NCBI GenBank assembly: GCA_046483985.1
Contig: JAWOCD010000056.1
Coordinates: forward strand, 32,780-96,779
DNA: 64,000 nt
From: Promethearchaeia archaeon
GTDB taxonomy: Archaea; Asgardarchaeota; Lokiarchaeia; Sigyniarchaeales; SOKP01
Direction of reading: 5' to 3'
In this document: in pieces, positions 1 to 64,000 of the stretch
How the letters are laid out: every line of letters starts with the position of its first letter
Numbering within the stretch: the stretch's first letter is position 1
Translations under genes and position numbers: made by a program
The notes under the pieces: generated by a model
Seen by the model: the letters and a program-made list of their open reading frames with translations, nothing else
Told to the model about the DNA's origin: nothing
The model's database searches: none

Positions 1-2085
1 TTATGGGAAACTCAAGGATTTATGTATGGAGATAATATCTCCACTCATCTTGATGTTTCCTATAATGGTAATGCCCCTAATCCGGGGAATACAAAGGCAA
101 ATGTTTCATTATTTTTTCCGAACGGGAGTCTTTACTCGGGAAAGGATTTATTTTCTACTGAGGGGTATACAGACGAGGAGAAAACTAATCTTATCTACAA
201 TTTTTCCGATAACACCATTCTTAATGTAACTGAGAATATCCCAGAACCAGGGAGATATTATTTGGGATTTTTTTGGACTAACGGCTCAATGGTAGAATGT
301 AGAAAGAAAGAAATTTACATTGATTCCTATGACGTAACGGATATGGACTTAGACTATGTTTCGAAGCTTGAATCTAATGTTTTTTCAGCTAATCTTGATA
401 GACCTTCAGAAGACATCCCCCACAATATATTGCTTGCCACAGTAAATGAAACAACAGGAAATTATCGCCCCGATCATTATCCTATTGATATTTCTGAAAT
501 AGATGAACAATACGAGTGGGATAATTTGCCTATACGATTAAAATCCTTTAAACAAAACGAGAGTGTTCTTAATCCCGAGGAGAAAATTAATTATCAAATT
601 GAGATGCAAAACCAAGATACGTTGCTTGATGGACTTAACATTAAAGTTAAAGTAAAATTAGTTTCTCTCTTAAATGACGAATGGATTATTGCAGAAAACA
701 CATCTGAATCCAAATATTTGAAAATGTTTGGAAGTGAAAATAATGGTGATACAGGCGTTTTTGATGTAAATCTGACAATGCCCGAATTGGAAAGTGATAA
801 TATATGGAAAGGTGTAAATGCGCCCGTAAGAAAGGGAGGCGCAAAAACAGAGGTCGAATTTTACATTGAAGGCAATAATGCGGGTGAATATACTTGTGAT
901 CAACGGGCTGTCATAATCAATGAAACCGATGATGCTTTTGAAGGAGAGATTATTGGGTTGGAAACAATAGATGATACAACAGATGACCCAATTACGAAGC
1001 AAATAAACAGAGAGGATTGTCAATATAAACCAAATAAAACCACGATCATAACCAATATTTATGACAATAATTATATGAGTAGCTATAACCAACTTAAAGA
1101 AGAATTTGATTTAAAATCTCTTAGTGAATTCGAAAACGATTCGGTCACTCCTCAAACACCATTAAATGGAAAAACTTTCAATGTGAGTGCTAATTTATTG
1201 AGAGAGTTCGGAGAACCCATTAGCGGGGAAGAGGTATATTGTCAACAATATGTGAATGGTTCGTGGGTGAATATTACGGATCCCTTAAATAGCAGTGATG
1301 ACGGTTCTGCAATGTTTAAAATTAATACAAAAGAACTCTATGTGGAAGAAGAATTGACCTTGAGATTTAAATGGGAAGGAAATGAAGATATTTTTGAGAA
1401 TACTCTAAATTTTACGGTAGATATCGCAATTGAAGAGAATAAACTGGCAATATCTCTCTCTCGAGAAAACAATTTAGTGTACAGAAAAAAAGACGCCATT
1501 TTTCAATTCATAATAAGAAATGTAGGTAACTCAACTGTAGCAATCAATAAGATAGAGATATTCATAAGCGATGATTTACCCTATTCAATTGTTGAAAATA
1601 ATTATATCAAACAAGAAAACCTCCGACCAAGCGAAAGTATCTCGTTAAAAATTAAAGTGGAAATTCCAAATCGAAAGTCTGATCTTTTAAATATTAGTAT
1701 TAAAACTACAGCTACGAACCCTATATCTAATGAAGTGATCTCCCAAGAGAGTAGGAATACCTTTACGGTTTTAGATTATCCCATATCTAATTATTTTGTG
1801 GTATATTCAACCCTATTTATTATTCTGATGTTGGCATCGATTTGGGCAGGTGCCCTAATGTATCGAAGAAAAATTAAAAGAAAAATTGAAGGACCCGTTA
1901 AAAAAGAAGAAAAAGAAGAAGAACAAGAACCCGAAGAAAAACCAGAAGGCTACAAAAAAGTCGACGAAATGAAAGAGGAAGGGGAGTCGGAAGGGAAAAG
2001 TCTAGATACCGTATTGGAAGAGGAGGAACTTTTACGGGAAAAAGAGAATAAACAGAAAAAGAAAAAATCTAAAAACGCCAAATAA
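1..2085 (+). CDS. Large membrane-anchored cell-surface protein (5-prime partial), Ig/CARDB-like beta-rich domains, C-terminal TM helix and charged tail
   Basis: Frame is open from base 1; many N-x-S/T sequons; TM segment FVVYSTLFIILMLASIWAGALMY followed by RRKIKRK and an E/K-rich tail. Confidence 0.8.
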   Translation, partial: LWETQGFMYGDNISTHLDVSYNGNAPNPGNTKANVSLFFPNGSLYSGKDLFSTEGYTDEEKTNLIYNFSDNTILNVTENIPEPGRYYLGFFWTNGSMVECRKKEIYIDSYDVTDMDLDYVSKLESNVFSANLDRPSEDIPHNILLATVNETTGNYRPDHYPIDISEIDEQYEWDNLPIRLKSFKQNESVLNPEEKINYQIEMQNQDTLLDGLNIKVKVKLVSLLNDEWIIAENTSESKYLKMFGSENNGDTGVFDVNLTMPELESDNIWKGVNAPVRKGGAKTEVEFYIEGNNAGEYTCDQRAVIINETDDAFEGEIIGLETIDDTTDDPITKQINREDCQYKPNKTTIITNIYDNNYMSSYNQLKEEFDLKSLSEFENDSVTPQTPLNGKTFNVSANLLREFGEPISGEEVYCQQYVNGSWVNITDPLNSSDDGSAMFKINTKELYVEEELTLRFKWEGNEDIFENTLNFTVDIAIEENKLAISLSRENNLVYRKKDAIFQFIIRNVGNSTVAINKIEIFISDDLPYSIVENNYIKQENLRPSESISLKIKVEIPNRKSDLLNISIKTTATNPISNEVISQESRNTFTVLDYPISNYFVVYSTLFIILMLASIWAGALMYRRKIKRKIEGPVKKEEKEEEQEPEEKPEGYKKVDEMKEEGESEGKSLDTVLEEEELLREKENKQKKKKSKNAK

Positions 2086-2222
2086 GCATTAGATCTCTTT
2101 TGAGATTACTTTTTTTAATTTCAAAACACTTTTACTTTATTTATTTTCTTTCGAAAGTAAATCTCAGAATTTTTGAATTAAACGATGGACAAGTGTGAAA
2201 TGAAAAAAAGAGAAAATATGAA

Positions 2223-2573
2223 TTAAGAATTTGCAATTGCATTTAATCTTCTTTTTAAGAGAGTTGCTGACGATTTACCGTCAACTCCCAACAGAGCAAT
2301 AAAAATCTTCTCGTCGGTGTTTATTAATATAGCAAAACCGCCATTGTATTCAAATACTGCATTTTTCATTACGCCCTTTTCCACTCTCCCACCTAAATTA
2401 CTTGAACTGTTGATTAATGAAACAGCTGCTTTTGCAATTCCTTCTAAATCACGTTCTACAAGAGTTTGTCCCACTAAAACTTGACCCTCCTTATCGGATA
2501 CGATTAAACCTTCACATTCGGAAAGGTTACTCATAAGTTCGGCAAGTCTCTGTTCGAGTTCTGCTTGATCCAT
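2223..2573 (-). CDS. Roadblock/LC7 (MglB/LAMTOR-like) domain protein
   Basis: 116 aa; EGLIVSDKEGQVL strand motif and helix-strand pattern of the roadblock fold; GGAG RBS-like motif upstream. Confidence 0.8.
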   Translation of the reverse strand: MDQAELEQRLAELMSNLSECEGLIVSDKEGQVLVGQTLVERDLEGIAKAAVSLINSSSNLGGRVEKGVMKNAVFEYNGGFAILINTDEKIFIALLGVDGKSSATLLKRRLNAIANS

Positions 2574-2777
2574 TTATTATAGCTCCTTTAATTTTAATTT
2601 ATTAATAATTATATTTATTGTTAAAAACTTATAATACATTTATTCTAAATTCAATTTAAAATTTTTTAGTTCGGGATGATTTGACCCCCCAGAAATGTGA
2701 GTCTCAGAAATTTTATAGAAAGAAAAAGTAATGTATAAGAAAAGACATATAAAGACATATTTTAAGAAATTGAGATC

Positions 2778-3065
2778 TTACTTCAAAATGATTAGGATTA
2801 AGTTCTCCTCAAGGGCAACCATAATTTCGCCTTTTGAGGTTTCCAAGCGAATAAATTGTAACCCTCCTTCTTTTAAGGCTTTAACTACTTGTTTAGACTT
2901 CCCGATTAGGGATGTAATATATGCAGACGCTTCTTCTGTTTTTTCATTTTCCAGATTTGATTTAATTGGAAGACCACTTGAATCACAGATAATTACCCCC
3001 CTTATTCCTTCCTTCTGCTCAAAGCGTCTAATAATCGCATTAACTTCATTGATATCAATCATCAT
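2778..3065 (-). CDS. Roadblock/LC7 protein resembling dynein light chain roadblock
   Basis: EVNAIIRRFEQKEGIRGVIICDSSGLPIKS...LQFIRLETSKGEIMVA parallels DYNLRB EVEETLKR...GVQGIIVVNTEGIPIKS...LTFLRIRSKKNEIMVA. Confidence 0.85.
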   Translation of the reverse strand: MMIDINEVNAIIRRFEQKEGIRGVIICDSSGLPIKSNLENEKTEEASAYITSLIGKSKQVVKALKEGGLQFIRLETSKGEIMVALEENLILIILK

Positions 3066-3302
3066 TTACACCTATATTTAAGATTTTTAGAAAAGATTCT
3101 AAATTACTAATTTATTATAATTATTTTGATATATATATTATTGAATTATTACCTTAAAATATTAATGATTAGCTTAGAACTATTTCTCACATTAATAAGA
3201 ACATAATAGCACTATATCCAGATATTATCACCTTTAAAAATACATTTTCACTTACTTTTTAATAATAGAATATTGTGATCATATCCTAAAAATATAACAT
3301 AG

Positions 3303-4460
3303 TTGAGGAAAATTGTGATTCAGTCTACTAATTCCATTGACCCCACCACCGGTAAGGTGCAAAAAGAAGATCTAGGGAAAAATGTACGTTCGTCAGCTAA
3401 ATCGCTACAAAATTATTGGAAATCAAATGAATATAGCACACTTCTGAATAGTAAAGAATTGAAAAAAGCAGCGAAACGCAATATTTGGCAGGTAAAAGTA
3501 AAACAAATGCTTCATAGATTTACGGAAAATATGGAAGAATTAAATCAGGTGATAAAGTTTAAAATGAGTGGGAAAGTTCTTAACTCCTCAACTTATCTCT
3601 TAAAAAATAAGACACATTCAATTATTAACTCCTCAGAGGAAACCCAAGAAGAAATAGATAAAGCGCAGCAAATTGAAAAGCACCAAGAACTAGAAAATGA
3701 AAATGAAATCGATGGACTTAATAATGAACAGAGGAGATATGAGAATGAAGGTATTGGGAGAGAAGATGAAATGCCTCTCAATGCTGAAGAATTTGATGAT
3801 TCTGAAATTTTTGAAGCATTTGAAGAGCTTAAAGAGAAAGACTTATTAGATGACGAACAAATTAAAGAGTTCAATGAGGCGAAAGTAGAGCATATCCTTA
3901 ATTTAGATCCAAAAAAGCTTACCGAAAAAATTGAAAATTCTAAAAAATTAATTGATCCACCTCCGAAATTTATTTATAAAAAGGTGCAATTTCATGACCT
4001 TGCTAATGCATTAAGTGAAGTGCTGAATGAGCCAAAAGAAAAGAAAAGCAAAAAAGCAAAAAAGAAAGAAAAGAATATTGATAAAGCAAAGGTTCCGTTT
4101 CTTCCAGATAATTTTATCTCTAAAGCAGAGAACAAACGGCAAAATTTTGAAGCGCAAATAGATGATCTTTATCGGCATTTAAAGCGACAGTTTACAGGAG
4201 AGCCAATCGGATTTTTGCAGTTGATAAAGGAGACGAACCAAGAGATAAACGTAAAAGCAATTGTTGACACATTGCTCATCGTGTTGCATCTCATAAATCA
4301 TCAAAAAGTAGAATTATGGAAGTCATATATCAAGGAGAACAACGAGCTCAAAGAACGGACCTCAGAAGATAACGGCTCTAACATCTATTTGAGCCCTCAA
4401 TCTCAAAAAACCCAAGAAACTGAAAAAAAGAGAGATGGAAATGGTTCCTGTAAGAACTAA
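3303..4460 (+). CDS. scpA: Kleisin, ScpA-like (segregation/condensation protein A)
   Basis: N-terminal NIWQVKV...FKMSGKVLNSSTYLLKNK, central KVQFHDLANAL, C-terminal wHTH IGFLQL...IVDTLLIVLHLINHQKVEL match ScpA motifs. Confidence 0.65.
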   Translation: MRKIVIQSTNSIDPTTGKVQKEDLGKNVRSSAKSLQNYWKSNEYSTLLNSKELKKAAKRNIWQVKVKQMLHRFTENMEELNQVIKFKMSGKVLNSSTYLLKNKTHSIINSSEETQEEIDKAQQIEKHQELENENEIDGLNNEQRRYENEGIGREDEMPLNAEEFDDSEIFEAFEELKEKDLLDDEQIKEFNEAKVEHILNLDPKKLTEKIENSKKLIDPPPKFIYKKVQFHDLANALSEVLNEPKEKKSKKAKKKEKNIDKAKVPFLPDNFISKAENKRQNFEAQIDDLYRHLKRQFTGEPIGFLQLIKETNQEINVKAIVDTLLIVLHLINHQKVELWKSYIKENNELKERTSEDNGSNIYLSPQSQKTQETEKKRDGNGSCKN

Positions 4461-5089
4461 AGAAAGTAGTTGCGATAAAAATTATATTCTTTTTCGAACC
4501 CCAATGTTGTTTTTCCCATATGTCCAGGGAGAAGAATCGTATCATTTGAGAAGATCGAGTTATGGACGATTTTATCTCGAATACTTGAAAAGAGCTGCTT
4601 TTTATTGCCCCCCTCAAAATCAGTCCTTCCGATGCTGCGGCGAAAAAGAAGATCCCCCGTGAATACAATCGCATCCGTTGATTCTCCCTTATATTGATGG
4701 ACATCAGTCATGTAATAACTGAGACTTCCAGGGGTATGCCCTGGCGTTTCTAAAACATGAAAAGTATATTCCCCCGCTTTAATCTTATCTCCCTCTTTTA
4801 ACCACCTGTCCGCTTTTATTACATTGTATATTCCAGAGTCAAATTCCTTTCTATTATACATTAAAGGAATCTCGTAATGGTCCCTTATTGTCTTAACCGC
4901 AGAAGTATGATCGTTATGGGCATGAGTTAGTAAGATGGCAATTGGTTTCGCATTCAAATCTTCGACTTGCTTTTTTATTCTATCTTGATTTGCCCCGGGA
5001 TCGATGATCACTAAATCAGAAGTTTTCTCAGAACCAAACAAATAACAATTAGTTCCTAGAGCGCCGACAACAAGTTTTTTTAGAATCAT
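4457..5089 (-). CDS. MBL-fold metallo-hydrolase (glyoxalase II-like)
   Basis: THAHNDH, TPGHTPGS, FTGDLLF, GRTD and PGH motifs. Confidence 0.92.
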   Translation of the reverse strand: MILKKLVVGALGTNCYLFGSEKTSDLVIIDPGANQDRIKKQVEDLNAKPIAILLTHAHNDHTSAVKTIRDHYEIPLMYNRKEFDSGIYNVIKADRWLKEGDKIKAGEYTFHVLETPGHTPGSLSYYMTDVHQYKGESTDAIVFTGDLLFRRSIGRTDFEGGNKKQLFSSIRDKIVHNSIFSNDTILLPGHMGKTTLGFEKEYNFYRNYFL

Positions 5090-5511
5090 TTCATGCAGAT
5101 TTATAATTTTAGTTAAAGATCGAATAAGATCCTAAATGATTGAAAGAATTAAAAAAATTCGAAAAAAAATATCGGCATTGAGTTTTCGAATCGCTCAAGC
5201 AAAAACTCTTTACTAGTGCGAAAAATTTTTACCGTGAAATTTCAATAAAATTTTCTTTCATTTATCAAGGAAATATGGTGGCATCGTACGTCTTTTATAT
5301 TCCAAAGCCTTAACAATTTCAATTCAAATAAAATCCATCTTCAAATTTATTACCAATGGGAAAAGCTTACGAAGAAGAATAAAAAGAACTTAAACGAGCT
5401 ATCCTTGATGCAAAGAGGAATAAACAAATAAATGATAATTTAGATACTCTGATTACAAAATATGTGAAAAAAGTAAAATTAATTTTTTATGCGACTTTTT
5501 CTTAATTACCG

Positions 5512-6252
5512 TTGAGGTTAAATAAGCGGTATTTTGAATATTCAAAAGGAAAAGTGCCCTTTATTTTATCTTGTCCGCATGGAGGATATAAAAAACCGAA
5601 TCATATACCCGATAAATTAAATGGATTTAAAGTCCCAGATGAGAACACTTATCTTATTGCTAAACATATAGTACAGAGGTTACAAGAAAAAAATATTCAA
5701 CCTTATTATATATTATGCAAGATTCACCGATGTAAAGTCGATTTAAATCGACCCACACGGTTTCAATCTGCTTTCAATCAAGATTGTGAAAGAGCCAAGG
5801 AAATGCATGAATATTATCACAACAAGTTGAATGAATATGCAAGTGAATGCATAGAAAAATATGGATATTGTCTGGTTATTGATATTCATGGATTTACAAA
5901 GCCCATGGATAAATATCCCGATATTATTTTTGGGCATGTCTTTAGCAACACCTTAAATGTGATCCGAGATATGGAAAAGGAAGACTGCAACAAATATTGG
6001 GGGTGTCGGGATTTAACATTAGAATTAAAAAAACACTTTTCTTTAGATAATGGGTTAGAAATAACCGATTTTAATTTATCCTATTCTGGGGGATATATTA
6101 CCTATCAATTCTATCAGCGGGAAAATGTGAGTGCAATTCAATTGGAAATTGCTAAATATATCCGCCAAAAGGTTGAATTAACAAACACATTTATTGAACG
6201 TTTTATAATTGCCATAGAAAAGATTTTAAATGACGATGTAGGCAATAAATAA
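5512..6252 (+). CDS. N-formylglutamate amidohydrolase family protein
   Basis: SCPHGG, VDLNR, IDIHG, YSGGYIT and IQLEI motifs. Confidence 0.85.
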   Translation: MRLNKRYFEYSKGKVPFILSCPHGGYKKPNHIPDKLNGFKVPDENTYLIAKHIVQRLQEKNIQPYYILCKIHRCKVDLNRPTRFQSAFNQDCERAKEMHEYYHNKLNEYASECIEKYGYCLVIDIHGFTKPMDKYPDIIFGHVFSNTLNVIRDMEKEDCNKYWGCRDLTLELKKHFSLDNGLEITDFNLSYSGGYITYQFYQRENVSAIQLEIAKYIRQKVELTNTFIERFIIAIEKILNDDVGNK

Positions 6253-6357
6253 AGGTAAATTTTATAAAACTTATTTATTAGGGATGACTAATTATAACAA
6301 CTAATTAAGTTAGTTAGAGCAAATTAGAGTTCTCTGTTTGTTTTGGTGTGAGTTAAA

Positions 6358-7266
6358 TTGGAAGACGAGGTAATTAAATCGGATATCACCATCTTGGGTC
6401 ATATCGCAAAAGATATCATAGAAATTGATGGAGAAGCCCAAGAAGAAATCGGGGGCTCAGTTTATTATGGGGGGATTGCGGGAGCTCATATGGGACTAAA
6501 AGTGTTTGTGATCACCCGCTTAAAAAAAGAGGATTTTGAAATCTTGGAGGATTTCGATAAATACGGGATTAAATATCGGGCATCCCCTTCAAAAGGTACA
6601 TCAGGGATCAAAAATATCTATAATTCGTCAAACCTCGAGGAAAGAGAGTGTTATCCTATTGATTTTGCCGGGAAATTCCTCGAAAATGAGATTCCCAAGA
6701 ATTTAGAAACCAATTATTTTATAATCGGTCCCATTTTGGCGGGAGAGGTTGATATTGAGTTAGTGAAATACCTTGGGCAGAACTACAAGAATAAACTTTG
6801 CCTTGATATCCAAGGATTCGTGAGAGTACGGCAAGGAGATAAAATAGTTTTCCAGTCATTACCAGAGGACCAAAAACAAGACATTTTATCGTATATCACC
6901 ATCCTAAAAACGGATAAAGCAGAAATTGAAGCGCTGACTGGGAAAAGTAATTTATATGACGCAGCTCAAGAATTAAGTCATTATGGTCCAAATGAAATTT
7001 TAATCACCCATAGAAAGGGAATTTCCGTTTACACGAATGAACAGCGTTTTTTCTTTCCGTGGAGTTGTGAACCAAAGGGACGAGCAAGAACTGGACGAGG
7101 AGATACATCATTCATCAGCTACGTGGGGTCACGAATAGAAAAATCACCTAAAGAGGCCTTGAAATTTGCTGCTGTCTTGACCTCTCTTAAGTTGGAAATC
7201 CCCGGACCGTTCACGTTACCATTGTATCATGTTCATGAAAAGATGTCAGAAGTGGAGGGTCAATAA
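6358..7266 (+). CDS. PfkB-family carbohydrate kinase
   Basis: GHIAKD, GGSVYY, LDIQG and anion-hole TGRGDT motif. Confidence 0.85.
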   Translation: MEDEVIKSDITILGHIAKDIIEIDGEAQEEIGGSVYYGGIAGAHMGLKVFVITRLKKEDFEILEDFDKYGIKYRASPSKGTSGIKNIYNSSNLEERECYPIDFAGKFLENEIPKNLETNYFIIGPILAGEVDIELVKYLGQNYKNKLCLDIQGFVRVRQGDKIVFQSLPEDQKQDILSYITILKTDKAEIEALTGKSNLYDAAQELSHYGPNEILITHRKGISVYTNEQRFFFPWSCEPKGRARTGRGDTSFISYVGSRIEKSPKEALKFAAVLTSLKLEIPGPFTLPLYHVHEKMSEVEGQ

Positions 7267-8030
7267 TGCGTATAGGCGGATTTATCGATATATCAACTAA
7301 AGATATTCCCCATCGTGCCACGATGGTTATATTCACGGTCGGTTGTAACTACAAATGCGGATACTGTCATAATAAACACCTTTTAAACCCAGATGCGGGA
7401 CAAGACTATAGTATTACTCAAATAATCAAACGAGTAACCTCTAATCGTTTAGTAAGCGGAGTAAGTGTCACGGGAGGTGAGCCCACACTTCAAAAGGATA
7501 TAATAGAGGCGTGTAAAGAGCTATCACAGTTGGATAAATATGTAAGCGTAGATTCAAACGGCTCCCGTCCGGAAGTTCTTAAATCTTTGCTCCCTTATCT
7601 TAACAGAGTCGCTTTAGACGTAAAGGGACCTTATAAAAGCGAAAGTCTTCGTGAGATAACAAATGCGAATATCGATCCCGCCATACTGAAAAAATCTTTC
7701 TCTTTAATAAATAGAGAGAAAACGATTGATTTCGAAATTAGAACAACTTATGAACCCAACTTGCTCCAACAAGAAGATATCCATGAGATATTGGACTTTC
7801 TCCAAGATAAAAAATTTAGAGGAAAATTTGTGTTACAACAATATCAATATAATGAGGGTGTCCAAGAAAAGTTTGAAGATATATACGAAAAGCCACCTCA
7901 TTATGGATTAGTTAAAATATTAGAGCCTTATGCCCGGAAGAACCTAAATTTTGAGATTTACTTGCGGGATGAGGCTGTAGGATATGAGCATATAAATAAA
8001 TCTATAAATAAATTTGAGGATTTAAATTAA
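7266..8030 (+). CDS. nrdG: Radical SAM glycyl-radical activase, anaerobic ribonucleotide reductase activating protein-like
   Basis: GCNYKCGYCHN, TGGEPTLQ, DSNGS, ALDVKG and EIRTT motifs. Confidence 0.75.
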   Translation: MRIGGFIDISTKDIPHRATMVIFTVGCNYKCGYCHNKHLLNPDAGQDYSITQIIKRVTSNRLVSGVSVTGGEPTLQKDIIEACKELSQLDKYVSVDSNGSRPEVLKSLLPYLNRVALDVKGPYKSESLREITNANIDPAILKKSFSLINREKTIDFEIRTTYEPNLLQQEDIHEILDFLQDKKFRGKFVLQQYQYNEGVQEKFEDIYEKPPHYGLVKILEPYARKNLNFEIYLRDEAVGYEHINKSINKFEDLN

Positions 8031-8032
8031 AA

Positions 8033-9169
8033 ATGGATGAAAAAGAAGCATTAGAGGAGATTGATAGTTGTGTGGAATGTAAAGAATGCCTTAAAGTGTG
8101 CGATACCTATCAACTTACAGAAAATGACCTACAATCTCCATATGGGCGATTAAAAATCGCCAAAAAAGTGTTAAATGCCAAAGAAATATCGGAGGATGAA
8201 CGACTAGGTTTATACAGCTGTACCTTCTGCGGATTATGTGATTTAGCTTGCACGCAAGAGATCAGAATCACAGAAGTGATTCATCTGGCAAAGGCGAAAC
8301 TCTCGGAGACGAAGAAAGGGGTGTATGACATTCAAAATACAATTATAAACGGAATCTTAGAAAAAGATAATTCCGTGAACGGAGAACCCAAAGAGCGATT
8401 GGATTGGTTACCAGAAGAATCTAGGAAAACGGAGCGTTTTGATGAAAAGGAATCGGATACTCTTTTATTTTTGGGATGCATGTCATCATTTAAAGTAAAA
8501 GAAAGTGCAAATACCGCATATCGGTTGTTAAAACAAGCAGACTATGATTTTAAGATATTAAAAAATGAACCTTGTTGCGGTGAATATATCTACAGTGCCG
8601 GTAACATCGAAGAGGCTAAAAAATATTTCGAAAAAACTTATGGAATTCTTAAAAAAAACCATATTAAAACGATTATTGTTACGTGCGCTGGTTGTTTGTA
8701 TGCATTTAACAACGTTTATCCCAAATATTTTGACGATTGGGATATCGAGGTGAGGCATATTGTACAAGTGTTATATGAACTCGAACAGAAAGGGAAGTTA
8801 AAATTTAAAGATCTCAACCAGAATATCACGCTGCATGATGCCTGTCGGATGGGAAGAAAGATCAAGGGAATGGATATATATAAAGAGCCTCGAGAGCTAC
8901 TGGCTAAAACAAATGCCGTGATTAATGAACTATCCCATGTGAAAGAAAACTCTCATTGCTGTGGGGCTGGTTCTGGAGTCAGAGGTATCAATAAAAAGCT
9001 TTGCATAAAGATTGGTTCACAAATTTTGGATGAAATGAACACAGAAGTTCTTATCTCCTCTTGTCCGTTATGTGTTTTCAATTTTCGATATGTGAATTAT
9101 AAAACCGAAGACAACAAGAAGTTCCAATATATTACCGACTTTCTATTAAGTGCTGTTGAAGATGTCTAA
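8033..9169 (+). CDS. Fe-S oxidoreductase, GlpC/HdrD-like (4Fe-4S dicluster plus two CCG domains)
   Basis: CxxCxxCxxxC twice; GC, CCG, TCAGC, HDAC, CCGAG and SCPLC motifs. Confidence 0.9.
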   Translation: MDEKEALEEIDSCVECKECLKVCDTYQLTENDLQSPYGRLKIAKKVLNAKEISEDERLGLYSCTFCGLCDLACTQEIRITEVIHLAKAKLSETKKGVYDIQNTIINGILEKDNSVNGEPKERLDWLPEESRKTERFDEKESDTLLFLGCMSSFKVKESANTAYRLLKQADYDFKILKNEPCCGEYIYSAGNIEEAKKYFEKTYGILKKNHIKTIIVTCAGCLYAFNNVYPKYFDDWDIEVRHIVQVLYELEQKGKLKFKDLNQNITLHDACRMGRKIKGMDIYKEPRELLAKTNAVINELSHVKENSHCCGAGSGVRGINKKLCIKIGSQILDEMNTEVLISSCPLCVFNFRYVNYKTEDNKKFQYITDFLLSAVEDV

Positions 9170-9249
9170 TTATGGACCCCAAAAATAATTAAAAAACGAT
9201 AAAAAAAGAAAAAAGAAGAATCTTCTTATTTTTTAATTTTTGCTAAATT

Positions 9250-10779
9250 TTATTCGTTATCTTTTAATTCGAGGTACTTTAAAAATGCTCGTACACCATT
9301 TTCCATAGCACACCGGATATTTCTGCTTCGCCAGTCATCTCCAATATCATCACATGGTCTTCGTTCTTTATTAATTATTTCAAGATTATCTCTGTCTGTA
9401 TGGTAGTAAGCGAGATAATCAGGGTAACGAATTCCTTCTATTGAAGTTGCCTTTAATCCTCCTCTTACTAACCCTGCTCCATCCGTACCCCCTGCAATTC
9501 CAGGCATTTCGCCCATTTTTATTTCAAATCCTAATTCCTTACAAGCTTTTGCTAATAAATTATAAACTTCGGGGCTTAAATCAGTTCGTGTGGTGTTTTC
9601 ACGAGTATATATCCGGATAAATCTGGCAATAGTTAAAGACTCAAAATTAATACAAGTGGTATCAATTTGATTATATTCCTCTGCATGTCTTTTTGCAAAT
9701 GCCTCTGATCCCCTCAGTCCCACCTCTTCGCAGCCCATGATGGCGATAACGACTTCTGTATTGTCTGGAACTAAATCAGAATTTTGCTCTTTCCAATCAT
9801 CTAAAATTTTTGCAATACACATACAAGGCGCTACAGCAGTTAAATTATCTACAGCACCCGGAGTTGCTTTCTTACTAACAAAAAAGAAGAGCGTTCCAAA
9901 GGATGGAATAGAGAGCATGAATAAAAATTGAGCGGTTTTTACTAAGGTAGGATTTACAAATATATAATTCCAAAACAAGATATCAATGAGAATGGTATAA
10001 GCGGTAATCGCTAGAATTACTATAACGGCCAAGATATCGAAGTTTTTAAAGGCACCAAAAAAGACTTTTTCACTCTTCCCAATTACAAGGAAAAATACGG
10101 CAAATAAAATTGGCACTGCCATAATAAGGACATTTACAATCAAAGTAAGGATTGTTAATTCTCCAAGGATACTGTAAATAAATTGCAGTATATATAATAC
10201 CAAGAATTCTACAAGAGTGACAATCCCTCCGATTAAAAAATATGCATAACCTTGGCGAAGATATTGAATTAAGTTAAACCGGAACGCAGAATCGATATGG
10301 CCGCTCGCTACCACTCTTTTCTTAACTTCTCCCTTGGGTTTAATAACTCCCACCACATTTTGCGACGTTTTCTTTTCATAGGGAAAAATTTTTGGAGTCC
10401 ATTCCTTATAAGATAAAAATTGTTTGTAGATGATCAAGACAATAAATCCTGCAATTGCTAAGCAGATAATTGAGATGATTAATGGATTCAAATCACTGAG
10501 TAAAAAAATTAAAAAACTAAGCAGCCAAAACCCTAATGAAAGCCGTATCCATCCCAAAAACGCTCTGGGATAAGTTTCAAATTCCTCAATATCTACAGAA
10601 TCACAACGATCTTCTAATTCATTTGCACATAATTTCGCGGCTTCTCTCTCCGAGTCACTTGCCGGTGCACGGGGCCCAACTTCATCGATTATTTTTTTGA
10701 TTGTATTATACATGTAATCTGAGTTTTCATCTGAAATTTCGTATTTCTGAGCCGAGTCAGCATTGTTTTCTGTTGACAT
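9250..10779 (-). CDS. Membrane-embedded M28 family metallopeptidase
   Basis: GHIDS, GAVDN, CEEVGLRGS, GGTDG and YHT motifs with inserted TM helices. Confidence 0.85.
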   Translation of the reverse strand: MSTENNADSAQKYEISDENSDYMYNTIKKIIDEVGPRAPASDSEREAAKLCANELEDRCDSVDIEEFETYPRAFLGWIRLSLGFWLLSFLIFLLSDLNPLIISIICLAIAGFIVLIIYKQFLSYKEWTPKIFPYEKKTSQNVVGVIKPKGEVKKRVVASGHIDSAFRFNLIQYLRQGYAYFLIGGIVTLVEFLVLYILQFIYSILGELTILTLIVNVLIMAVPILFAVFFLVIGKSEKVFFGAFKNFDILAVIVILAITAYTILIDILFWNYIFVNPTLVKTAQFLFMLSIPSFGTLFFFVSKKATPGAVDNLTAVAPCMCIAKILDDWKEQNSDLVPDNTEVVIAIMGCEEVGLRGSEAFAKRHAEEYNQIDTTCINFESLTIARFIRIYTRENTTRTDLSPEVYNLLAKACKELGFEIKMGEMPGIAGGTDGAGLVRGGLKATSIEGIRYPDYLAYYHTDRDNLEIINKERRPCDDIGDDWRSRNIRCAMENGVRAFLKYLELKDNE

Positions 10780-10841
10780 AATATTAGTTCAACCTTAGAT
10801 TATAAAAACTTTGATTATGTTTAAGTTCTTCACTTTTAAAT

Positions 10842-11852
10842 CTATCTTGAACCAAATTCTGTTTTATACCATTCTATAGTTTTTTCGATTGCCTCTTCGA
10901 ACGAAATTTGTGGTACATATCCCCAGTATTCTCTTTGCTTTATCCGAGTGGAAGAAAAGATCGTATTTTGATAGTTTTAAAGTATACATGGAGATGGTAG
11001 GCATTTTTTTTCTTAGAAATATCCTGTAGAATAAGTCGATTAATGCCACAAAAGGTGCAGCCAGATTATAGGGAATGCTTACATCCAGGGGGTCCACCTT
11101 TAATTCGTTACAAATTGCTTGAATGAATTGTCTCATAGTAATGTAAGGGGGATCATCATCCGCAATAAGAAAAGTTTCGCCAGGAGCGTCTGGATGTGTT
11201 CCCGCTTTTTCCAAGGCGTTGGCTAAATTTTCTACATAAACATAACAAAGTTTAGACTTTCCTTTATTAATGTAAGGAATATTCTTACCGGAATCGAGTC
11301 TTTGGATGATTTCCCGTGCATTCAATAGGTCATGGGGTCCAAACGGAAGAAATCCCGGGCGAATGATAACCACCTCCATCTCATCCATATGTTCTTTTAA
11401 GAAGTTCTCTGACTTGATTTTTGATTTAATGTAAGGTCGTGTATACCATCTTGCCTTCTTAATCGCGGTTGTTTCGTCAGCTCCTTCAAAGTCTTGAAAT
11501 TCATGGACCACCAGGGAACTCATATGAACTAAGCGCTTAACACCCGCTTTCGACGCTTTAAAAAAAACATTAGTTGTTCCTTTAAAGTTTATATTAAAGA
11601 TTTGCTGAGACCAAGCATTTGAAGGTTTTGCCGCCAAATGGTAGACAGTTTGTACTCCCTCCATAGCGGGTTCAAGGGTTTTAGGGTTAGTCACATCCCC
11701 ATAATATATCTCACAGTTGACCCCTCAAGAAACTGCTCATTTGTGCCTTTTAATACCAATGCTCTCACTGAATGACCTACTTCGATAAGCTTTTCAACTA
11801 AGTTACTTCCGATGAACCCATTTGCTCCCGTCACTAAAGTTTTCATAGACAT
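10842..11852 (-). pseudogene. NAD-dependent epimerase/dehydratase (extended SDR, 3-beta-HSD-like), broken by two frameshifts (possibly sequencing errors)
   Basis: VTGANGFIG N-terminus and YxxxK motif; frame changes at G4 runs at 11721-11724 and 10921-10924; repair gives EGVNCEIYYGDVTNP and ILGYVPQISFEEAIEKTIEWY. Confidence 0.85.
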
Positions 11853-11974
11853 ACAAAGAATAATCTGGCGTTTTTTAGTCTTGTTATTCAAAAGAAATCA
11901 TAACTTAGGTCATAAACTATAAGAAAAAGCTTTAATAATTACCAAATGGTCTTCCATTCAATGATGTGATTAAT

Positions 11975-12133
11975 ATGAAAAAGAGAGAGAATAACTCAGA
12001 AAAGAATATTGATGATCTTTTAGACCAAACATTCGAAAATCAAGCCGAGATTCATCATAAATGTAAGATAAGGGATGATCCAGCCAAAAAGCAGAAAAAG
12101 TGGGAAGAAAAATACGGTAAAAAAAAGGAATAA
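11975..12133 (+). CDS. Small charged hypothetical protein (52 aa), below the ORF-track cutoff
   Basis: MKKRENNSEKNIDDLLDQTFENQAEIHHKCKIRDDPAKKQKKWEEKYGKKKE fills an intergenic gap; GTGA RBS-like motif upstream. Confidence 0.5.
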   Translation: MKKRENNSEKNIDDLLDQTFENQAEIHHKCKIRDDPAKKQKKWEEKYGKKKE

Positions 12134-12137
12134 TACG

Positions 12138-15098
12138 TTATTTTAAAAAACCTGGTTTATAACCTTCAAATTTATCCTCTTCCGTATCGGGAGAGTAATT
12201 ATCCCTCCATTTATTGAAAGTCTCAAGAAATTCCTCCTTTTTCTCTGGTTTCAACGGCTCACGGATCATACGGAGTTTACTGATCCATTGGCGCATATCT
12301 TTCAAGGCCATGGAATAGCCTTCACTTTCTAAAATATCATCCATGATAAGTTGGAGTTTTTTACTTATCTCAAATCCCTTTAATTCATCCAATTCCGCAA
12401 GAATTTTGTCGAATTTATCCAATTTTTCTTTATCCTCCTCTGAAACTTCCGAGGAGGGTTTTTTCGGCTTATTTTGACCCGGTTTCTGAACTTTCGATCT
12501 CACTTTTTTTTGTTGAGGCTCTGGTTGGGTTGAAGTTTTCTCCTCTTTTCCTTGAATCTTTTTTTTTTCTTTTTCTGACCCTTCTTCAGAATCCAGTTGA
12601 AAATCGTCATACCATTTCTGGAATTCTTCGAGAAAATCATCTTTTAAGGATTCTGGTAATCTTTTTCGATTCATCCGCAACTTTCCCTTCCAAAACTTGA
12701 GAACTTTCGGAACAGAAGCAAAACTTTGCTTCTCCATAATAATGTCCATTATATTTTGTAATTTTTTACTCACTTGTGCACCAGTGTAATTATTAACACC
12801 GGTTAAAAGGTCATTTGCAAGTGCATTCAAATCAGTTTTATCTTCGGTTTCCCCGTTTGAAGGAGTTTCTGCAAGCTTTGGCGAACCATATTCCCCTACA
12901 GTTTGTTGGGTACTTGCCTCAGTACCAGAAGGGAGAATCTTTTTTTGGGGAGATGCTTTTCGAGATTTACGTTTTGAAGAGGAAGATATAATATCGTTTT
13001 TCCATTGCAGAAAATCTTTGATTAAAGCGTCTTTAAAGTCCTCATCTAACGGGGTTGATTTCTCCGATAATTTGCTTTTCCATTCAATTATTTCAGAAAA
13101 TCCTTGAAATCTCAGAATTAGTTCAATAAATTGAGATATTTGGTTACTGATCTGTTCTCCCGTTAATTTATCCATCTTATCAATAAAAAGATTAAACAAT
13201 TCCTCAATTTTTTCTTTATTTATTTCGCGCTGTTTCTTTTGGAATATTTCGATTTGGGATTTCTTTCCCTTTTCCTTTTCTTCTTCAGAAGGAACTTGTT
13301 TAAGTTGTGGCGGCTCTGCCAACTCATAGTCTGAAATCTTTTTATTATATTCTTGAATTTTATTAATTACTTCTTTTTTATCCTCTTTACCCAAAGTTTC
13401 ATGTATTTTTTTAAGTTTCTTTCCCAAAAGTTTTAATTCCAATACATTTAGAGAAACCCCTTCCTTTTGAAAAGTAAAATTAAGTGCATTTTCAAATAAA
13501 TTGCCAATCTCATAGCCACTATACGTGTTAATATTCTCTAAAACTTTATTGAATCTGGAGGTTATTTCTCGATTTTTTTCATACGTAGCTTCTTTCCATT
13601 TTTCTTCAAAAAGTTGTCGAAATTGGGTTAAATAGTCTTTATTACTCGTAATAAACCCCAAAACCTCATTTGATTGTCTTTCTGCTTGTTTATTATAATT
13701 CCCAAAAAGGAGTAACGATTCCTCCTTTAACAGTCCAATTAATTCATTATTTTCTAACCTTTTATATTCATATTTATCAAGTCCTTTCAATAATCTTATT
13801 AATCTGTCAGAATGAGGTTCTGAGGATATAATCCTTATTTTTTGTTTTTGAGATGATATTGGTTTCACTTTTTTTTCCGTCTTGTTTTTTTTCTTTGGTT
13901 GGGAGTGCTCGGTTACTTCCATTTTTTTAAGTTTGCTTTTTAAGTCTTCCCTACTTTCAAGACCCAAAATCTCCAAGGGCATAAACTTTTCAATTTCTGG
14001 TATTAGAATAAGTGCATCGCTATGGGGATCCTTTAAAGATTCCAATAGTACATCTTTGAATTTCCGTATACTATTCATTGGAAGTAGGTCTTGTAAATTA
14101 CCAATACGGGCGTCAGAGTATACTTTGATAAGATCTTTCAAAAGACCCACGGTTTCCTTAATCTTCTCATTCACATGAGAAAAGTTTTCATTTAAGATTT
14201 GAATCGTCTTGTCTTGCACAGAGTCTGCCAATTGGTCAAGTCTTTTTTCAAGATTGTTTTTTTTCGAGAGGAGAAGCTTATGAAGTTTTTTCATTTCACC
14301 CGTAAAGATATTCATTATTCCCAGATAGACCGAATTTTGTTCAAATTTTTGTTCTAAACGAAAAGACAATTTAGAGTTCAGAGTTTCCCGGATACCCTCA
14401 AATTCACTTGAAATTATATCTTGAATTTCCTGTGCCTTTTTATGGGTTTCCAATGTCATTATATCCTTAATCCTACCCTTTATGCCATCCCATTGAGCAT
14501 CACTGATGTTCAGTTTTTCAAGTTCGTCTGGAAATTTATTCTTCAATTTGATTATTTCAATCACTACACTCGCCATTTCTGAACTTACCGTCTCTTTTAG
14601 TGTCTCTTCATAATCGTTTAAAAAGGCAGTAATTGATTCTTGATCTTCCAAGCTGCTTACCAGTTCCTTGGTTTCCTTTCTTATGGTTTCCGTGTCTTCA
14701 TCAATATCGTCTTTTAGTTTCTTAAAGTCCTTATATAATGTATCTAATGATAATGTTTGGTTTTTTTCAAAAACGTTTTCCAATTTCTCTCCGATAGTTT
14801 GGTTTAAACTTTCCTTCTCAGTTAATAAGGCCTTAATCTCCAATAGATATTCATTAATGGGTCCAAACGGCGGTAATGCTTGATAATGAGTTGGTAAAGT
14901 GTGATTTTGGTAAGGGATCTTAATAAGCAGCTTTTTTTCGATTAATTCTTTGAGAATTTCTTTAATTTCTTCTTTTGTACACTCTCCATTTAGAATTTCC
15001 CTCAGTTCGCTTATAGTCCTTGGAGGTTTACCCAAGATCGCAAAATAGATTTCATTTGCTAGTTTTGAGATCTGCGGTAATTTGAATAAACTCTTCAT
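12138..15098 (-). CDS. TrmB-like wHTH + coiled coil + four C-terminal Vps28-CTD-like helical repeats
   Basis: N-terminal EIYFAILG...TISEL...EILKELIEKKLL...YQALPP; long heptad region; four ~70-aa repeats in about 12196-13556. Confidence 0.65.
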   Translation of the reverse strand: MKSLFKLPQISKLANEIYFAILGKPPRTISELREILNGECTKEEIKEILKELIEKKLLIKIPYQNHTLPTHYQALPPFGPINEYLLEIKALLTEKESLNQTIGEKLENVFEKNQTLSLDTLYKDFKKLKDDIDEDTETIRKETKELVSSLEDQESITAFLNDYEETLKETVSSEMASVVIEIIKLKNKFPDELEKLNISDAQWDGIKGRIKDIMTLETHKKAQEIQDIISSEFEGIRETLNSKLSFRLEQKFEQNSVYLGIMNIFTGEMKKLHKLLLSKKNNLEKRLDQLADSVQDKTIQILNENFSHVNEKIKETVGLLKDLIKVYSDARIGNLQDLLPMNSIRKFKDVLLESLKDPHSDALILIPEIEKFMPLEILGLESREDLKSKLKKMEVTEHSQPKKKNKTEKKVKPISSQKQKIRIISSEPHSDRLIRLLKGLDKYEYKRLENNELIGLLKEESLLLFGNYNKQAERQSNEVLGFITSNKDYLTQFRQLFEEKWKEATYEKNREITSRFNKVLENINTYSGYEIGNLFENALNFTFQKEGVSLNVLELKLLGKKLKKIHETLGKEDKKEVINKIQEYNKKISDYELAEPPQLKQVPSEEEKEKGKKSQIEIFQKKQREINKEKIEELFNLFIDKMDKLTGEQISNQISQFIELILRFQGFSEIIEWKSKLSEKSTPLDEDFKDALIKDFLQWKNDIISSSSKRKSRKASPQKKILPSGTEASTQQTVGEYGSPKLAETPSNGETEDKTDLNALANDLLTGVNNYTGAQVSKKLQNIMDIIMEKQSFASVPKVLKFWKGKLRMNRKRLPESLKDDFLEEFQKWYDDFQLDSEEGSEKEKKKIQGKEEKTSTQPEPQQKKVRSKVQKPGQNKPKKPSSEVSEEDKEKLDKFDKILAELDELKGFEISKKLQLIMDDILESEGYSMALKDMRQWISKLRMIREPLKPEKKEEFLETFNKWRDNYSPDTEEDKFEGYKPGFLK

Positions 15099-15397
15099 AA
15101 TAATATCAACTAAAGTTAGGATTAGTTTTGAATAAATACGTAAATACCTACATAAAATTATATTCCTTTTGCGGTTATCACTAAATATATCTATTATTCT
15201 CTTTTAAATTATCTTTTTTCAAAAAATTAAAATAGAAAGTTTCAAAGTTTCAAAATTATTGAAGGTTGAAACTAAAAGGAGAAGAATAATCTGATATGAA
15301 TTTTGTGACTTTGTATCATATTCAAGAGGGAAAAATGATCATTTCCAGAAAAGGATCTAAAAATATAGAATTCTAAACATGATTTATTCGTCTATTT

Positions 15398-16193
15398 TTA
15401 AGCTGGAAGCATATGCAACCAATAAAGTATGAGAAAATCATTAAACAGATTAACTATGGAATGTAAAATCATTCCATACCAGATAAAGTCTAATTTTAAG
15501 GCGGCATAGCCAAGTAAAGGTCCCATCACAAGGGAAAGAGTAATTTCTGAAATAGCCTTCCCGATATGATATAAAGTTGTAATCACAGTTTGAATAACCA
15601 ATATTATAATTATCCCCTTAATTGTGGTTTTCTTCCGTCTAAGCCCAAACTGCAAGTAGCCTCGCATCGTCACTTCATAGGCGTAAAAATAGAAAAAGTA
15701 CAATGCCTCATAATAGATAAAAATAAGCCAATTTGTTCCTATCAGTTTAGTTAACGGATATTCGGCTTGCATGACAGGATCCTGTGAAGCAAAAATTGCC
15801 ACTATAAGAAGGATAGGAATTATTATGATAGTGAGTGATAAACCTAACTTTTTATTACCCCATCGTAGTCCATAATCACGAAAATCGCCCTTAAAATAAT
15901 ATTTTACGATAAGATACGGCACTAAAAAGAATAAAAACATAGTGCAAACGAATTGGTATATATATTGCCAGAAATCCAACCATAGGTTATCTCCAAGGAT
16001 TGGCTTAAAATACAACCAAATCCTTTGAATAGCCAGATTTATTTATAGACCATTTTGCAACCACCCAATATATGATAGTAACGGTAATAACTGAAAGCAC
16101 GACCATCTTTCCCTTGTTATTGAATATTTTCTTAATCTCTTCTGAACACCTGGGAGCGATATCGGTTTCAGAGTTCATTTTATTTAAAATCAA
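15398..16193 (-). pseudogene. CPBP (Abi/CAAX) intramembrane protease, apparently split by one frameshift near 16005-16045
   Basis: YEVTMRG, HIGK and H-x3-N motifs; the upstream 62-aa hydrophobic ORF overlaps the main ORF in another frame. Confidence 0.65.
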
Positions 16194-16229
16194 TCTCGAA
16201 TAATTTAAAAAGTTATTTTCAAATAATCT

Positions 16230-17459
16230 TCACTTAACATTTTTGATTAATGTCGCCATCCCCGTCCCTCCCCCAGCACATTGACTACACACAGCATAAT
16301 TCCCCTTCCTCCTCTTTAATTCATATAAAGCAGTCAGAATCAATCGAGCTCCCGTCATTCCCGGCGGGTGTCCTATCGCGATTGCCCCGCCATTTACATT
16401 CACCTTTTCTTGGGAAATACCGAGTGCTTTAATACAGAAAAGCACTTGTTGAGCTTGCGCTTCATTAATTTCAAAGATGTCAATATCCTCTGGAGATAGG
16501 TTATTTTTCTCTAACAATTTCCGAATAGCTGGAATTGGGCCTAATCCCATATATTGAGGTTCTACATTACCTGCGGTGGAATCAAGCCATAAACCTTGAG
16601 GAGTAATCGCTCCTTCTTTCGCGTTCTCCAGGGATGATAGCAGCAAAGCCGCTGCGCCATCATTGAGGTCCGGAGTGTTGCCAGGAGTTACAAAGCCGTT
16701 TTCGCGAAATATTGGTTTTAACTTGTTCAACATCTCAAGGGTTACATCTGGACGTGGAGATTCATCTTTAGTCATCAATTGTTCCTTTCCTTTTTTAGTG
16801 ATTTTTACTGGAGTGATTTCATCAAAGAATCCACGTTTTTGCGCTTTTAAATACTTTTTTTGGCTTTTTAAGGCAAAACGGTTTATTTCTTCAAAACTCA
16901 GATGAATTTCCGGTAAATTGTATTTTTTGCATATTTTCGGGGCATCTTTTAAGATGTTCTCGGCGGTTTCTCCTACATGGTCATACCCTCCATAAACATC
17001 ATAAGTGTCCGTGAATCCATCATAAAATAACGCATCTACCAGCTCATCATTTCTCAGTCGATTCCCCCACCGTGCATTCATTAGCATATAGGGTGTTTGG
17101 CTATTACTTTCCATGCCTCCGGCAATAACTAAATTATTTTTATTTAGCAAGATTTGATGGGCGGCAATTTCAACAGATTTCATTCCCGATGAACAAACAT
17201 TATTCACGGTCAAAGCACCAACAGTATGGGGGAGATCGGCCTTAAGTGCGGCAATACGCGCTGGGTTATTGCCCATTCCCTCTTGATGAATTGCCCCCAT
17301 TATCACATCTTCGATTTTTCGATTCTGAATGCCAGAGCGTTTTAGCACTGCATTTATTGCAATTGCCCCGAGGTCAACTGCGGGAATATCCTTTAATTTT
17401 CCGCCGAATTTTCCTATGGGGGTGCGAGCACCGTTGATTATTGCAACTTTTTGATTCAT
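16230..17459 (-). CDS. Thiolase (acetyl-CoA C-acyltransferase)
   Basis: RTPIGKFGG, NNVCSSGM, AGGMES, EINEAQA, GAIAIGHP and CAGGG motifs. Confidence 0.93.
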   Translation of the reverse strand: MNQKVAIINGARTPIGKFGGKLKDIPAVDLGAIAINAVLKRSGIQNRKIEDVIMGAIHQEGMGNNPARIAALKADLPHTVGALTVNNVCSSGMKSVEIAAHQILLNKNNLVIAGGMESNSQTPYMLMNARWGNRLRNDELVDALFYDGFTDTYDVYGGYDHVGETAENILKDAPKICKKYNLPEIHLSFEEINRFALKSQKKYLKAQKRGFFDEITPVKITKKGKEQLMTKDESPRPDVTLEMLNKLKPIFRENGFVTPGNTPDLNDGAAALLLSSLENAKEGAITPQGLWLDSTAGNVEPQYMGLGPIPAIRKLLEKNNLSPEDIDIFEINEAQAQQVLFCIKALGISQEKVNVNGGAIAIGHPPGMTGARLILTALYELKRRKGNYAVCSQCAGGGTGMATLIKNVK

Positions 17460-17542
17460 TTTTCACTTTGAAACTTTAAGCTTGACTATTTTATTATTAT
17501 AAATTTAGTCTACTAAAAATCTTTTTACTCTTTCGCTATAAA

Positions 17543-17608
17543 TTGAAGTTAAATTAAGGCAAAATTTATCACCGCCCTAAAAGTCGGTGTTTTCTTTTGC
17601 CGTCTATG
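17543..17608 (-). mobile_element. IS200/IS605-type left-end hairpin remnant / mini-element
   Basis: Minus strand TTAT|catagacggcaaaag-AAAA-CACCGACttttagGGCGGTG; outer stem ggcaaaa/ttttgcc; ends in TTCAA. Confidence 0.65.
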
Positions 17609-17621
17609 ATAAAATCAAGAT

Positions 17622-17635
17622 TTAGGTATACCTAA
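17622..17635. promoter_or_regulatory. DtxR/MntR-like operator palindrome
   Basis: Perfect palindrome TTAGGTATACCTAA; a DtxR-family gene lies at 20591. Confidence 0.45.
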
Positions 17636-17766
17636 GAGGAGAGATTCAAAAGATACAAGATGTGAAAAGAAAAACACAATTTTTTAAAGGAAATCATCAT
17701 CATTTTCTTCAATCATGATTTATTTTTAAAAAGGGATTTCAAAGATTAGACACATTTAAATATAGA

Positions 17767-17802
17767 GAATAATTATTCAAATCAAGATAAATAATTATTC
17801 AA
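17767..17802. promoter_or_regulatory. Tandem GAATAATTATTC operators upstream of the OsmC-like gene
   Basis: GAATAATTATTC at 17767-17778 and a one-mismatch copy at 17789-17800, just downstream of TTTAAATA. Confidence 0.6.
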
Positions 17803-17855
17803 ATAAATAAACAAAAATAAATGAATTATAGAAATTAAAGAACTGACAATTAGAG

Positions 17856-18359
17856 TTGATTAAATTGGGTTTTAAAGAAACTTACGAGAAAGTAAAGGAA
17901 GATATTTCTGCAGGCGAGAAGAACTTCAATGTGAAATGTGAAATGATTGACGAGGGGCTTCAATGTAAAGCAATAATGGGAGGGAAACCTCATGAATTTA
18001 TTATTGATGCTCCTGCTGGGTTAGATGGAACGGATGAAGGTCCTAGCCCACTTTTAGCCATTTTAGCATCGATTGGAGCATGTATTATTGCCGTCACCCG
18101 ATTCTGGGCCAAAATTATGGACATCGAGATTAAGGACATGAAAGTCTTTTCGAGAGGTCACATAAATCTTGGAGCAATCTTCGGTATTGATGAGGATATG
18201 TTACCCGGGTACGATAAACTCGAACCCGTGGTTCAAATCGAAGCCGATGCTCCCGAAGAAAAAGTGGAAGAGATGATGGATAAAGTTTTTAACCATTGTC
18301 CCGTCATTACCAACTTTGGCGGCGCAAGCCCTATTAAGCCAAAATTAAGAATTAGATAA
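17856..18359 (+). CDS. OsmC/Ohr family protein
   Basis: DAPAGLDGTDEGPSP, GAC and HCPV cysteine pair. Confidence 0.85.
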   Translation: MIKLGFKETYEKVKEDISAGEKNFNVKCEMIDEGLQCKAIMGGKPHEFIIDAPAGLDGTDEGPSPLLAILASIGACIIAVTRFWAKIMDIEIKDMKVFSRGHINLGAIFGIDEDMLPGYDKLEPVVQIEADAPEEKVEEMMDKVFNHCPVITNFGGASPIKPKLRIR

Positions 18360-18476
18360 TCTCTAAAAATTTAATTCATACATATTTACTTTTTTTTCTT
18401 TTCTTTCATCTTTTTAGATTTTGATTAGTTGATAATCACGAACTTATTATTTAAGTGATACTATTACGGTATTTGT

Positions 18477-18496
18477 AACCTATATATATGTAGGTT
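18477..18496. promoter_or_regulatory. Near-perfect palindrome upstream of the TPR gene
   Basis: AACCTATATATATGTAGGTT. Confidence 0.3.
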
Positions 18497-18578
18497 GATT
18501 ACTTTTATAATAGTTGATCCAAGTGTATTTTTATTTGAATATGCATTTAAGCAAAAAATAAAAGATTAGTAAATCCAC

Positions 18579-20003
18579 ATGTTGAAAGATATTTATAAAC
18601 GAAAGCAAAATCGGATTCAGACCTATAAGGTTAATGAATTTCTTACCTTGAAGTTAATTAATAAACGCACATATATCTATGTGGATGATCGACTCTTTTT
18701 ACAATGTAAATATTTATTACTCAATATACCGTTAAATAAAAATAAATCTCGCGCGATAGATTCCATAGACGAGGCAGCCGAGCGCTTAGATAATACGTTA
18801 GAAAAGCCATTCCTTTTTAAGAACGAGCCCATAACCCCCGAAATGGAGTTTTGGGGTCATTGTTCTAATTTAGACGCATGGGCAAAGTATGATTATGACA
18901 CCAGAATATTACATAGAAATCTGGCATTCCCATTACTTCGGAAATTGACGGAAGCTGGTGATCCAAAAGCAAGAAAAATCTTCAAAGAAGAAGTAGCAAA
19001 ACGACTGTTAAGTGAACAACTCTCTGTTATTACCTATTTGATCAATGAAGGATATTTAGAATATTTCAATAAAGAAGAATTAGAAACCATCTTAGAGACC
19101 AATTCAAAAGAAAATGTATGGACTCTTTTAGGTATTGCTTATACACGGGAAAGAAAATTTCAAGGGGCTGAACATGCCTTCCAACTGGTCTTAAAAAAGA
19201 ATCCAGATTATAAAAACGCTTACAGGGGTCTGGGTAAATTATATGTCAAAATGAAAGAGTATGCGAAAGCTAGCAATGCTTTCAAGAAATATCTAGAACT
19301 AGAACCAGATTCCAAATCTATATGGTTCCAACTTGGTGAAATCTATAAAAAACAAGAACAATATGAAAATGCTATCGATGCTTTTAAACAGTCTCTTGAA
19401 ATTGACCCTAGATTTGAAGCGGGTCTCTGTGAACTGGCTTTCACCTTACGACTCAATAAGCAATTTGAAAAAGCCATCAAAAAAAACCTCAAGGCATTAG
19501 ACATTTATCCCAAAGATAAAGTAGCATGGAATAACCTCAGTTGGGCATATAATGGAAATAAGCAATATGAAAAGGCTTTTCAATCTGCTCGAAAAGCCCT
19601 CGAACTCGATCCCCATTTTGCCAATCCGTATAATCATATCGGATTTGCCCATTTTAGACTTAAAAACTATAAAAAAGCATTACGAAACGTAAAAAAGGCG
19701 ATTGCAATAGACGAGAATTATGGTCGCGCGTGGAAATATTTGGGTCTAATTTATGAGAAGAAACAATCCAGAATTCATTGCATTAGCGCTTTTGAGCGAT
19801 ACTTAGAACTAAATCCAAATGATGTAAAATTTCAATTCAAATTAGGGAAATGGTACTATAAATTAAACCTTTTAGAAGAAGCAGAAAAGAGATGTAGGAT
19901 TTGCTTAAAGTTAGATCCTAAATTCTCAGAGGCACAAGGCTTATTAACAAAGATTAAGAACACCTCACAACAAGGAAAGTTAAAGGAAAGAAATCAAGCT
20001 TAA
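18579..20003 (+). CDS. Lokiarchaeal N-terminal domain fused to TPR repeats
   Basis: KVNEFLTLKL...QCKYLLL...SIDEAA...EFWGHCSNL...DTRILHRNLAFPLLRKL followed by about 8 TPRs. Confidence 0.85.
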   Translation: MLKDIYKRKQNRIQTYKVNEFLTLKLINKRTYIYVDDRLFLQCKYLLLNIPLNKNKSRAIDSIDEAAERLDNTLEKPFLFKNEPITPEMEFWGHCSNLDAWAKYDYDTRILHRNLAFPLLRKLTEAGDPKARKIFKEEVAKRLLSEQLSVITYLINEGYLEYFNKEELETILETNSKENVWTLLGIAYTRERKFQGAEHAFQLVLKKNPDYKNAYRGLGKLYVKMKEYAKASNAFKKYLELEPDSKSIWFQLGEIYKKQEQYENAIDAFKQSLEIDPRFEAGLCELAFTLRLNKQFEKAIKKNLKALDIYPKDKVAWNNLSWAYNGNKQYEKAFQSARKALELDPHFANPYNHIGFAHFRLKNYKKALRNVKKAIAIDENYGRAWKYLGLIYEKKQSRIHCISAFERYLELNPNDVKFQFKLGKWYYKLNLLEEAEKRCRICLKLDPKFSEAQGLLTKIKNTSQQGKLKERNQA

Positions 20004-20032
20004 CCTAAGAAATAAGTTGTGCAATTTGGTTT

Positions 20033-20095
20033 TGAATATATATTCATTAAATTTAAAAAGGAAAAGTGATATATATTAATTAAGAATAAATATTC
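20033..20095. promoter_or_regulatory. Two GAATAWWTATTC operators upstream of the DUF5320 gene
   Basis: TGAATATATATTCA (20033-20046) and GAATAAATATTC (20084-20095) flanking a TATA-like TTTAAAAA. Confidence 0.6.
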
Positions 20096-20139
20096 ATAAA
20101 TAAAAAAATTAATCATAAAAATGGAGTTGAAAAAGTTAA

Positions 20140-20529
20140 ATGCCAGGTGGAGATGGAACTGGTCCTAATGGGTATGGTCCAATGACGGGGCGAGGTCTAG
20201 GATACTGCGCCGGATATAGCACACCCGGTTATACCAAGGGTGGAGGATTAGGATTAGGTCGTGGATTTCGAGGAGGAAGAGGACGTGGATTCGGGAGAGG
20301 AATTGGTCGGGGTCGCGGACGAAGGTTCGTGGGTCCCGTTACAAGACCCGTTTACGCTAACCCCGTCCAATCAGCTCCGGTAGGAACAGCTCAACCAGCA
20401 ACCCCGGAAGCAGAGCTTAACATGCTAAAACAAGAAAAGAACTACCTCGAAACCGAATTGGACAATATTAGAAATGCCCTTCAGGACATTACCAAAAGAA
20501 TAAACGAATTAGAAACAGAGAGTGAATAA
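20140..20529 (+). CDS. DUF5320 family RG-rich protein
   Basis: MPGGDGTGP-x-G-x-GPMTGRGLGYC, GR repeats, C-terminal coiled coil. Confidence 0.88.
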   Translation: MPGGDGTGPNGYGPMTGRGLGYCAGYSTPGYTKGGGLGLGRGFRGGRGRGFGRGIGRGRGRRFVGPVTRPVYANPVQSAPVGTAQPATPEAELNMLKQEKNYLETELDNIRNALQDITKRINELETESE

Positions 20530-20590
20530 TCAATTTTTTTTTTTTTTTATTTATATGTTCTTTGAGAGTAAACTCAGAGGTTTTTAATAG

Positions 20591-20983
20591 ATGGAATCAA
20601 ACGATATTCATGAAAGTTACGAAGATTATCTAAAAGCGATTTATTTAATTTCAAAAAATAATCGTGGGGGATGGGTTTCAAATTCAGAAATCGCTCAATA
20701 CTTAGATGTAAAGCCATCCTCAGTATCAAGTATGCTTCATAAGCTAAAAGATAACGGGTTAATTTTTTGGAAGCCCCGTAAATCTCTGCGTTTAACTAAA
20801 AAGGGGAAAAAGATTGCGAAAAATATGATGAAAAAGTATAATCTCCTAAAAGAATTCTTTTTTAATATTTTAGAGATAAAGGATAAGGCGTTAATTAAGG
20901 ATTTAAGCTGTCGGATTGAACATCATCTTACCCCAGAGGTATCTGAAGCCCTTCAAAATTTGAGTCCTAAAGTGTCTCCATAA
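20591..20983 (+). CDS. DtxR/MntR family metal-dependent repressor
   Basis: EDYLKAIY, IAQYLDVKPSSVSSMLHKL, LTKKG and CRIEHHL motifs. Confidence 0.92.
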   Translation: MESNDIHESYEDYLKAIYLISKNNRGGWVSNSEIAQYLDVKPSSVSSMLHKLKDNGLIFWKPRKSLRLTKKGKKIAKNMMKKYNLLKEFFFNILEIKDKALIKDLSCRIEHHLTPEVSEALQNLSPKVSP

Positions 20984-21055
20984 CTTACTTCTTAGTATAG
21001 ATCTTTCTCGCATTCTTATGGTAAACTTTTAAAATTAGGATAAATGATTTAAATT

Positions 21056-21211
21056 ATGCCCGAAGTAAAATTAAAAGTAAACGATAAAGAAATTCCCTTA
21101 AATGAAATCATGCAAACAGTAATTACGAATATTAATGTAGGCTTTATCGATTCTTTAAGCGGAGTTCCTGATCCAAAAAGGAAAATAGAGCTGGAAATCA
21201 GCCCAAGCTGA
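21056..21211 (+). CDS. Small protein resembling the C-terminal extension domain of MobB (51 aa)
   Basis: MPEVKLKVNDKEIPLNEIMQTVITNINVGFIDSLSGVPDPKRKIELEISPS; not in the ORF track. Confidence 0.6.
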   Translation: MPEVKLKVNDKEIPLNEIMQTVITNINVGFIDSLSGVPDPKRKIELEISPS

Positions 21212-21366
21212 AATCTATTGGAATATTTTTTCTTTACTTATTTTTATTCCATATATTCTTTATCGGTAATTTTTTCTTTAGAGAGAAAGTATGGTAGGTC
21301 GATCTTATTTTAGGAAACGCATTTTACTCCAATTGGGTAAAAGATATTCTCTTTGTTTTCCATAGA

Positions 21367-21412
21367 TTAAGCATATTCGTTATTCCCGCGAGCAAATGGA
21401 TTAAAAAGATTG
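21367..21412 (-). repeat. Diverged copy of an internal segment (22482-22527) of the 22058-22783 gene
   Basis: Shared TTAAGCATATTCGTTATTCC...ATTAAAAAGATTG. Confidence 0.75.
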
Positions 21413-21490
21413 AAAACATTTTTAATAATAATAAGTTTTATTAACTAATCCTTTATTTACCTTTTCGGACTTTTAAAAATTCATAACCCT

Positions 21491-21542
21491 TTTTTTAACC
21501 CAAGTTGATAAGAGAAACCCAAGATAGAAGAAAATAGAGCCA
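21491..21542 (-). repeat. Copy of the 3-prime end (22073-22124) of the 22058-22783 gene
   Basis: 52 nt with 4 mismatches. Confidence 0.85.
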
Positions 21543-21551
21543 TTTAAAGAT

Positions 21552-21803
21552 TTAATAATAGAAAATAGAAAAAAGAAAATCTAAAGATTTAAAAAGAGAA
21601 AAAAAGTAAAAAGAGAAAAGAAAACCGACTATTCCCAATATAATCCCTATTATGGAAAGCACCTTTGATTCGTCCTTTACACGCCCAATGATCCCCAAGA
21701 TTATTGCTACCGGGCCAAAAAATACCCCCGCCCCATAAACAAAAATAAGTCCAATAGAAATCAATCCTAAAATTAAAGACGCCGAGGCTAAAGAATTTTT
21801 CAC
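21552..21803 (-). CDS. DUF4190-like small membrane protein
   Basis: LASASLILGLISI...AIILGIIG...SIIGIILG pattern. Confidence 0.6.
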   Translation of the reverse strand: MKNSLASASLILGLISIGLIFVYGAGVFFGPVAIILGIIGRVKDESKVLSIIGIILGIVGFLFSFYFFSLFKSLDFLFSIFYY

Positions 21804-22057
21804 TTTATTACCATGCTCTTTGTTTTGAATAATAAAATTATAAAATATGATAACACATAAAAATATTAATCAAATTGATTGATCTTATTATTCTTACAAA
21901 AAGTATTTTAACTCTATCTCTTAACTTACTTATATTCTGCAATAGATTTTTCCATAATCCTTACCGCTTTTGCCTTCTCTTGCTTTAATTTAATTCAATA
22001 TTGTCGGTCTTAGGGATATCAATTTCAGATAAAATGAATCATGAAAGTAAACGAAAA

Positions 22058-22783
22058 TCATTTTAAAAATCGTTTTTTAACCCAAGATGGCAAGAGAAAT
22101 CCAAGATAGAAGAAAATAGAGCCACTTGCTAACAATAATCGAGCAATCATTAAGGGGATAGGAACATCTATCGTAAAAATTGTATCCATCACAGCACCAA
22201 CCACAAATAAGAGAAAAGCTATTAGAAGTAATTTCCCTTTTAATTTAGTCTCCCCTTTAGCATTCAGTGCTTCTCTGACAAACATTAATCCGGTTAATAA
22301 GATGATAGCTAAAATGGAATACAGCAACAAATGAGGAAAGAGAGCCCATGTATAAGTTTCATTTTGTTTACCCCAAATCATTCCTGGCTGCATGAAGTAA
22401 AAATAAAATAAAAGGATTTCTGCTAAAAAACTCAGAGTTAATATAATAATTAAAATAAGCCTTCTCTTTTTTCTCTCAATCTTAAGCATATTCGTTATTC
22501 CTGCAAGCCAAAGCATTAAAAAGATTGGGAGGTCGGCAATATTAAATAGAAAATAGAAAAAATAGATTACAGCTGAAGTGGGCGGCTGTCCTATTAAAAG
22601 GAAAAGAAATTGTGTGAATTCAGGAAAATAAGGGGTTGCCATTCCCAGCCACGCAAGTCCAATATATAAAAGATTAATCTCGCGATATTTAAAATATTGC
22701 AGAAAAATTCGTAATCCCACTATTAAAGTAATTAGCACGAATAAAAAGCTCAAAAATAATGAAAATGTATAGGCTACACTCAT
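22058..22783 (-). CDS. 7-TM membrane protein of a Lokiarchaeal paralogous family
   Basis: Seven hydrophobic segments; KLKGKLLLIAF and FYLGFLLPSWVK shared with 55343-56065. Confidence 0.8.
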   Translation of the reverse strand: MSVAYTFSLFLSFLFVLITLIVGLRIFLQYFKYREINLLYIGLAWLGMATPYFPEFTQFLFLLIGQPPTSAVIYFFYFLFNIADLPIFLMLWLAGITNMLKIERKKRRLILIIILTLSFLAEILLFYFYFMQPGMIWGKQNETYTWALFPHLLLYSILAIILLTGLMFVREALNAKGETKLKGKLLLIAFLLFVVGAVMDTIFTIDVPIPLMIARLLLASGSIFFYLGFLLPSWVKKRFLK

Positions 22784-22853
22784 ATTTGGAAGAAAACAGA
22801 TTTATTAAAAAATCTTTACATTGTTAAAGTAATGAGACGGAAAAAATAGCCAA

Positions 22854-23087
22854 TTAATTCTTAATTGGTTCTAAATCCTTGCAAATCCGGAATTTTTTCA
22901 CTAATTTTTTCTTGTTTGAGCGTCTATTAATTTTATAAACTTTGAGAACTCCCGCATCATTAGGATAGCGTTGATTAATAACTTTACAGATATCTTCGGG
23001 ACTCTTTTGATGAATTCGGAGGTTTTTCTTATCAAACCTCTTAAACACACCCAAAAAAACATTTTTCCTTGACTTATCAATAAACAT
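22854..23087 (-). CDS. Small basic hypothetical protein
   Basis: 77-aa ORF in an intergenic gap; no recognisable motif. Confidence 0.45.
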   Translation of the reverse strand: MFIDKSRKNVFLGVFKRFDKKNLRIHQKSPEDICKVINQRYPNDAGVLKVYKINRRSNKKKLVKKFRICKDLEPIKN

Positions 23088-23353
23088 GTAATGTATTTAA
23101 ACCCCTTTTATTATCTAAATAAGTATAATTATGGCATGTACTAAAATCTAACAATTATAAGTTAAAAAAACTACTTTTATAAGGCAAAGAATTTACACCT
23201 TAACAATTTTAAGATTATTACATTAATTTATTGAATCTTAGGGTTAGTATATTCAAAAAGGAAATCATAATTGAGGAAATTTTAGAATATTATACAGTAT
23301 TTTAAAAAGAATTTAACATACATATATTATAAAAAGAATAAAGTGTATAAAAA

Positions 23354-24193
23354 TTGGTAGTTGCTTTAGCTTTTTTGATGATAATCCTTATAGGTGCGCT
23401 CAGTTTAATTGGACTTTTTTTAATTTCGATTAATGGAAAGACTTTAGATAATATTTTGTTTGTTCTTATAGCATTTGCCACGGGAACAATCTTGGCAACT
23501 GCGCTTTTTGATTTAATCCCGGAGGCACTCCATCATCTTGAGAGTTTAAATACGGAGGGAGCAGGATTAGGGGAGAACCTCGTATTTTTTTTTGTCATAT
23601 TGGGATATATTGTATTTTTCATTCTTGAACGTTTTATTTATTGGTTTCACGGGCATGCACATAGAGAAGAAAATGAATTTATCTGTTATGATAATGTCTC
23701 TGGTAAAGTGAACAAGAAATCCTCCAGTAACAATAAGATCCAAAACTTTGCTATACTTAATTTAGTAGGTGATGGTTTACATAATTTTTTGGATGGAATA
23801 ATTATTATGGTTGGCTTTTTGACCGGAATTAATACTGGAATAATTATTACGCTTGCGGTACTTTTTCATGAGCTTCCGCAAGAAATGGGAGACTTTGGAA
23901 TTCTTTTATATGGGGGGTTCACCAAGAAAAGGGCCTTATTATTCAATTTCTCAAGTGCAATGATTGCATTATTTGGAGGGCTTTTTGCATTAATTCTCTC
24001 AAACATTCTTGAGACATTTAATCTCTTCTTTTTGGCTTTTTCAGGTGGAGGGTTTTTATACCTAGCAACAACCGAATTAATGCCAGAACTTCTCAAGCAG
24101 GCAAAGTTAAGAAAATCTGTAATACAAGCACTAATCTTTCTTGGAGGCGTTACACTTATCTTGATACTAGTTTTTACGCTTCCACATGCCTAA
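23354..24193 (+). CDS. ZIP family divalent metal transporter
   Basis: DLIPEA, HGHAH loop, GDGLHNFLDG and HELPQEMGDF motifs. Confidence 0.93.
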   Translation: MVVALAFLMIILIGALSLIGLFLISINGKTLDNILFVLIAFATGTILATALFDLIPEALHHLESLNTEGAGLGENLVFFFVILGYIVFFILERFIYWFHGHAHREENEFICYDNVSGKVNKKSSSNNKIQNFAILNLVGDGLHNFLDGIIIMVGFLTGINTGIIITLAVLFHELPQEMGDFGILLYGGFTKKRALLFNFSSAMIALFGGLFALILSNILETFNLFFLAFSGGGFLYLATTELMPELLKQAKLRKSVIQALIFLGGVTLILILVFTLPHA

Positions 24194-24208
24194 GGTTGAA
24201 TATATTTG

Positions 24209-24399
24209 AAATGAATTTATCTGTGATGATAATGTCTCTGGTAAAGTGGACAAGAAATCCTCCAATAACAATAAGATCCAAAACTTTGCTATACTTAATT
24301 TAGTAGGTGATGGTTTGCATAATTTTTTGGATGGAATAATTATTATGGTTGGCTTTTTGACCGGAATTAATACTGGAATAATTATTACGCTTGCGGTAC
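24209..24399 (+). repeat. 191-bp duplicate of ZIP gene segment 23671-23861
   Basis: Direct alignment by eye shows 4 substitutions. Confidence 0.92.
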
Positions 24400-24495
24400 G
24401 GGATTTTTCTTCTTAATTCCCTTTTTCCATTTTTTTGCTGTTATAGAAAAAGGAGCATTCCAAGACCATGCGTCCGTTCCGATGATATGAACTCC
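24400..24495 (-). pseudogene. Fragment of a cyclase (kynurenine formamidase-like) family gene
   Basis: Minus frame reads GVHIIGTDAWSWNAPFSITAKKW, matching the GTDAWSWDAPF family motif. Confidence 0.55.
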
Positions 24496-24562
24496 CTATA
24501 AACGGTTGATCCATAATTATAGAAAATAGTAAATAAGAGATTTCTTTATAGAATCGATAAAA

Positions 24563-25363
24563 TCAGGTAGAGCGATATCTTGTGGGAATATCAGAAAATT
24601 TAATTCCCCTTTCTCTTAAAGCATCTTTTACTCGCATAGTTAAATTTGTCTTATATGCTCCTTGTTCTGTTGGATCTAGTGGATAGGATTTAATTCTATA
24701 ATGAGTACTTTGGGGTAATTCATTAACCCTTATTTTAATAGGCTTTTCCAGCTGTGTATATGGGCAAATAAACGTGACTCTTTCCATTATTTCCTTAACC
24801 ATATAAGAATCGTGATTTGGATCTAAATAAATATTTGTAACACACATCAAATTCCGCGATCCAGCATTAGCGTTATAAATTGTTGTATTCCAAATTTTCA
24901 ATTGCGGAATAATTACTTCAGTATTATCTAACGTTCTCATTTTTATTGTTCTTAACTTTATTGCTTCAATTTCACCATAAACACCATTAATCTCTATCCA
25001 ATCACCCTCCTGATAATTTTTTTCATATAAGGAGATTAAACCTGCGATAATACTACTTATATAATCTTTGAAGGCAAAACCAAGAGCAATACTCATTGCG
25101 GCTAATAATGTAATGATATTTACTTCGCTTGGCTGGGTAATAATTATCAGTACCCAAATCGTACCTAAAGCAATAATTATTAATCGAATAATCGGTTGTA
25201 AAGATAAATATTTATATTTCTGTTTTGCTTTTGTTTTTTTCTTTATATGATTAAACAATACCTTGTTAATTTTTAACAGAATAAAGATACCGATAATTAT
25301 GCCTGCTAGCAATATTAAATCTCCAATACTTAAATTTAGAAAAATATCAGTCGTCTCTGTCAT
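24563..25363 (-). CDS. mscS: Small-conductance mechanosensitive channel
   Basis: ALGFAFKDYISSIIAG, GDWIEINGVYGEI and LRT motifs. Confidence 0.9.
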   Translation of the reverse strand: MTETTDIFLNLSIGDLILLAGIIIGIFILLKINKVLFNHIKKKTKAKQKYKYLSLQPIIRLIIIALGTIWVLIIITQPSEVNIITLLAAMSIALGFAFKDYISSIIAGLISLYEKNYQEGDWIEINGVYGEIEAIKLRTIKMRTLDNTEVIIPQLKIWNTTIYNANAGSRNLMCVTNIYLDPNHDSYMVKEIMERVTFICPYTQLEKPIKIRVNELPQSTHYRIKSYPLDPTEQGAYKTNLTMRVKDALRERGIKFSDIPTRYRST

Positions 25364-26712
25364 TTGCTCACCTCCAAATTATCTATTAGGAATCCTACAG
25401 ATCTAAGATAATCCCTTACATTTGGGTATGCACTTGGAACAATATTTAATACATCTTCTTCTTTTCTTCTAATCAACCCATGTGTCTCTAAGTAATTTAT
25501 AATGGATACGACCTTTTTTGATTCTATATTTAAAATTAACGCAAGTTTTTCTTTAGAGAGACCGTTGTGGAGAATTAAAGAATCTAAGAGAATGTTTTCT
25601 TCACTGTTCATATTCTTAGGTATCTCAGGCATTGTTATACCTTTCCAGGGTTTTACCCAAATTGTATAAAATCTTTTTCTTTCTAATTTCACCTCTTCTT
25701 CTTTATCAAACTCAAAGTCTTCATCGGGTCTCGTTCTTAAATTATCCCTCAATATATGCCAGCAAATCATAGGTAATCCTTGTGCATATGCTATTAAATT
25801 TCTCATAAATTTATCTTCAACTTTTAATTGAATTTCTTCCTCAACCCCCTCCTTAGTTTTTAATTTGAGCTCGTCATCCTCATCCTGGACTATTAATTGT
25901 TCCATATTATTCTCTTTTTCAATTTTAGTTTTAATCTTATCGCCTTTTTCTTCTCCCATTTCTACTAATGACAATTGCTCTTCGAATATTAAATCCCCAC
26001 TATCTGTTAATCTATAGAGAAATTTTTTTCTATTGTTTTGAGCCATAAGATTCAATAACCAATGTTTTAAAGCAGATTCGTTCATTGTCTGCAAAATTCT
26101 TTGCTCAAAATTAGTAAAAGGAATATTAAGAATTTTGAAAAATTTCCACGCCCAAGATTGACATACGATAATGACCTCATTTGAATGTTTTGAAAGGTTT
26201 TGGACTATATTTTCTAAAAGCCCCAAACCATTGTGATGTCTGAGAAACCATTTTTCCAAATTTGTAATAGCAATATTTTCTTCTTCCCCGAGCTCAAAAA
26301 CATTATCTTTACGTTTATGATAATTTAAAATTTCTTCGTAAGTTGGAGGTGTTAATAACTTATAATTTGCTGTTTCTACCCATTTTTCTACTATTTGATC
26401 AGTTCCACTAAATGGTTTATTAATCAATAGAAGTTTCTTATAATCTATTTTATTTAATTCTTTTTGAAAATATTGAACCATTTCCTCCCAATCCGGTTCT
26501 GGTAAGATATTGTCTAATTGTCTTAAACTAAATGAATTTAATTTATTGTAAGATAGAAAATTCTCCTCTTTTGTCGATTTGAAAAGATTCCGAAACAAAC
26601 CTCCAATCTTTTCTTTGACTTCTCGGGGGCCTTGAGGGATTTCATAATCCTCTAATGGAATGACTCGGCAAAGATTAGGTACGTCCTTATCATCTTCTAC
26701 TTTTTCATTCAT
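25360..26712 (-). CDS. Hypothetical degenerate AAA-like protein with C-terminal wHTH, coupled to mscS
   Basis: LEKWFLRHHNGL, CQSWAW and GLP motifs; ATGA overlap with mscS. Confidence 0.6.
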   Translation of the reverse strand: MNEKVEDDKDVPNLCRVIPLEDYEIPQGPREVKEKIGGLFRNLFKSTKEENFLSYNKLNSFSLRQLDNILPEPDWEEMVQYFQKELNKIDYKKLLLINKPFSGTDQIVEKWVETANYKLLTPPTYEEILNYHKRKDNVFELGEEENIAITNLEKWFLRHHNGLGLLENIVQNLSKHSNEVIIVCQSWAWKFFKILNIPFTNFEQRILQTMNESALKHWLLNLMAQNNRKKFLYRLTDSGDLIFEEQLSLVEMGEEKGDKIKTKIEKENNMEQLIVQDEDDELKLKTKEGVEEEIQLKVEDKFMRNLIAYAQGLPMICWHILRDNLRTRPDEDFEFDKEEEVKLERKRFYTIWVKPWKGITMPEIPKNMNSEENILLDSLILHNGLSKEKLALILNIESKKVVSIINYLETHGLIRRKEEDVLNIVPSAYPNVRDYLRSVGFLIDNLEVSK

Positions 26713-26904
26713 GATTTATAAAGACTGGAGATTTATTCGATCTATTAAACATTATCACATAAAAATATTTTTAGAGATCTATTAAATGTTTCTTAATTCA
26801 TTGAAGGGAATTTTTAAAAAAAGATAATTCCTTGCGAACTGAAATTCGCTTAAAATACCGAAACTTCATATGTCAGATATCGCACGGGAAAAAATTACAA
26901 AAAC

Positions 26905-27158
26905 CTAAAGACCAAGCAGGATGATAAAATTGCTTCCTTGTGAATAATCTCCCTTCACGCGATTTTCTACCCAAACTTCTCCACCGTACATATTGATTAT
27001 TTCCTTCACAAGCGACAAACCGATGCCCGTCCCTTTCCCTTGTTGGTTTATTTCATACGATCGTTTAAAAATATCTTTTTTTCTCTGCTTGCTAATTCCG
27101 ATTCCATTGTCTTTAAATTCAATCTTAATATGATTTTGCCCCTCGTTTTGTACTTTAA
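26905..27158 (-). pseudogene. C-terminal HATPase_c fragment of a histidine kinase
   Basis: KDNGIGI, GTGIGL and GSNF boxes only; the ORF start lies inside the ZIP-derived repeat. Confidence 0.8.
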
Positions 27159-27201
27159 AGTTTTTACTCTTCCACATGCCTAAGGTCGAATAGATTTGAA
27201 A
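27159..27201 (+). repeat. 43-bp copy of the ZIP gene 3-prime end and flank (24169-24211)
   Basis: AGTTTTTACKCTTCCACATGCCTAAGGTYGAATAKATTTGAAA, 3 mismatches. Confidence 0.9.
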
Positions 27202-27373
27202 AAGATCATGCGAGAAAATCGATACGAGAATGTTAGTTTTTTACATTCGATTTAAGCAATTTTATGGAGATTATTTATTTGACTTGATTTCTTATCATTT
27301 ATTACATTGAAAAAGGGACTCATAGACCATTAATGCCTGGGATTTTTTAAATTTAATCAGAAATTTATTAATA

Positions 27374-27895
27374 ATGAAAACTGCAAACTCAATCACTTTA
27401 ATTGGGATGCCTGGCTCTGGAAAAACCACAATAGGACAAAAAATTGCACAGAAACTTCAATATAAGTTCATAGATACCGATGATTATATAGTAGAAAAAG
27501 AAAACATGGAGCTACAGCAGATTATAAATAAGGAAGGTATAGATGCTTTTTGTGAAATTGAGGAAAAGCGAGTTTTAGAATTACTCCCATTGAAGAAGTA
27601 TGTAATTGCCCCTGGTGGAAGTATTATTTATTCTAAGAAGGTTATGGACATCCTAAAGAAAAATAGTATCCTTATTTTTTTAGATGTTCCCCTTAACATA
27701 TTAAAAGCAAGATTACATAATATGGAAACCCGGGGTATAGTGGGACTGCATTCGAAATCCCTAAAAACATTATACAAAGAGAGGATACCCTTGTATCGAA
27801 AATATGCTGATTGTGTTGTCCCATGTGAAAATAAATCACCTAACACCATAATAACTGAGATCTTGGCCAGGTTAGATCGAATTAGATCGAAATAA
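27374..27895 (+). CDS. aroK: Shikimate kinase (bacterial type)
   Basis: LIGMPGSGKTT, FIDTD, GGS and ERIPLY motifs. Confidence 0.9.
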   Translation: MKTANSITLIGMPGSGKTTIGQKIAQKLQYKFIDTDDYIVEKENMELQQIINKEGIDAFCEIEEKRVLELLPLKKYVIAPGGSIIYSKKVMDILKKNSILIFLDVPLNILKARLHNMETRGIVGLHSKSLKTLYKERIPLYRKYADCVVPCENKSPNTIITEILARLDRIRSK

Positions 27896-28030
27896 ATTCT
27901 GTTATTAATGAACACCCTCACCATCAGAAAACTGCAAATAAGATTATTTTTTTTTTAGAATGCCTTATATGTTTTCTAAAACTTAATTATTATGATTATT
28001 CTTTTATAGAACAAAATAAAAAGAATCAAA

Positions 28031-29359
28031 ATGACGGAAAAAAAATCTGAAAAAAAGTTGGATGTAAAATTAATATCTTACATTGGGTTAGCATTTTTTA
28101 CGACTGGAATTGCATGGGGTCTTTATGATACACAGGTGAATCAACAGTTACAGAACTATGTGGGATTACTATTATTTGTTGGTTTTTGGATGGCATTGGA
28201 TAATATTATTGGTGTTTCTATTCAACCTTTTATGGGAGCACTCTCTGATAACACTCGAACTCGGTTTGGAAGAAGGACTCCGTATATCATTGTAGGAATT
28301 ATTGCCTCCGCTATTTTCTTTGCCTTAATACCGACGGGATTTGGAACTTCTTTCTGGATTTTGCTCCTCTGGATGTTCTTATTTGGAATCAGTATGGGGT
28401 TTTATCGCAGCCAAGCTGTAGCGTTGATGCCTGATTTTGTCAGACCCGAGAACCGGAGTAAAGCAAATGCCATTATTAATCTAATGGGAGGGGTGGGAGC
28501 CGTTGTTGCCTTTTCTCTCAGTTATCTAATTGACTATTGGGGCCATCAAGTTGTATTTCTCTTAGTTTCAATCATTATGTTGGTAGCCCTAGGAATTTTT
28601 CTCTGGAAAGTAAAGGAGACGGAGTCCTATAGTTACCAACTGTTGTTAGAAAAGGAGGGTAAAGCGAGTACAGAGTTGGAACCAGAAATTGGAAAGCCGA
28701 ATTTAATACAGAGTCTTAAAGACATCTGGAATGAGGATGACAAAAGTACCTTATTTATGCTTCTGGCGATCTTTTCATGGTTTATCGGATATCAAGGGAT
28801 ACAATCGCTTTTTACGATTTATGGAACCAGCCCAGAAACCCTTAATTTAGAGGCGGGGTTTGCGGGATTTATGCTTAATTTTGTTGCAATCCCCTTTATT
28901 CTATTTGCGGTTCCCTCTGGGATCATTGCTACAAAAATTGGGCGACGAATCACTATTAAAATAGGATTGGTCCTAATGTTCTCAAGCCTTGTAATTGGCT
29001 CTATAATAGTCCTCATTAGCCCGAACACGATAATTCTTATCATAGCCCTAGTTATGACTGGTATTGGATGGGCTCTGGTAAACGTAAATTCCATTGTGAT
29101 TATCTGGGAACTTGCCCCTACTATTGAGAAATTAGGAACATATACGGGGGTTTATTACTTTTTCAGTGTATTAGCCGCAATTATAGGCCCGGGAATTGTG
29201 GGACTTATTACGGATCTTACGGGGATCTCCTTTCTCCTGTTAAACGCCGCTGGCTTTTTAATTCTGGCCTTCATCTTTATGACGTTGGTTAAACGCGGGG
29301 AAGTCGAACTTACAGAAGAAGAAAGGATCGCCCGTCAAAAAGCCTTGCAAAAATTATAA
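28031..29359 (+). CDS. MFS transporter (GPH/SLC45 sugar transporter-like)
   Basis: QPFMGALSDNTRTRFGRRTPY; 12 TM segments. Confidence 0.88.
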   Translation: MTEKKSEKKLDVKLISYIGLAFFTTGIAWGLYDTQVNQQLQNYVGLLLFVGFWMALDNIIGVSIQPFMGALSDNTRTRFGRRTPYIIVGIIASAIFFALIPTGFGTSFWILLLWMFLFGISMGFYRSQAVALMPDFVRPENRSKANAIINLMGGVGAVVAFSLSYLIDYWGHQVVFLLVSIIMLVALGIFLWKVKETESYSYQLLLEKEGKASTELEPEIGKPNLIQSLKDIWNEDDKSTLFMLLAIFSWFIGYQGIQSLFTIYGTSPETLNLEAGFAGFMLNFVAIPFILFAVPSGIIATKIGRRITIKIGLVLMFSSLVIGSIIVLISPNTIILIIALVMTGIGWALVNVNSIVIIWELAPTIEKLGTYTGVYYFFSVLAAIIGPGIVGLITDLTGISFLLLNAAGFLILAFIFMTLVKRGEVELTEEERIARQKALQKL

Positions 29360-29465
29360 TCTTTCTCATTTCTTTTTTATAATCCTTTTTTTAGTTCCTA
29401 CTTATGGGAAATACGTACTTACAACTTATGAAACGAATTTGTATTGAGTTTAAAAAAATTGTACT

Positions 29466-29480
29466 TTGAATAATTATTAA
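29466..29480. promoter_or_regulatory. One-mismatch GAATAATTATTC operator upstream of the DUF89 gene
   Basis: TTGAATAATTATTAA next to TTTTTAAAT. Confidence 0.45.
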
Positions 29481-29564
29481 CAATTTTTAAATGGATTCGA
29501 AATCTTTCCTATACAGCAGTAATTTTATATAATTATACAATCTTTCATTAAGAAGTGATTCTAA

Positions 29565-30449
29565 TTGATTCTAGAACCCGAATGTCTTGGCTGTATGATT
29601 GACCAAATATATAAAGCTTTGAAGATGCTGAAGCCCGATATTCCAAAAGAAGATATTATAAAAACCCAGCGGAAAATGATGAAATACCTCGCAAATACAG
29701 ACATATTACATAAACCAGGTCCCCTAATTGGGAAAAAAACCTATGATTTGGTATCTGAAACGTTAAACGACCCCGATCCCTACAAGGATATAAAGCGTGA
29801 ATATAACCAAATGGCCTTGAAATACTTTGACCAGGCGAAAGAGATTGTAGAAAATGCAGAGGACCCAATATTTGAAGCAATTGCCGCTTCAGCGCTCGGT
29901 AATACTATCGATTTTGCGGCTCATCATGAAGTTGATCTGATTAAGGACATTAAAAATTTCTCAACTGATAACTTGAAAATTAATGATATTCCCGTTTTTA
30001 AGGAGTCCCTAAAAGAGACAGAGCAGATTCTAATCTTAGGCGATAATACCGGTGAAATCGTCTTTGATAAACTCCTAATTGAGACCCTCCAAGAACTTTA
30101 TCCCGATCAAGAAATCATCTTTTCGGTAAGGGAAAATCCGATTATTAATGACGCCACCCGAGAAGATGCTGAATTTGTAGGGATTACGGATCTTGTAGAA
30201 GTAATTGAAGCCCCCGGGACTCCAGGAATAGAAATGTCAATTGCTTCAGACGAATTTAAGAAATACTTTTATAATGAAAAAGGGGTCATTCTTTCCAAAG
30301 GACAAGGAAACTTTGAGAGCTTATATCAAATAGAAATACCTAATAAGGATGTCTATTATCTCTTGAAGGCTAAATGCTCACTGATGGAACGGATCTTTGA
30401 TGTTGAACTTGGGGACCTTATTTTTAAAAAAAAAGCAGATGATCTTTAG
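29565..30449 (+). CDS. ARMT1/DUF89 family damage-control phosphatase
   Basis: ECLGC, DPY, GNTIDF, DNTGEIVFD, PIINDAT, KGQGNFESL and LKAKC motifs. Confidence 0.92.
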   Translation: MILEPECLGCMIDQIYKALKMLKPDIPKEDIIKTQRKMMKYLANTDILHKPGPLIGKKTYDLVSETLNDPDPYKDIKREYNQMALKYFDQAKEIVENAEDPIFEAIAASALGNTIDFAAHHEVDLIKDIKNFSTDNLKINDIPVFKESLKETEQILILGDNTGEIVFDKLLIETLQELYPDQEIIFSVRENPIINDATREDAEFVGITDLVEVIEAPGTPGIEMSIASDEFKKYFYNEKGVILSKGQGNFESLYQIEIPNKDVYYLLKAKCSLMERIFDVELGDLIFKKKADDL

Positions 30450-30570
30450 GAAATTCAATTCATATTACCAATTCTAATCCAAGTTCCTTATTTTTAATCA
30501 ATTCACAATGAGTTCCCCGAATTTTTAAGAGTTAGCACAGCTAATAAGATAATGTGCCAAGGAGGATTAA

Positions 30571-31161
30571 ATGCCCAAATTTAACTTGCCTTATCAATTT
30601 GAGATAAGTATTATAATGGAAATGGAGGATAAGCCGAATGAAGAACAACGCTTATATTTGAGAAAAGGGCATTCCGAAACATTTCACCATTTGCTCATCA
30701 AGATTTTAGCGTATTGCTTTTTCTGGAATGAGCCAGAACGATTAATCATTGAGCCGAGCTTTCGGTTTCGAGGATATAAGCCCGATTTACTCTCGCTTGT
30801 CCCTCCAGCCAATCCCCGCAAGTTAGAACAAGAGGTAGGTATTTGGGTTGAATGTAAAAATGTAACACTTAAAAAGTTAGAAAAACTATCTAAAGCACTT
30901 CCACGAAGCAAAATTTGCTGGTTTAATCTTGAATCCTCTTTCCGAGGGCTCTTTAAGAGTCTAAAACAACGAAAAAAGCTGTTCTCCCATAGGAACTTAA
31001 AATTAATAGGAATCAAGTTGGAAAAGGACGTTTATGAGTTCTTAGCTTATAATTTGGGACGGAAAAATCCGATATGGTATGTAAGTCGAAATCTCAATAC
31101 TTTCGAGATATCCAACGGAAGTTGGATTAAAAATGTTGAATTCTTGAAGCTCCTTGAATAA
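30571..31161 (+). CDS. YaeQ-like PD-(D/E)XK-fold protein
   Basis: ETFHHLLIKILAY, YKPDL and WVEC motifs. Confidence 0.6.
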   Translation: MPKFNLPYQFEISIIMEMEDKPNEEQRLYLRKGHSETFHHLLIKILAYCFFWNEPERLIIEPSFRFRGYKPDLLSLVPPANPRKLEQEVGIWVECKNVTLKKLEKLSKALPRSKICWFNLESSFRGLFKSLKQRKKLFSHRNLKLIGIKLEKDVYEFLAYNLGRKNPIWYVSRNLNTFEISNGSWIKNVEFLKLLE

Positions 31162-31207
31162 AGAGAGATCTCACCCATATCACCTATTTTGGGAAATCGA
31201 GAAATGG

Positions 31208-31729
31208 TTATTGGGTTTTTTTCTCGAAATAATCCATAAGATGGGCCTTCAAAATCTTCCTAAAAGAGGCTAAACGGGATACATCAACGCATCCGTCAAG
31301 CTCATTCTTATAGAGATTATTAAACATATCTAATACCTTTTCCGCTTCAGATCGAATTTTCTTTTGAGAAAAATCAGAACTCATAAGAGCAATTAGTAAC
31401 AATCCATGTCTTTTGACAATGGTAATATCCGTATCTTTCCCAAGTTTTTCTGATATTAATTTCCTTCCCAAATCCCGATGGTTCCCAAGTGATAGTGCTC
31501 CCGCAAACGAGGAAAGATGTATAGGATTAATTTCTGAATCTAACACGAAATCCATCAGATGTTCACCATTCTGCTTACAGATGATGACCCCTTTCAGCAA
31601 AGTTTTTATTATCCCGGTGAAATCATCGCTCAATTTATTCCTCACCAAAAAGTAGTGCAGTTCGGTTTGATGGAAAAAAATTTTATTCCTAATAATTTCA
31701 TCTAAAATAAACATAAAAAGATACGACAA
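31208..31729 (-). CDS. Longin-like domain protein (start uncertain)
   Basis: VIICKQNGEHL...LSSFAGAL...LLLIALM...VLDMFNNLY...DVSRLASF pattern typical of Asgard longins. Confidence 0.55.
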   Translation of the reverse strand: MSYLFMFILDEIIRNKIFFHQTELHYFLVRNKLSDDFTGIIKTLLKGVIICKQNGEHLMDFVLDSEINPIHLSSFAGALSLGNHRDLGRKLISEKLGKDTDITIVKRHGLLLIALMSSDFSQKKIRSEAEKVLDMFNNLYKNELDGCVDVSRLASFRKILKAHLMDYFEKKTQ

Positions 31730-31768
31730 AATTAAGATTGTTCTACGGGTTTTGACATAATAAAAATT

Positions 31769-32707
31769 CTATAATTTTTTCCAGAAAACCTTGCCTTTAT
31801 AGAGCATTTTGTTAATTTCATTATTTTGGGAGAGCTTTTTTAATTTTCCCAAAATCTGTTCTTGATTTAATGTTTCGTTACAAAAAGTCTTAAAAATTTG
31901 GTCTTCCCGCATAGGATGACGTTCGATTATATTTATTAACTCTTGTTCAAAATTCCCAGAATATTTATGAAAATTCCCGATTTCAGGAAAGTTGATTTCA
32001 CTGTCTTTTCCATATTTTCCGAAAATCCGGTTAAGTCTGTGGAATACTGATTTGTCAGGGATATCGACCCATTCTTCTGCTGGAGGACGGATCGGAACAT
32101 TAATATCAATTCTCTTGGGTTTGATAAGATCCAATTTTTTCTTAATGCTTATCAACTCCTTTTCTGAGTCGTTTATCCCTTTCATCAGCATCACCTCCAA
32201 CCAAAACTCTCCCGAGAATTGTTCCCGAAACCGAATATAGGAATCAACAAGTCTCTCGAATTCAATGTCTGGATGAGGGCGATTAATGGCAATGAATTTT
32301 TTCTTATTCCCCGCATCTAATGTTGGTAAGACCACATCAGCCATCAGTAACGCATCAAAAACTTTTTCCTTGCACATTAATGCGCCATTGGTAATAACAC
32401 AGATTGGTTTGGTGGTGAATTCTTTAATCTTTTTGATCAGATAATCCAGCCTTTTATATAAGGTCGGTTCCCCGCTGCCAACAAGCGTAATATAGTCCAT
32501 TTCCCCTTGGTTTTCATCAATCGCGGTTTGTAATTCCTTGAGTATTTCATCTGGCGGAAAAAACTCTTGCAATAGGTTTGTAAAATTAGTTGTCTTCCCG
32601 AGTTGACAGTATATACACTGATAATTACAAGTCTTAGAGGGAATCGGATCTATCCCCAAGGACTGTCCTAATCTACGACTCGGAACTGGTCCAAAAATAT
32701 ATTTCAT
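31769..32707 (-). CDS. Radical SAM protein (TYW1-like stand-alone family)
   Basis: FGPVPSRRLGQSLGID, CNYQCIYCQLG and GSGEPTL motifs. Confidence 0.9.
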   Translation of the reverse strand: MKYIFGPVPSRRLGQSLGIDPIPSKTCNYQCIYCQLGKTTNFTNLLQEFFPPDEILKELQTAIDENQGEMDYITLVGSGEPTLYKRLDYLIKKIKEFTTKPICVITNGALMCKEKVFDALLMADVVLPTLDAGNKKKFIAINRPHPDIEFERLVDSYIRFREQFSGEFWLEVMLMKGINDSEKELISIKKKLDLIKPKRIDINVPIRPPAEEWVDIPDKSVFHRLNRIFGKYGKDSEINFPEIGNFHKYSGNFEQELINIIERHPMREDQIFKTFCNETLNQEQILGKLKKLSQNNEINKMLYKGKVFWKKL

Positions 32708-32745
32708 TGTTCCATAAAAATTTTAAAGAAAATAAAAAAGAAAAA

Positions 32746-33639
32746 TTATTGATCTTCTTGATCCTTTTCCAAAATATTTCTGATCGTGTCCACAGATTTT
32801 TTAAATGCCTTAGCGCTCTTGCTGTCGGGGTATTTTACAACGAATGGTAATCCTTGGTCTCCTTGCTGTCCAATTTCGGTCTCAAATGGAATTTGTCCTA
32901 GCAGTCGAATATCAAAATCTTTTGCGGCTTTTTTTGCCCCTCCCGGCGGATATAAGTCAATATGTTCCCCACAGTGAGGACATTCAAATCCGCTCATATT
33001 TTCAATGATCCCGAGCACATCCCGTTCCATTTTTTCCGACATCGCAATTGTTTTACGGGCATCCATAAGGGCAACTTCTTGCGGAGTGGTTATGACAATT
33101 ACATGCTCATCGGGGATCAATTGTAATATATCCAGCGTCTCATCAGAAGTTCCTGGAGGTAAATCAAAAATCATATAATCTAGATCTCCCCAAATACAAT
33201 CACCGAGGAACTGTCGAATTGCTCCCATTTTCATAGGACCTCTCCAAATCACAGGAGTATCTTGATCTTCGGTTAAAAAGGACATAGATAATACTTTGAC
33301 GCCTAATGGTCCGTCCACGGGAAAAAACTTTTTATTATTCGTATCTACTCTTGGTTTTAATTCGGGGCTAATGCCTAACATTTTAGTCACATTTGCTCCA
33401 GTAATATCCACATCCATAATTCCTACTTTCAGTCCAACACTTGCTAAGCTCATCGCTAGATTGACTGCAACTGTTGTTTTTCCTACTCCCCCTTTTCCAC
33501 TAATGATTACCAATTTATGTTTTATCCTAGACATGTTTTTCTTGATTTCTTGCATCCGTTTCTTCATTTGTTCCTTTTTTCCTTGCTGAACTGTCTTATC
33601 CATATCTATCTTATCAGGAATGCCTTCCTTTTTACTCAT
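32746..33639 (-). CDS. mrp: Mrp/NBP35/ApbC Fe-S cluster carrier ATPase
   Basis: SGKGGVGKTT, VIWRGP, DLPPGTSD, TTPQ and ENMSGFECPHCG motifs. Confidence 0.95.
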   Translation of the reverse strand: MSKKEGIPDKIDMDKTVQQGKKEQMKKRMQEIKKNMSRIKHKLVIISGKGGVGKTTVAVNLAMSLASVGLKVGIMDVDITGANVTKMLGISPELKPRVDTNNKKFFPVDGPLGVKVLSMSFLTEDQDTPVIWRGPMKMGAIRQFLGDCIWGDLDYMIFDLPPGTSDETLDILQLIPDEHVIVITTPQEVALMDARKTIAMSEKMERDVLGIIENMSGFECPHCGEHIDLYPPGGAKKAAKDFDIRLLGQIPFETEIGQQGDQGLPFVVKYPDSKSAKAFKKSVDTIRNILEKDQEDQ

Positions 33640-33900
33640 TCTTCATCATCCTTTATATTTCGATTTTTATTATATTTAATTTAAATTTTCTAATAAATTA
33701 AAGTACCTAAATATTAAATTACTAATCGTTTTAGTTTATAAATTGTTTTTGTAATAGATCTATTTCAATTAGGACTGCTTGTACATGATATTTAGTTTCT
33801 GCGTATTCATCAATCTAAACAAGTCAATGAATCCGAGCTTACTCGTTTTAATATTTAAAATCATCAAATTTAAATACTCCTAATTTTTTTTGTATTTAAA

Positions 33901-33922
33901 TAATTGAATAATTATTCAATTA
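33901..33922. promoter_or_regulatory. Perfect 22-bp palindromic operator between divergent mrp and nifX-like operons
   Basis: TAATTGAATAATTATTCAATTA abutting a TTTAAATA TATA box. Confidence 0.7.
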
Positions 33923-33998
33923 AAATTAATAATGAACGAAGATTATTAAAGATATAACAAAATAAAAAAAAAAATACAATTAAGAGGTTTAAAATATA

Positions 33999-34466
33999 AT
34001 GACAAAAATAGCGATACCTAGCTTTGGACAAGGCGGCTTGAATGTTCAAGTAAATCCTCGCTTTGGGCGAACTAAAAGTTTTACTATCGTCACAGTCGAG
34101 AAAGATAAAATTGAGAGCGTTAAAGCTGTTCCAAATTCTGCAGCAAATGCAATGGGTGGTGCTGGAATCCAAGCAGCACAAATTGTTGGGAATAATGGAG
34201 CTGATGTGATAATTGTTGGTAATGTCGGTCCAAATGCTGCTCAATCCTTAAGCGCCTTGAATCTCAAAATTTACCAAACCCCCTCAAGACAAATCACCGT
34301 CAAAGAAGCAGTTCAATTATACATAGATGGAGATTTAAATGAGATCAGCAATGCTAATGTCGGTGCCCATTATGGTATGGGTGGCGGTGGCGGTGGTCGC
34401 GGTATGGGCGGTGGTGGCGGTGGCGGTGGTCGCGGTATGGGCGGTGGCAGCCGCAGAAATCTTTAA
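33999..34466 (+). CDS. NifB/NifX family cofactor-binding protein with Gly-rich tail
   Basis: KIAIP, PRFGR, GGAGIQAAQ and GNVGPNA motifs; GMGGGGGGR repeats. Confidence 0.9.
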   Translation: MTKIAIPSFGQGGLNVQVNPRFGRTKSFTIVTVEKDKIESVKAVPNSAANAMGGAGIQAAQIVGNNGADVIIVGNVGPNAAQSLSALNLKIYQTPSRQITVKEAVQLYIDGDLNEISNANVGAHYGMGGGGGGRGMGGGGGGGGRGMGGGSRRNL

Positions 34467-34556
34467 AGATCTAGAAAACCAACTGAATTTTTTATCTTAA
34501 TTCTAAGTATCAAATTATATTTTTATTTTATAATTCAAACAAATTAATGAGAAAAA

Positions 34557-35504
34557 ATGTCAAGTAAAGCAAAACCAATAAAGATTTGCATAACTGGCGG
34601 TAAAGGAGGGACAGGCAAAACGCTTTGTGCGGTAAATATTGCCAGCATGTTCAAGAACGATGGCTTCAAAACCTTATTATTGGACGGCGATGTGGAGAAT
34701 CCCAATACCTACTTATTACTTGGTGGAGAATTAGAAAATAAACAAGAAGTTCCGTTTTTTAAACCAAATATTGTTGAAGAAAAATGCGAAAAATGCGGAA
34801 AATGTGCTGAGAACTGCGCACCGCATGCCTTATTATATGTGAAGGGTAAAGTACCTATACCGATTCTGAATGTATGTTCTGGTTGTAAGTTATGTTATAA
34901 AATATGTCCAGCAGACGCAATAGAAGCGCAAACCAAACCAATCGGTTGGACATACTCAACCGAAGCAAGAGGAATTTCTCTCCGTGTCGGCGAGTTAAAA
35001 ACTGGGGAAGCACGCTCGGTCGAAGTTGTTGATACATTAATTGAAGACTTGGAAAAAGAGTTAAAGGAGTCACCCGAGAAATACGATATTATTGTATATG
35101 ATACTGCCCCTGGAGCACACTGTGATGTGGAATCTTTAATCGGGAAAGCCGACTATGTTATTCCTGTGACGGAGCCCACCAAATTTGGAAAATTAGATTT
35201 ATTACGGATAATTGAACTGATTAAGCTCCTGAAAAAAGATTATAAAGCAATTGTAAATCGATCCTCGCTCTTGGGATTTAAGGAGCAATTCATGAAGGAA
35301 CTTGAAGAACAAGATGTTAGTGTACTAGGCGATATTCCCCTCGATGACGAGATAGTAAAATCCTATTGCGATGGAGTTCCAATTATGGATGAAGATGGCA
35401 AATACGACCAAACCAGCGAAGGGTACAAGGCATTTCAAGAGATTTTCATAAATCTTAAGGAATGGATAAATCTTAATGATATTCAGACCGAGGGCGATAA
35501 TTAA
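34557..35504 (+). CDS. MinD-superfamily P-loop ATPase with inserted 2x[4Fe-4S] domain
   Basis: GGKGGTGKT, DGDVENPN, two CxxCxxCxxxC motifs, DTAPG and VTEPT. Confidence 0.92.
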   Translation: MSSKAKPIKICITGGKGGTGKTLCAVNIASMFKNDGFKTLLLDGDVENPNTYLLLGGELENKQEVPFFKPNIVEEKCEKCGKCAENCAPHALLYVKGKVPIPILNVCSGCKLCYKICPADAIEAQTKPIGWTYSTEARGISLRVGELKTGEARSVEVVDTLIEDLEKELKESPEKYDIIVYDTAPGAHCDVESLIGKADYVIPVTEPTKFGKLDLLRIIELIKLLKKDYKAIVNRSSLLGFKEQFMKELEEQDVSVLGDIPLDDEIVKSYCDGVPIMDEDGKYDQTSEGYKAFQEIFINLKEWINLNDIQTEGDN

Positions 35505-35505
35505 A

Positions 35506-36423
35506 ATGGAGAAAAAACAAATCGGTATTATATCGGGCAAAGGCGGCGTGGGAAAAACATCATTAACGGCATCTTTGGCATTCTTGGCAAAGCAAGATAA
35601 AGATGTAGACCCAATCATCTTGGATTGCGATGTGGATGCCCCCAATTTAGCTCTTATTTTACCTTCAGATGGAGAAGAGGACGAGAAGGAAGTGTATACT
35701 ACCTTAAAGGCCGAATTTTTAGAGGGTAAGTGCGTGCATTGTAAAGAATGTATAAACGAGCATTTCTGTGAATTCAATGCATTAAGCTGGGATGAGAAAA
35801 AAGAAGTCCCCGTCATTGATTACTTGGCGTGCGAGGGCTGTAATGCCTGTAAAGTTTTATGCCCTGAACACGCTTTCAAGATAGAACCGGTTAATAGCGG
35901 ACAAATAATTTCTTATATTTCAAAAATAGGACTTCCCCTTGTTTACGGCAGAACCCACTTAGGTAGTACCACCTCCGGTAAATTGGTGGATGAATGCAAA
36001 GAATTCACAAAAACACTGGACGAGTATGAAAATTCTAACTTATTAATCATTGATGGGCCCCCGGGGATTGGATGTCCCGTGATTGCAACCGTATCTGGAC
36101 TTGATTACGTAATTATCATTTGCGAGCCAACCCCTTCTGGGCTACACGATGTTAAACGGGCCATAGAAGTAGTCAAACAGTTCGAGATTCCTTTTGGAAT
36201 TGTGATCAATAAATACGATTTGAAAAGTTCATTCCAAGAGGAATTTAACGAATTTATAGAACGAACTGGTTATGATATTTTGGGAAAAATCCCATTCGAC
36301 ATCTCAATCCCGAAGGCAATGAGTCATACAGATGCGGTGGTCCAATATGCTCCAAAATCCGAAGCCAGTAAAGCAATTGAAAAGATCTATGAAAATTTGA
36401 AAAAGAAAATAAATAAACCTTGA
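35506..36423 (+). CDS. MinD-superfamily P-loop ATPase with inserted 2x[4Fe-4S] domain (second paralog)
   Basis: SGKGGVGKT, DCDVDAPN, ferredoxin Cys motifs, SGKLV and DGPPGIGCPV; start placed at the ATG after the upstream stop. Confidence 0.92.
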   Translation: MEKKQIGIISGKGGVGKTSLTASLAFLAKQDKDVDPIILDCDVDAPNLALILPSDGEEDEKEVYTTLKAEFLEGKCVHCKECINEHFCEFNALSWDEKKEVPVIDYLACEGCNACKVLCPEHAFKIEPVNSGQIISYISKIGLPLVYGRTHLGSTTSGKLVDECKEFTKTLDEYENSNLLIIDGPPGIGCPVIATVSGLDYVIIICEPTPSGLHDVKRAIEVVKQFEIPFGIVINKYDLKSSFQEEFNEFIERTGYDILGKIPFDISIPKAMSHTDAVVQYAPKSEASKAIEKIYENLKKKINKP

Positions 36424-36563
36424 TTTTTTAAAAATCTTAAAGTGATGTAAGAATTTGAACTCAATAATTTATAATCAATAAAAGTAGAAATTAATAACTA
36501 TACTTTAGTCTTATATTATAAATAAAAATGAGAAATGGTTTTAACCAAAATAGGTGAAAAAAG

Positions 36564-37049
36564 ATGCCTCAAAATTTTATGGAATTGTATAAATATTTGC
36601 CGCAAACCAATTGTAAGAAATGCGGTAAACCAACATGCATGGCCTTCGCGTTAGACCTCCTGAAAGGGAAAGTAAGTCTCGAAGATTGTACCCCTTTAAT
36701 GGAAGAAGAGAAATATACGGATAAATTAGAGAAATTAAAGGAAATGTTGGGAGGGACGGGCGGTGAAGAAAAAGAATTACATATTGATATTGACGAAGAT
36801 GCTTGCGATGGATGTGGTATTTGTGTTACGGCTTGTCCAGTAAATGCGCGATATTGTCCTGCATCAACAAGTGGAAAAGCGCCAGATTATCCTCCCGATA
36901 AACATCAATTATTTCAAGTGGTAGATGGGGTCTGTGAACTTTTGAATCTTGAACACTGTCGTCGCCTTGCGGCTGAGGGTCGGGAACGGGAATGCCGCGT
37001 TTGTGAGGAGTATTGTCCACGCGAAAGTATTGAGATCGCATATGTTTAA
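36564..37049 (+). CDS. fwdG: FwdG-like 4Fe-4S protein fused to an N-terminal AcsC/RnfB-type Fe-S domain
   Basis: LPQTNCKKCGKPTCMAFA...C plus CDGCGICVTACPVNA...GK...VVDG...C...CRVCEEYCP. Confidence 0.7.
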   Translation: MPQNFMELYKYLPQTNCKKCGKPTCMAFALDLLKGKVSLEDCTPLMEEEKYTDKLEKLKEMLGGTGGEEKELHIDIDEDACDGCGICVTACPVNARYCPASTSGKAPDYPPDKHQLFQVVDGVCELLNLEHCRRLAAEGRERECRVCEEYCPRESIEIAYV

Positions 37050-37079
37050 TTAATTTAATAAGAGATGATATGAAAAAAT

Positions 37080-38384
37080 ATGAAAAGATTTATTTGTTGT
37101 GGTTGTTCTTTATTATGTGATGATGTATTAGTTGGTATGGACGGTTCTAAAATAGACAAGATGTTAGGTGTTTGCCTAAAAGGAAAAGAACGGATCGATC
37201 AGGTCAATTCGGAAAATCGAATTACCAAACCAATGATTCGAAAGGGGGGAGATCTGAAAGCAGTAGAATGGGAAAAAGCTATGGAAAAAGTGAAGGAACT
37301 TTTGGGAAAATCATCAAATCCTTTACTTTATGGATTTTCAAACTCAACTTGCGAGGCGCAAGCAAAAGCAATTGAACTAGCGCAAACTATCGATGGATAT
37401 ATTGATTCTAATTCAGCGATATGTCAAGGAAAGGTGATGGATGTAATTAAAGAAAAGGGCGTTAATTTGACTTCCCTCACAGAAATTCTTAATAAATCTG
37501 ATGTAATAACTCTTTGGGGAGCAAATCCCATAGAAAGTATTCCCCGATTAATTAATAAAATTTTATTTTCCCGTGGGAAGTTTCGAATGACCGGAAGGGA
37601 GATTAAGACGATAATAATCGTTGACCCCCTTAAAACGGCAAGTCGGGGGGTAATGCAAGTCCGTGACCTTGCATTGCAAATTGAACCAGATAAAGATTTA
37701 GAATTAATAAGAGTATTACAAGACAAATATAGAGAAGATAAACCCTTACCAGACAAGATCACTGGAATTGATAAATCAGATATAAAGAGATTTCTTCTTA
37801 ATCTAAGCAAAGCTGAGAACGGTGTAATTATCGTTGGACAAGGGCTTATTCACCCTCATGAAGGGAGAGAAACCTTAAATGAACTAATCCGGCTTGTGAA
37901 TCTAGTTAATGAGAACTCGGAAAAGGGCAGATTATCCTTGCTCATGATGGGGGGGCATTATAATATGGCAGGTTTTGAACAAATGGCATTAACGCTAACC
38001 GGAAAACATAATAGCATCCAATTTAAAAATGATCAATTACAAGACACAGATAAAACATTAGTGGATAAAATAGCAGATGAAGATTTTGATCTTTCTTTCT
38101 TTATGGGAACAGACCCTATTTCCCACTTTCCTTCGACTTTAAGTAAAAAAATAGCTTCAAAACCGATCATTGTTGCGGATAATCGGCAATCAGGAACCAC
38201 GATGTTGGCGGATGTCGTTCTCCCTACAGCAATTACTGGAGTTGAATGCGGTGGTACCGCGATTCGTCTCGACCAAGTACCAATAGAGGTTAAGGGCATC
38301 TTTGAACCACCTGAAAAGGTTCCAACAGATGAAGAATTGCTGACTAATATTATAGCAAAACAAACAGGAGGGGACGAAGAATGA
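37080..38384 (+). CDS. fwdB: Formylmethanofuran dehydrogenase subunit B-like (divergent)
   Basis: CCGCSLLCDD, PLLYGFSNSTCEAQ, WGANP, GHYN and GVECGGTAIRLDQVP motifs. Confidence 0.85.
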   Translation: MKRFICCGCSLLCDDVLVGMDGSKIDKMLGVCLKGKERIDQVNSENRITKPMIRKGGDLKAVEWEKAMEKVKELLGKSSNPLLYGFSNSTCEAQAKAIELAQTIDGYIDSNSAICQGKVMDVIKEKGVNLTSLTEILNKSDVITLWGANPIESIPRLINKILFSRGKFRMTGREIKTIIIVDPLKTASRGVMQVRDLALQIEPDKDLELIRVLQDKYREDKPLPDKITGIDKSDIKRFLLNLSKAENGVIIVGQGLIHPHEGRETLNELIRLVNLVNENSEKGRLSLLMMGGHYNMAGFEQMALTLTGKHNSIQFKNDQLQDTDKTLVDKIADEDFDLSFFMGTDPISHFPSTLSKKIASKPIIVADNRQSGTTMLADVVLPTAITGVECGGTAIRLDQVPIEVKGIFEPPEKVPTDEELLTNIIAKQTGGDEE

Positions 38385-38755
38385 AATTTAAGGTAAGTAG
38401 TATTCGGATGTTAGAGAACGATCAAGCTCGCGAGTACACCTTCGGGGACGAAGAGTCCTTTCAAAAGAACTTAGCGATTGGATTAATTCATCCCGATGAT
38501 TTTGAGGACCTCGGAATGACGAAAAGCTTGCCTCTTCATTTAAAAAATGAATTTGGGGAAGTAAACATATGGGTGAAAAGAGATGAGGGTGTCCCGAGAG
38601 GAAATATCTATATGCCAACCTCAATTTATTTTAACCAAATAAGCGGAGTGAAAAATGGAGAAATTGTCTATAAAAATGTAGAATGCGAGGCTCGTCCCAC
38701 TCGTGATCAGCCATTAAAAAGGGAAAAATTACTCGAAAAAATTAAAGAATCTTAA
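38381..38755 (+). CDS. fwdD: Formylmethanofuran dehydrogenase subunit D-like (divergent)
   Basis: IHPDDFEDLG...NEFGEV...VPRGNIYMP double-psi barrel pattern; overlaps the fwdB stop. Confidence 0.8.
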   Translation: MKFKVSSIRMLENDQAREYTFGDEESFQKNLAIGLIHPDDFEDLGMTKSLPLHLKNEFGEVNIWVKRDEGVPRGNIYMPTSIYFNQISGVKNGEIVYKNVECEARPTRDQPLKREKLLEKIKES

Positions 38756-38767
38756 AGGTGTTAAAAA

Positions 38768-40402
38768 ATGAGCAAACTAATAATAAAAAAAGGAACAGTT
38801 GTCGATCCTCTTAATGAAATTGAAGGGGAAACTAAAGATATTTTAATAGAAGATGGCAAGATTGTAGAAAAGTTTTCAAATGAAAGCGATATAAAGGAAA
38901 TTGATGCATCTGGTAAAACAGTTATACCTGCCGCAGTAGATACTCATACGAATGTTGCATCGCAGCAAGTAAACTGGGCACGATTATTAGGATCAGCAAA
39001 TCAACAATTTAGGGAAACGTGGGGGGATTTTTCTCTTTCCACGATTTCACGGGATTATATTGCAAATGGGTATACATTTATATTGGAAACCAATGTTTTC
39101 CCCTCATTTGCAAAACAAACTCATTTAAATTTTCAATACTTACCCGTCTTGGATAAAGCAATATCATTAAATGTAAGTAATTTATGGGCTTTAGAATCCG
39201 AATACCAAAAAAATCATTATAAGCAAGCCGCAGTTTTTTTGGGGGATTTAGTGAAACGAACTAAAAGTTATGGGCTTAGCAGTATTAACCCCTTTGAAGC
39301 GGAAGAGTGGAATCTTAAGAACTTACGGGAAGACATCAAGCAGGAGGGTCGATTATATAACTTTTTAGGGATCGATGTTTATGAAACGCTCATAGAAGCA
39401 AATGAACAGTTGGGACTTCCCAATTCGGTTCAAGCTCATATAGAGGGTTATGAAGCATCTAACGCCAAAAATAATCTAAAAATTCTCCTTGACAAGGTTG
39501 AATCCTTGGAACTTGATTTTAGTGAACAAGCCGAACGAAGTCATATTGTTCAGATTATGGACGCTCCTTCGCTGAATACCGGTGAAAATAATGAAGAGTT
39601 TATCCAAGCAATAAATGGGTCAAACCGAATTAATATCGATTTAAGCGTGATAGGTTTTGACGAGATTAATCCCCTCATTACTTCAGATCGCAGGTTATAT
39701 AATAAATATAATGAAACACAGGAAGTTATTCAATCTGGGATGGAAATGGAAGGAGATTTATTTGTTACTCTGAGAAAGTTTGATAAACAAGAAGCCCTCT
39801 TTTCCACATTATGGGCTAATGCAATCGATTTGGCCTTAAATATTGAAGATAAATGGAAGGTTCAATTATCCTATAGCTTTCCGAATTATAGTCATCCCAA
39901 TAAAGCTCCCGAAATAGCGACATGGCTACTCAGTCCCAAAGCAAGAAAAAAATTCATTGATAAATTAAATCCAGAGGGTATTCTTGATTCGGTTAAAAAA
40001 AGCGATGATCGCTTAAGTTTTACAGAATATGTAATTATTACCAGAGCTGGACCAGCACAATCAATTGGACTGGGGGATATGAAAGGAAATCTCGGAATTG
40101 GAGCAGATGGCGATTTAAATATATTGGACCTGAATGTTACAGAAATTGATTTTTCTTCAGATTATGACAAGGTAAAAAGCGCCTTTGAAAATATCGAATG
40201 CGTGGTAAAAAGCGGGGAAATAGTCAAACAAGGTAAAACCATTGATCTCTCGACCAACGGTAAAATATTTTGGTCAGAAAGGACAGCTGGAGAGAGTAAA
40301 TCCATTATGAGCAAGAAAAGGAAATTCTATGCTAAATTCGGAGCGAATTTTTATGATCAGTTATCAACAAAGGTTCCTGATGAGCTGTTAAGAAAGATTT
40401 AA
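38768..40402 (+). CDS. fwdA: Formylmethanofuran dehydrogenase subunit A-like amidohydrolase-fold protein (metal ligands mostly substituted)
   Basis: IIKKGTVVDPLN...DILIEDGKIV...IDASGKTVIP, LGLPNS and ITRAGPA..GL...KGNLGIGADGD motifs. Confidence 0.85.
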   Translation: MSKLIIKKGTVVDPLNEIEGETKDILIEDGKIVEKFSNESDIKEIDASGKTVIPAAVDTHTNVASQQVNWARLLGSANQQFRETWGDFSLSTISRDYIANGYTFILETNVFPSFAKQTHLNFQYLPVLDKAISLNVSNLWALESEYQKNHYKQAAVFLGDLVKRTKSYGLSSINPFEAEEWNLKNLREDIKQEGRLYNFLGIDVYETLIEANEQLGLPNSVQAHIEGYEASNAKNNLKILLDKVESLELDFSEQAERSHIVQIMDAPSLNTGENNEEFIQAINGSNRINIDLSVIGFDEINPLITSDRRLYNKYNETQEVIQSGMEMEGDLFVTLRKFDKQEALFSTLWANAIDLALNIEDKWKVQLSYSFPNYSHPNKAPEIATWLLSPKARKKFIDKLNPEGILDSVKKSDDRLSFTEYVIITRAGPAQSIGLGDMKGNLGIGADGDLNILDLNVTEIDFSSDYDKVKSAFENIECVVKSGEIVKQGKTIDLSTNGKIFWSERTAGESKSIMSKKRKFYAKFGANFYDQLSTKVPDELLRKI

Positions 40403-40465
40403 GGTCTAATTTTTTCATTTTTTTCTCCTATTTTTTGAAATTTATGCCGCAGCTTCTCAGATTTT

Positions 40466-40996
40466 TTACTGTTTGTCAAGATAATAAATTGCGGGCAAAT
40501 TCCGATATCGCTCATTAAAATCCAGCCCGTATCCAACCAGAAATTTATTTGGTACTTTAAATCCTAAATAATCTATTTCAATATCTTTTTCTCTTCTTGC
40601 GGGTTTACTAGTTAAAGTACAGATATTAATGGATACAGGATTTCTCTGATTTAAATAATCTACCAAGAAATTCATAGTGATGCCCGTATCTATGATATCT
40701 TCTACGATAATTAAATGCCTTTCTTCAATGGTTTCCTCAATATCTTTTTCGATTTTAACCTCTCCACTGCTTTCTGTATCGCTGCCGTAACTTGACACTT
40801 CGATAAAGTTAATTTCCAAGTCCATTTCAATTTGGCGCACAAGGTCTGCTAAAAAAATAAATGCACCTTGAAGTACTCCCAACAATAGAGGGTTTTTTCC
40901 TTGAAAATCGCGATAAATTTGATCCGCCAATTCTTTTACTTTAGTTTTGATTTCTTCCTCGGAAATTAATATTTTTAGGTTTTGCGGGGATTTCAT
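40466..40996 (-). CDS. hpt: Hypoxanthine phosphoribosyltransferase
   Basis: GVLQGAFIFLADL, VSSYG, IVEDIIDTGIT and FLVGYGLD; start may alternatively be 41047. Confidence 0.95.
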   Translation of the reverse strand: MKSPQNLKILISEEEIKTKVKELADQIYRDFQGKNPLLLGVLQGAFIFLADLVRQIEMDLEINFIEVSSYGSDTESSGEVKIEKDIEETIEERHLIIVEDIIDTGITMNFLVDYLNQRNPVSINICTLTSKPARREKDIEIDYLGFKVPNKFLVGYGLDFNERYRNLPAIYYLDKQ

Positions 40997-41060
40997 AGTT
41001 TGGTTTACCCTTTCAAGTAGCAATAATTGATTCTCATATATTTTCATTTAATTGAATTCT

Positions 41061-41088
41061 ACAATATACAATACACAATACACAATAT
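41061..41088. repeat. Four tandem heptamers ACAATAY
   Basis: acaatat acaatac acaatac acaatat. Confidence 0.8.
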
Positions 41089-41310
41089 CCTCTATAATCT
41101 TTTGTTTTCCATTTAAATATCAAGGAATTATGAAATATGAGTAATATTGGGAATATCTTAAATTGGTCAAACCTTTGATCTTCTTATCCATTTATTTTAT
41201 AGGAAATCTTGAAAATAAAGACTGTTTCCCCAAGATTTAATTAAAAGGTGAGAAATCAATATCAGCCTTCTTATGGAGGATATCTGCAAGAATCTAAAAA
41301 CAAGTTAAAA

Positions 41311-41339
41311 GGGCAATCCTAATATGTCTTAGATTGCCC
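41311..41339 (-). terminator. Hairpin downstream of the VWA gene, T-rich on both sides
   Basis: GGGCAAT(C)CTAA-loop-TTAGATTGCCC. Confidence 0.5.
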
Positions 41340-41391
41340 AATAGTCTTTTTTTCTAGTTTGGAAAATGAAAAACAGATTTGAAATTCCAAG

Positions 41392-42630
41392 TTAATAACT
41401 AAAGGATTTTAACTTTTCTACAGTGGTATACATATTTTTTCCGCTCTTGCGCAAATAGTCCATTGCATCTTCGATTCCCTCAACAGTTAGATCAAAAGTA
41501 GGGATGATACTACTAATCACTTTCCGCGTCCACGGGAGCCAATCGAAGCGAAGTATTTCCGGATTTAACCAAACAATATGATTGCGAAAATGTTGTTCCA
41601 ATTGTTTGATATAATAAATTCCGGGCATCTCGTTCCGATGGTAATAATAAATTGACCCGTACTTTGCGGTGAGCTCATAACTTGCCATCGCTTGATCTCC
41701 TACACAGACAACGCGGTAGGAGTTGTCATATTTTCTGAGGAATTCATCAAACTTAATAGACTCCTCCGACCTTCTTTGCGCAGTTTCGAATAATTTTTCA
41801 TAAATACAATTGTGGAAGTAATAATGTTCGAAATCCTTCCAGTGAGACATTTGATTGGCAGCCGAAAAAAGGCGATTTACCAAATGAGCGTATGGATCCA
41901 TTGATCCGCCCACATCCATAAGGAGTAATAATTTTACATTATTCTTTCGTTTTTTGCGAAAGACAAGTTCGATATCCCCCCCATTCTTACAGGTCTTGTC
42001 AATGGTCTCATCCAAATCGAGCTCATCTTCTTTCCCGATTTCGTCCAACTTTCTTAAACGTTTTAGTGCCACTTTTATTTGTCTGGTGTCCAACACAATA
42101 TCTTTTCGATAATTTTGAAATACGCGTTCATGGGCTATTTGAATGGCCGTTCTCATTCCTGAGCTTCCGCCAACCCGCATCCCCATCGGATTCCTTCCGC
42201 CGTGTCCAAACTCTGAAGTCCCACCAGTACCTATCCACTGGGAGCCAAGGTTATGCTCCTCATCTTGTCGTTTTAATAAATCCTCGAAATGTTGCTGCAT
42301 TCCTGCAAGGTCAAATTCTCCCAAAACATCTTGGAATTCTTCAGGAAATCTCTCCACTTCTTCGGGGTTTATATCCTTTTCCAACCAGTCCCAAATTTGC
42401 TTTTTTATTTCCCCGGGAAAATTCAAATGGGCATCCTTAAAAAAATTCGCAAACGCTACATCATAAACATCAAACAAATGCTCATTCTTGCATAAAATGG
42501 AGCGGGAGATATAATAAAATTGGACCATATTTCTAATTAAGCCCTTATCTAAGGCTTCTAACAGCGTCAGATATTCATGGACGCTTACCGGCAATCTCTC
42601 ACGTAAGTAATAAAAATAATCAATAAACAT
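41392..42630 (-). CDS. VWA domain protein, CoxE-like MoxR partner
   Basis: WIGTGGTS-x-FG, ELDLDETI, MIDAS DVGGSM, YFHNC, VGD and WLNP motifs. Confidence 0.88.
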   Translation of the reverse strand: MFIDYFYYLRERLPVSVHEYLTLLEALDKGLIRNMVQFYYISRSILCKNEHLFDVYDVAFANFFKDAHLNFPGEIKKQIWDWLEKDINPEEVERFPEEFQDVLGEFDLAGMQQHFEDLLKRQDEEHNLGSQWIGTGGTSEFGHGGRNPMGMRVGGSSGMRTAIQIAHERVFQNYRKDIVLDTRQIKVALKRLRKLDEIGKEDELDLDETIDKTCKNGGDIELVFRKKRKNNVKLLLLMDVGGSMDPYAHLVNRLFSAANQMSHWKDFEHYYFHNCIYEKLFETAQRRSEESIKFDEFLRKYDNSYRVVCVGDQAMASYELTAKYGSIYYYHRNEMPGIYYIKQLEQHFRNHIVWLNPEILRFDWLPWTRKVISSIIPTFDLTVEGIEDAMDYLRKSGKNMYTTVEKLKSFSY

Positions 42631-42653
42631 TTGTTTTATATAAAGAATATTTT

Positions 42654-43508
42654 TTAAATGGGGAACTTAACCTTTTTAAGTGCTAGGTCAAGATCACGCT
42701 CTTTTTTGATTAACACACCAAGGAATGGGATTTCTTTCTTTAACTCTTCGATTGAAATGCCACTTTTCAACAATACACCGATCCAATCCAGTAATTCAGA
42801 AGTGGAAGGCATCTTACGTAGCTGGGTAATCGCTCTTAACTTGTAGAATGATTCCAAACATTGTTTTAAGAGGTTCTGCTTTAAGTTGGGATAATGAATG
42901 TTACAGATATCAGCCATGAAGTCTTTGTCCGGAAATTCGATGTAATGGAACACACATCTTCGCAAGAACGCATCCGGTAGTTCCTTTTCGTTATTGGATG
43001 TAATAATAACAATCGGTCGCGTCTTGGCCTTCACAAATTCATCGGTTTCTTTAATATAGAATTCCATTTGGTCTAATTCTTGAAGCAAGTCATTTGGAAA
43101 TTCAATATCGGCTTTGTCGATCTCATCTATTAGAAGAACCACTTGTTCCTCTGAGAGGAAGGCTTGACCTAATGGTCCGTATGAAATATAATCCTTGATA
43201 TTGTTTACGTCTCTCTCGTCACTGCCAAATCGACTATCATTTAGCCGTTGAACGGTGTCATATTTATAACAGCCGTCAATGGCTTCTGTCGTGCTCTTAA
43301 TGTTCCATACAATAAGTTCCTTGTCTAAAGCTTCTGCTACAGCATGTGCTAATAGGGTTTTTCCTGTCCCTGGCTCTCCCTTGACAAGAAGTGGACGCTC
43401 TAAGGCAATAGCTGTATTAACTATGTTCCTCAAGTTCGGATCCGCGATGTACTTCACGTTCTCCGTATTTACATTTCCTTGGAACTTATCAAATGTATAT
43501 TTGCTCAT
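42654..43508 (-). CDS. MoxR family AAA+ ATPase (CoxD-like)
   Basis: GEPGTGKT, LLIDEIDKAD, FPNDLL and LPDAFLRRC motifs. Confidence 0.93.
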   Translation of the reverse strand: MSKYTFDKFQGNVNTENVKYIADPNLRNIVNTAIALERPLLVKGEPGTGKTLLAHAVAEALDKELIVWNIKSTTEAIDGCYKYDTVQRLNDSRFGSDERDVNNIKDYISYGPLGQAFLSEEQVVLLIDEIDKADIEFPNDLLQELDQMEFYIKETDEFVKAKTRPIVIITSNNEKELPDAFLRRCVFHYIEFPDKDFMADICNIHYPNLKQNLLKQCLESFYKLRAITQLRKMPSTSELLDWIGVLLKSGISIEELKKEIPFLGVLIKKERDLDLALKKVKFPI

Positions 43509-43560
43509 AATTCTTAAAATGAATAAAAAATTATATATTTTTTCGATTAATTGCCCATAG

Positions 43561-43621
43561 TATAGTCTTTTAGAAAAACTTTTTTACATTTTTAAATCTG
43601 TCTTTTCTAAGTTACAACAAC
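43561..43621 (+). mobile_element. Remnant of the TATAGTC-ended MITE-like repeat
   Basis: About 60 nt similar to 55106-55167. Confidence 0.45.
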
Positions 43622-43699
43622 GTTTAAGTTTAGTATAGCCCAACGAATTCGATGTGTGACACATTCTAGAATCTCGAAGGATGATATTGAATATGCGGT

Positions 43700-43732
43700 T
43701 TGAACTACCACGCTCTAAAGGGCGGTGGATTC
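43700..43732 (-). mobile_element. IS200/IS605-type right end
   Basis: Minus strand GAAT-CCACcGCcctttagaGCGTGG-tagt-TCAA. Confidence 0.75.
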
Positions 43733-43810
43733 GTGCTCCCTAATGTGCGGTTCTCACGCGATTTAAGAACTAAATAAACCTTGAAATGGATTTTAGGAGT
43801 AATTCCAGAT

Positions 43811-44995
43811 TCATCTCAGATCTGACAGAAAGGTAATACTCGCCCAAAGAGCACTTAAAACTCCTACCGCTATGAATACAATATTCAAGTTGGTAAATAC
43901 CAAAGATAAACCAATCAAGATCGGTGCGGCGGTCATCCCAATATATTTCAAGGTGTTGAAAACCGAGATCACCGCACCTCTAAGTTCAGATGGTGCTAAT
44001 TTGGTCACGCGGTTATATATTGTGGGAGAAACTAAGCCCATCCCTAATCCATAAATGATGAAACTGAAACAAATCAAATAACTCCCTTTGGACCAATATG
44101 GTAGCATCAAAAAGCTTGCACTTATAAGGGCGAAGCCGAGAGCTGCTCGCTTTCGCCAATTTAGATGATCTGCTATAAAACTCGCTCTCGAAGCCAGCAG
44201 GGCTGAAAAAACCGCTTGGCCAGAAAGAGCTAAACCGCTGAATAATTCATCAAAACCATGGGTCTGTATGAGATATATCGGCAAATAAGTCACCAGCGCA
44301 TAAAGAAGAAAGTAAAGTGCAAAAGAATGTATCATAATATTCCGGATTTTTTTTATCTTCAATGTCACAAAGAGAGAGGACACATATTCGAAGGGAGTCA
44401 CGAACTCAGATTCTATTAACTCTTGTTTAGAACGGGTTTCCGGAAGGTTAAAGAGCAAAAATACAGCTAAAAATATCGAGAAACCGTAGACCGCGAAAAC
44501 AAACCTCCAATCTATTGAGGCGAGCGTTCCACCGATAAAAGGAATAATAACGGCAGCAACGGAAATGGCCCCCGAAAGATAACCCATAAGTTGGAGCCTT
44601 TTATCCCCTGAAAAAAGATCACCGAATACCGTCATAACTACAGGTATTAACCCTGCAATGCCAATACCTTGTATGAATCTGAGGAGAAGGAGGAGAAAAA
44701 AATTTGGAGCAAACATAATCGCCAACCCAGTCCCCCCATCAATAAGGAGGCAAGCAATCCCAACCTTTCTGCGCCCTATTGAATCGATGAGATACCCGAT
44801 GATCGGAAGACTGATCGCCGCCGAGAGAGTATAGAGGCTCAAGACCATACCAATCAGTTCTTCTGGGGCGTCGAATGCAGCACCAATAGTGGGCAAACCA
44901 GGGGCTACCAATCCTCCACCCATCACCCCGAAAGCTCCCATCAAGATGAGGATAATCACCATAAATTTGGAAACGTTTCCCTTATTCATTCGCAT
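43811..44995 (-). CDS. MFS transporter (DHA1-like efflux)
   Basis: GYLIDSIGRR, RFIQGIG, PFIGGTLA and WRFVF motifs; 12 TM segments. Confidence 0.9.
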   Translation of the reverse strand: MRMNKGNVSKFMVIILILMGAFGVMGGGLVAPGLPTIGAAFDAPEELIGMVLSLYTLSAAISLPIIGYLIDSIGRRKVGIACLLIDGGTGLAIMFAPNFFLLLLLRFIQGIGIAGLIPVVMTVFGDLFSGDKRLQLMGYLSGAISVAAVIIPFIGGTLASIDWRFVFAVYGFSIFLAVFLLFNLPETRSKQELIESEFVTPFEYVSSLFVTLKIKKIRNIMIHSFALYFLLYALVTYLPIYLIQTHGFDELFSGLALSGQAVFSALLASRASFIADHLNWRKRAALGFALISASFLMLPYWSKGSYLICFSFIIYGLGMGLVSPTIYNRVTKLAPSELRGAVISVFNTLKYIGMTAAPILIGLSLVFTNLNIVFIAVGVLSALWASITFLSDLR

Positions 44996-45064
44996 AATCC
45001 TTACTCCCTTTGTAATATAGGTTTTTTGTTGATTTGTATATAGAGTTTTCGTTATTTAAGTTTT

Positions 45065-45132
45065 TTGATTAATGCGATTCTTAGGCTAAAATTAGTTGGC
45101 CTAAACGACTGGGTATTCTTTTGCCTTTAATG
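45065..45132 (-). mobile_element. IS200/IS605-type left-end remnant with damaged hairpin
   Basis: Shares TTAATGCGATTCTTAGGCTAAAATTAG and GTATTCTTTTRCCTTTAATRATAAAA with 54976-55057. Confidence 0.65.
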
Positions 45133-45204
45133 ATAAAAAATATTATAATTAAATGATTATAGTTCTTATTACTAATTGTAATAATAATTTGAAATGGATT
45201 CAAT

Positions 45205-47313
45205 ATGACCGAAAAGTATACCCAAGACGAATTGGTAAACTTGCCGTTTATGGATAGTAACAAGGACTTGGAGGAGCGAGTAGAGGATTTATTACAGCGG
45301 CTCACATTACATGAAAAAATGTCAATGTTAGCGGGATATACCCGCTTCTCTACCTTTCCAATCAAGCGCTTAAGTGTCCCCGAATTTGGGATGACCGATG
45401 GGCCTCATGGTGTTTGTTCCCATTCTGCGTTCGGCACGGAAAATACCTATTTTCCAGCAGCAATTACGTTAGCTGCATCATGGAATCCCGATTTAGCGTA
45501 TAAATATGGGGAGAGTCTTGGTGAGGAAACTCGTGCGGTAGGGCGGCATTGCATCTTGGCTCCCGGTATAAATATCCATCGGACACCGCTTTGTGGAAGA
45601 TCCTTCGAATATTTCACCGAAGACCCATTTTTGAACGAAAAACTGGTCGTCCCTCTTATTAAAGGGATTCAGAGTAAACGTATTGCCGCATGCGTAAAAC
45701 ATTTTATCTGCAATAATACTGAAAAACGACGACGATTCAGTAATTCTATCGTAGATAAGCGAGCATTAGAGGAAATATATTTTCCCGGCTTTAAAGCGGC
45801 AATTGAGGAGGGAGACGCATGGGTAGTTATGGGTTCGTATAATAAAGTAAACGGGCAATATGTGTATGAGAAAAAGAATTTATTGAAGGATAAATTGCAA
45901 AACGAATGGGGGTTCAGAGGTTTTGTGGTTTCAGACTGGAAAGCAACGCATTCCGTGAATGATCCAGCTAGGTGTATTAAGGCAGGATTCTCTCTTGAAA
46001 TGCCGGAAGACTTTGTCTATCAAAAAGAGAAAGTGCGAAAGGCGTTTGAAAATGGGGAGTTTTCCGAAGATGATTTAGATGGCGTTATTAAACCAATGTT
46101 ACGAGTTTTTTTCTTGGTGGGATTGTTTGATGAAAAAGAAAAGATTCCCAATGGGAGCCGTAATACAGAAGCCCATCTTCAAGTTGCTCGTGAAATAATA
46201 GAAGAAGGGGCAGTCTTATTAAAGAATGAAAAGAAACAACTTCCCTTACAAGAAGAGGAGATTAAAAAAATTTGTGTAAACGGGAAGATGGCAGATTATG
46301 TCCCATTTTTCAAGTCAATTGGTGGCAGCTCGGCAGTTCATCCTCCCTTTTGGAATACTCCCTTAGATGCTTTTAAAGAACGGCTCGGAAAGGAGGAAAT
46401 ATTTGTCGATGACCCCGCAGAAGCAGATGTGGTGATTCATATAACTGGGATTACCCATTGGTTTCGGTACGATTCAGAAGGAAGTGATAGAGAACAGCTT
46501 TCCATGCCAGATAAGCGAATTAAAAAGATTAAAGAAGTCACTGAACAGAATCCAAATACAATCGTAGTGTTATATAACGGAAGCCCTCTCCAAATGACGG
46601 AGTGGATTGATCGAGTTCCGGCGGTCTTGGAAGTATGGCAACCACATCAGGTTGCTGGGGATGCTATTGTAAATTTGATATTCGGCGATGCGACCCCTTC
46701 GGGCAAGCTCCCAACTACCTTCCCAAAAAAGTTGGCAGATTCTCCCGCACATCAGTCTAAAAAATCCTACCCCGATTTTCATTACTCCTATATTGATAAC
46801 TTGAAGCATGAATGGTGGTATGTTAGCCCGAAACGAGTAGATAAAGCCAAGCCCATAGATGTCCTCTATGAAGAGGGTATTTATGTAGGATATCGATATT
46901 TTGATGAAGAAAACATTGAGCCCCTATTCCCATTCGGGTATGGGTTATCTTATACCCAATTTGATTATATTGAATTGGTATTAGATAAATCGGAAATGTC
47001 AGAAGGGGAAAGTATGACTCTAAAAATAAAAGTGAAGAATGCCGGCGACTATCCCGGAGACGAGGTTGTCCAAGTATATGCTTATCAAAAGGAAAGTAAA
47101 ATCGATAGACCGCCTAAAGAATTAGTGGGGTTTGGACGGGTGCATTTAGAACCGGGGCAAGTCGACCGAGTAAAGATTACTGTGAATGCCGATGATTTAG
47201 CATATTATGACCCAGAAAAAGGGAAATGGATGTTAGAAGGCGGCGAATACAAGCTTCTAATAGGTTCTTCCTCACGAGAGATCAAAATGGAGTCTACCGT
47301 CGTTATAAAATAG
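45205..47313 (+). CDS. Glycoside hydrolase family 3 beta-glucosidase
   Basis: TDGPHG, GRSFEYFTEDP, VKHF, GFVVSDW, SGKLPTTFP and PFGYGLSYT motifs; Fn3-like C-terminus. Confidence 0.95.
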   Translation: MTEKYTQDELVNLPFMDSNKDLEERVEDLLQRLTLHEKMSMLAGYTRFSTFPIKRLSVPEFGMTDGPHGVCSHSAFGTENTYFPAAITLAASWNPDLAYKYGESLGEETRAVGRHCILAPGINIHRTPLCGRSFEYFTEDPFLNEKLVVPLIKGIQSKRIAACVKHFICNNTEKRRRFSNSIVDKRALEEIYFPGFKAAIEEGDAWVVMGSYNKVNGQYVYEKKNLLKDKLQNEWGFRGFVVSDWKATHSVNDPARCIKAGFSLEMPEDFVYQKEKVRKAFENGEFSEDDLDGVIKPMLRVFFLVGLFDEKEKIPNGSRNTEAHLQVAREIIEEGAVLLKNEKKQLPLQEEEIKKICVNGKMADYVPFFKSIGGSSAVHPPFWNTPLDAFKERLGKEEIFVDDPAEADVVIHITGITHWFRYDSEGSDREQLSMPDKRIKKIKEVTEQNPNTIVVLYNGSPLQMTEWIDRVPAVLEVWQPHQVAGDAIVNLIFGDATPSGKLPTTFPKKLADSPAHQSKKSYPDFHYSYIDNLKHEWWYVSPKRVDKAKPIDVLYEEGIYVGYRYFDEENIEPLFPFGYGLSYTQFDYIELVLDKSEMSEGESMTLKIKVKNAGDYPGDEVVQVYAYQKESKIDRPPKELVGFGRVHLEPGQVDRVKITVNADDLAYYDPEKGKWMLEGGEYKLLIGSSSREIKMESTVVIK

Positions 47314-47394
47314 TTAACTTAGCTAACTTAAGAGATCAAGACGATAAAAAATTAAAGATAATAAATCAGCCTTGCTAAAGAGAGAATTCAAACC

Positions 47395-48186
47395 GTGAAA
47401 AAGTTCAATAAAGTTATGGTTCTATCCGCTTGTTTTTTTATTGGGTTTATGTTATTTTCTATCTTTTTTCTTTTTTCCAGTTTGCAGTATGGTGACCTAA
47501 TCTTAGAATATCTATTTAATCGTGAAATAATTTTAGCGTTATGGATAAGTATATCATCATCAACATTAGTTGTACTGATAACCCTTTTATTTGGTATTCC
47601 TACAGCGTGGCTATTGGCATATAAAGAGTTCAACTATAAATCATTCTTAGAAACATTAATTGTGGACATCCCTCATTCGTTTCCTCCGGGAGTTGTTGGA
47701 ACAACATATCTCCTTATGTTTCATCCCTCTAATTTAATGGGAAGATTATTTGAAACTTTAGGATTTAATCTTATAAATACGTTTTGGGCAATGATCTTAG
47801 TAAAAACATTCATTTCCTCTCCTTTCCTAGTGGGCATATTGACTATTAAATTTAGAGAAATCCGAAATTCTGGTTTGGAAATCATTGCACAGTCATTAGG
47901 GGCTTCTCAAGTTAAATCCTTTAAGACGGTAGCCCTCCCATTATCCTTTAAAATAATTGTTGCGGGGAGCGTCCGATGTTGGGCACGAGCATTAGGAGAA
48001 GTAGCAGGTACCATAGTATTTGCCGGGGCTATAATCCCTGGCGTCACACAAACTATGCCAGCGCTAATCGTTTTTGAGGCCCAAGAATCAATAGAAAAAG
48101 CAATGACCTTAGCACTTATATTGGCCGCATTTTCAATACTAACGTTTTTAACAATTAAAATCCTAATGGAGAGGAGAGAAGAATAA
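47395..48186 (+). CDS. Molybdate/tungstate-type ABC transporter permease (ModB/WtpB-like)
   Basis: DIPHSFPPGVVG, AQSLGAS and WARALGE motifs. Confidence 0.85.
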   Translation: MKKFNKVMVLSACFFIGFMLFSIFFLFSSLQYGDLILEYLFNREIILALWISISSSTLVVLITLLFGIPTAWLLAYKEFNYKSFLETLIVDIPHSFPPGVVGTTYLLMFHPSNLMGRLFETLGFNLINTFWAMILVKTFISSPFLVGILTIKFREIRNSGLEIIAQSLGASQVKSFKTVALPLSFKIIVAGSVRCWARALGEVAGTIVFAGAIIPGVTQTMPALIVFEAQESIEKAMTLALILAAFSILTFLTIKILMERREE

Positions 48187-48187
48187 G

Positions 48188-48949
48188 ATGACCTTTTTGA
48201 AATTAGAAAACATTTCTAAAAAAATAGGTCAAAATTCGATATTAAAAAAGATAAATTGGGAAATAAATGAACGTGAATTGATGGTATTGGTGGGGCCAAG
48301 TGGATGCGGTAAAACAACTCTTCTGAAAGTTATCCTTGGAGTTCTAAAACCGGACAAGGGTTCAATTTATATAAATCAAAAAAAAATTAATGATATCCCC
48401 ATTTCAGAGAGAAATATTGGTTTTGTACCACAAGATTTTGGTCTTTTTCCTCATCTCACAGTTAATGAAAATATAGCTTATGGACTTAAGGTTCAAGGAT
48501 ATGAAAAACAAGTCATAAACTCACGAGTATCAAAATTAATTGATAAACTAAAGTTAAATAATCTTGAAAAACGAAAAATCGATCAATTAAGCTGGGGACA
48601 ACAACAGAGAGTGGCATTAGCAAGATCATTAGCAATTCAACCATGTTTGCTGCTATTAGATGAGCCGCTAAGTTCAGTGGATTGGATTGCCCGAAGAAAT
48701 ATTAGTAAAGAATTAAAAAGATTACAAAAAGAGTTTAAGATTACAGTAATCTATGTAACACACGATATTGACGAGGCATTTGAATTGGGGGATAAAATCA
48801 CAGTAATGAATGCCGGCAAGTTGGAACAATGTGGTACTCCCATCAATTTAATTCATAATCCTAAAACGGAATTTGTCTCTTCATTTGTTAGGCAAAAGAA
48901 AAGTCTAAAAAGAACACGTATGGTTATGGATTTAACAGGGGAAATATGA
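48188..48949 (+). CDS. ABC transporter ATP-binding protein (WtpC/PotA-like)
   Basis: GPSGCGKTT, LFPHLTV, LSWGQQQR, LLLDEP and VTHD motifs. Confidence 0.92.
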   Translation: MTFLKLENISKKIGQNSILKKINWEINERELMVLVGPSGCGKTTLLKVILGVLKPDKGSIYINQKKINDIPISERNIGFVPQDFGLFPHLTVNENIAYGLKVQGYEKQVINSRVSKLIDKLKLNNLEKRKIDQLSWGQQQRVALARSLAIQPCLLLLDEPLSSVDWIARRNISKELKRLQKEFKITVIYVTHDIDEAFELGDKITVMNAGKLEQCGTPINLIHNPKTEFVSSFVRQKKSLKRTRMVMDLTGEI

Positions 48950-48969
48950 CGGTCTTACTTTAACTTTGT

Positions 48970-49080
48970 TTGAACTACCACGTCATAAATGACGTGGATT
49001 CGTAATTCATCGAAGATTGCCGACATACCATCATTCTGACATCCTCTCCAAACGTTTTTACCGTAATCCCTACGGCAGAA
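48970..49080 (-). ncRNA. Putative TnpB omegaRNA (reRNA) scaffold
   Basis: CCGTAGggatTACGG hairpin, TGGAGA motif and terminal hairpin before TCAA, the layout seen at tnpB 3-prime ends; 5-prime boundary approximate. Confidence 0.55.
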
Positions 49081-49229
49081 TCATTATAAGTATTGATCTT
49101 GATAGTATTTTCTTCTAATTGCTTCATTCCTTCTTTTTTGATATTTTTTGGACGGATTTATATCTCTATTATGATGCGCATTACAATTCATCACCACCCT
49201 AAAGGACGGTGCTTTCTCGCACTCTAGTG
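48970..49229 (-). mobile_element. 260-bp non-autonomous IS200/IS605 derivative with both ends
   Basis: Left end TTAC|...AAAG-CACCgtCCtttaGGgtGGTG; right end GAAT-CCACGTCATttATGACGTGG-tagt-TCAA; interior is a tnpB 3-prime tail. Confidence 0.85.
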
Positions 49230-49371
49230 GTAAAGAACAATTTTAAAATTTGTCTTAAGATGAAAATATATTCCAACAAAAGTTATAAATATTTATCTTT
49301 CTTGTAGGATACACGAGTAACTAAATTATCTTTAAATAATAAAAACATAGATAGGTGCACAAAAAGTAAAC

Positions 49372-50157
49372 ATGTTGTACATAGTGTGGATTTTCTTAAT
49401 CATGGCAATTATTTTTGTCCTATGTTATATTGCATCTGGAATTCGTGTTCTAGCAGAATATGAGCGGGCGATTGTCTTTCGCCTTGGTAGATTTATAGGA
49501 ATAAAAGGTCCAGGTCTTTTTTGGATTATACCAGGATTTGATAAAACGAGAACCGTTGGTTTACGTACTATTACCTATGACGCCCGAATGATAAAAGTAA
49601 TCACAAAGGACAATATTCGCTGCGATATTGATTCGGTAGTATATTACCGTGTGGTAGACCCGAAAAAAGCAATTCTTGAGGTTGAGAATTATACATTCGC
49701 AACACAAAATGTTGCAAAGACCGTGTTACGAGATGTTTTCGGGATGGCAGAATTAGACGAGATACTAAGCCATACTGCAGATTTTACGCTAAAAATTCAA
49801 GAAGAAGTTGATAAAAAAACAGACCCATGGGGTATAAAGGTTTCCGATGTAGCAGTTAGCGATGTTTTATTACCGGAGAATATGCAAAGAGCAATTGCAA
49901 AACAAGCTGAAGCCGAACGAGAAAGACGATCAAGGATTATCATAGCCGAAGGAGAGTCTCTTGCCGCTAAAAAAATGCTAGAAGCCGCCCAAATTTATGG
50001 AAAGAGTCCAGTAACCTTGAAGTTAAGAGAATTACAAACATTAACGGATATTGCAAAAGAGAAAAACTTAATCGTCGTAAATAATACTACAGATATAAAA
50101 GATTTGGGTCCTACAGTTGCATTAACTCAAGCGAAAAAACCTCAAGAGAAAGAATAA
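49372..50157 (+). CDS. SPFH/band 7 stomatin (slipin) family protein
   Basis: EYERAIVFRLG, GPGL, TKDN, DPWGIKV, QAEAERERR and LRELQTL motifs. Confidence 0.95.
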   Translation: MLYIVWIFLIMAIIFVLCYIASGIRVLAEYERAIVFRLGRFIGIKGPGLFWIIPGFDKTRTVGLRTITYDARMIKVITKDNIRCDIDSVVYYRVVDPKKAILEVENYTFATQNVAKTVLRDVFGMAELDEILSHTADFTLKIQEEVDKKTDPWGIKVSDVAVSDVLLPENMQRAIAKQAEAERERRSRIIIAEGESLAAKKMLEAAQIYGKSPVTLKLRELQTLTDIAKEKNLIVVNNTTDIKDLGPTVALTQAKKPQEKE

Positions 50158-50213
50158 AATCAAAATTTTTTTTTATTTATTTCAAATCTTAAAGAAAGGA
50201 GCTGAAAATCAAT

Positions 50214-50831
50214 ATGGAAATCTTAAGAACAATATCGGTGTTTATATTACTCATCGGTTTTGCGTTTTTAATGGCAGAGCTTATGACCGAGGAGGTCGAA
50301 TTTTTCGCACCAGTAACAAGTATCACATTAATTATTGGATTGATCTTGTTTTTCTTATCAGATCCGAAGGAATGGTTAGAGATAAGCAGTGATTTTTATC
50401 CGTATTTTGTACTTATAATTATAATTATCGGAACAGTTCCGATCATTATTTCAATAGTAATTTTATTTAAAATTAGAGCGATCAAAGACAAACCCCATGA
50501 GCTGCTTGATTTTATTGGAAAAGAGGTAGCTGTTATTAAAGCAATAAACTCAACAAAGAAAGGATATGTCCGATTTCGCGGCGAAAAATGGCATGCAGTT
50601 TCTTCAAATGCATTGCAAGAAGGTGAGAAAGCAATTATTGATGATGTAAATCTCAACGGATTAACCTTAAAAGTAAAAAAAAGTCCATCGGAATCGGAGA
50701 CTTCAGAAAGTGGAACTAGAAAACAAAAAAGCGAAAAAGGTCAAATTGAAACAAAGAGATGTCCTTATTGTGGTAATCAAATTGATAAATCTTCCAAAAT
50801 ATGTCCAGCGTGTGGCTCAGAGTTAAAGTAA
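50214..50831 (+). CDS. NfeD family protein with C-terminal zinc ribbon
   Basis: TM helices, GYVRFRGEKWHAVS OB-fold, CPYCG...CPACG. Confidence 0.88.
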   Translation: MEILRTISVFILLIGFAFLMAELMTEEVEFFAPVTSITLIIGLILFFLSDPKEWLEISSDFYPYFVLIIIIIGTVPIIISIVILFKIRAIKDKPHELLDFIGKEVAVIKAINSTKKGYVRFRGEKWHAVSSNALQEGEKAIIDDVNLNGLTLKVKKSPSESETSESGTRKQKSEKGQIETKRCPYCGNQIDKSSKICPACGSELK

Positions 50832-50959
50832 GCTTTATGACTATAAAGGGGGTTAGTGCTTACGAGTATTTCATTATACTTACCGCTTGACCTAATATTT
50901 TGCTGGGGATCTTTTGGACATATTTGAAGCGATTAATTTATTAAAGAAATTGTATTAAT

Positions 50960-52999
50960 ATGGCAAATCTGTCTGAAAGCAAATTAAATATGAGAAAAAA
51001 ACGAACGTTTTTTATTCTTTCTGTAGCCATAATGAGTTTTCTCTTCATAGAAAGCTTATCAAATTTTACGCTTCAAGTCACAGCAGTAATTTTCTGGCAG
51101 TTTCAAAAGTCCACAATTATTTATGGATGGATAATTTTCTATCTTCTTCTCATTTTTGGTATTCCGCTCTTTTTTTCTTTAGGTTGGTTATCTCACCTTA
51201 ACAAGATTAAGTTCTTAACCTTGATAATTATCATATTTCGGCTCCTAGCCCTATATTATATCTCCGGAGAATTAATGCTTCTTTTTATTATTATATTATT
51301 TGTCTCGTTACTCGTCTATTTTACCCAAATATTAATGCTATTTAAAAAAGTAGATTTTTTCCACCATCTTCAAAGTCTGATAACGGGGGTGATTTTAGGA
51401 ATAGGTTTTTATTTTACAATATTATCGCTAAATTTATCTTCAAATCTGAGCTATGCACCTCTAAAAATTCCCTTCATTATTGCCTTTTTGCTATTATTAA
51501 TATTTTTCGCGTACGATTTATTTAATCCTCGGGCTTTAGTCAATTTTCAAGAAAATTCAAAAAGTCCTGAAAAACCACCCAAGCAAGAACCGCTGAGATT
51601 TCTTCACTTTGTATTTTTAGGGCTGTTAACGTTTTTGACAGTGGGATGGCTCATAAATCCAGTAGGACTGTCGGCTTATGATAGCAGCATATTAGAGTGG
51701 ATTCCCTATGGATTTTTGTTCTATATAATAAGTATTCTTAGTTCGACTATTTTGGCATTTTATTTAGTTCAATATACTTTAAAAAAATTTGGCGCTAAAT
51801 TAAAAACGAACGTTCTCTTGTCTAACCTATTATATTTAATTTTAAATGCGGGAGGGATCTTATTTATCGAAGATGATGCCTCCTTTTTCTCTACATTTTA
51901 TTTAATCTTTATGGTCATTGTTAGCCTATATACTCTCATTTTGGATGTCTCATATCTCTTCACCCATTATTTTTTTAACTCGGCTAAAAAGACCTTCATC
52001 GGTCAAATAGTGTTTATGTTTTCCTTCGGCTTGAGCTATATCATATCGATAATTTTTACGTATTCTTTGTATGCCACCATGTTAATTAGTATATCTGTCT
52101 TATCTGGCCTATTATTCCTTATATTTTTTATACAAGAAATGAAGGATCTTAAGCTAAGTATTCCGAATTTTAATCTCGAATGGTCACGGACGAAGGAATA
52201 TGGCATTTTCTTCATTTGTATATTTCTCATGAATCTCGTTTCCGTATCCTTTATCCTCTATTCTTCAGCGTATGATGAATCCACAGATAAAAACCCCACA
52301 ATTATGGTGTGGAATATCCATAATGGAATAGGTGTTGATTACAAGTTTGATTTAGATCGTATTGCTGAAGAAATAGAAGAGAGGGATCCAGATATATTGG
52401 GATTAAACGAAGTAGATATGGGTATATTAAAGACAGGTCTTATAGATATCGGAACGTATCTTGCTGAAAAATTAGATATGTATCTTTTTTATGCTCCCAC
52501 ATATTATAACCATTACGGAATTGCTATATTAAGCAAATATCCCTTTGAAAATGTGGAAAATATTGCTCTCCCCCGGTCTCCAGATGTAAATGGCGAGCCG
52601 AGAGCAGTAATTCGTGCGAAAGTAGAGATTAACAATAAATTATGGACAATCTATGTGAATCACTTATCTACCAAAGAGGAAGATCGGATTGAACAAGTGC
52701 CGTTTATTGTTGAGCTGATTGAAGAGCAAGAATTTAAAAGAGTGGTATGGATGGGGGACTTTAATGCCCAACCCGATGAAACACCGTATGAATTGGTAAA
52801 TAGCAGCGGGGACTTAGAATTTATAGATACTCATCAATATGTGGATCCAGTCCCTAAATTGACGGGAGGGTTAAATGAAAACGGAAAACCCACAAATCGA
52901 ATAGATTATATTTTTTGTTCTCCCGATTTAGTTCCTTCGAAAACTGAGGTTCATTGCTCGGAAGCCTCTGATCATTGTGCGGTCATTACAAAATTTTAA
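50960..52999 (+). CDS. Polytopic membrane protein with C-terminal EEP (endonuclease/exonuclease/phosphatase) domain
   Basis: About 13 TM segments, then WNIHNG, LNEVD, ILSKYP, NHL, GDFN, RIDYIF and SDH motifs. Confidence 0.85.
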   Translation: MANLSESKLNMRKKRTFFILSVAIMSFLFIESLSNFTLQVTAVIFWQFQKSTIIYGWIIFYLLLIFGIPLFFSLGWLSHLNKIKFLTLIIIIFRLLALYYISGELMLLFIIILFVSLLVYFTQILMLFKKVDFFHHLQSLITGVILGIGFYFTILSLNLSSNLSYAPLKIPFIIAFLLLLIFFAYDLFNPRALVNFQENSKSPEKPPKQEPLRFLHFVFLGLLTFLTVGWLINPVGLSAYDSSILEWIPYGFLFYIISILSSTILAFYLVQYTLKKFGAKLKTNVLLSNLLYLILNAGGILFIEDDASFFSTFYLIFMVIVSLYTLILDVSYLFTHYFFNSAKKTFIGQIVFMFSFGLSYIISIIFTYSLYATMLISISVLSGLLFLIFFIQEMKDLKLSIPNFNLEWSRTKEYGIFFICIFLMNLVSVSFILYSSAYDESTDKNPTIMVWNIHNGIGVDYKFDLDRIAEEIEERDPDILGLNEVDMGILKTGLIDIGTYLAEKLDMYLFYAPTYYNHYGIAILSKYPFENVENIALPRSPDVNGEPRAVIRAKVEINNKLWTIYVNHLSTKEEDRIEQVPFIVELIEEQEFKRVVWMGDFNAQPDETPYELVNSSGDLEFIDTHQYVDPVPKLTGGLNENGKPTNRIDYIFCSPDLVPSKTEVHCSEASDHCAVITKF

Positions 53000-53065
53000 C
53001 TTTGATATTCTCTGTATCCATTTGGTACTTTATAATTTTCTCTTAATTTCATTAAGAAGTATTTA

Positions 53066-53113
53066 AGAAATTCATCCCCTCCCTAAAGGGATGGTGACTT
53101 CTTTCGCAGATCG
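53066..53113 (-). mobile_element. IS200/IS605-type left-end hairpin remnant
   Basis: TTCATCCCCTCCCTAAAGGGATGGTGACTTCTTTCGC, similar to the 49185-49229 end. Confidence 0.65.
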
Positions 53114-53115
53114 TT

Positions 53116-53149
53116 AAAAAATGTAAAAAAACTTATACAAAAGACTATA
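53116..53149 (-). mobile_element. End of the TATAGTC-ended MITE-like repeat
   Basis: Reverse complement TATAGTCTTTTGTATAAGTTTTTTTACATTTTT matches 55106 onward. Confidence 0.5.
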
Positions 53150-53244
53150 AGACCATATTTTTAAATAGGTCAATATCTAACTTATAATTATACAATTTAT
53201 TGTCATTTAGGGCCGTTTTACCGTAAAATAAGGAGGCTTAAAAT

Positions 53245-54138
53245 TTGAAACTGAAAGGATTGGCGAAGTTCAGGGAAAAAACACCCGCGTTGGCAGGAAA
53301 GAAAATACTCTTATTACCTTTATATATCATCGGTGTGGTTATTAGCAGTTTACTACTACTAGTTTTTTTTGATAATTTCCCTCTTATTGTCGCGGCCAAT
53401 ACCAATACCTTCATAGGCATGTTAAGTGTTCTATCACCCATTTTGGGCGTTCTTCTAATGCTGTGCATCGGTTTAATTTTAGTATATCAAGTATGGTATC
53501 ATCGAGATCGTTTGAAAGAACAATATGAACACTTAGCTTACCAAAAAATCTTTTTAGTAGGATTTGGAGGTGTATTTATCCTCATTAGCGTTTCGATTCA
53601 TAATGTTATTTCCATACTCACGTGGCAAGAGTCTTTTTGGACTCAAGCGCCCTTTTCATTTTTTACGATTTCTTTGACTTCATTAATTCCTGTGGGACAT
53701 AGTTTGATTTCATTACTCCGCGTGATTGTTGGGATTTTGACAGTTATTCTTGGGATTTTATTAATAATTAGGGCATTTTTCACCTTCGGAATTGATTATA
53801 TGGCGGTTGTGTATTTATATTTTCCCGAAGAGAGCAATCTTCAAGACCATAGAATTTACTCTATTCTGCGCCATCCCGCTTACGCAGGGTCGCTAATGGT
53901 TTGCTTGGGAGGTATAATTTTACAACTAAATTTATATTCTGTTATATTTTTCATACTCTATTATCTTGCATTGTACATTCACATCCACTACGTGGAAGAA
54001 AGGGAACTAATCCATCGATTCGGAGAGTCTTATAAAATCTATAGGGATACTACTCGAGCTTTCTTTGTCAAACTAACGGATATTGACAAACTTCTGGCCT
54101 TTATAATAGGAAAGGATAAACCAGTTCAGAGTTCTTAA
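53245..54138 (+). CDS. ICMT/PEMT family membrane methyltransferase
   Basis: IYSILRHPAYAG and EERELIHRFGESY motifs. Confidence 0.85.
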   Translation: MKLKGLAKFREKTPALAGKKILLLPLYIIGVVISSLLLLVFFDNFPLIVAANTNTFIGMLSVLSPILGVLLMLCIGLILVYQVWYHRDRLKEQYEHLAYQKIFLVGFGGVFILISVSIHNVISILTWQESFWTQAPFSFFTISLTSLIPVGHSLISLLRVIVGILTVILGILLIIRAFFTFGIDYMAVVYLYFPEESNLQDHRIYSILRHPAYAGSLMVCLGGIILQLNLYSVIFFILYYLALYIHIHYVEERELIHRFGESYKIYRDTTRAFFVKLTDIDKLLAFIIGKDKPVQSS

Positions 54139-54436
54139 TAATAGACTCATCACCAATCGTGGTTTCACCGAGCATATAACCGAAGTCTGCAAATTTCCCT
54201 TGAGATGTTGTTGCAAACTTCAGTTAATTTGGTCCCAACTAAAAATATCCTTTAAAAAATAAAGAGACGGATAAGTTTTTTTAAATAATTATTTGAAGTA
54301 TTCCAAAAAGAGATTTGAGATAATATATTTGACTGTTTCTGTTTATATGCACATATTTTTATTTCAATAACAAAAACCTAATTAAACTTGAAACATTATA
54401 AGTTACAACAAAAAAATATTTAGAGTGAAAAAGTAA

Positions 54437-54898
54437 ATGGCGATTAAAGAAGGAGACGTTATTAAAGTCGAATATACGGGTACGTTAGACGATGGCACGG
54501 TATTCGATAGTACAGATATGGAAGAAAGAGAACCTTTAGTTTTTAAAGTTGGAGCAGGTCAAATCATCCCCGGTTTTGATGATTCAGTGATTGGGAAAGA
54601 AACTGGTGATGAATATGATATCCGATTAGAGCCCCCTGAAGCATACGGAGAGCGTAAAGAAGGTCTAACCAGAAGCCTTCCACGTGAACAATTCCCAAAA
54701 GACGAAAAGCCCGAGCCAGGTAAGATGGTTGCGTTAATGGGCCCAAATAATCAGCCGATTCCGGCAACTATAACAGAAGTCGATGATGAATCAATCAAAA
54801 TTGATTTAAACCATCCAATGGCGGGTAAAACATTAAATTTTAACATAAAGATTCTGGAAACGGGTTGCGAACTCGAGCCGCATGACCATAATCATTAA
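54437..54898 (+). CDS. slyD: FKBP-type peptidyl-prolyl isomerase
   Basis: YTGTLDDGTVFDS, EAYGER and DLNHPMAGKTLNF motifs; short His tail. Confidence 0.93.
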   Translation: MAIKEGDVIKVEYTGTLDDGTVFDSTDMEEREPLVFKVGAGQIIPGFDDSVIGKETGDEYDIRLEPPEAYGERKEGLTRSLPREQFPKDEKPEPGKMVALMGPNNQPIPATITEVDDESIKIDLNHPMAGKTLNFNIKILETGCELEPHDHNH

Positions 54899-54975
54899 AA
54901 ATTCTTCTATATTAATTTAAATTTTTTCTTAATTTTCTTTCTTCTGAGAGAAAGAGTTTCCATTATTTAAATCTT

Positions 54976-55057
54976 TTGGTTAATGCGATTCTTAGGCTAA
55001 AATTAGGGTAAAATCCATCCTCACCCTAAAGGACGGCGTATTCTTTTACCTTTAATA
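54976..55057 (-). mobile_element. IS200/IS605-type left-end mini-element
   Basis: Minus strand TTAT|tattaaaggtaaaag-AATA-hairpin with CCTTTAGG core; outer stem ggtaaaa/ttttacc. Confidence 0.65.
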
Positions 55058-55105
55058 ATAAAAAGTTCTAAAAATTCTGCCTAATCTTACAACTTTTCAA
55101 ATACA

Positions 55106-55251
55106 TATAGTCTTTGCATAAGTTTTTTTTACAATTTATAATTCCGGTTTTTCTAATTTACAGAAACTTTACTCATATCTACCATTAATTCTGAAAAGAA
55201 GAGGGATCTCTGGATATATATGATTAAAAATTATAGTAGCAAAAGACTATA
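55106..55251. mobile_element. 146-bp MITE-like element with terminal inverted repeats
   Basis: TATAGTCTTT-GC ... GCAAAAGACTATA; partial copies at 43561 and 53116. Confidence 0.5.
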
Positions 55252-55271
55252 AGAACTAAGATTTATATAGA

Positions 55272-55318
55272 TTGGGACTTCCATCCACAAAAGGAGGGAG
55301 TTTTCTTTTACTTTTTTG
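55272..55318 (-). mobile_element. Degenerate IS200/IS605-type left end
   Basis: TTCCATCCACAAAAGGAGGGAGTTTTCTTTTAC...TGATTAAAA resembles the other left ends. Confidence 0.4.
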
Positions 55319-55342
55319 ATTAAAAAAAAAAAGTTTTTTAGG

Positions 55343-56065
55343 TTATTCTTGAATCAACAAAGATTTTAACCATCTGGGAAGCAAAAATCCCCAATAAAAT
55401 TCGATAGCCGCCAAAATTAAGATCATTCTCGAAATAATAAGGATGGGTATTGAGCCTACGCTGAACACATCCAATATAGCGCCAACTACAAAGCAGATAA
55501 AGGCGAGTAGGAGCAGTTTTCCCTTCAACTTAATTTCCTTATCTGTGGATCGGATAGATTGGTAGCTAAAGATAACTCCTGTAATGAGGAGAGTTATTAA
55601 CAGGAAAATATGATATGTGATTACAAATAAGCCATTACCCACATCTATAGCGCCAGTTGGTTCCCCGATCATGGTTGGATTTGAAAATAAAAGGTAGAAA
55701 AAAACAATTTCGTAGAGCGCGGAAATAATTCCATAAACTATAACCGTCATTTTTTGCTTTTCTTTATAATGTAATTCCGTGAACGCATACATCCAAACTA
55801 TGGGAGCAACGGGGAGAAAGAAGTTACCAAGAAAGAGGAACAACTGCAATGTAAGGCCTTCATTAATAAGGAGAATCTTAATGATAGAAACTGTAGAAGG
55901 CCACCAAGGCGAGCTTATACCAATCCATGTCAATCCTACCAAAAGTAAAATCCGTTTTTTATATTCAAAATACTTTGAAATAATAATAACACCAACTGTA
56001 ATGGAAATGGAAACAAAGATTAAACTAAAAATTCCATTCATTACAGAAAATGCATCTAATTCCAT
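55343..56065 (-). CDS. 7-TM membrane protein, paralog of 22058-22783
   Basis: KYFEYKKR, SPWWP, KLKGKLLLLAF and FYWGFLLPRWLK motifs. Confidence 0.82.
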   Translation of the reverse strand: MELDAFSVMNGIFSLIFVSISITVGVIIISKYFEYKKRILLLVGLTWIGISSPWWPSTVSIIKILLINEGLTLQLFLFLGNFFLPVAPIVWMYAFTELHYKEKQKMTVIVYGIISALYEIVFFYLLFSNPTMIGEPTGAIDVGNGLFVITYHIFLLITLLITGVIFSYQSIRSTDKEIKLKGKLLLLAFICFVVGAILDVFSVGSIPILIISRMILILAAIEFYWGFLLPRWLKSLLIQE

Positions 56066-56399
56066 ATTTATCCACTATTTATCCTAATTAATTTCTAAGA
56101 GTATATTATAATACTTAAGTTTTGTATTTTTTCTAAAATCTTACTAATGATCTTTGCTCTTTTCCCTTAAAACTTTATGCTCGTTTCGCTGAATGCCTCT
56201 CTTACATCTATATATTCGTATGGTCTTTGACGGAGAAGCCATCCCTTGTAGAATGAAGTCACGAAATTGAATGAGTAAATTTAAATCTTTAAAGGGAAGA
56301 TTAATGTGTCCTATTTAGAAAAACCTTTCACATGTATGTGTATAGAAATTAAGTGAAAAAAAAAATTAAAATTAAATTATTTGGGCTTGTAAGAATTGT

Positions 56400-57575
56400 T
56401 TATTCGTTCTGACCAAGAACAGTCACTGAGCATACTGAAAAGGGTCCGCCAAGATTATGGCATAGCCCCATCCTCGCATCTGGCACTTGTCTCCCTTCGG
56501 CCCGCCCTTGTAACTGCTTCGTAATTTCTTGAAGCATACGACATCCCGTTGAACCAATCGGATGTCCGAAGGATTTAAGTCCCCCGCTAGGGTTTACCGC
56601 GGTTTCACCGTCCCAGTTGAAGGTTCCTTTTTTAAGTTCTTCGGCAGCTTGTCCGCGATCGCAGAATTGTAAATCTTGACAATCCAATAATTCCGTAATG
56701 GTAAAGCAATCGTGCACTTCGGCAGCGTCAATTTCCTCTCGAGGATTTGTAATACCGGCTTCTTTGTAGGCACTTTCGGCCGCTTTTACCGTTGCAGGAA
56801 ATGAGGTAAAATCGAATCCCGGCCAATACCACGGGGTATTTGTATAACACGAGATGGAGTTCGCTTTCACCACCACATAATCATCGCCGTGCGCATAACT
56901 TTCTGCTTGCTCGGGAGTGGTTAAAATTAATGCTGCTGCACCATCACTCATTGCGCAGCAATCAAATCTACCAAGCGGATCCGCGATCATCCGAGCATTC
57001 ATTGCTTTATCCACCGTAATTTCACTTTGAAAATGAGCTTTCGGGTGATGGGCCCCGTTTGCGTGATTCTTGACCGCAACTCGTGCCAAATCTTCCTTTG
57101 TCCATCCATACTCTTTGAAACTTCTGGTGGCTGCCATCGAAAACATTGCCGGAGCACTTGGAAGGGGTAAGACTGGGTGACCAAAGACCTTAAATCCCGG
57201 TAAGCCAGAGGATCCTTCGTCCATTATCTTCTCAACCCCACACGCCATAACCACATCATAGGCCCCCGAAGCTATTGCAAAGCAGGCATTCCGGAAAGCA
57301 TCCATGCCCGATGCACAATAGTTCTCGGTTCTGGTCACTGGTTTTCCGTCCAGTCGAAGAATATCTTCTACCGTTGCACCAGATTGTCCCGTAAAGTAAT
57401 AATAAATTCCAACCCATGCCGCATCAACTTCATCTTTTGTAATGCCAGCATCATCAAAGGCTCCATGGGCTGCCTCATATAACATATCGCTTTGGTTCAT
57501 ATCCCATAATTCGCCATATTTTGTGGCATCACAGCCAATTATAGCAACCTCATCTTTAATACCATGTTTTGTCAT
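56400..57575 (-). CDS. SCP2/archaeal-type thiolase
   Basis: ENYCASG, GVEK, SDGAAA, EVHDCF, GHPIGSTG and HNLGG motifs. Confidence 0.92.
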   Translation of the reverse strand: MTKHGIKDEVAIIGCDATKYGELWDMNQSDMLYEAAHGAFDDAGITKDEVDAAWVGIYYYFTGQSGATVEDILRLDGKPVTRTENYCASGMDAFRNACFAIASGAYDVVMACGVEKIMDEGSSGLPGFKVFGHPVLPLPSAPAMFSMAATRSFKEYGWTKEDLARVAVKNHANGAHHPKAHFQSEITVDKAMNARMIADPLGRFDCCAMSDGAAALILTTPEQAESYAHGDDYVVVKANSISCYTNTPWYWPGFDFTSFPATVKAAESAYKEAGITNPREEIDAAEVHDCFTITELLDCQDLQFCDRGQAAEELKKGTFNWDGETAVNPSGGLKSFGHPIGSTGCRMLQEITKQLQGRAEGRQVPDARMGLCHNLGGPFSVCSVTVLGQNE

Positions 57576-57590
57576 TTTAATTTACACCTC

Positions 57591-59030
57591 TTACTCCCGA
57601 CCCCTCACAGGTCGACATTTCCAATAATAATTTTTAAAATTCCCGCCTTCATGTATTTTTCGAAAGGTTAACTCGACTTCCATCCCAATTTCCACGTTTT
57701 CTTCGGGCTCTTGAATCTCCGTCATATCACAAAGGATTCTCCCTCCTCCCTCTAAATCAATTACACAGCGAGGCACCGGAGTTGCGTAGTAATTTCCTCC
57801 GATCAAATGATCAAGGGTATAAGTGAAAATCTCTCCCCTCTTTGCCAATTTTATTTGTTCCAGTTGCTCATCCGCGCGACAGTTATAGCAACTGTGATAC
57901 GTCACTGGATATTGGATAGTTCCACAATTTGTACACTTTAAACCATACATCTGGAAAACAGATGGGGTATCTCGCCACATGGTAACAGCAGAACTTTTCC
58001 TGGTATATCTGTCTTTTTCCAATAATTCCCGATTTTCGATAAACATATTATAGTTCTCTACCGTCGATTGAGATTTTTGATTGCCTCGTAAACCCATCCG
58101 TGTTTTACCGATTTTCCTGGTTGCCTCCCTATCCTGGACGGTCAAGAGAATTGCATCCGCACCGTCCCCGTAGCCAGCTAAAATAATTCTATCTTCTTCT
58201 TTCGGTCGTCGCAGGGCATCAATTAATAAAAGGAGCGGCATCGGAGTTCCAAAATTGCCCCCTTGTAGGAAAAGTCCATTCTGTGCCACTCCACGCGGAA
58301 AATCCATCATTTTCGACAGTTTTCCAAATTTCCGGGGATCATCATAATAGTAGGCTGCAGTATTAATCTCTTCGAGCGAAAGACCGTTGCGTTTTATTAA
58401 TTCGGCCATTACAGAGGTAAGACTCTTGAAATAAAATCGAGCATCCATCTTTACCTCAAATGTCCGGATAAAACTGTCTTTTTCAGCACGTTTCCACGGT
58501 CCAGTAACATTCTTGGAGATAGAATAGTAATCATCAATTGAAACGGGAATATTATCCTCCTCCGCTATTAAAAGAGCAGCAGCCCCATCAGACATCCCAT
58601 ATTCCCACATGGTCGCTGGTTCGGGTTTCCGCATATCGGCGCTCACGACAAGTATTGACTTTATATCATCGTTTGATTTAATTGTATCATACGCCCGGGA
58701 CACAGCGCTGGTCGCTGCTTTTGTGGAATCGGTTAAATCTAAACAGATGATCTCGTCACGGAGATCCAGTACCGTTGAGATTAATGAAGCAGATTCTTTT
58801 TCCGAATAGGGGGGTGTAGTACTCGCAAAATACAACCCGTCTATTGATTGAGGATCAATACCAGCAAGACAATCAAGTCCCGCCTCAACCGCCATTGTGA
58901 TTGAATCCTCGTCAATATTTGCAATGGTTTTATTTCCCGGAACTTCCGGAAAATCCCACGCTTCTGCAATAAGATTCCTGGGAAGTAAATAGCGAGGTAA
59001 ATACGCCCCATAACTCTTAATTCCAATCAT
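57591..59030 (-). CDS. HMG-CoA synthase/KAS-III-like fold fused to DUF35 (Zn ribbon + OB fold)
   Basis: GIKSYGAYLPRY, DEDSITMAVEA, GYGDGAD, then CTNCG...CYNC and IGMEVELTFR...YYWK. Confidence 0.88.
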   Translation of the reverse strand: MIGIKSYGAYLPRYLLPRNLIAEAWDFPEVPGNKTIANIDEDSITMAVEAGLDCLAGIDPQSIDGLYFASTTPPYSEKESASLISTVLDLRDEIICLDLTDSTKAATSAVSRAYDTIKSNDDIKSILVVSADMRKPEPATMWEYGMSDGAAALLIAEEDNIPVSIDDYYSISKNVTGPWKRAEKDSFIRTFEVKMDARFYFKSLTSVMAELIKRNGLSLEEINTAAYYYDDPRKFGKLSKMMDFPRGVAQNGLFLQGGNFGTPMPLLLLIDALRRPKEEDRIILAGYGDGADAILLTVQDREATRKIGKTRMGLRGNQKSQSTVENYNMFIENRELLEKDRYTRKSSAVTMWRDTPSVFQMYGLKCTNCGTIQYPVTYHSCYNCRADEQLEQIKLAKRGEIFTYTLDHLIGGNYYATPVPRCVIDLEGGGRILCDMTEIQEPEENVEIGMEVELTFRKIHEGGNFKNYYWKCRPVRGRE

Positions 59031-59316
59031 TTAACGTTTAACACCTATCATTTTAATCAGTTTTTTAAAGATTTTTTTTCAAAATTAATTATACTTTGAG
59101 GTTATTTAATTAATAATAATTGGGATTTTATAGTAATAAATATTTAAAAGTCGTCTTGCCACGGCACGGCAGTTTCCAAACGCCGAATTGCTTAGATTTT
59201 ATCATCTTACCGAAGATATATAGAATCTTTTCAGTCTTTTTTACAATCCTTTCTCATTTTATCATAGATAAAAACCCTTCTTAGGTCAGGATTAAGGAGA
59301 TTCAAAGAACTACTGA

Positions 59317-59571
59317 CTTAATCGTCTCATTCCCCAACTCCAAAATATAAGTTACCTACTTTCGGCAAAAAGGAAAAAAGAACGCATTCGCTTTTTAAAA
59401 AAACTTTTAAACGATAAAGTCGTCCAGCCAACCATTAGCTTTTTTAATTCGGCTCGGTGTCCCAAAATGGTTATACAACGTTGGTTGGATGGATTTCAAA
59501 AACGAAATCTGATCAATTCGTTAATCCATAAGCGAACCAGGATCTATCTTAGAGATCAAGGAAAAGATTAG
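59317..59571 (+). pseudogene. Start-less open frame, possible remnant of a winged-helix protein
   Basis: 84 codons open, ending KMVIQRWLDGFQKRNLINSLIHKRTRIYL. Confidence 0.3.
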
Positions 59572-59691
59572 AGGATTTCTAAGAAAGGCTATAATTTAGT
59601 ACGTGTTTCGCCAAATACTTTCAACCTAAATATTGGAGGTATCCCAAGAACACGATTAAATAAAAAAAAGATATAAAAAAAGATTAAATTT

Positions 59692-59985
59692 TTAGGAGAC
59701 TTTGGGAGGTTTATCTTCTCTTTTTCCCTTGAATTCTATCTCTATCTCTAGTTCTCTCTCCCCGTTTCCTTCGAATTCGATCTCTAGCTCTATGGTATCC
59801 CTGAACTTGAAAGGTAGTTCCCACTCATCTGTCTCAATAGTTACTGTATCTCCTTCTCTCAACTGTTTCGCCATGGACTCTAAAAAGTCTGCTGCTTGCT
59901 CCTTGTTGAGATACACTTCATGTTCCAAGTCTCCTTCTTTCACGACCCTTTTTTCTCCTTTCGATTTGCTCGGTATTTTGGACAT
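59692..59985 (-). CDS. Amphi-Trp domain protein
   Basis: EQAADFLESMAKQL...ELEIEFE...ELEIEIEF; AGGTGA RBS before ATG 59985. Confidence 0.8.
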   Translation of the reverse strand: MSKIPSKSKGEKRVVKEGDLEHEVYLNKEQAADFLESMAKQLREGDTVTIETDEWELPFKFRDTIELEIEFEGNGERELEIEIEFKGKREDKPPKVS

Positions 59986-60394
59986 CTTCTCACCTTTAGG
60001 TAACAAAATTTAACTCCTCATAATATGAGTATAATACATTTGTTATAGTTCCTTTATTACACGATCTTTCAGAATACACACATAGCCGTAAGTATTCCAA
60101 ACCCCTCTATACTGTTAATCTCTTTGGCGATTTGATTTATGAACATTTCATGAATAAATCAACTTTTCCTACACTCATATCATCTTAAATAGAGATGTGT
60201 CTTACCTTATTTAAATTTTAATTATTAGCATCCTCATCTCCATTTTGAAGGTTTTATCCTACTAACTCTTAAACCCCCTTCTCTACTATTAATAGACTAA
60301 GTTGATAACTTAAAAATTAGAAAATTTTGCGTCCCAAATTAAATTACGAGAAATCAAAAACAGGTGCCCACGGAAAAAGAAAGGCCCATCTCTT

Positions 60395-60889
60395 TTATTC
60401 GGCTTCTTCCTCTATTTTCTTTTCAAGCACCACAAGTTTTGGATGAAAGTCGAGCTGACCAAACACGTCAAGTAACTTGTCTGGAACACCATAACTGAGA
60501 TTAATCCTGATGGAATCGCATCCCCACGATTTCAACAATTGAATTGCCCGTTCAGCGAGAATTCGGCCAATATTTTGACCGATATATTCCTTTTTTGTAG
60601 CCCAATTATCGAGATAGCCCACATATTGCCCAAGATTATTCTTTACCGCTTCTATCATTCCCATTCCTATCACTTCTCCCGTTTCTTTTCTTTCAGCGAT
60701 GAGCGTGATTCGCTTTAAATTGGGTTTAAATTGACGAAGTCCCGATGACTTACGCCACCTCTCTTCATTCAAACCAATATCGTATTTATCATGGAGCTGT
60801 CGTAAAATTTCCAAGGTCGCCTCATAATCCGAGGTACGATAATTGCGGATGACTAAATTCTCTTCATTTAGGTCACTATTGGACGACAT
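60395..60889 (-). CDS. GNAT family N-acetyltransferase
   Basis: IRNYRTSD, EYIGQNIGRIL (motif A) and WGCDSIRI. Confidence 0.85.
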   Translation of the reverse strand: MSSNSDLNEENLVIRNYRTSDYEATLEILRQLHDKYDIGLNEERWRKSSGLRQFKPNLKRITLIAERKETGEVIGMGMIEAVKNNLGQYVGYLDNWATKKEYIGQNIGRILAERAIQLLKSWGCDSIRINLSYGVPDKLLDVFGQLDFHPKLVVLEKKIEEEAE

Positions 60890-60942
60890 ATTTATCCTCT
60901 TTTCTTTTTGTGTAGTAATTAAATAACTAAATCTTTTTCTTA

Positions 60943-61983
60943 TTAAGCTTTTTTATTTTTTATTAAATCTATATCAATTTTTTTAGAAAGTAATTGCTCT
61001 TTTTGATCTTGTTCCACAATGAAGAAGAGATATTCATTAATGTGGGGGATAATAGGTGAAATAAATAACAACTCTTCCTTCGGATACCATTCATCAATAA
61101 CTTGATTCATGATTTCTTTCTCAAAGAATTCTTTCACGTGGGTAATTTTTACTTTCACACCATTTAGTTCCTCGTCCGTATTATTTTTAACCACGATTTC
61201 AATTTCTTGAGAGTCTTCAATTATAGTAACATCGACAATCTTAAGCGGTCTCTTAAACAAATCTTTTTTTTTCTCCTTTTCCCCCCCAAATATACTGATT
61301 TCCGAAAATCTGGGAGTCCCTTCCTCATTGAAAATATGGTCGACTTCAATCCCTTTGAGCGAAAGAAACGAAATTGCCTTTTGTTTTTTTATGGAGTCAG
61401 TATCAGATTTCTTTTTAAGAGTTTTGGAGAAAAATTCATTTATCATGGTTTTGACGGTTTTTTTCAGTTCTTTCTTTATTTTCTCTCCTTCTTGAATGCA
61501 TTGTTTCACTTTTGGTGTTTTGATCACTTCTTCTTTTGCAATCTCACATTCAATAAGATCGACTAACTGATCCCCGAAATTTTTTTGGATTACAACCGTC
61601 AGTTTCTTTATTAAATCATCGCCGAAAATATCAATATCATTGGGGAGAGACACGATTAGCACGATAGTTTCCGGAGTTTCCTCGTCCAATCCGGCACGTC
61701 GTTTTTCACGCTGGGATTTTGCATAAAATTTCTTCCCAAAAAAGGTAAACCCCTTATATTCTACGTCAACGTGATCTAACGCAGCTTCCTCTTCAATATC
61801 CAAGAACCAGATACTGTGATATTTGATAGGACGCATGAATTTTTTATTATCTTTTAATTCTTCATGAGGGTAAACAAATAACGGGATATGGCCCATCGAT
61901 TCATCAAAATATAAGAGGTATATATTGCAAAACTCTTCAAAATGGTTTTCCTGTGAGGAATTGTTATTGAATAAGTCTGCCAC
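60943..61983 (-). CDS. Hypothetical protein, uDENN/longin-like N-terminus and Ig-like C-terminus
   Basis: IYLLYFDESMGHIPLFVYP start; EIEIVVKNNTDEELNGVKVKI beta-sandwich pattern. Confidence 0.55.
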   Translation of the reverse strand: MADLFNNNSSQENHFEEFCNIYLLYFDESMGHIPLFVYPHEELKDNKKFMRPIKYHSIWFLDIEEEAALDHVDVEYKGFTFFGKKFYAKSQREKRRAGLDEETPETIVLIVSLPNDIDIFGDDLIKKLTVVIQKNFGDQLVDLIECEIAKEEVIKTPKVKQCIQEGEKIKKELKKTVKTMINEFFSKTLKKKSDTDSIKKQKAISFLSLKGIEVDHIFNEEGTPRFSEISIFGGEKEKKKDLFKRPLKIVDVTIIEDSQEIEIVVKNNTDEELNGVKVKITHVKEFFEKEIMNQVIDEWYPKEELLFISPIIPHINEYLFFIVEQDQKEQLLSKKIDIDLIKNKKA

Positions 61984-62131
61984 TTTTTACCAGTCTGAAT
62001 AATAATTTCAATTCAAAAGAATTAAATAATTCTTTTTCTAATAGAATTTATATCTAAATAATATATTCAATTTAATAAATAATTTATGAGATCTTATGAA
62101 AATAACAGATATTCAATCTCATCTTTTGGAA

Positions 62132-62487
62132 TTGAAGTCTCCCCGCCCTAAAGGATGGGGATTCCTACGAGTCCACTAAGCGTTAGCTGGTGGGCATATC
62201 TTAGGGCTGTGTGTCGTAGAAAATCCGTTCCATTGCTTTAGAAAGAATTCCTCCTTCAAAGAGGGTTTATGCGATAGGTCATCAGATGTGAGAAACTTTA
62301 CCATAATATTAACAGCGGAATTTAAGTCTCTATCCATCTTATGACCACATTCATAACTAATATCACGCTCGGACAAATCCAGTTTCGCTCTTCTTCCACA
62401 TTTTGCACAAGTCTGGGTGGTATAAGACTCGTCAATTCTTATTCCTCTTTTACCTATTTTTTCTGCCTTATAGGTTAAGAATTTCAT
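62132..62487 (-). mobile_element. tnpB: Truncated IS200/IS605 element: tnpB 3-prime fragment plus right end
   Basis: FLTYKA...DESYTTQTCAKCG...MDRDLNSAVNI (62176-62487); right end GAAT-CCCCAtCCtttaGGgCGGGG-agact-TCAA. Confidence 0.9.
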
Positions 62488-62788
62488 TCGACCCGATGTA
62501 TCTCGAAGTGGCGGCTATTTGCAAGAGAAAAAGATCGACGCTATGGCGGAAGTGAAGGGTGTGCGCTGCATACCCCATATCTTCGGATTCGGCCATATTC
62601 TTGCGGCAAATCTGCATTTTATCATGGCGAGTCGCTGCGAGTGGTGCGAATTTCCCTTTATTCCGGAAGAATATCAGATTTTAGAGACCCCCCTCACGGT
62701 GGAAAAAGGATATGTAAACACTCTTGAGAAACCGGGGTTAGGAGTTGAAATCAACGAAAAAATGTTCAAAGAAAATGTAATTGAGTAA
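62486..62788 (+). pseudogene. C-terminal fragment of a mandelate racemase/enolase superfamily gene
   Basis: IRPDVSRSGG...PH...ANLH...EF...KPGLGVEIN; N-terminal part absent. Confidence 0.8.
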
Positions 62789-62951
62789 AATGTGATTTAT
62801 CCTCCAGAAATCTACTTGAGCCAATCGAAATAAATCAAAAATATAATTTATTTTTTATTAAAGACAGATTTATATTATAATCTATTGTGAGAAATATATA
62901 GAGTTTTTATGTTCATTCAAATGAAAAATTGAGTTTTTAGATATAAATAGG

Positions 62952-64000
62952 ATGGAAAATCAATTAATGAATGTAAAGAAAATCGGTCTTATCGCTATAT
63001 TTTTAGTTGGTTTCACTCTTTCCGCCCTCCTTTTTTCCGTCACGTTCATGAGCGAGTCAAATTCGGGCTCATTGGACAATACCGATGCCATTACACCTAA
63101 TGAAAATTCGGAGGAGTTGCGGAATTCTCTCTCCGTTGGAAACACTTCTTTTGGTGATGTGGGAAATGAGCAGGAGGCACAACTCACCCATCTTCGGAAT
63201 GAAACATTCATCAACAACCATACAGATGATGGGGATCTCTCGTTTTCCAACTTGGAATCGGGATGGAATATGTCCCAGTTTTCATTGAATTTTACTGAGT
63301 TGTACTCCGAAGAAGAATATGTGGATTTTCAGACACGGGTGGATGGAGGAGACTCATTTGACCATGAAGATATTTTTTATGCCACCTCATTTCAAATCCC
63401 CAATACTTGTATACTTAGAAATATTTCGATGTTTTTACAATATGCCGGATCGCAGCAGCATAACCAATCTTTTTCAATATCTTTATACAATGCAAGTGTT
63501 AATAATGAAAATTTGGTGCCAGAAAGCTCATTAAATCATTTTTCGGATGATAATATGATAGATATGTCTAATCAAAATGTATCCCAACCGGCGAAATGGC
63601 ACCAAGCAAATTTCTCAAACAGAGTGCTTAATATTTCAAAGACAAATAACAGAACATTTTTTGCTGTTTTTGAACCCTTGAAGTATAAAGTTCAACCCCT
63701 TGAGGATTCTTATATCTATTATGCTGATACACGGCCAGATGATCCTTATGATACACCTATATACAAAAAGCAGGGAACAGAAAGTGCAAATTGGTCTAGA
63801 ATGGCAGGAAAAAGCGGATGTTTAAAGGTCAACCTTGCCCCAATTTCATCGAATCCGAATCCGGAACAAGTAAATCTTACGGTTTTTGATCAAAAAGTAC
63901 CCGAATCCGGCTTTTTTGAATATGATCAGCTCATTTCCCCTACAAATGATCGATATAATATCCCAGTTTCATCATTGTGGTTTTCAGATATCACCTATAA
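62952..64000 (+). CDS. Secreted/surface glycoprotein (3-prime partial), absent from the ORF track
   Basis: MENQLMNVKKIGLIAIFLVGFTLSALLFSV signal-like segment; frame open to the window end; many N-x-S/T sequons. Confidence 0.8.
   Translation, partial: MENQLMNVKKIGLIAIFLVGFTLSALLFSVTFMSESNSGSLDNTDAITPNENSEELRNSLSVGNTSFGDVGNEQEAQLTHLRNETFINNHTDDGDLSFSNLESGWNMSQFSLNFTELYSEEEYVDFQTRVDGGDSFDHEDIFYATSFQIPNTCILRNISMFLQYAGSQQHNQSFSISLYNASVNNENLVPESSLNHFSDDNMIDMSNQNVSQPAKWHQANFSNRVLNISKTNNRTFFAVFEPLKYKVQPLEDSYIYYADTRPDDPYDTPIYKKQGTESANWSRMAGKSGCLKVNLAPISSNPNPEQVNLTVFDQKVPESGFFEYDQLISPTNDRYNIPVSSLWFSDITY

Follow-up and report, generated by a model that had tools for sequence, protein, structure and literature searches.

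A conserved Fwd-derived gene cassette with altered active-site residues in one family of Lokiarchaeia-type archaea

Four genes related to those of formylmethanofuran dehydrogenase (Fwd) raise the question of what a Fwd-like complex may do once residues of its active sites have been replaced. The genes lie at 36564–40402 of the window, the whole stretch of 64,000 nucleotides of Promethearchaeia archaeon DNA analyzed here. They are intact, tightly packed, and all on the + strand. We refer to these four genes as the cassette:

36564–37049, + strand: Fe-S subunit gene (161 aa; N-terminal RnfB/CdhE-type domain and ferredoxin-like part)
37080–38384, + strand: FwdB-like subunit B' gene (434 aa; above the cut-off of TIGR03129)
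38381–38755, + strand: FwdD-like subunit D' gene (124 aa; 4-base overlap between its start and the B' stop)
38768–40402, + strand: FwdA-like subunit A' gene (544 aa; below the cut-off of TIGR03121)

The initial annotation described an intact but non-canonical operon of four full-length, closely spaced or overlapping ORFs without fwdC, and the coordinates and stop-free frames of the ORF listing agree with this. The ORF listing and the profile search showed neither FwdC nor formyltransferase (FhcD/Ftr) genes adjacent to the cassette. No paper on the cassette was found in the literature.

A canonical fwd set, which the initial annotation had proposed to look for, is present elsewhere in the genome, so the cassette is an extra copy. 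Canonical FwdA (773 bits), FwdB (595 bits), FwdC, and FwdD, with all canonical motifs, are encoded on contig C98 and not on the contig of the cassette. The FwdF-D-B-C genes stand together and the FwdA gene is 40 kb off. The only FwdC gene of the genome adjoins canonical FwdB. The order Fe-S, B', D', A' was found in 21 of the 23 distinct related loci with readable context. A high-scoring A' was present in approximately 115 of the 134 genomes of the GTDB family, and none was found in the other families of the phylum sample. The cassette is a lineage-specific paralog that coexists with canonical Fwd, and its gene order is conserved across one Lokiarchaeia-type family.

The first gene product matched PF04060 (53.9 bits) and Fer4 (39.5 bits) in the profile search. 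Its score against the RnfB model TIGR01944 was 47.8 bits, which is under the cut-off of that model. The N-terminal four-Cys domain comprises Cys17, 20, 25, and 42, and the ferredoxin-like part adds ten Cys. The earlier assignment of this gene as fwdG was not supported, because it encodes a PF04060 RnfB/CdhE-type Fe-S domain and Fer4 instead. Of the four cassette proteins, the Fe-S subunit shows the strongest conservation, with a mean identity of 71% to clade members and 89% to the related locus L011. It is likely the electron-entry subunit of the cassette complex.

Active-site residues were checked against solved Fwd/Fmd chains and against the canonical Fwd proteins of the same genome. B' scored 353 bits against TIGR03129 (cut-off 328), and its residues were aligned with those of 5T5I_B (E = 4e-73). 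It retains the [4Fe-4S] ligands Cys6, 9, 13, and 32 and the metal-ligand Cys115. The catalytic His and Arg are replaced by Gln116 and Gly291, and ESIPRL stands where HAHPRH is canonical. The tree showed that the B' clade is monophyletic. Among 1.84 billion representatives, this clade formed one full-length 50% cluster (566 bits), after which the score dropped to 287 bits. The four [4Fe-4S] Cys and the ligand Cys are invariant in the aligned loci of the clade, and the motif N-S-x-I-C-Q-G-K around the ligand Cys is invariant in all members examined. Not counting the window and L011, which both have Gln, His was replaced by Gln in 15/19 loci and Arg by Gly in 17/19. The substitutions in B' date back to the ancestor of the family-wide clade and have been conserved throughout it, and for this reason the site looks redesigned rather than dead. 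A test on the columns conserved in canonical FwdB gave no separation (0.68 retained in B' vs. 0.65 in Cys-less family members).

D' corresponds to the "fourth domain" that caps the pterin site, and it scored 28.5 bits against Pfam Molydop_binding PF01568 (cut-off 26.8) and 30 bits against the FwdD model NF042908 (cut-off 175). In an alignment of 23 sequences, S7-I8-R9 stands at TGR and SIYFN at GPWAN. The pterin site could be drifting too, because D' of this sublineage changed the WAN pterin-contact motif. All substitutions listed earlier for A', B', and D' are present, with the correction that the arginine of TGR is retained in D'.

These changes could also mean that B'D' no longer binds pterin and that the complex is a redox-inactive Fe-S scaffold for electron transfer, storage, or sensing, a fully "pseudo" Fwd of the kind that the initial annotation had in mind. 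B' has neither of the two residues on which CO2/formate chemistry depends, the pterin-contact motifs of D' are changed, and conservation is highest in the Fe-S subunit. In the wider FwdB-like family, 84 of approximately 130 representatives no longer have the ligand Cys, so catalysis has often been lost there. However, the ligand Cys and its surrounding motif do not vary in the clade members examined, the Gln and Gly replacements are themselves conserved and not random, and the cap D' is still present, with its translation coupled to that of B'. The known inactive FhcB of Methylorubrum extorquens lost the ligand Cys, the N-terminal Fe-S domain, and the D cap (PMC6926001), whereas B'D' lost none of them. 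Since B'D' still has everything that disappeared from FhcB, namely the capping fourth domain, the ligand Cys, and the N-terminal [4Fe-4S] domain, the label "pseudo-Fwd" in the initial annotation overstates the degeneration of the redox half. We regard a redox-inactive complex as rather unlikely; judged from these retained features only, B'D' may bind pterin.

A' scored 270 bits against TIGR03121, under the cut-off of 393, and matched 7BKB_G (E = 4e-57) and 5T5I_A (E = 4e-55). Its AF2 model had a pLDDT of 89.8 and a Foldseek TM of 0.89–0.90 to FwdA/FmdA chains, and the Atlas contains an A' model with a pTM of 0.90. H60-T61-N62 stands at HxH, with H60 retained and N62 at the second His. S171 occupies the carboxy-Lys position and S370 that of the Asp in TDHPN. 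The strand-5 His pair corresponds to Q222 and H224, the latter being a retained ligand. Both His of H.TH.QF are changed, to Q262 and D265; the earlier reading of this motif was off register by three residues, and its conclusion of ligand loss is unchanged. In the window, four of the six metal ligands, carboxy-Lys and Asp included, are gone. The amidohydrolase fold of A' is retained and its binuclear metal site is dismantled. A residual mononuclear site may exist via H60, H224, and D265.

The dismantled site is not a property of the whole clade. Among 120 A' homologs, 117 retain HxH, Lys, and the His residues and differ in Asp to Asn alone, which leaves five of six ligand positions intact. Stepwise loss is confined to the window and the two relatives P0005 and P0006. 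Lys and one His were lost first, followed by two more His and Asn, and then by H62 in the window only. Conservation of the substitutions across Lokiarchaeia, a check proposed earlier, was therefore found in part: the B' changes are clade-wide, whereas the A' ligand loss is limited to the window and two relatives.

A true Fwd isoenzyme, or an Fhc-like formyl-methanofuran hydrolase, acting on normal C1 substrates is highly improbable. Methanogens have Mo and W isoenzymes of formylmethanofuran dehydrogenase, which is a precedent, and the homology to Fwd/Fmd/Fhc subunits is full-length. However, B' lacks the catalytic His and Arg, A' is under its family cut-off and lacks four of six ligands including carboxy-Lys and Asp, and no FwdC or formyltransferase gene is adjacent.

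Progressive ligand loss in A' within the sublineage and divergence of D' at the WAN motif could indicate an operon in decay, a duplicate that was inactivated not long ago and is on its way to becoming pseudogenes. The dN/dS between the window and L011 was 0.065 for B', 0.045 for D', and 0.11 for A' (NG86) and 0.044 for the Fe-S gene (YN00), with dS saturated, and was comparable to that of ligand-intact pairs. The identity of A' was 67.6%, versus 67.0% predicted from B' divergence, and thus on the clade trend. Three lineages whose A' proteins are 59–68% identical have no interruption in any of the four frames, and the predicted fold of A' is confident. Contigs of at least 99% identity occurred in three metatranscriptome libraries from two studies, where DNA carry-over is possible; they span the Fe-S/B' junction and include portions of B', D', and A'. 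The cassette is under purifying selection and is not decaying. With dN/dS of about 0.04–0.11 and divergence on trend, relaxed selection was not found, and the earlier proposal that the complex has been kept is upheld. Decay, already disfavored, has very little probability left.

The model of the B'+A' complex had an ipSAE of 0.95, and the best control 0.00. This ipSAE mark was attained in 58 of 80 solved complexes and in 2 of 110 mismatched pairs. Contacts agreed by at least 92% between model runs, with a partner pLDDT of at least 91. Since Fwd complexes have already been solved, the score shows likeness rather than proof. The predicted B'/A' interface residues showed no higher conservation than the remainder of the proteins.

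Among the closest known systems are FwdABCDFG/FmdABCD of methanogens (PDB 5T5I, 7BKB, 8RJA), whose A, B, and D subunits are homologous to A' (E = 4e-57, TM 0.9), B' (E = 4e-73), and D'. Like them, the cassette encodes a separate capping D, a B subunit whose N-terminal part carries a [4Fe-4S] cluster and whose metal-ligand position is a Cys, and, in its first gene, a ferredoxin-type electron subunit; an A-B contact is predicted with high confidence. It differs in lacking FwdC, in an electron subunit of RnfB/CdhE type instead of FwdG/FwdF, and in Gln and Gly where B carries its catalytic His and Arg. Throughout the clade another residue stands at the catalytic Asp of A, the window A' also lacks the carboxy-Lys and two more His, and the cassette organism has a separate canonical Fwd.

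In Fhc of M. extorquens, as the initial annotation stated, FhcB is degenerate and FhcA is active; the latter retains His57/59/229/258, Asp377, and carboxy-Lys176 (PMC6926001). FhcABCD (PDB 6S6Y) is likewise Fwd-derived, with one catalytic half turned scaffold and its genes conserved, and the A subunits superpose with a TM of 0.86. The polarity is reversed in the cassette, where B' retains Cys, cluster, and cap while A' lost ligands. The cassette has no equivalents of FhcC and FhcD. The CRMP/DPYSL proteins are eukaryotic cytoskeleton regulators that lost their metal ligands and became non-catalytic binding proteins. They share the amidohydrolase fold, are among the structural and sequence matches of A', and offer a precedent for A' as a pseudoenzyme, but they are distant from A' (TM 0.42–0.44) and outside any redox complex.

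A different redox job is the most likely explanation, because the copy is widespread in the family, its active-site residues differ, and it is still under selection. We give a probability of roughly 45% to a four-subunit, Fwd-derived, ferredoxin-linked Mo/W-pterin oxidoreductase with a substrate other than CO2/formate, in which A' is a scaffold in this organism. The Fe-S subunit would exchange electrons with ferredoxin in either direction. Electrons would pass via the B' [4Fe-4S] cluster to a Mo/W-bis-pterin site with a Cys ligand, which B' would form together with the cap D'. The site would act on another substrate because Gln and Gly replace the His and Arg of every CO2/formate enzyme. A' of the clade ancestor already carried Asn for the catalytic Asp, and in the window sublineage the bridging carboxy-Lys is gone along with other ligands. 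In this organism A' would be only a non-catalytic structural subunit bound to B', the reverse of the Fhc arrangement with B as scaffold and A as enzyme. The assembly may differ or may borrow canonical FwdC, because FwdC is the subunit bridge in solved complexes and the cassette lacks it.

The cassette may instead be an accessory module that joins canonical FwdC or the whole Fwd as an alternative electron-input branch or, as the initial annotation suggested, as its regulator. FwdC is never found in the cassette, the single FwdC gene is next to canonical FwdB, and the distance of 40 kb between canonical FwdA and FwdF-D-B-C makes mixed assemblies conceivable. A' was found and canonical FwdA was not in 19/135 family genomes. 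Four of these are at least 97% complete; three of the four retain canonical FwdB and FwdC and the fourth FwdC only, and a ligand-intact A' could serve canonical FwdBCD in A'-only genomes. However, 19 absences are near the expectation from incompleteness alone (mean completeness approximately 86%), and canonical FwdA occurs in at least 11 genomes that lack the cassette, so each set is independent of the other. The window A' has lost its ligands and cannot substitute for FwdA, and Fe-S, B, and D subunits are all encoded within the cassette, which has been conserved as one self-contained whole. This role seems doubtful to us. Related variants in other Asgard families, which adjoin HdrA/MvhD and polyferredoxin genes, speak in its favor. 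These Fwd-like clusters (L066, L068, L069, and L077) have the same PF04060-type Fe-S partner (43–47% identical), lack FwdC, and have B subunits without Arg, some with Cys-Gln. They differ from the cassette in the order D-A ... Fe-S-B, in their tie to the Hdr genes, and in A and B subunits that are nearer to canonical Fwd than to this clade; the tree places them outside the B' clade.

The initial annotation placed the cassette next to a metallocofactor assembly cluster, and the neighboring genes confirm this:

32746–33639, − strand: Mrp/NBP35-type Fe-S cluster carrier ATPase (PF10609, 309.6 bits), divergent from the NifX-like gene
33906–33917, no strand: perfect palindrome GAATAATTATTC in the mrp/nifX-like intergenic region
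33999–34466, + strand: NifX/orange-protein-like protein with Nitro_FeMo-Co domain (PF02579, 75 bits), heading the upstream same-strand cluster
34557–35504, + strand: MinD/ParA-type P-loop ATPase with an inserted two-cluster ferredoxin domain (Orp3/Orp4-like; CbiA, ParA, and Fer4 matches)
35476–36423, + strand: second MinD/ParA-type ATPase with ferredoxin insert (Orp3/Orp4-like; PF10609, 80.8 bits, and Fer4), overlapping the preceding gene
41392–42630, − strand: CoxE-like VWA protein (PF05762, 41.5 bits), convergent and downstream of the cassette
42654–43508, − strand: AAA+ ATPase, partner of the VWA protein (PF00004 and PF07728 matches)

The upstream genes resemble the Desulfovibrio vulgaris ORP cluster (Orp3/4, Orp8, Orp9/MrpORP), and the likeness is limited to them; the function of ORP itself is unsettled (PMC6345978). 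Both have two divergent units, two MinD-like ATPases with two [4Fe-4S] motifs each, a Nitro_FeMo-Co protein, and an Mrp/NBP35 ATPase. In the window, Mrp and the Nitro_FeMo-Co domain are separate proteins, and the MrpORP model gave at most 72 bits for window proteins against a cut-off of 450. No Orp5 equivalent was seen among the upstream neighbors. GAATAATTATTC has 13 matches in the window at up to one mismatch (3.8 expected), with no copy upstream of the Fe-S gene, and is possibly an operator.

The NifX-like and two MinD-ferredoxin genes adjoin the cassette in 10/22 related loci and Mrp in 6/22; in the five of the latter other than the window, the Mrp homologs are 70–76% identical, divergent, and upstream. 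The VWA gene adjoins it in 5/22 loci, four of which, the window included, have the AAA partner, and the window AAA is 83% identical to those of three related loci. Such adjacency is weak evidence of a functional link, because within one family it is largely inherited synteny. The ORP-like Mrp/NifX/MinD-ferredoxin genes, and perhaps the CoxE-like VWA and AAA pair, are candidate maturation factors for the proposed oxidoreductase. The VWA protein may, by a weak link, be a partner in metal-site maturation. An unrelated, independent C-Q-G FwdB-like gene elsewhere is flanked by MoxR-AAA, CbiA, and VWA_CoxE genes.

The four cassette genes lie on the + strand and are closely spaced or overlapping, as the initial annotation had described. 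Their products are named Fe-S, B′, D′ and A′ in gene order:

36564–37049, + strand: Fe-S gene, with a PF04060 RnfB/CdhE-type N-terminal domain and a ferredoxin domain (profile search)
37080–38384, + strand: B′ gene, FwdB-like; TIGR03129 352.9 bits (cut-off 327.8)
38381–38755, + strand: D′ gene, FwdD-like, small Molydop_binding protein; PF01568 28.5 bits (cut-off 26.8)
38768–40402, + strand: A′ gene, FwdA-like; TIGR03121 269.8 bits (cut-off 392.75)

Two of the junctions are gaps of 30 and 12 bases, and the third is a 4-base overlap. The start of the D′ gene overlaps the stop codon of B′, and D′ is a separate small Molydop_binding protein beside B′. The first gene had been taken for fwdG, which encodes a plain two-cluster ferredoxin of ~80 residues. 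Its product has 161 aa with PF04060 RnfB/CdhE-type and ferredoxin domains, and its best family matches in the profile search were CdhE/RnfB, with no Fwd ferredoxin; therefore gene 1 is not FwdG. The Fe-S subunit is the best conserved of the four proteins. A gene for the FwdC/FhcC beta-helix subunit was found neither in this cassette nor in those of 22 related loci. The absence of fwdC from the operon had been noted correctly, and the only above-cut-off FwdC of the genome adjoins its canonical FwdB.

A canonical formylmethanofuran dehydrogenase (Fwd) set, which the initial annotation had suggested looking for, was found in the same genome (G000) on contig C98:

G000:C98:29601–31289: canonical fwdA
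G000:C98:70836–72942: canonical fwdF-D-B-C, ~40 kb from fwdA on the one contig

The canonical FwdA scored 773 bits. The cluster encodes a polyferredoxin, FwdD, FwdB (595 bits) and FwdC, and C98 thus encodes the canonical enzyme at two separate sites. The motifs of these proteins are HSH, KIVNPGG, HLTHCQF and TDHPN in FwdA, CHG, HPRH and RGHYN in FwdB, and TGR and GPWAN in FwdD. They match exactly the canonical motifs given in the initial annotation.

B′ aligned over its full length and unambiguously with 5T5I_B, a chain of a solved enzyme (E 4e-73). Cys115 and Cys6/9/13/32 of B′ align with the residues of 5T5I_B that form the metal ligand and the N-terminal four-Cys [4Fe-4S] motif. The reference residues of FwdB are Cys118, His119 and Arg288, the latter two in M. 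wolfeii numbering (PMC6926001). In B′, Gln116 replaces the His, Gly291 replaces the Arg, and ESIPRL replaces HAHPRH. The earlier description of CQG, IPRL and GGHYN around a retained Cys therefore holds against both 5T5I_B and the genome's own canonical FwdB. The C-H...R pattern was present in all 18/18 canonical FwdB representatives of a wide alignment. Across the clade members examined, the ligand Cys and all four cluster Cys were invariant, and the His was changed to Gln in 15/19 loci and the Arg to Gly in 17/19 (the window and L011, a locus in a related genome, not counted). L011 and the window both carry Gln and Gly. Because the replacements are conserved around an invariant ligand, the clade-wide changes in B′ suggest a redesigned site rather than a dead one. 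Of the columns conserved in canonical FwdB, B′ retained a fraction of 0.68 and the Cys-less relatives 0.65; the two groups are not separated, so this test says nothing on pterin binding.

A′ also aligned over its full length without ambiguity (7BKB_G, E 4e-57; 5T5I_A, E 4e-55). It scored 239 bits against NF042911, which has a cut-off of 950. The reference ligands of the A subunit are four His, an Asp and a carboxy-Lys, as seen in the Methylorubrum extorquens formyltransferase/hydrolase complex (Fhc) structure (PMC6926001). A′ reads H60-T61-N62 at HxH, has S171 at the Lys position and S370 at the Asp position, and carries Q222/H224 and Q262/D265 at the two His pairs. Of the ligands, H60 (first in HxH) and the strand-5 H224 survive, the strand-6 one is now an Asp (D265), and the strand-8 Asp, the Lys and HxH's second His are lost. 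Judged from these residues, a carboxy-Lys-bridged binuclear centre cannot form in the A′ of the window; a leftover single-metal site is possible. An AlphaFold model built with an alignment (pLDDT 89.8, pTM 0.92) placed the replacing residues at the predicted barrel strand ends, where the ligands are expected. The model had TM-scores of 0.89–0.90 to 8RJA_A, 5T5I_A and 7BKB_G and 0.86 to FhcA (6S6Y); the Atlas gave a TM-score of 0.92. The model indicates that the FwdA-type amidohydrolase fold is kept and that the ligand loss is not a mere register shift. Ligands retained at shifted positions, an alternative raised in the initial annotation, were not seen in the alignment or in the model.

The substitutions reported for A′ are real in the window, but they are not a trait of the clade. 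HxH, Lys and all four His are kept in 117/120 A′ homologs, and the sole change of these from canonical FwdA is Asn for the catalytic Asp (SxNFPNY). Just three sequences do not fit this ligand-intact pattern. One homolog (P0006, 59% identical) lacks the Lys as well as a His from each pair, and has Asp at the strand-8 position. In the A′ of L011 (P0005, 68% identical) and in that of the window alike, the Lys, the Asn and the two strand-6 His are gone, and the second His of HxH is lost in the window's A′ alone. The alignment thus describes a stepwise erosion inside one small sublineage.

D′ has a weak likeness to FwdD, scoring 30.1 bits against the curated FwdD model (cut-off 175). Comparison with the genome's own canonical FwdD confirmed the two reported changes, SIR for TGR, in which the Arg is kept, and SIYFN for GPWAN. 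The consensus of the clade is TVR and SIWAN, and SIR with SIYFN belongs to the window's sublineage. This is the same pattern as in the erosion of A′. The window is set apart within the clade by this further erosion of A′ and D′.

A protein search found more than 120 Asgard proteins 50–68% identical to A′. A′ scored >500 bits in ~115/134 other genomes of the window's GTDB family; across 400 genomes of the phylum, no other family reached this score. One family with closed genomes of 4.4 and 6.0 Mb had no high-scoring A′. The order Fe-S, B′, D′, A′ was the same as in the window in 21/23 distinct loci with readable neighbours in related genomes. The two exceptions were a solitary extra A′ in one genome and a short contig ending inside B′. 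The solitary A′ (L050, G272:C38:4159–5820, − strand) is ligand-intact and lies between MFS transporter and M28 peptidase genes, without a B′, D′ or Fe-S gene beside it; a different contig of this genome carries a further A′, which is partial. A search of B′ against 1.84 billion cluster representatives returned one full-length clade member (566 bits), and the next match scored 287 bits. The B′ clade was monophyletic with full support. In the tree, a genus with Cys-His and Thr for the Arg branches first, and the window and its closest relative, L011, branch next.

Canonical FwdA was above cut-off in 110/135 genomes of the family. In 19 family genomes A′ was found and canonical FwdA was not, and 4 of these 19 are at least 97% complete. 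Three of the four have canonical FwdB and FwdC; the fourth has FwdC, and canonical FwdB was not found in it. A ligand-intact A′ might stand in for canonical FwdA in some genomes; the 19 absences are close to the number predicted by genome incompleteness. The A′ of the window cannot be such a stand-in. One in-frame TGA was present in each of four canonical FwdA matches in family genomes (G237:C46, G261:C17, G262:C47 and G216:C35); selenocysteine, gene breakage or an error of sequencing might explain it. In G187, a single-contig family genome that is 81% complete, A′ matches from residue 38 onward only (G187:C1:1519059–1520618), and the genome yielded neither an FwdB-like nor an FwdC gene; it may be a lineage losing the system.

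The loss of ligands could also be read as decay into pseudogenes. The window and L011 differ at 11–32% of residues, and the four frames are open in both. The dN/dS values of this pair by NG86 were 0.065 for B′, 0.045 for D′ and 0.11 for A′, which are rough since dS is saturated near 2; NG86 values are given because YN00 fails on saturated pairs. YN00 gave 0.044 for the Fe-S gene. Ligand-intact pairs had similar dN/dS. The A′ of the window is ~6 points further from the other members than those are from each other, a small excess. It is 67.6% identical to the A′ of L011, and the trend in the other lineages predicts 67.0% for this pair on the basis of B′ identity. Decay was rejected on the low dN/dS, the A′ divergence on the clade trend and the open frames. 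The comparison across relatives proposed by the initial annotation gave no sign of relaxed selection (dN/dS 0.04–0.11, with dS saturated). Two salt-lake studies provided three metatranscriptome libraries that contain contigs at least 99% identical to the window. Portions of the NifX-like gene and of B′, D′ and A′ are covered by these contigs, one of which spans the Fe-S/B′ junction. This hints at transcription of the cassette, with DNA carry-over in the libraries possible. The region 39612–43600 had no contig cover, and this gap is uninformative on the downstream genes.

In a two-chain prediction, B′ and A′ reached an ipSAE of 0.95, and the best control reached 0.00. The mark used was reached by 58/80 solved complexes and 2/110 mismatched pairs. 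The prediction runs agreed in at least 92% of contacts, with a partner pLDDT of at least 91. Since Fwd, Fmd and Fhc complexes have already been solved, this pass may mirror likeness to them and not binding of this copy. Conservation of the predicted interface versus the rest was 0.50 vs 0.55 in A′ and 0.64 vs 0.57 in B′. The interface was not more conserved than the rest of the proteins, and 819/10000 random sets did as well. The comparison neither supports nor refutes the assembly, because buried core residues were included.

Among representatives of the FwdB-like family, many are without the Cys, and several separate lineages have Cys-Gln with loss of the Arg. In other Asgard families, the non-canonical order D-A ... 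Fe-S(PF04060)-B was seen (L066, G307:C8; L068, G116:C3; L069, G114:C11; L077/L078). At L066, L077 and L078 the halves are separated by a polyferredoxin gene and an HdrA/MvhD-like gene, and HdrB/C genes are also adjacent at L077/L078. The B subunit of these loci has Cys-His or Cys-Gln, and the Arg is absent. The PF04060-type Fe-S protein in variant Asgard clusters therefore recurs as a partner of FwdB proteins that are not canonical. A survey of the DMSO-reductase superfamily counted 83 Asgard FwdB homologs and did not separate them (PMC10100899). No paper describing the paralog cassette was found in the literature searched.

FhcB is the known inactive relative, which has lost the ligand Cys, the N-terminal cluster domain and the D cap (PMC6926001). 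The cassette has the opposite pattern: the ligands of A′ are lost and the redox features of B′ are kept. Fhc has an active FhcA and the formyltransferase FhcD; no formyltransferase gene adjoins the cassette in the window. A site for Mo/W-bis-pterin guanine dinucleotide in B′D′ is predicted indirectly, from the kept ligand Cys, N-terminal cluster and coupled cap domain, and B′D′ retains exactly the features that FhcB lost. The simplest interpretation is a ferredoxin-coupled Mo/W-pterin oxidoreductase with a site unsuited to CO2/formate and with A′ as a structural partner. The loss of the metal site under continued selection in the sublineage argues that this site is dispensable for the function of the complex and that the retained role of A′ is structural. 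The neighbouring genes may have a role in the system, and FwdC may or may not be borrowed from the canonical enzyme. We speculate, with a probability of roughly 0.3, that the clade is a new type of Mo/W-pterin enzyme derived from the Wood-Ljungdahl CO2 reductase. Such an enzyme would have a Cys-Gln site without the Arg, an RnfB-like Fe-S feed and a non-CO2 substrate in sediment Lokiarchaeia, and its metal site would be made by dedicated ORP-like and CoxD/E-like factors. In the window's lineage, A′ would now be a pure scaffold pseudoenzyme, the mirror of Fhc.

The cassette offers a rare view of the two halves of a two-site enzyme diverging. The redox half was redesigned and then frozen; the amide-forming half was disabled first (Asp to Asn), and its metal site was stripped in one sublineage. 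Asgard genome reconstructions count any fwdA/fwdB match as Wood-Ljungdahl CO2 reduction. The family has two fwd sets, one of them unable to do CO2-reduction chemistry, and therefore copy numbers and pathway calls need an active-site check. Should the redox half be active, it is a Mo/W enzyme without an assignment in an archaeal group that ranks among the most abundant in anoxic sediments.

A metallocofactor assembly cluster had been reported next to the cassette, and its genes were recovered. A NifX/orange-protein-like gene and two MinD-type ATPase genes with ferredoxin inserts lie upstream on the same strand, and an Mrp/NBP35 gene is divergent from them. The NifX-like and two MinD genes adjoin the cassette in 10/22 loci of several genera, and the Mrp gene in 6. 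The orp genes of Desulfovibrio form two divergent operons (PMC6345978). The layout in the window resembles them, its divergent units encoding Mrp/NBP35, a Nitro_FeMo-Co protein and MinD-type ATPases that carry ferredoxin motifs. Scores against the MrpORP model are far under its cut-off. One palindrome was recorded in this region:

33906–33917 (also 17767–29479): palindrome GAATAWWTATTC, perfect copy between the divergent mrp and nifX-like genes

The window holds 13 matches to it with at most one mismatch, against 3.8 expected, and none precedes the cassette's Fe-S gene. A bacterial sigma-70 and terminator scan was set aside because the host is archaeal.

A CoxE-like VWA gene and an AAA+ ATPase gene follow downstream in convergent orientation. 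The VWA gene adjoins the cassette in 4 other loci, and the AAA gene also in three of them. An unrelated FwdB-like gene with Cys-Gln-Gly from another metagenome adjoins MoxR-AAA, CbiA and VWA_CoxE genes. The neighbour links are treated as leads only, because most synteny inside one family is inherited. For the AAA and VWA pair, the NCBIfam names MadB/MadC were rejected; the scores were far under the cut-offs, and the literature gave unrelated Mad proteins only. A hypoxanthine phosphoribosyltransferase gene (40466–41047, − strand) lies between A′ and the VWA/AAA genes, with a counterpart in L011 (6056–6586). It occurs at this place in the window and L011 only; elsewhere VWA/AAA or other genes directly follow A′.
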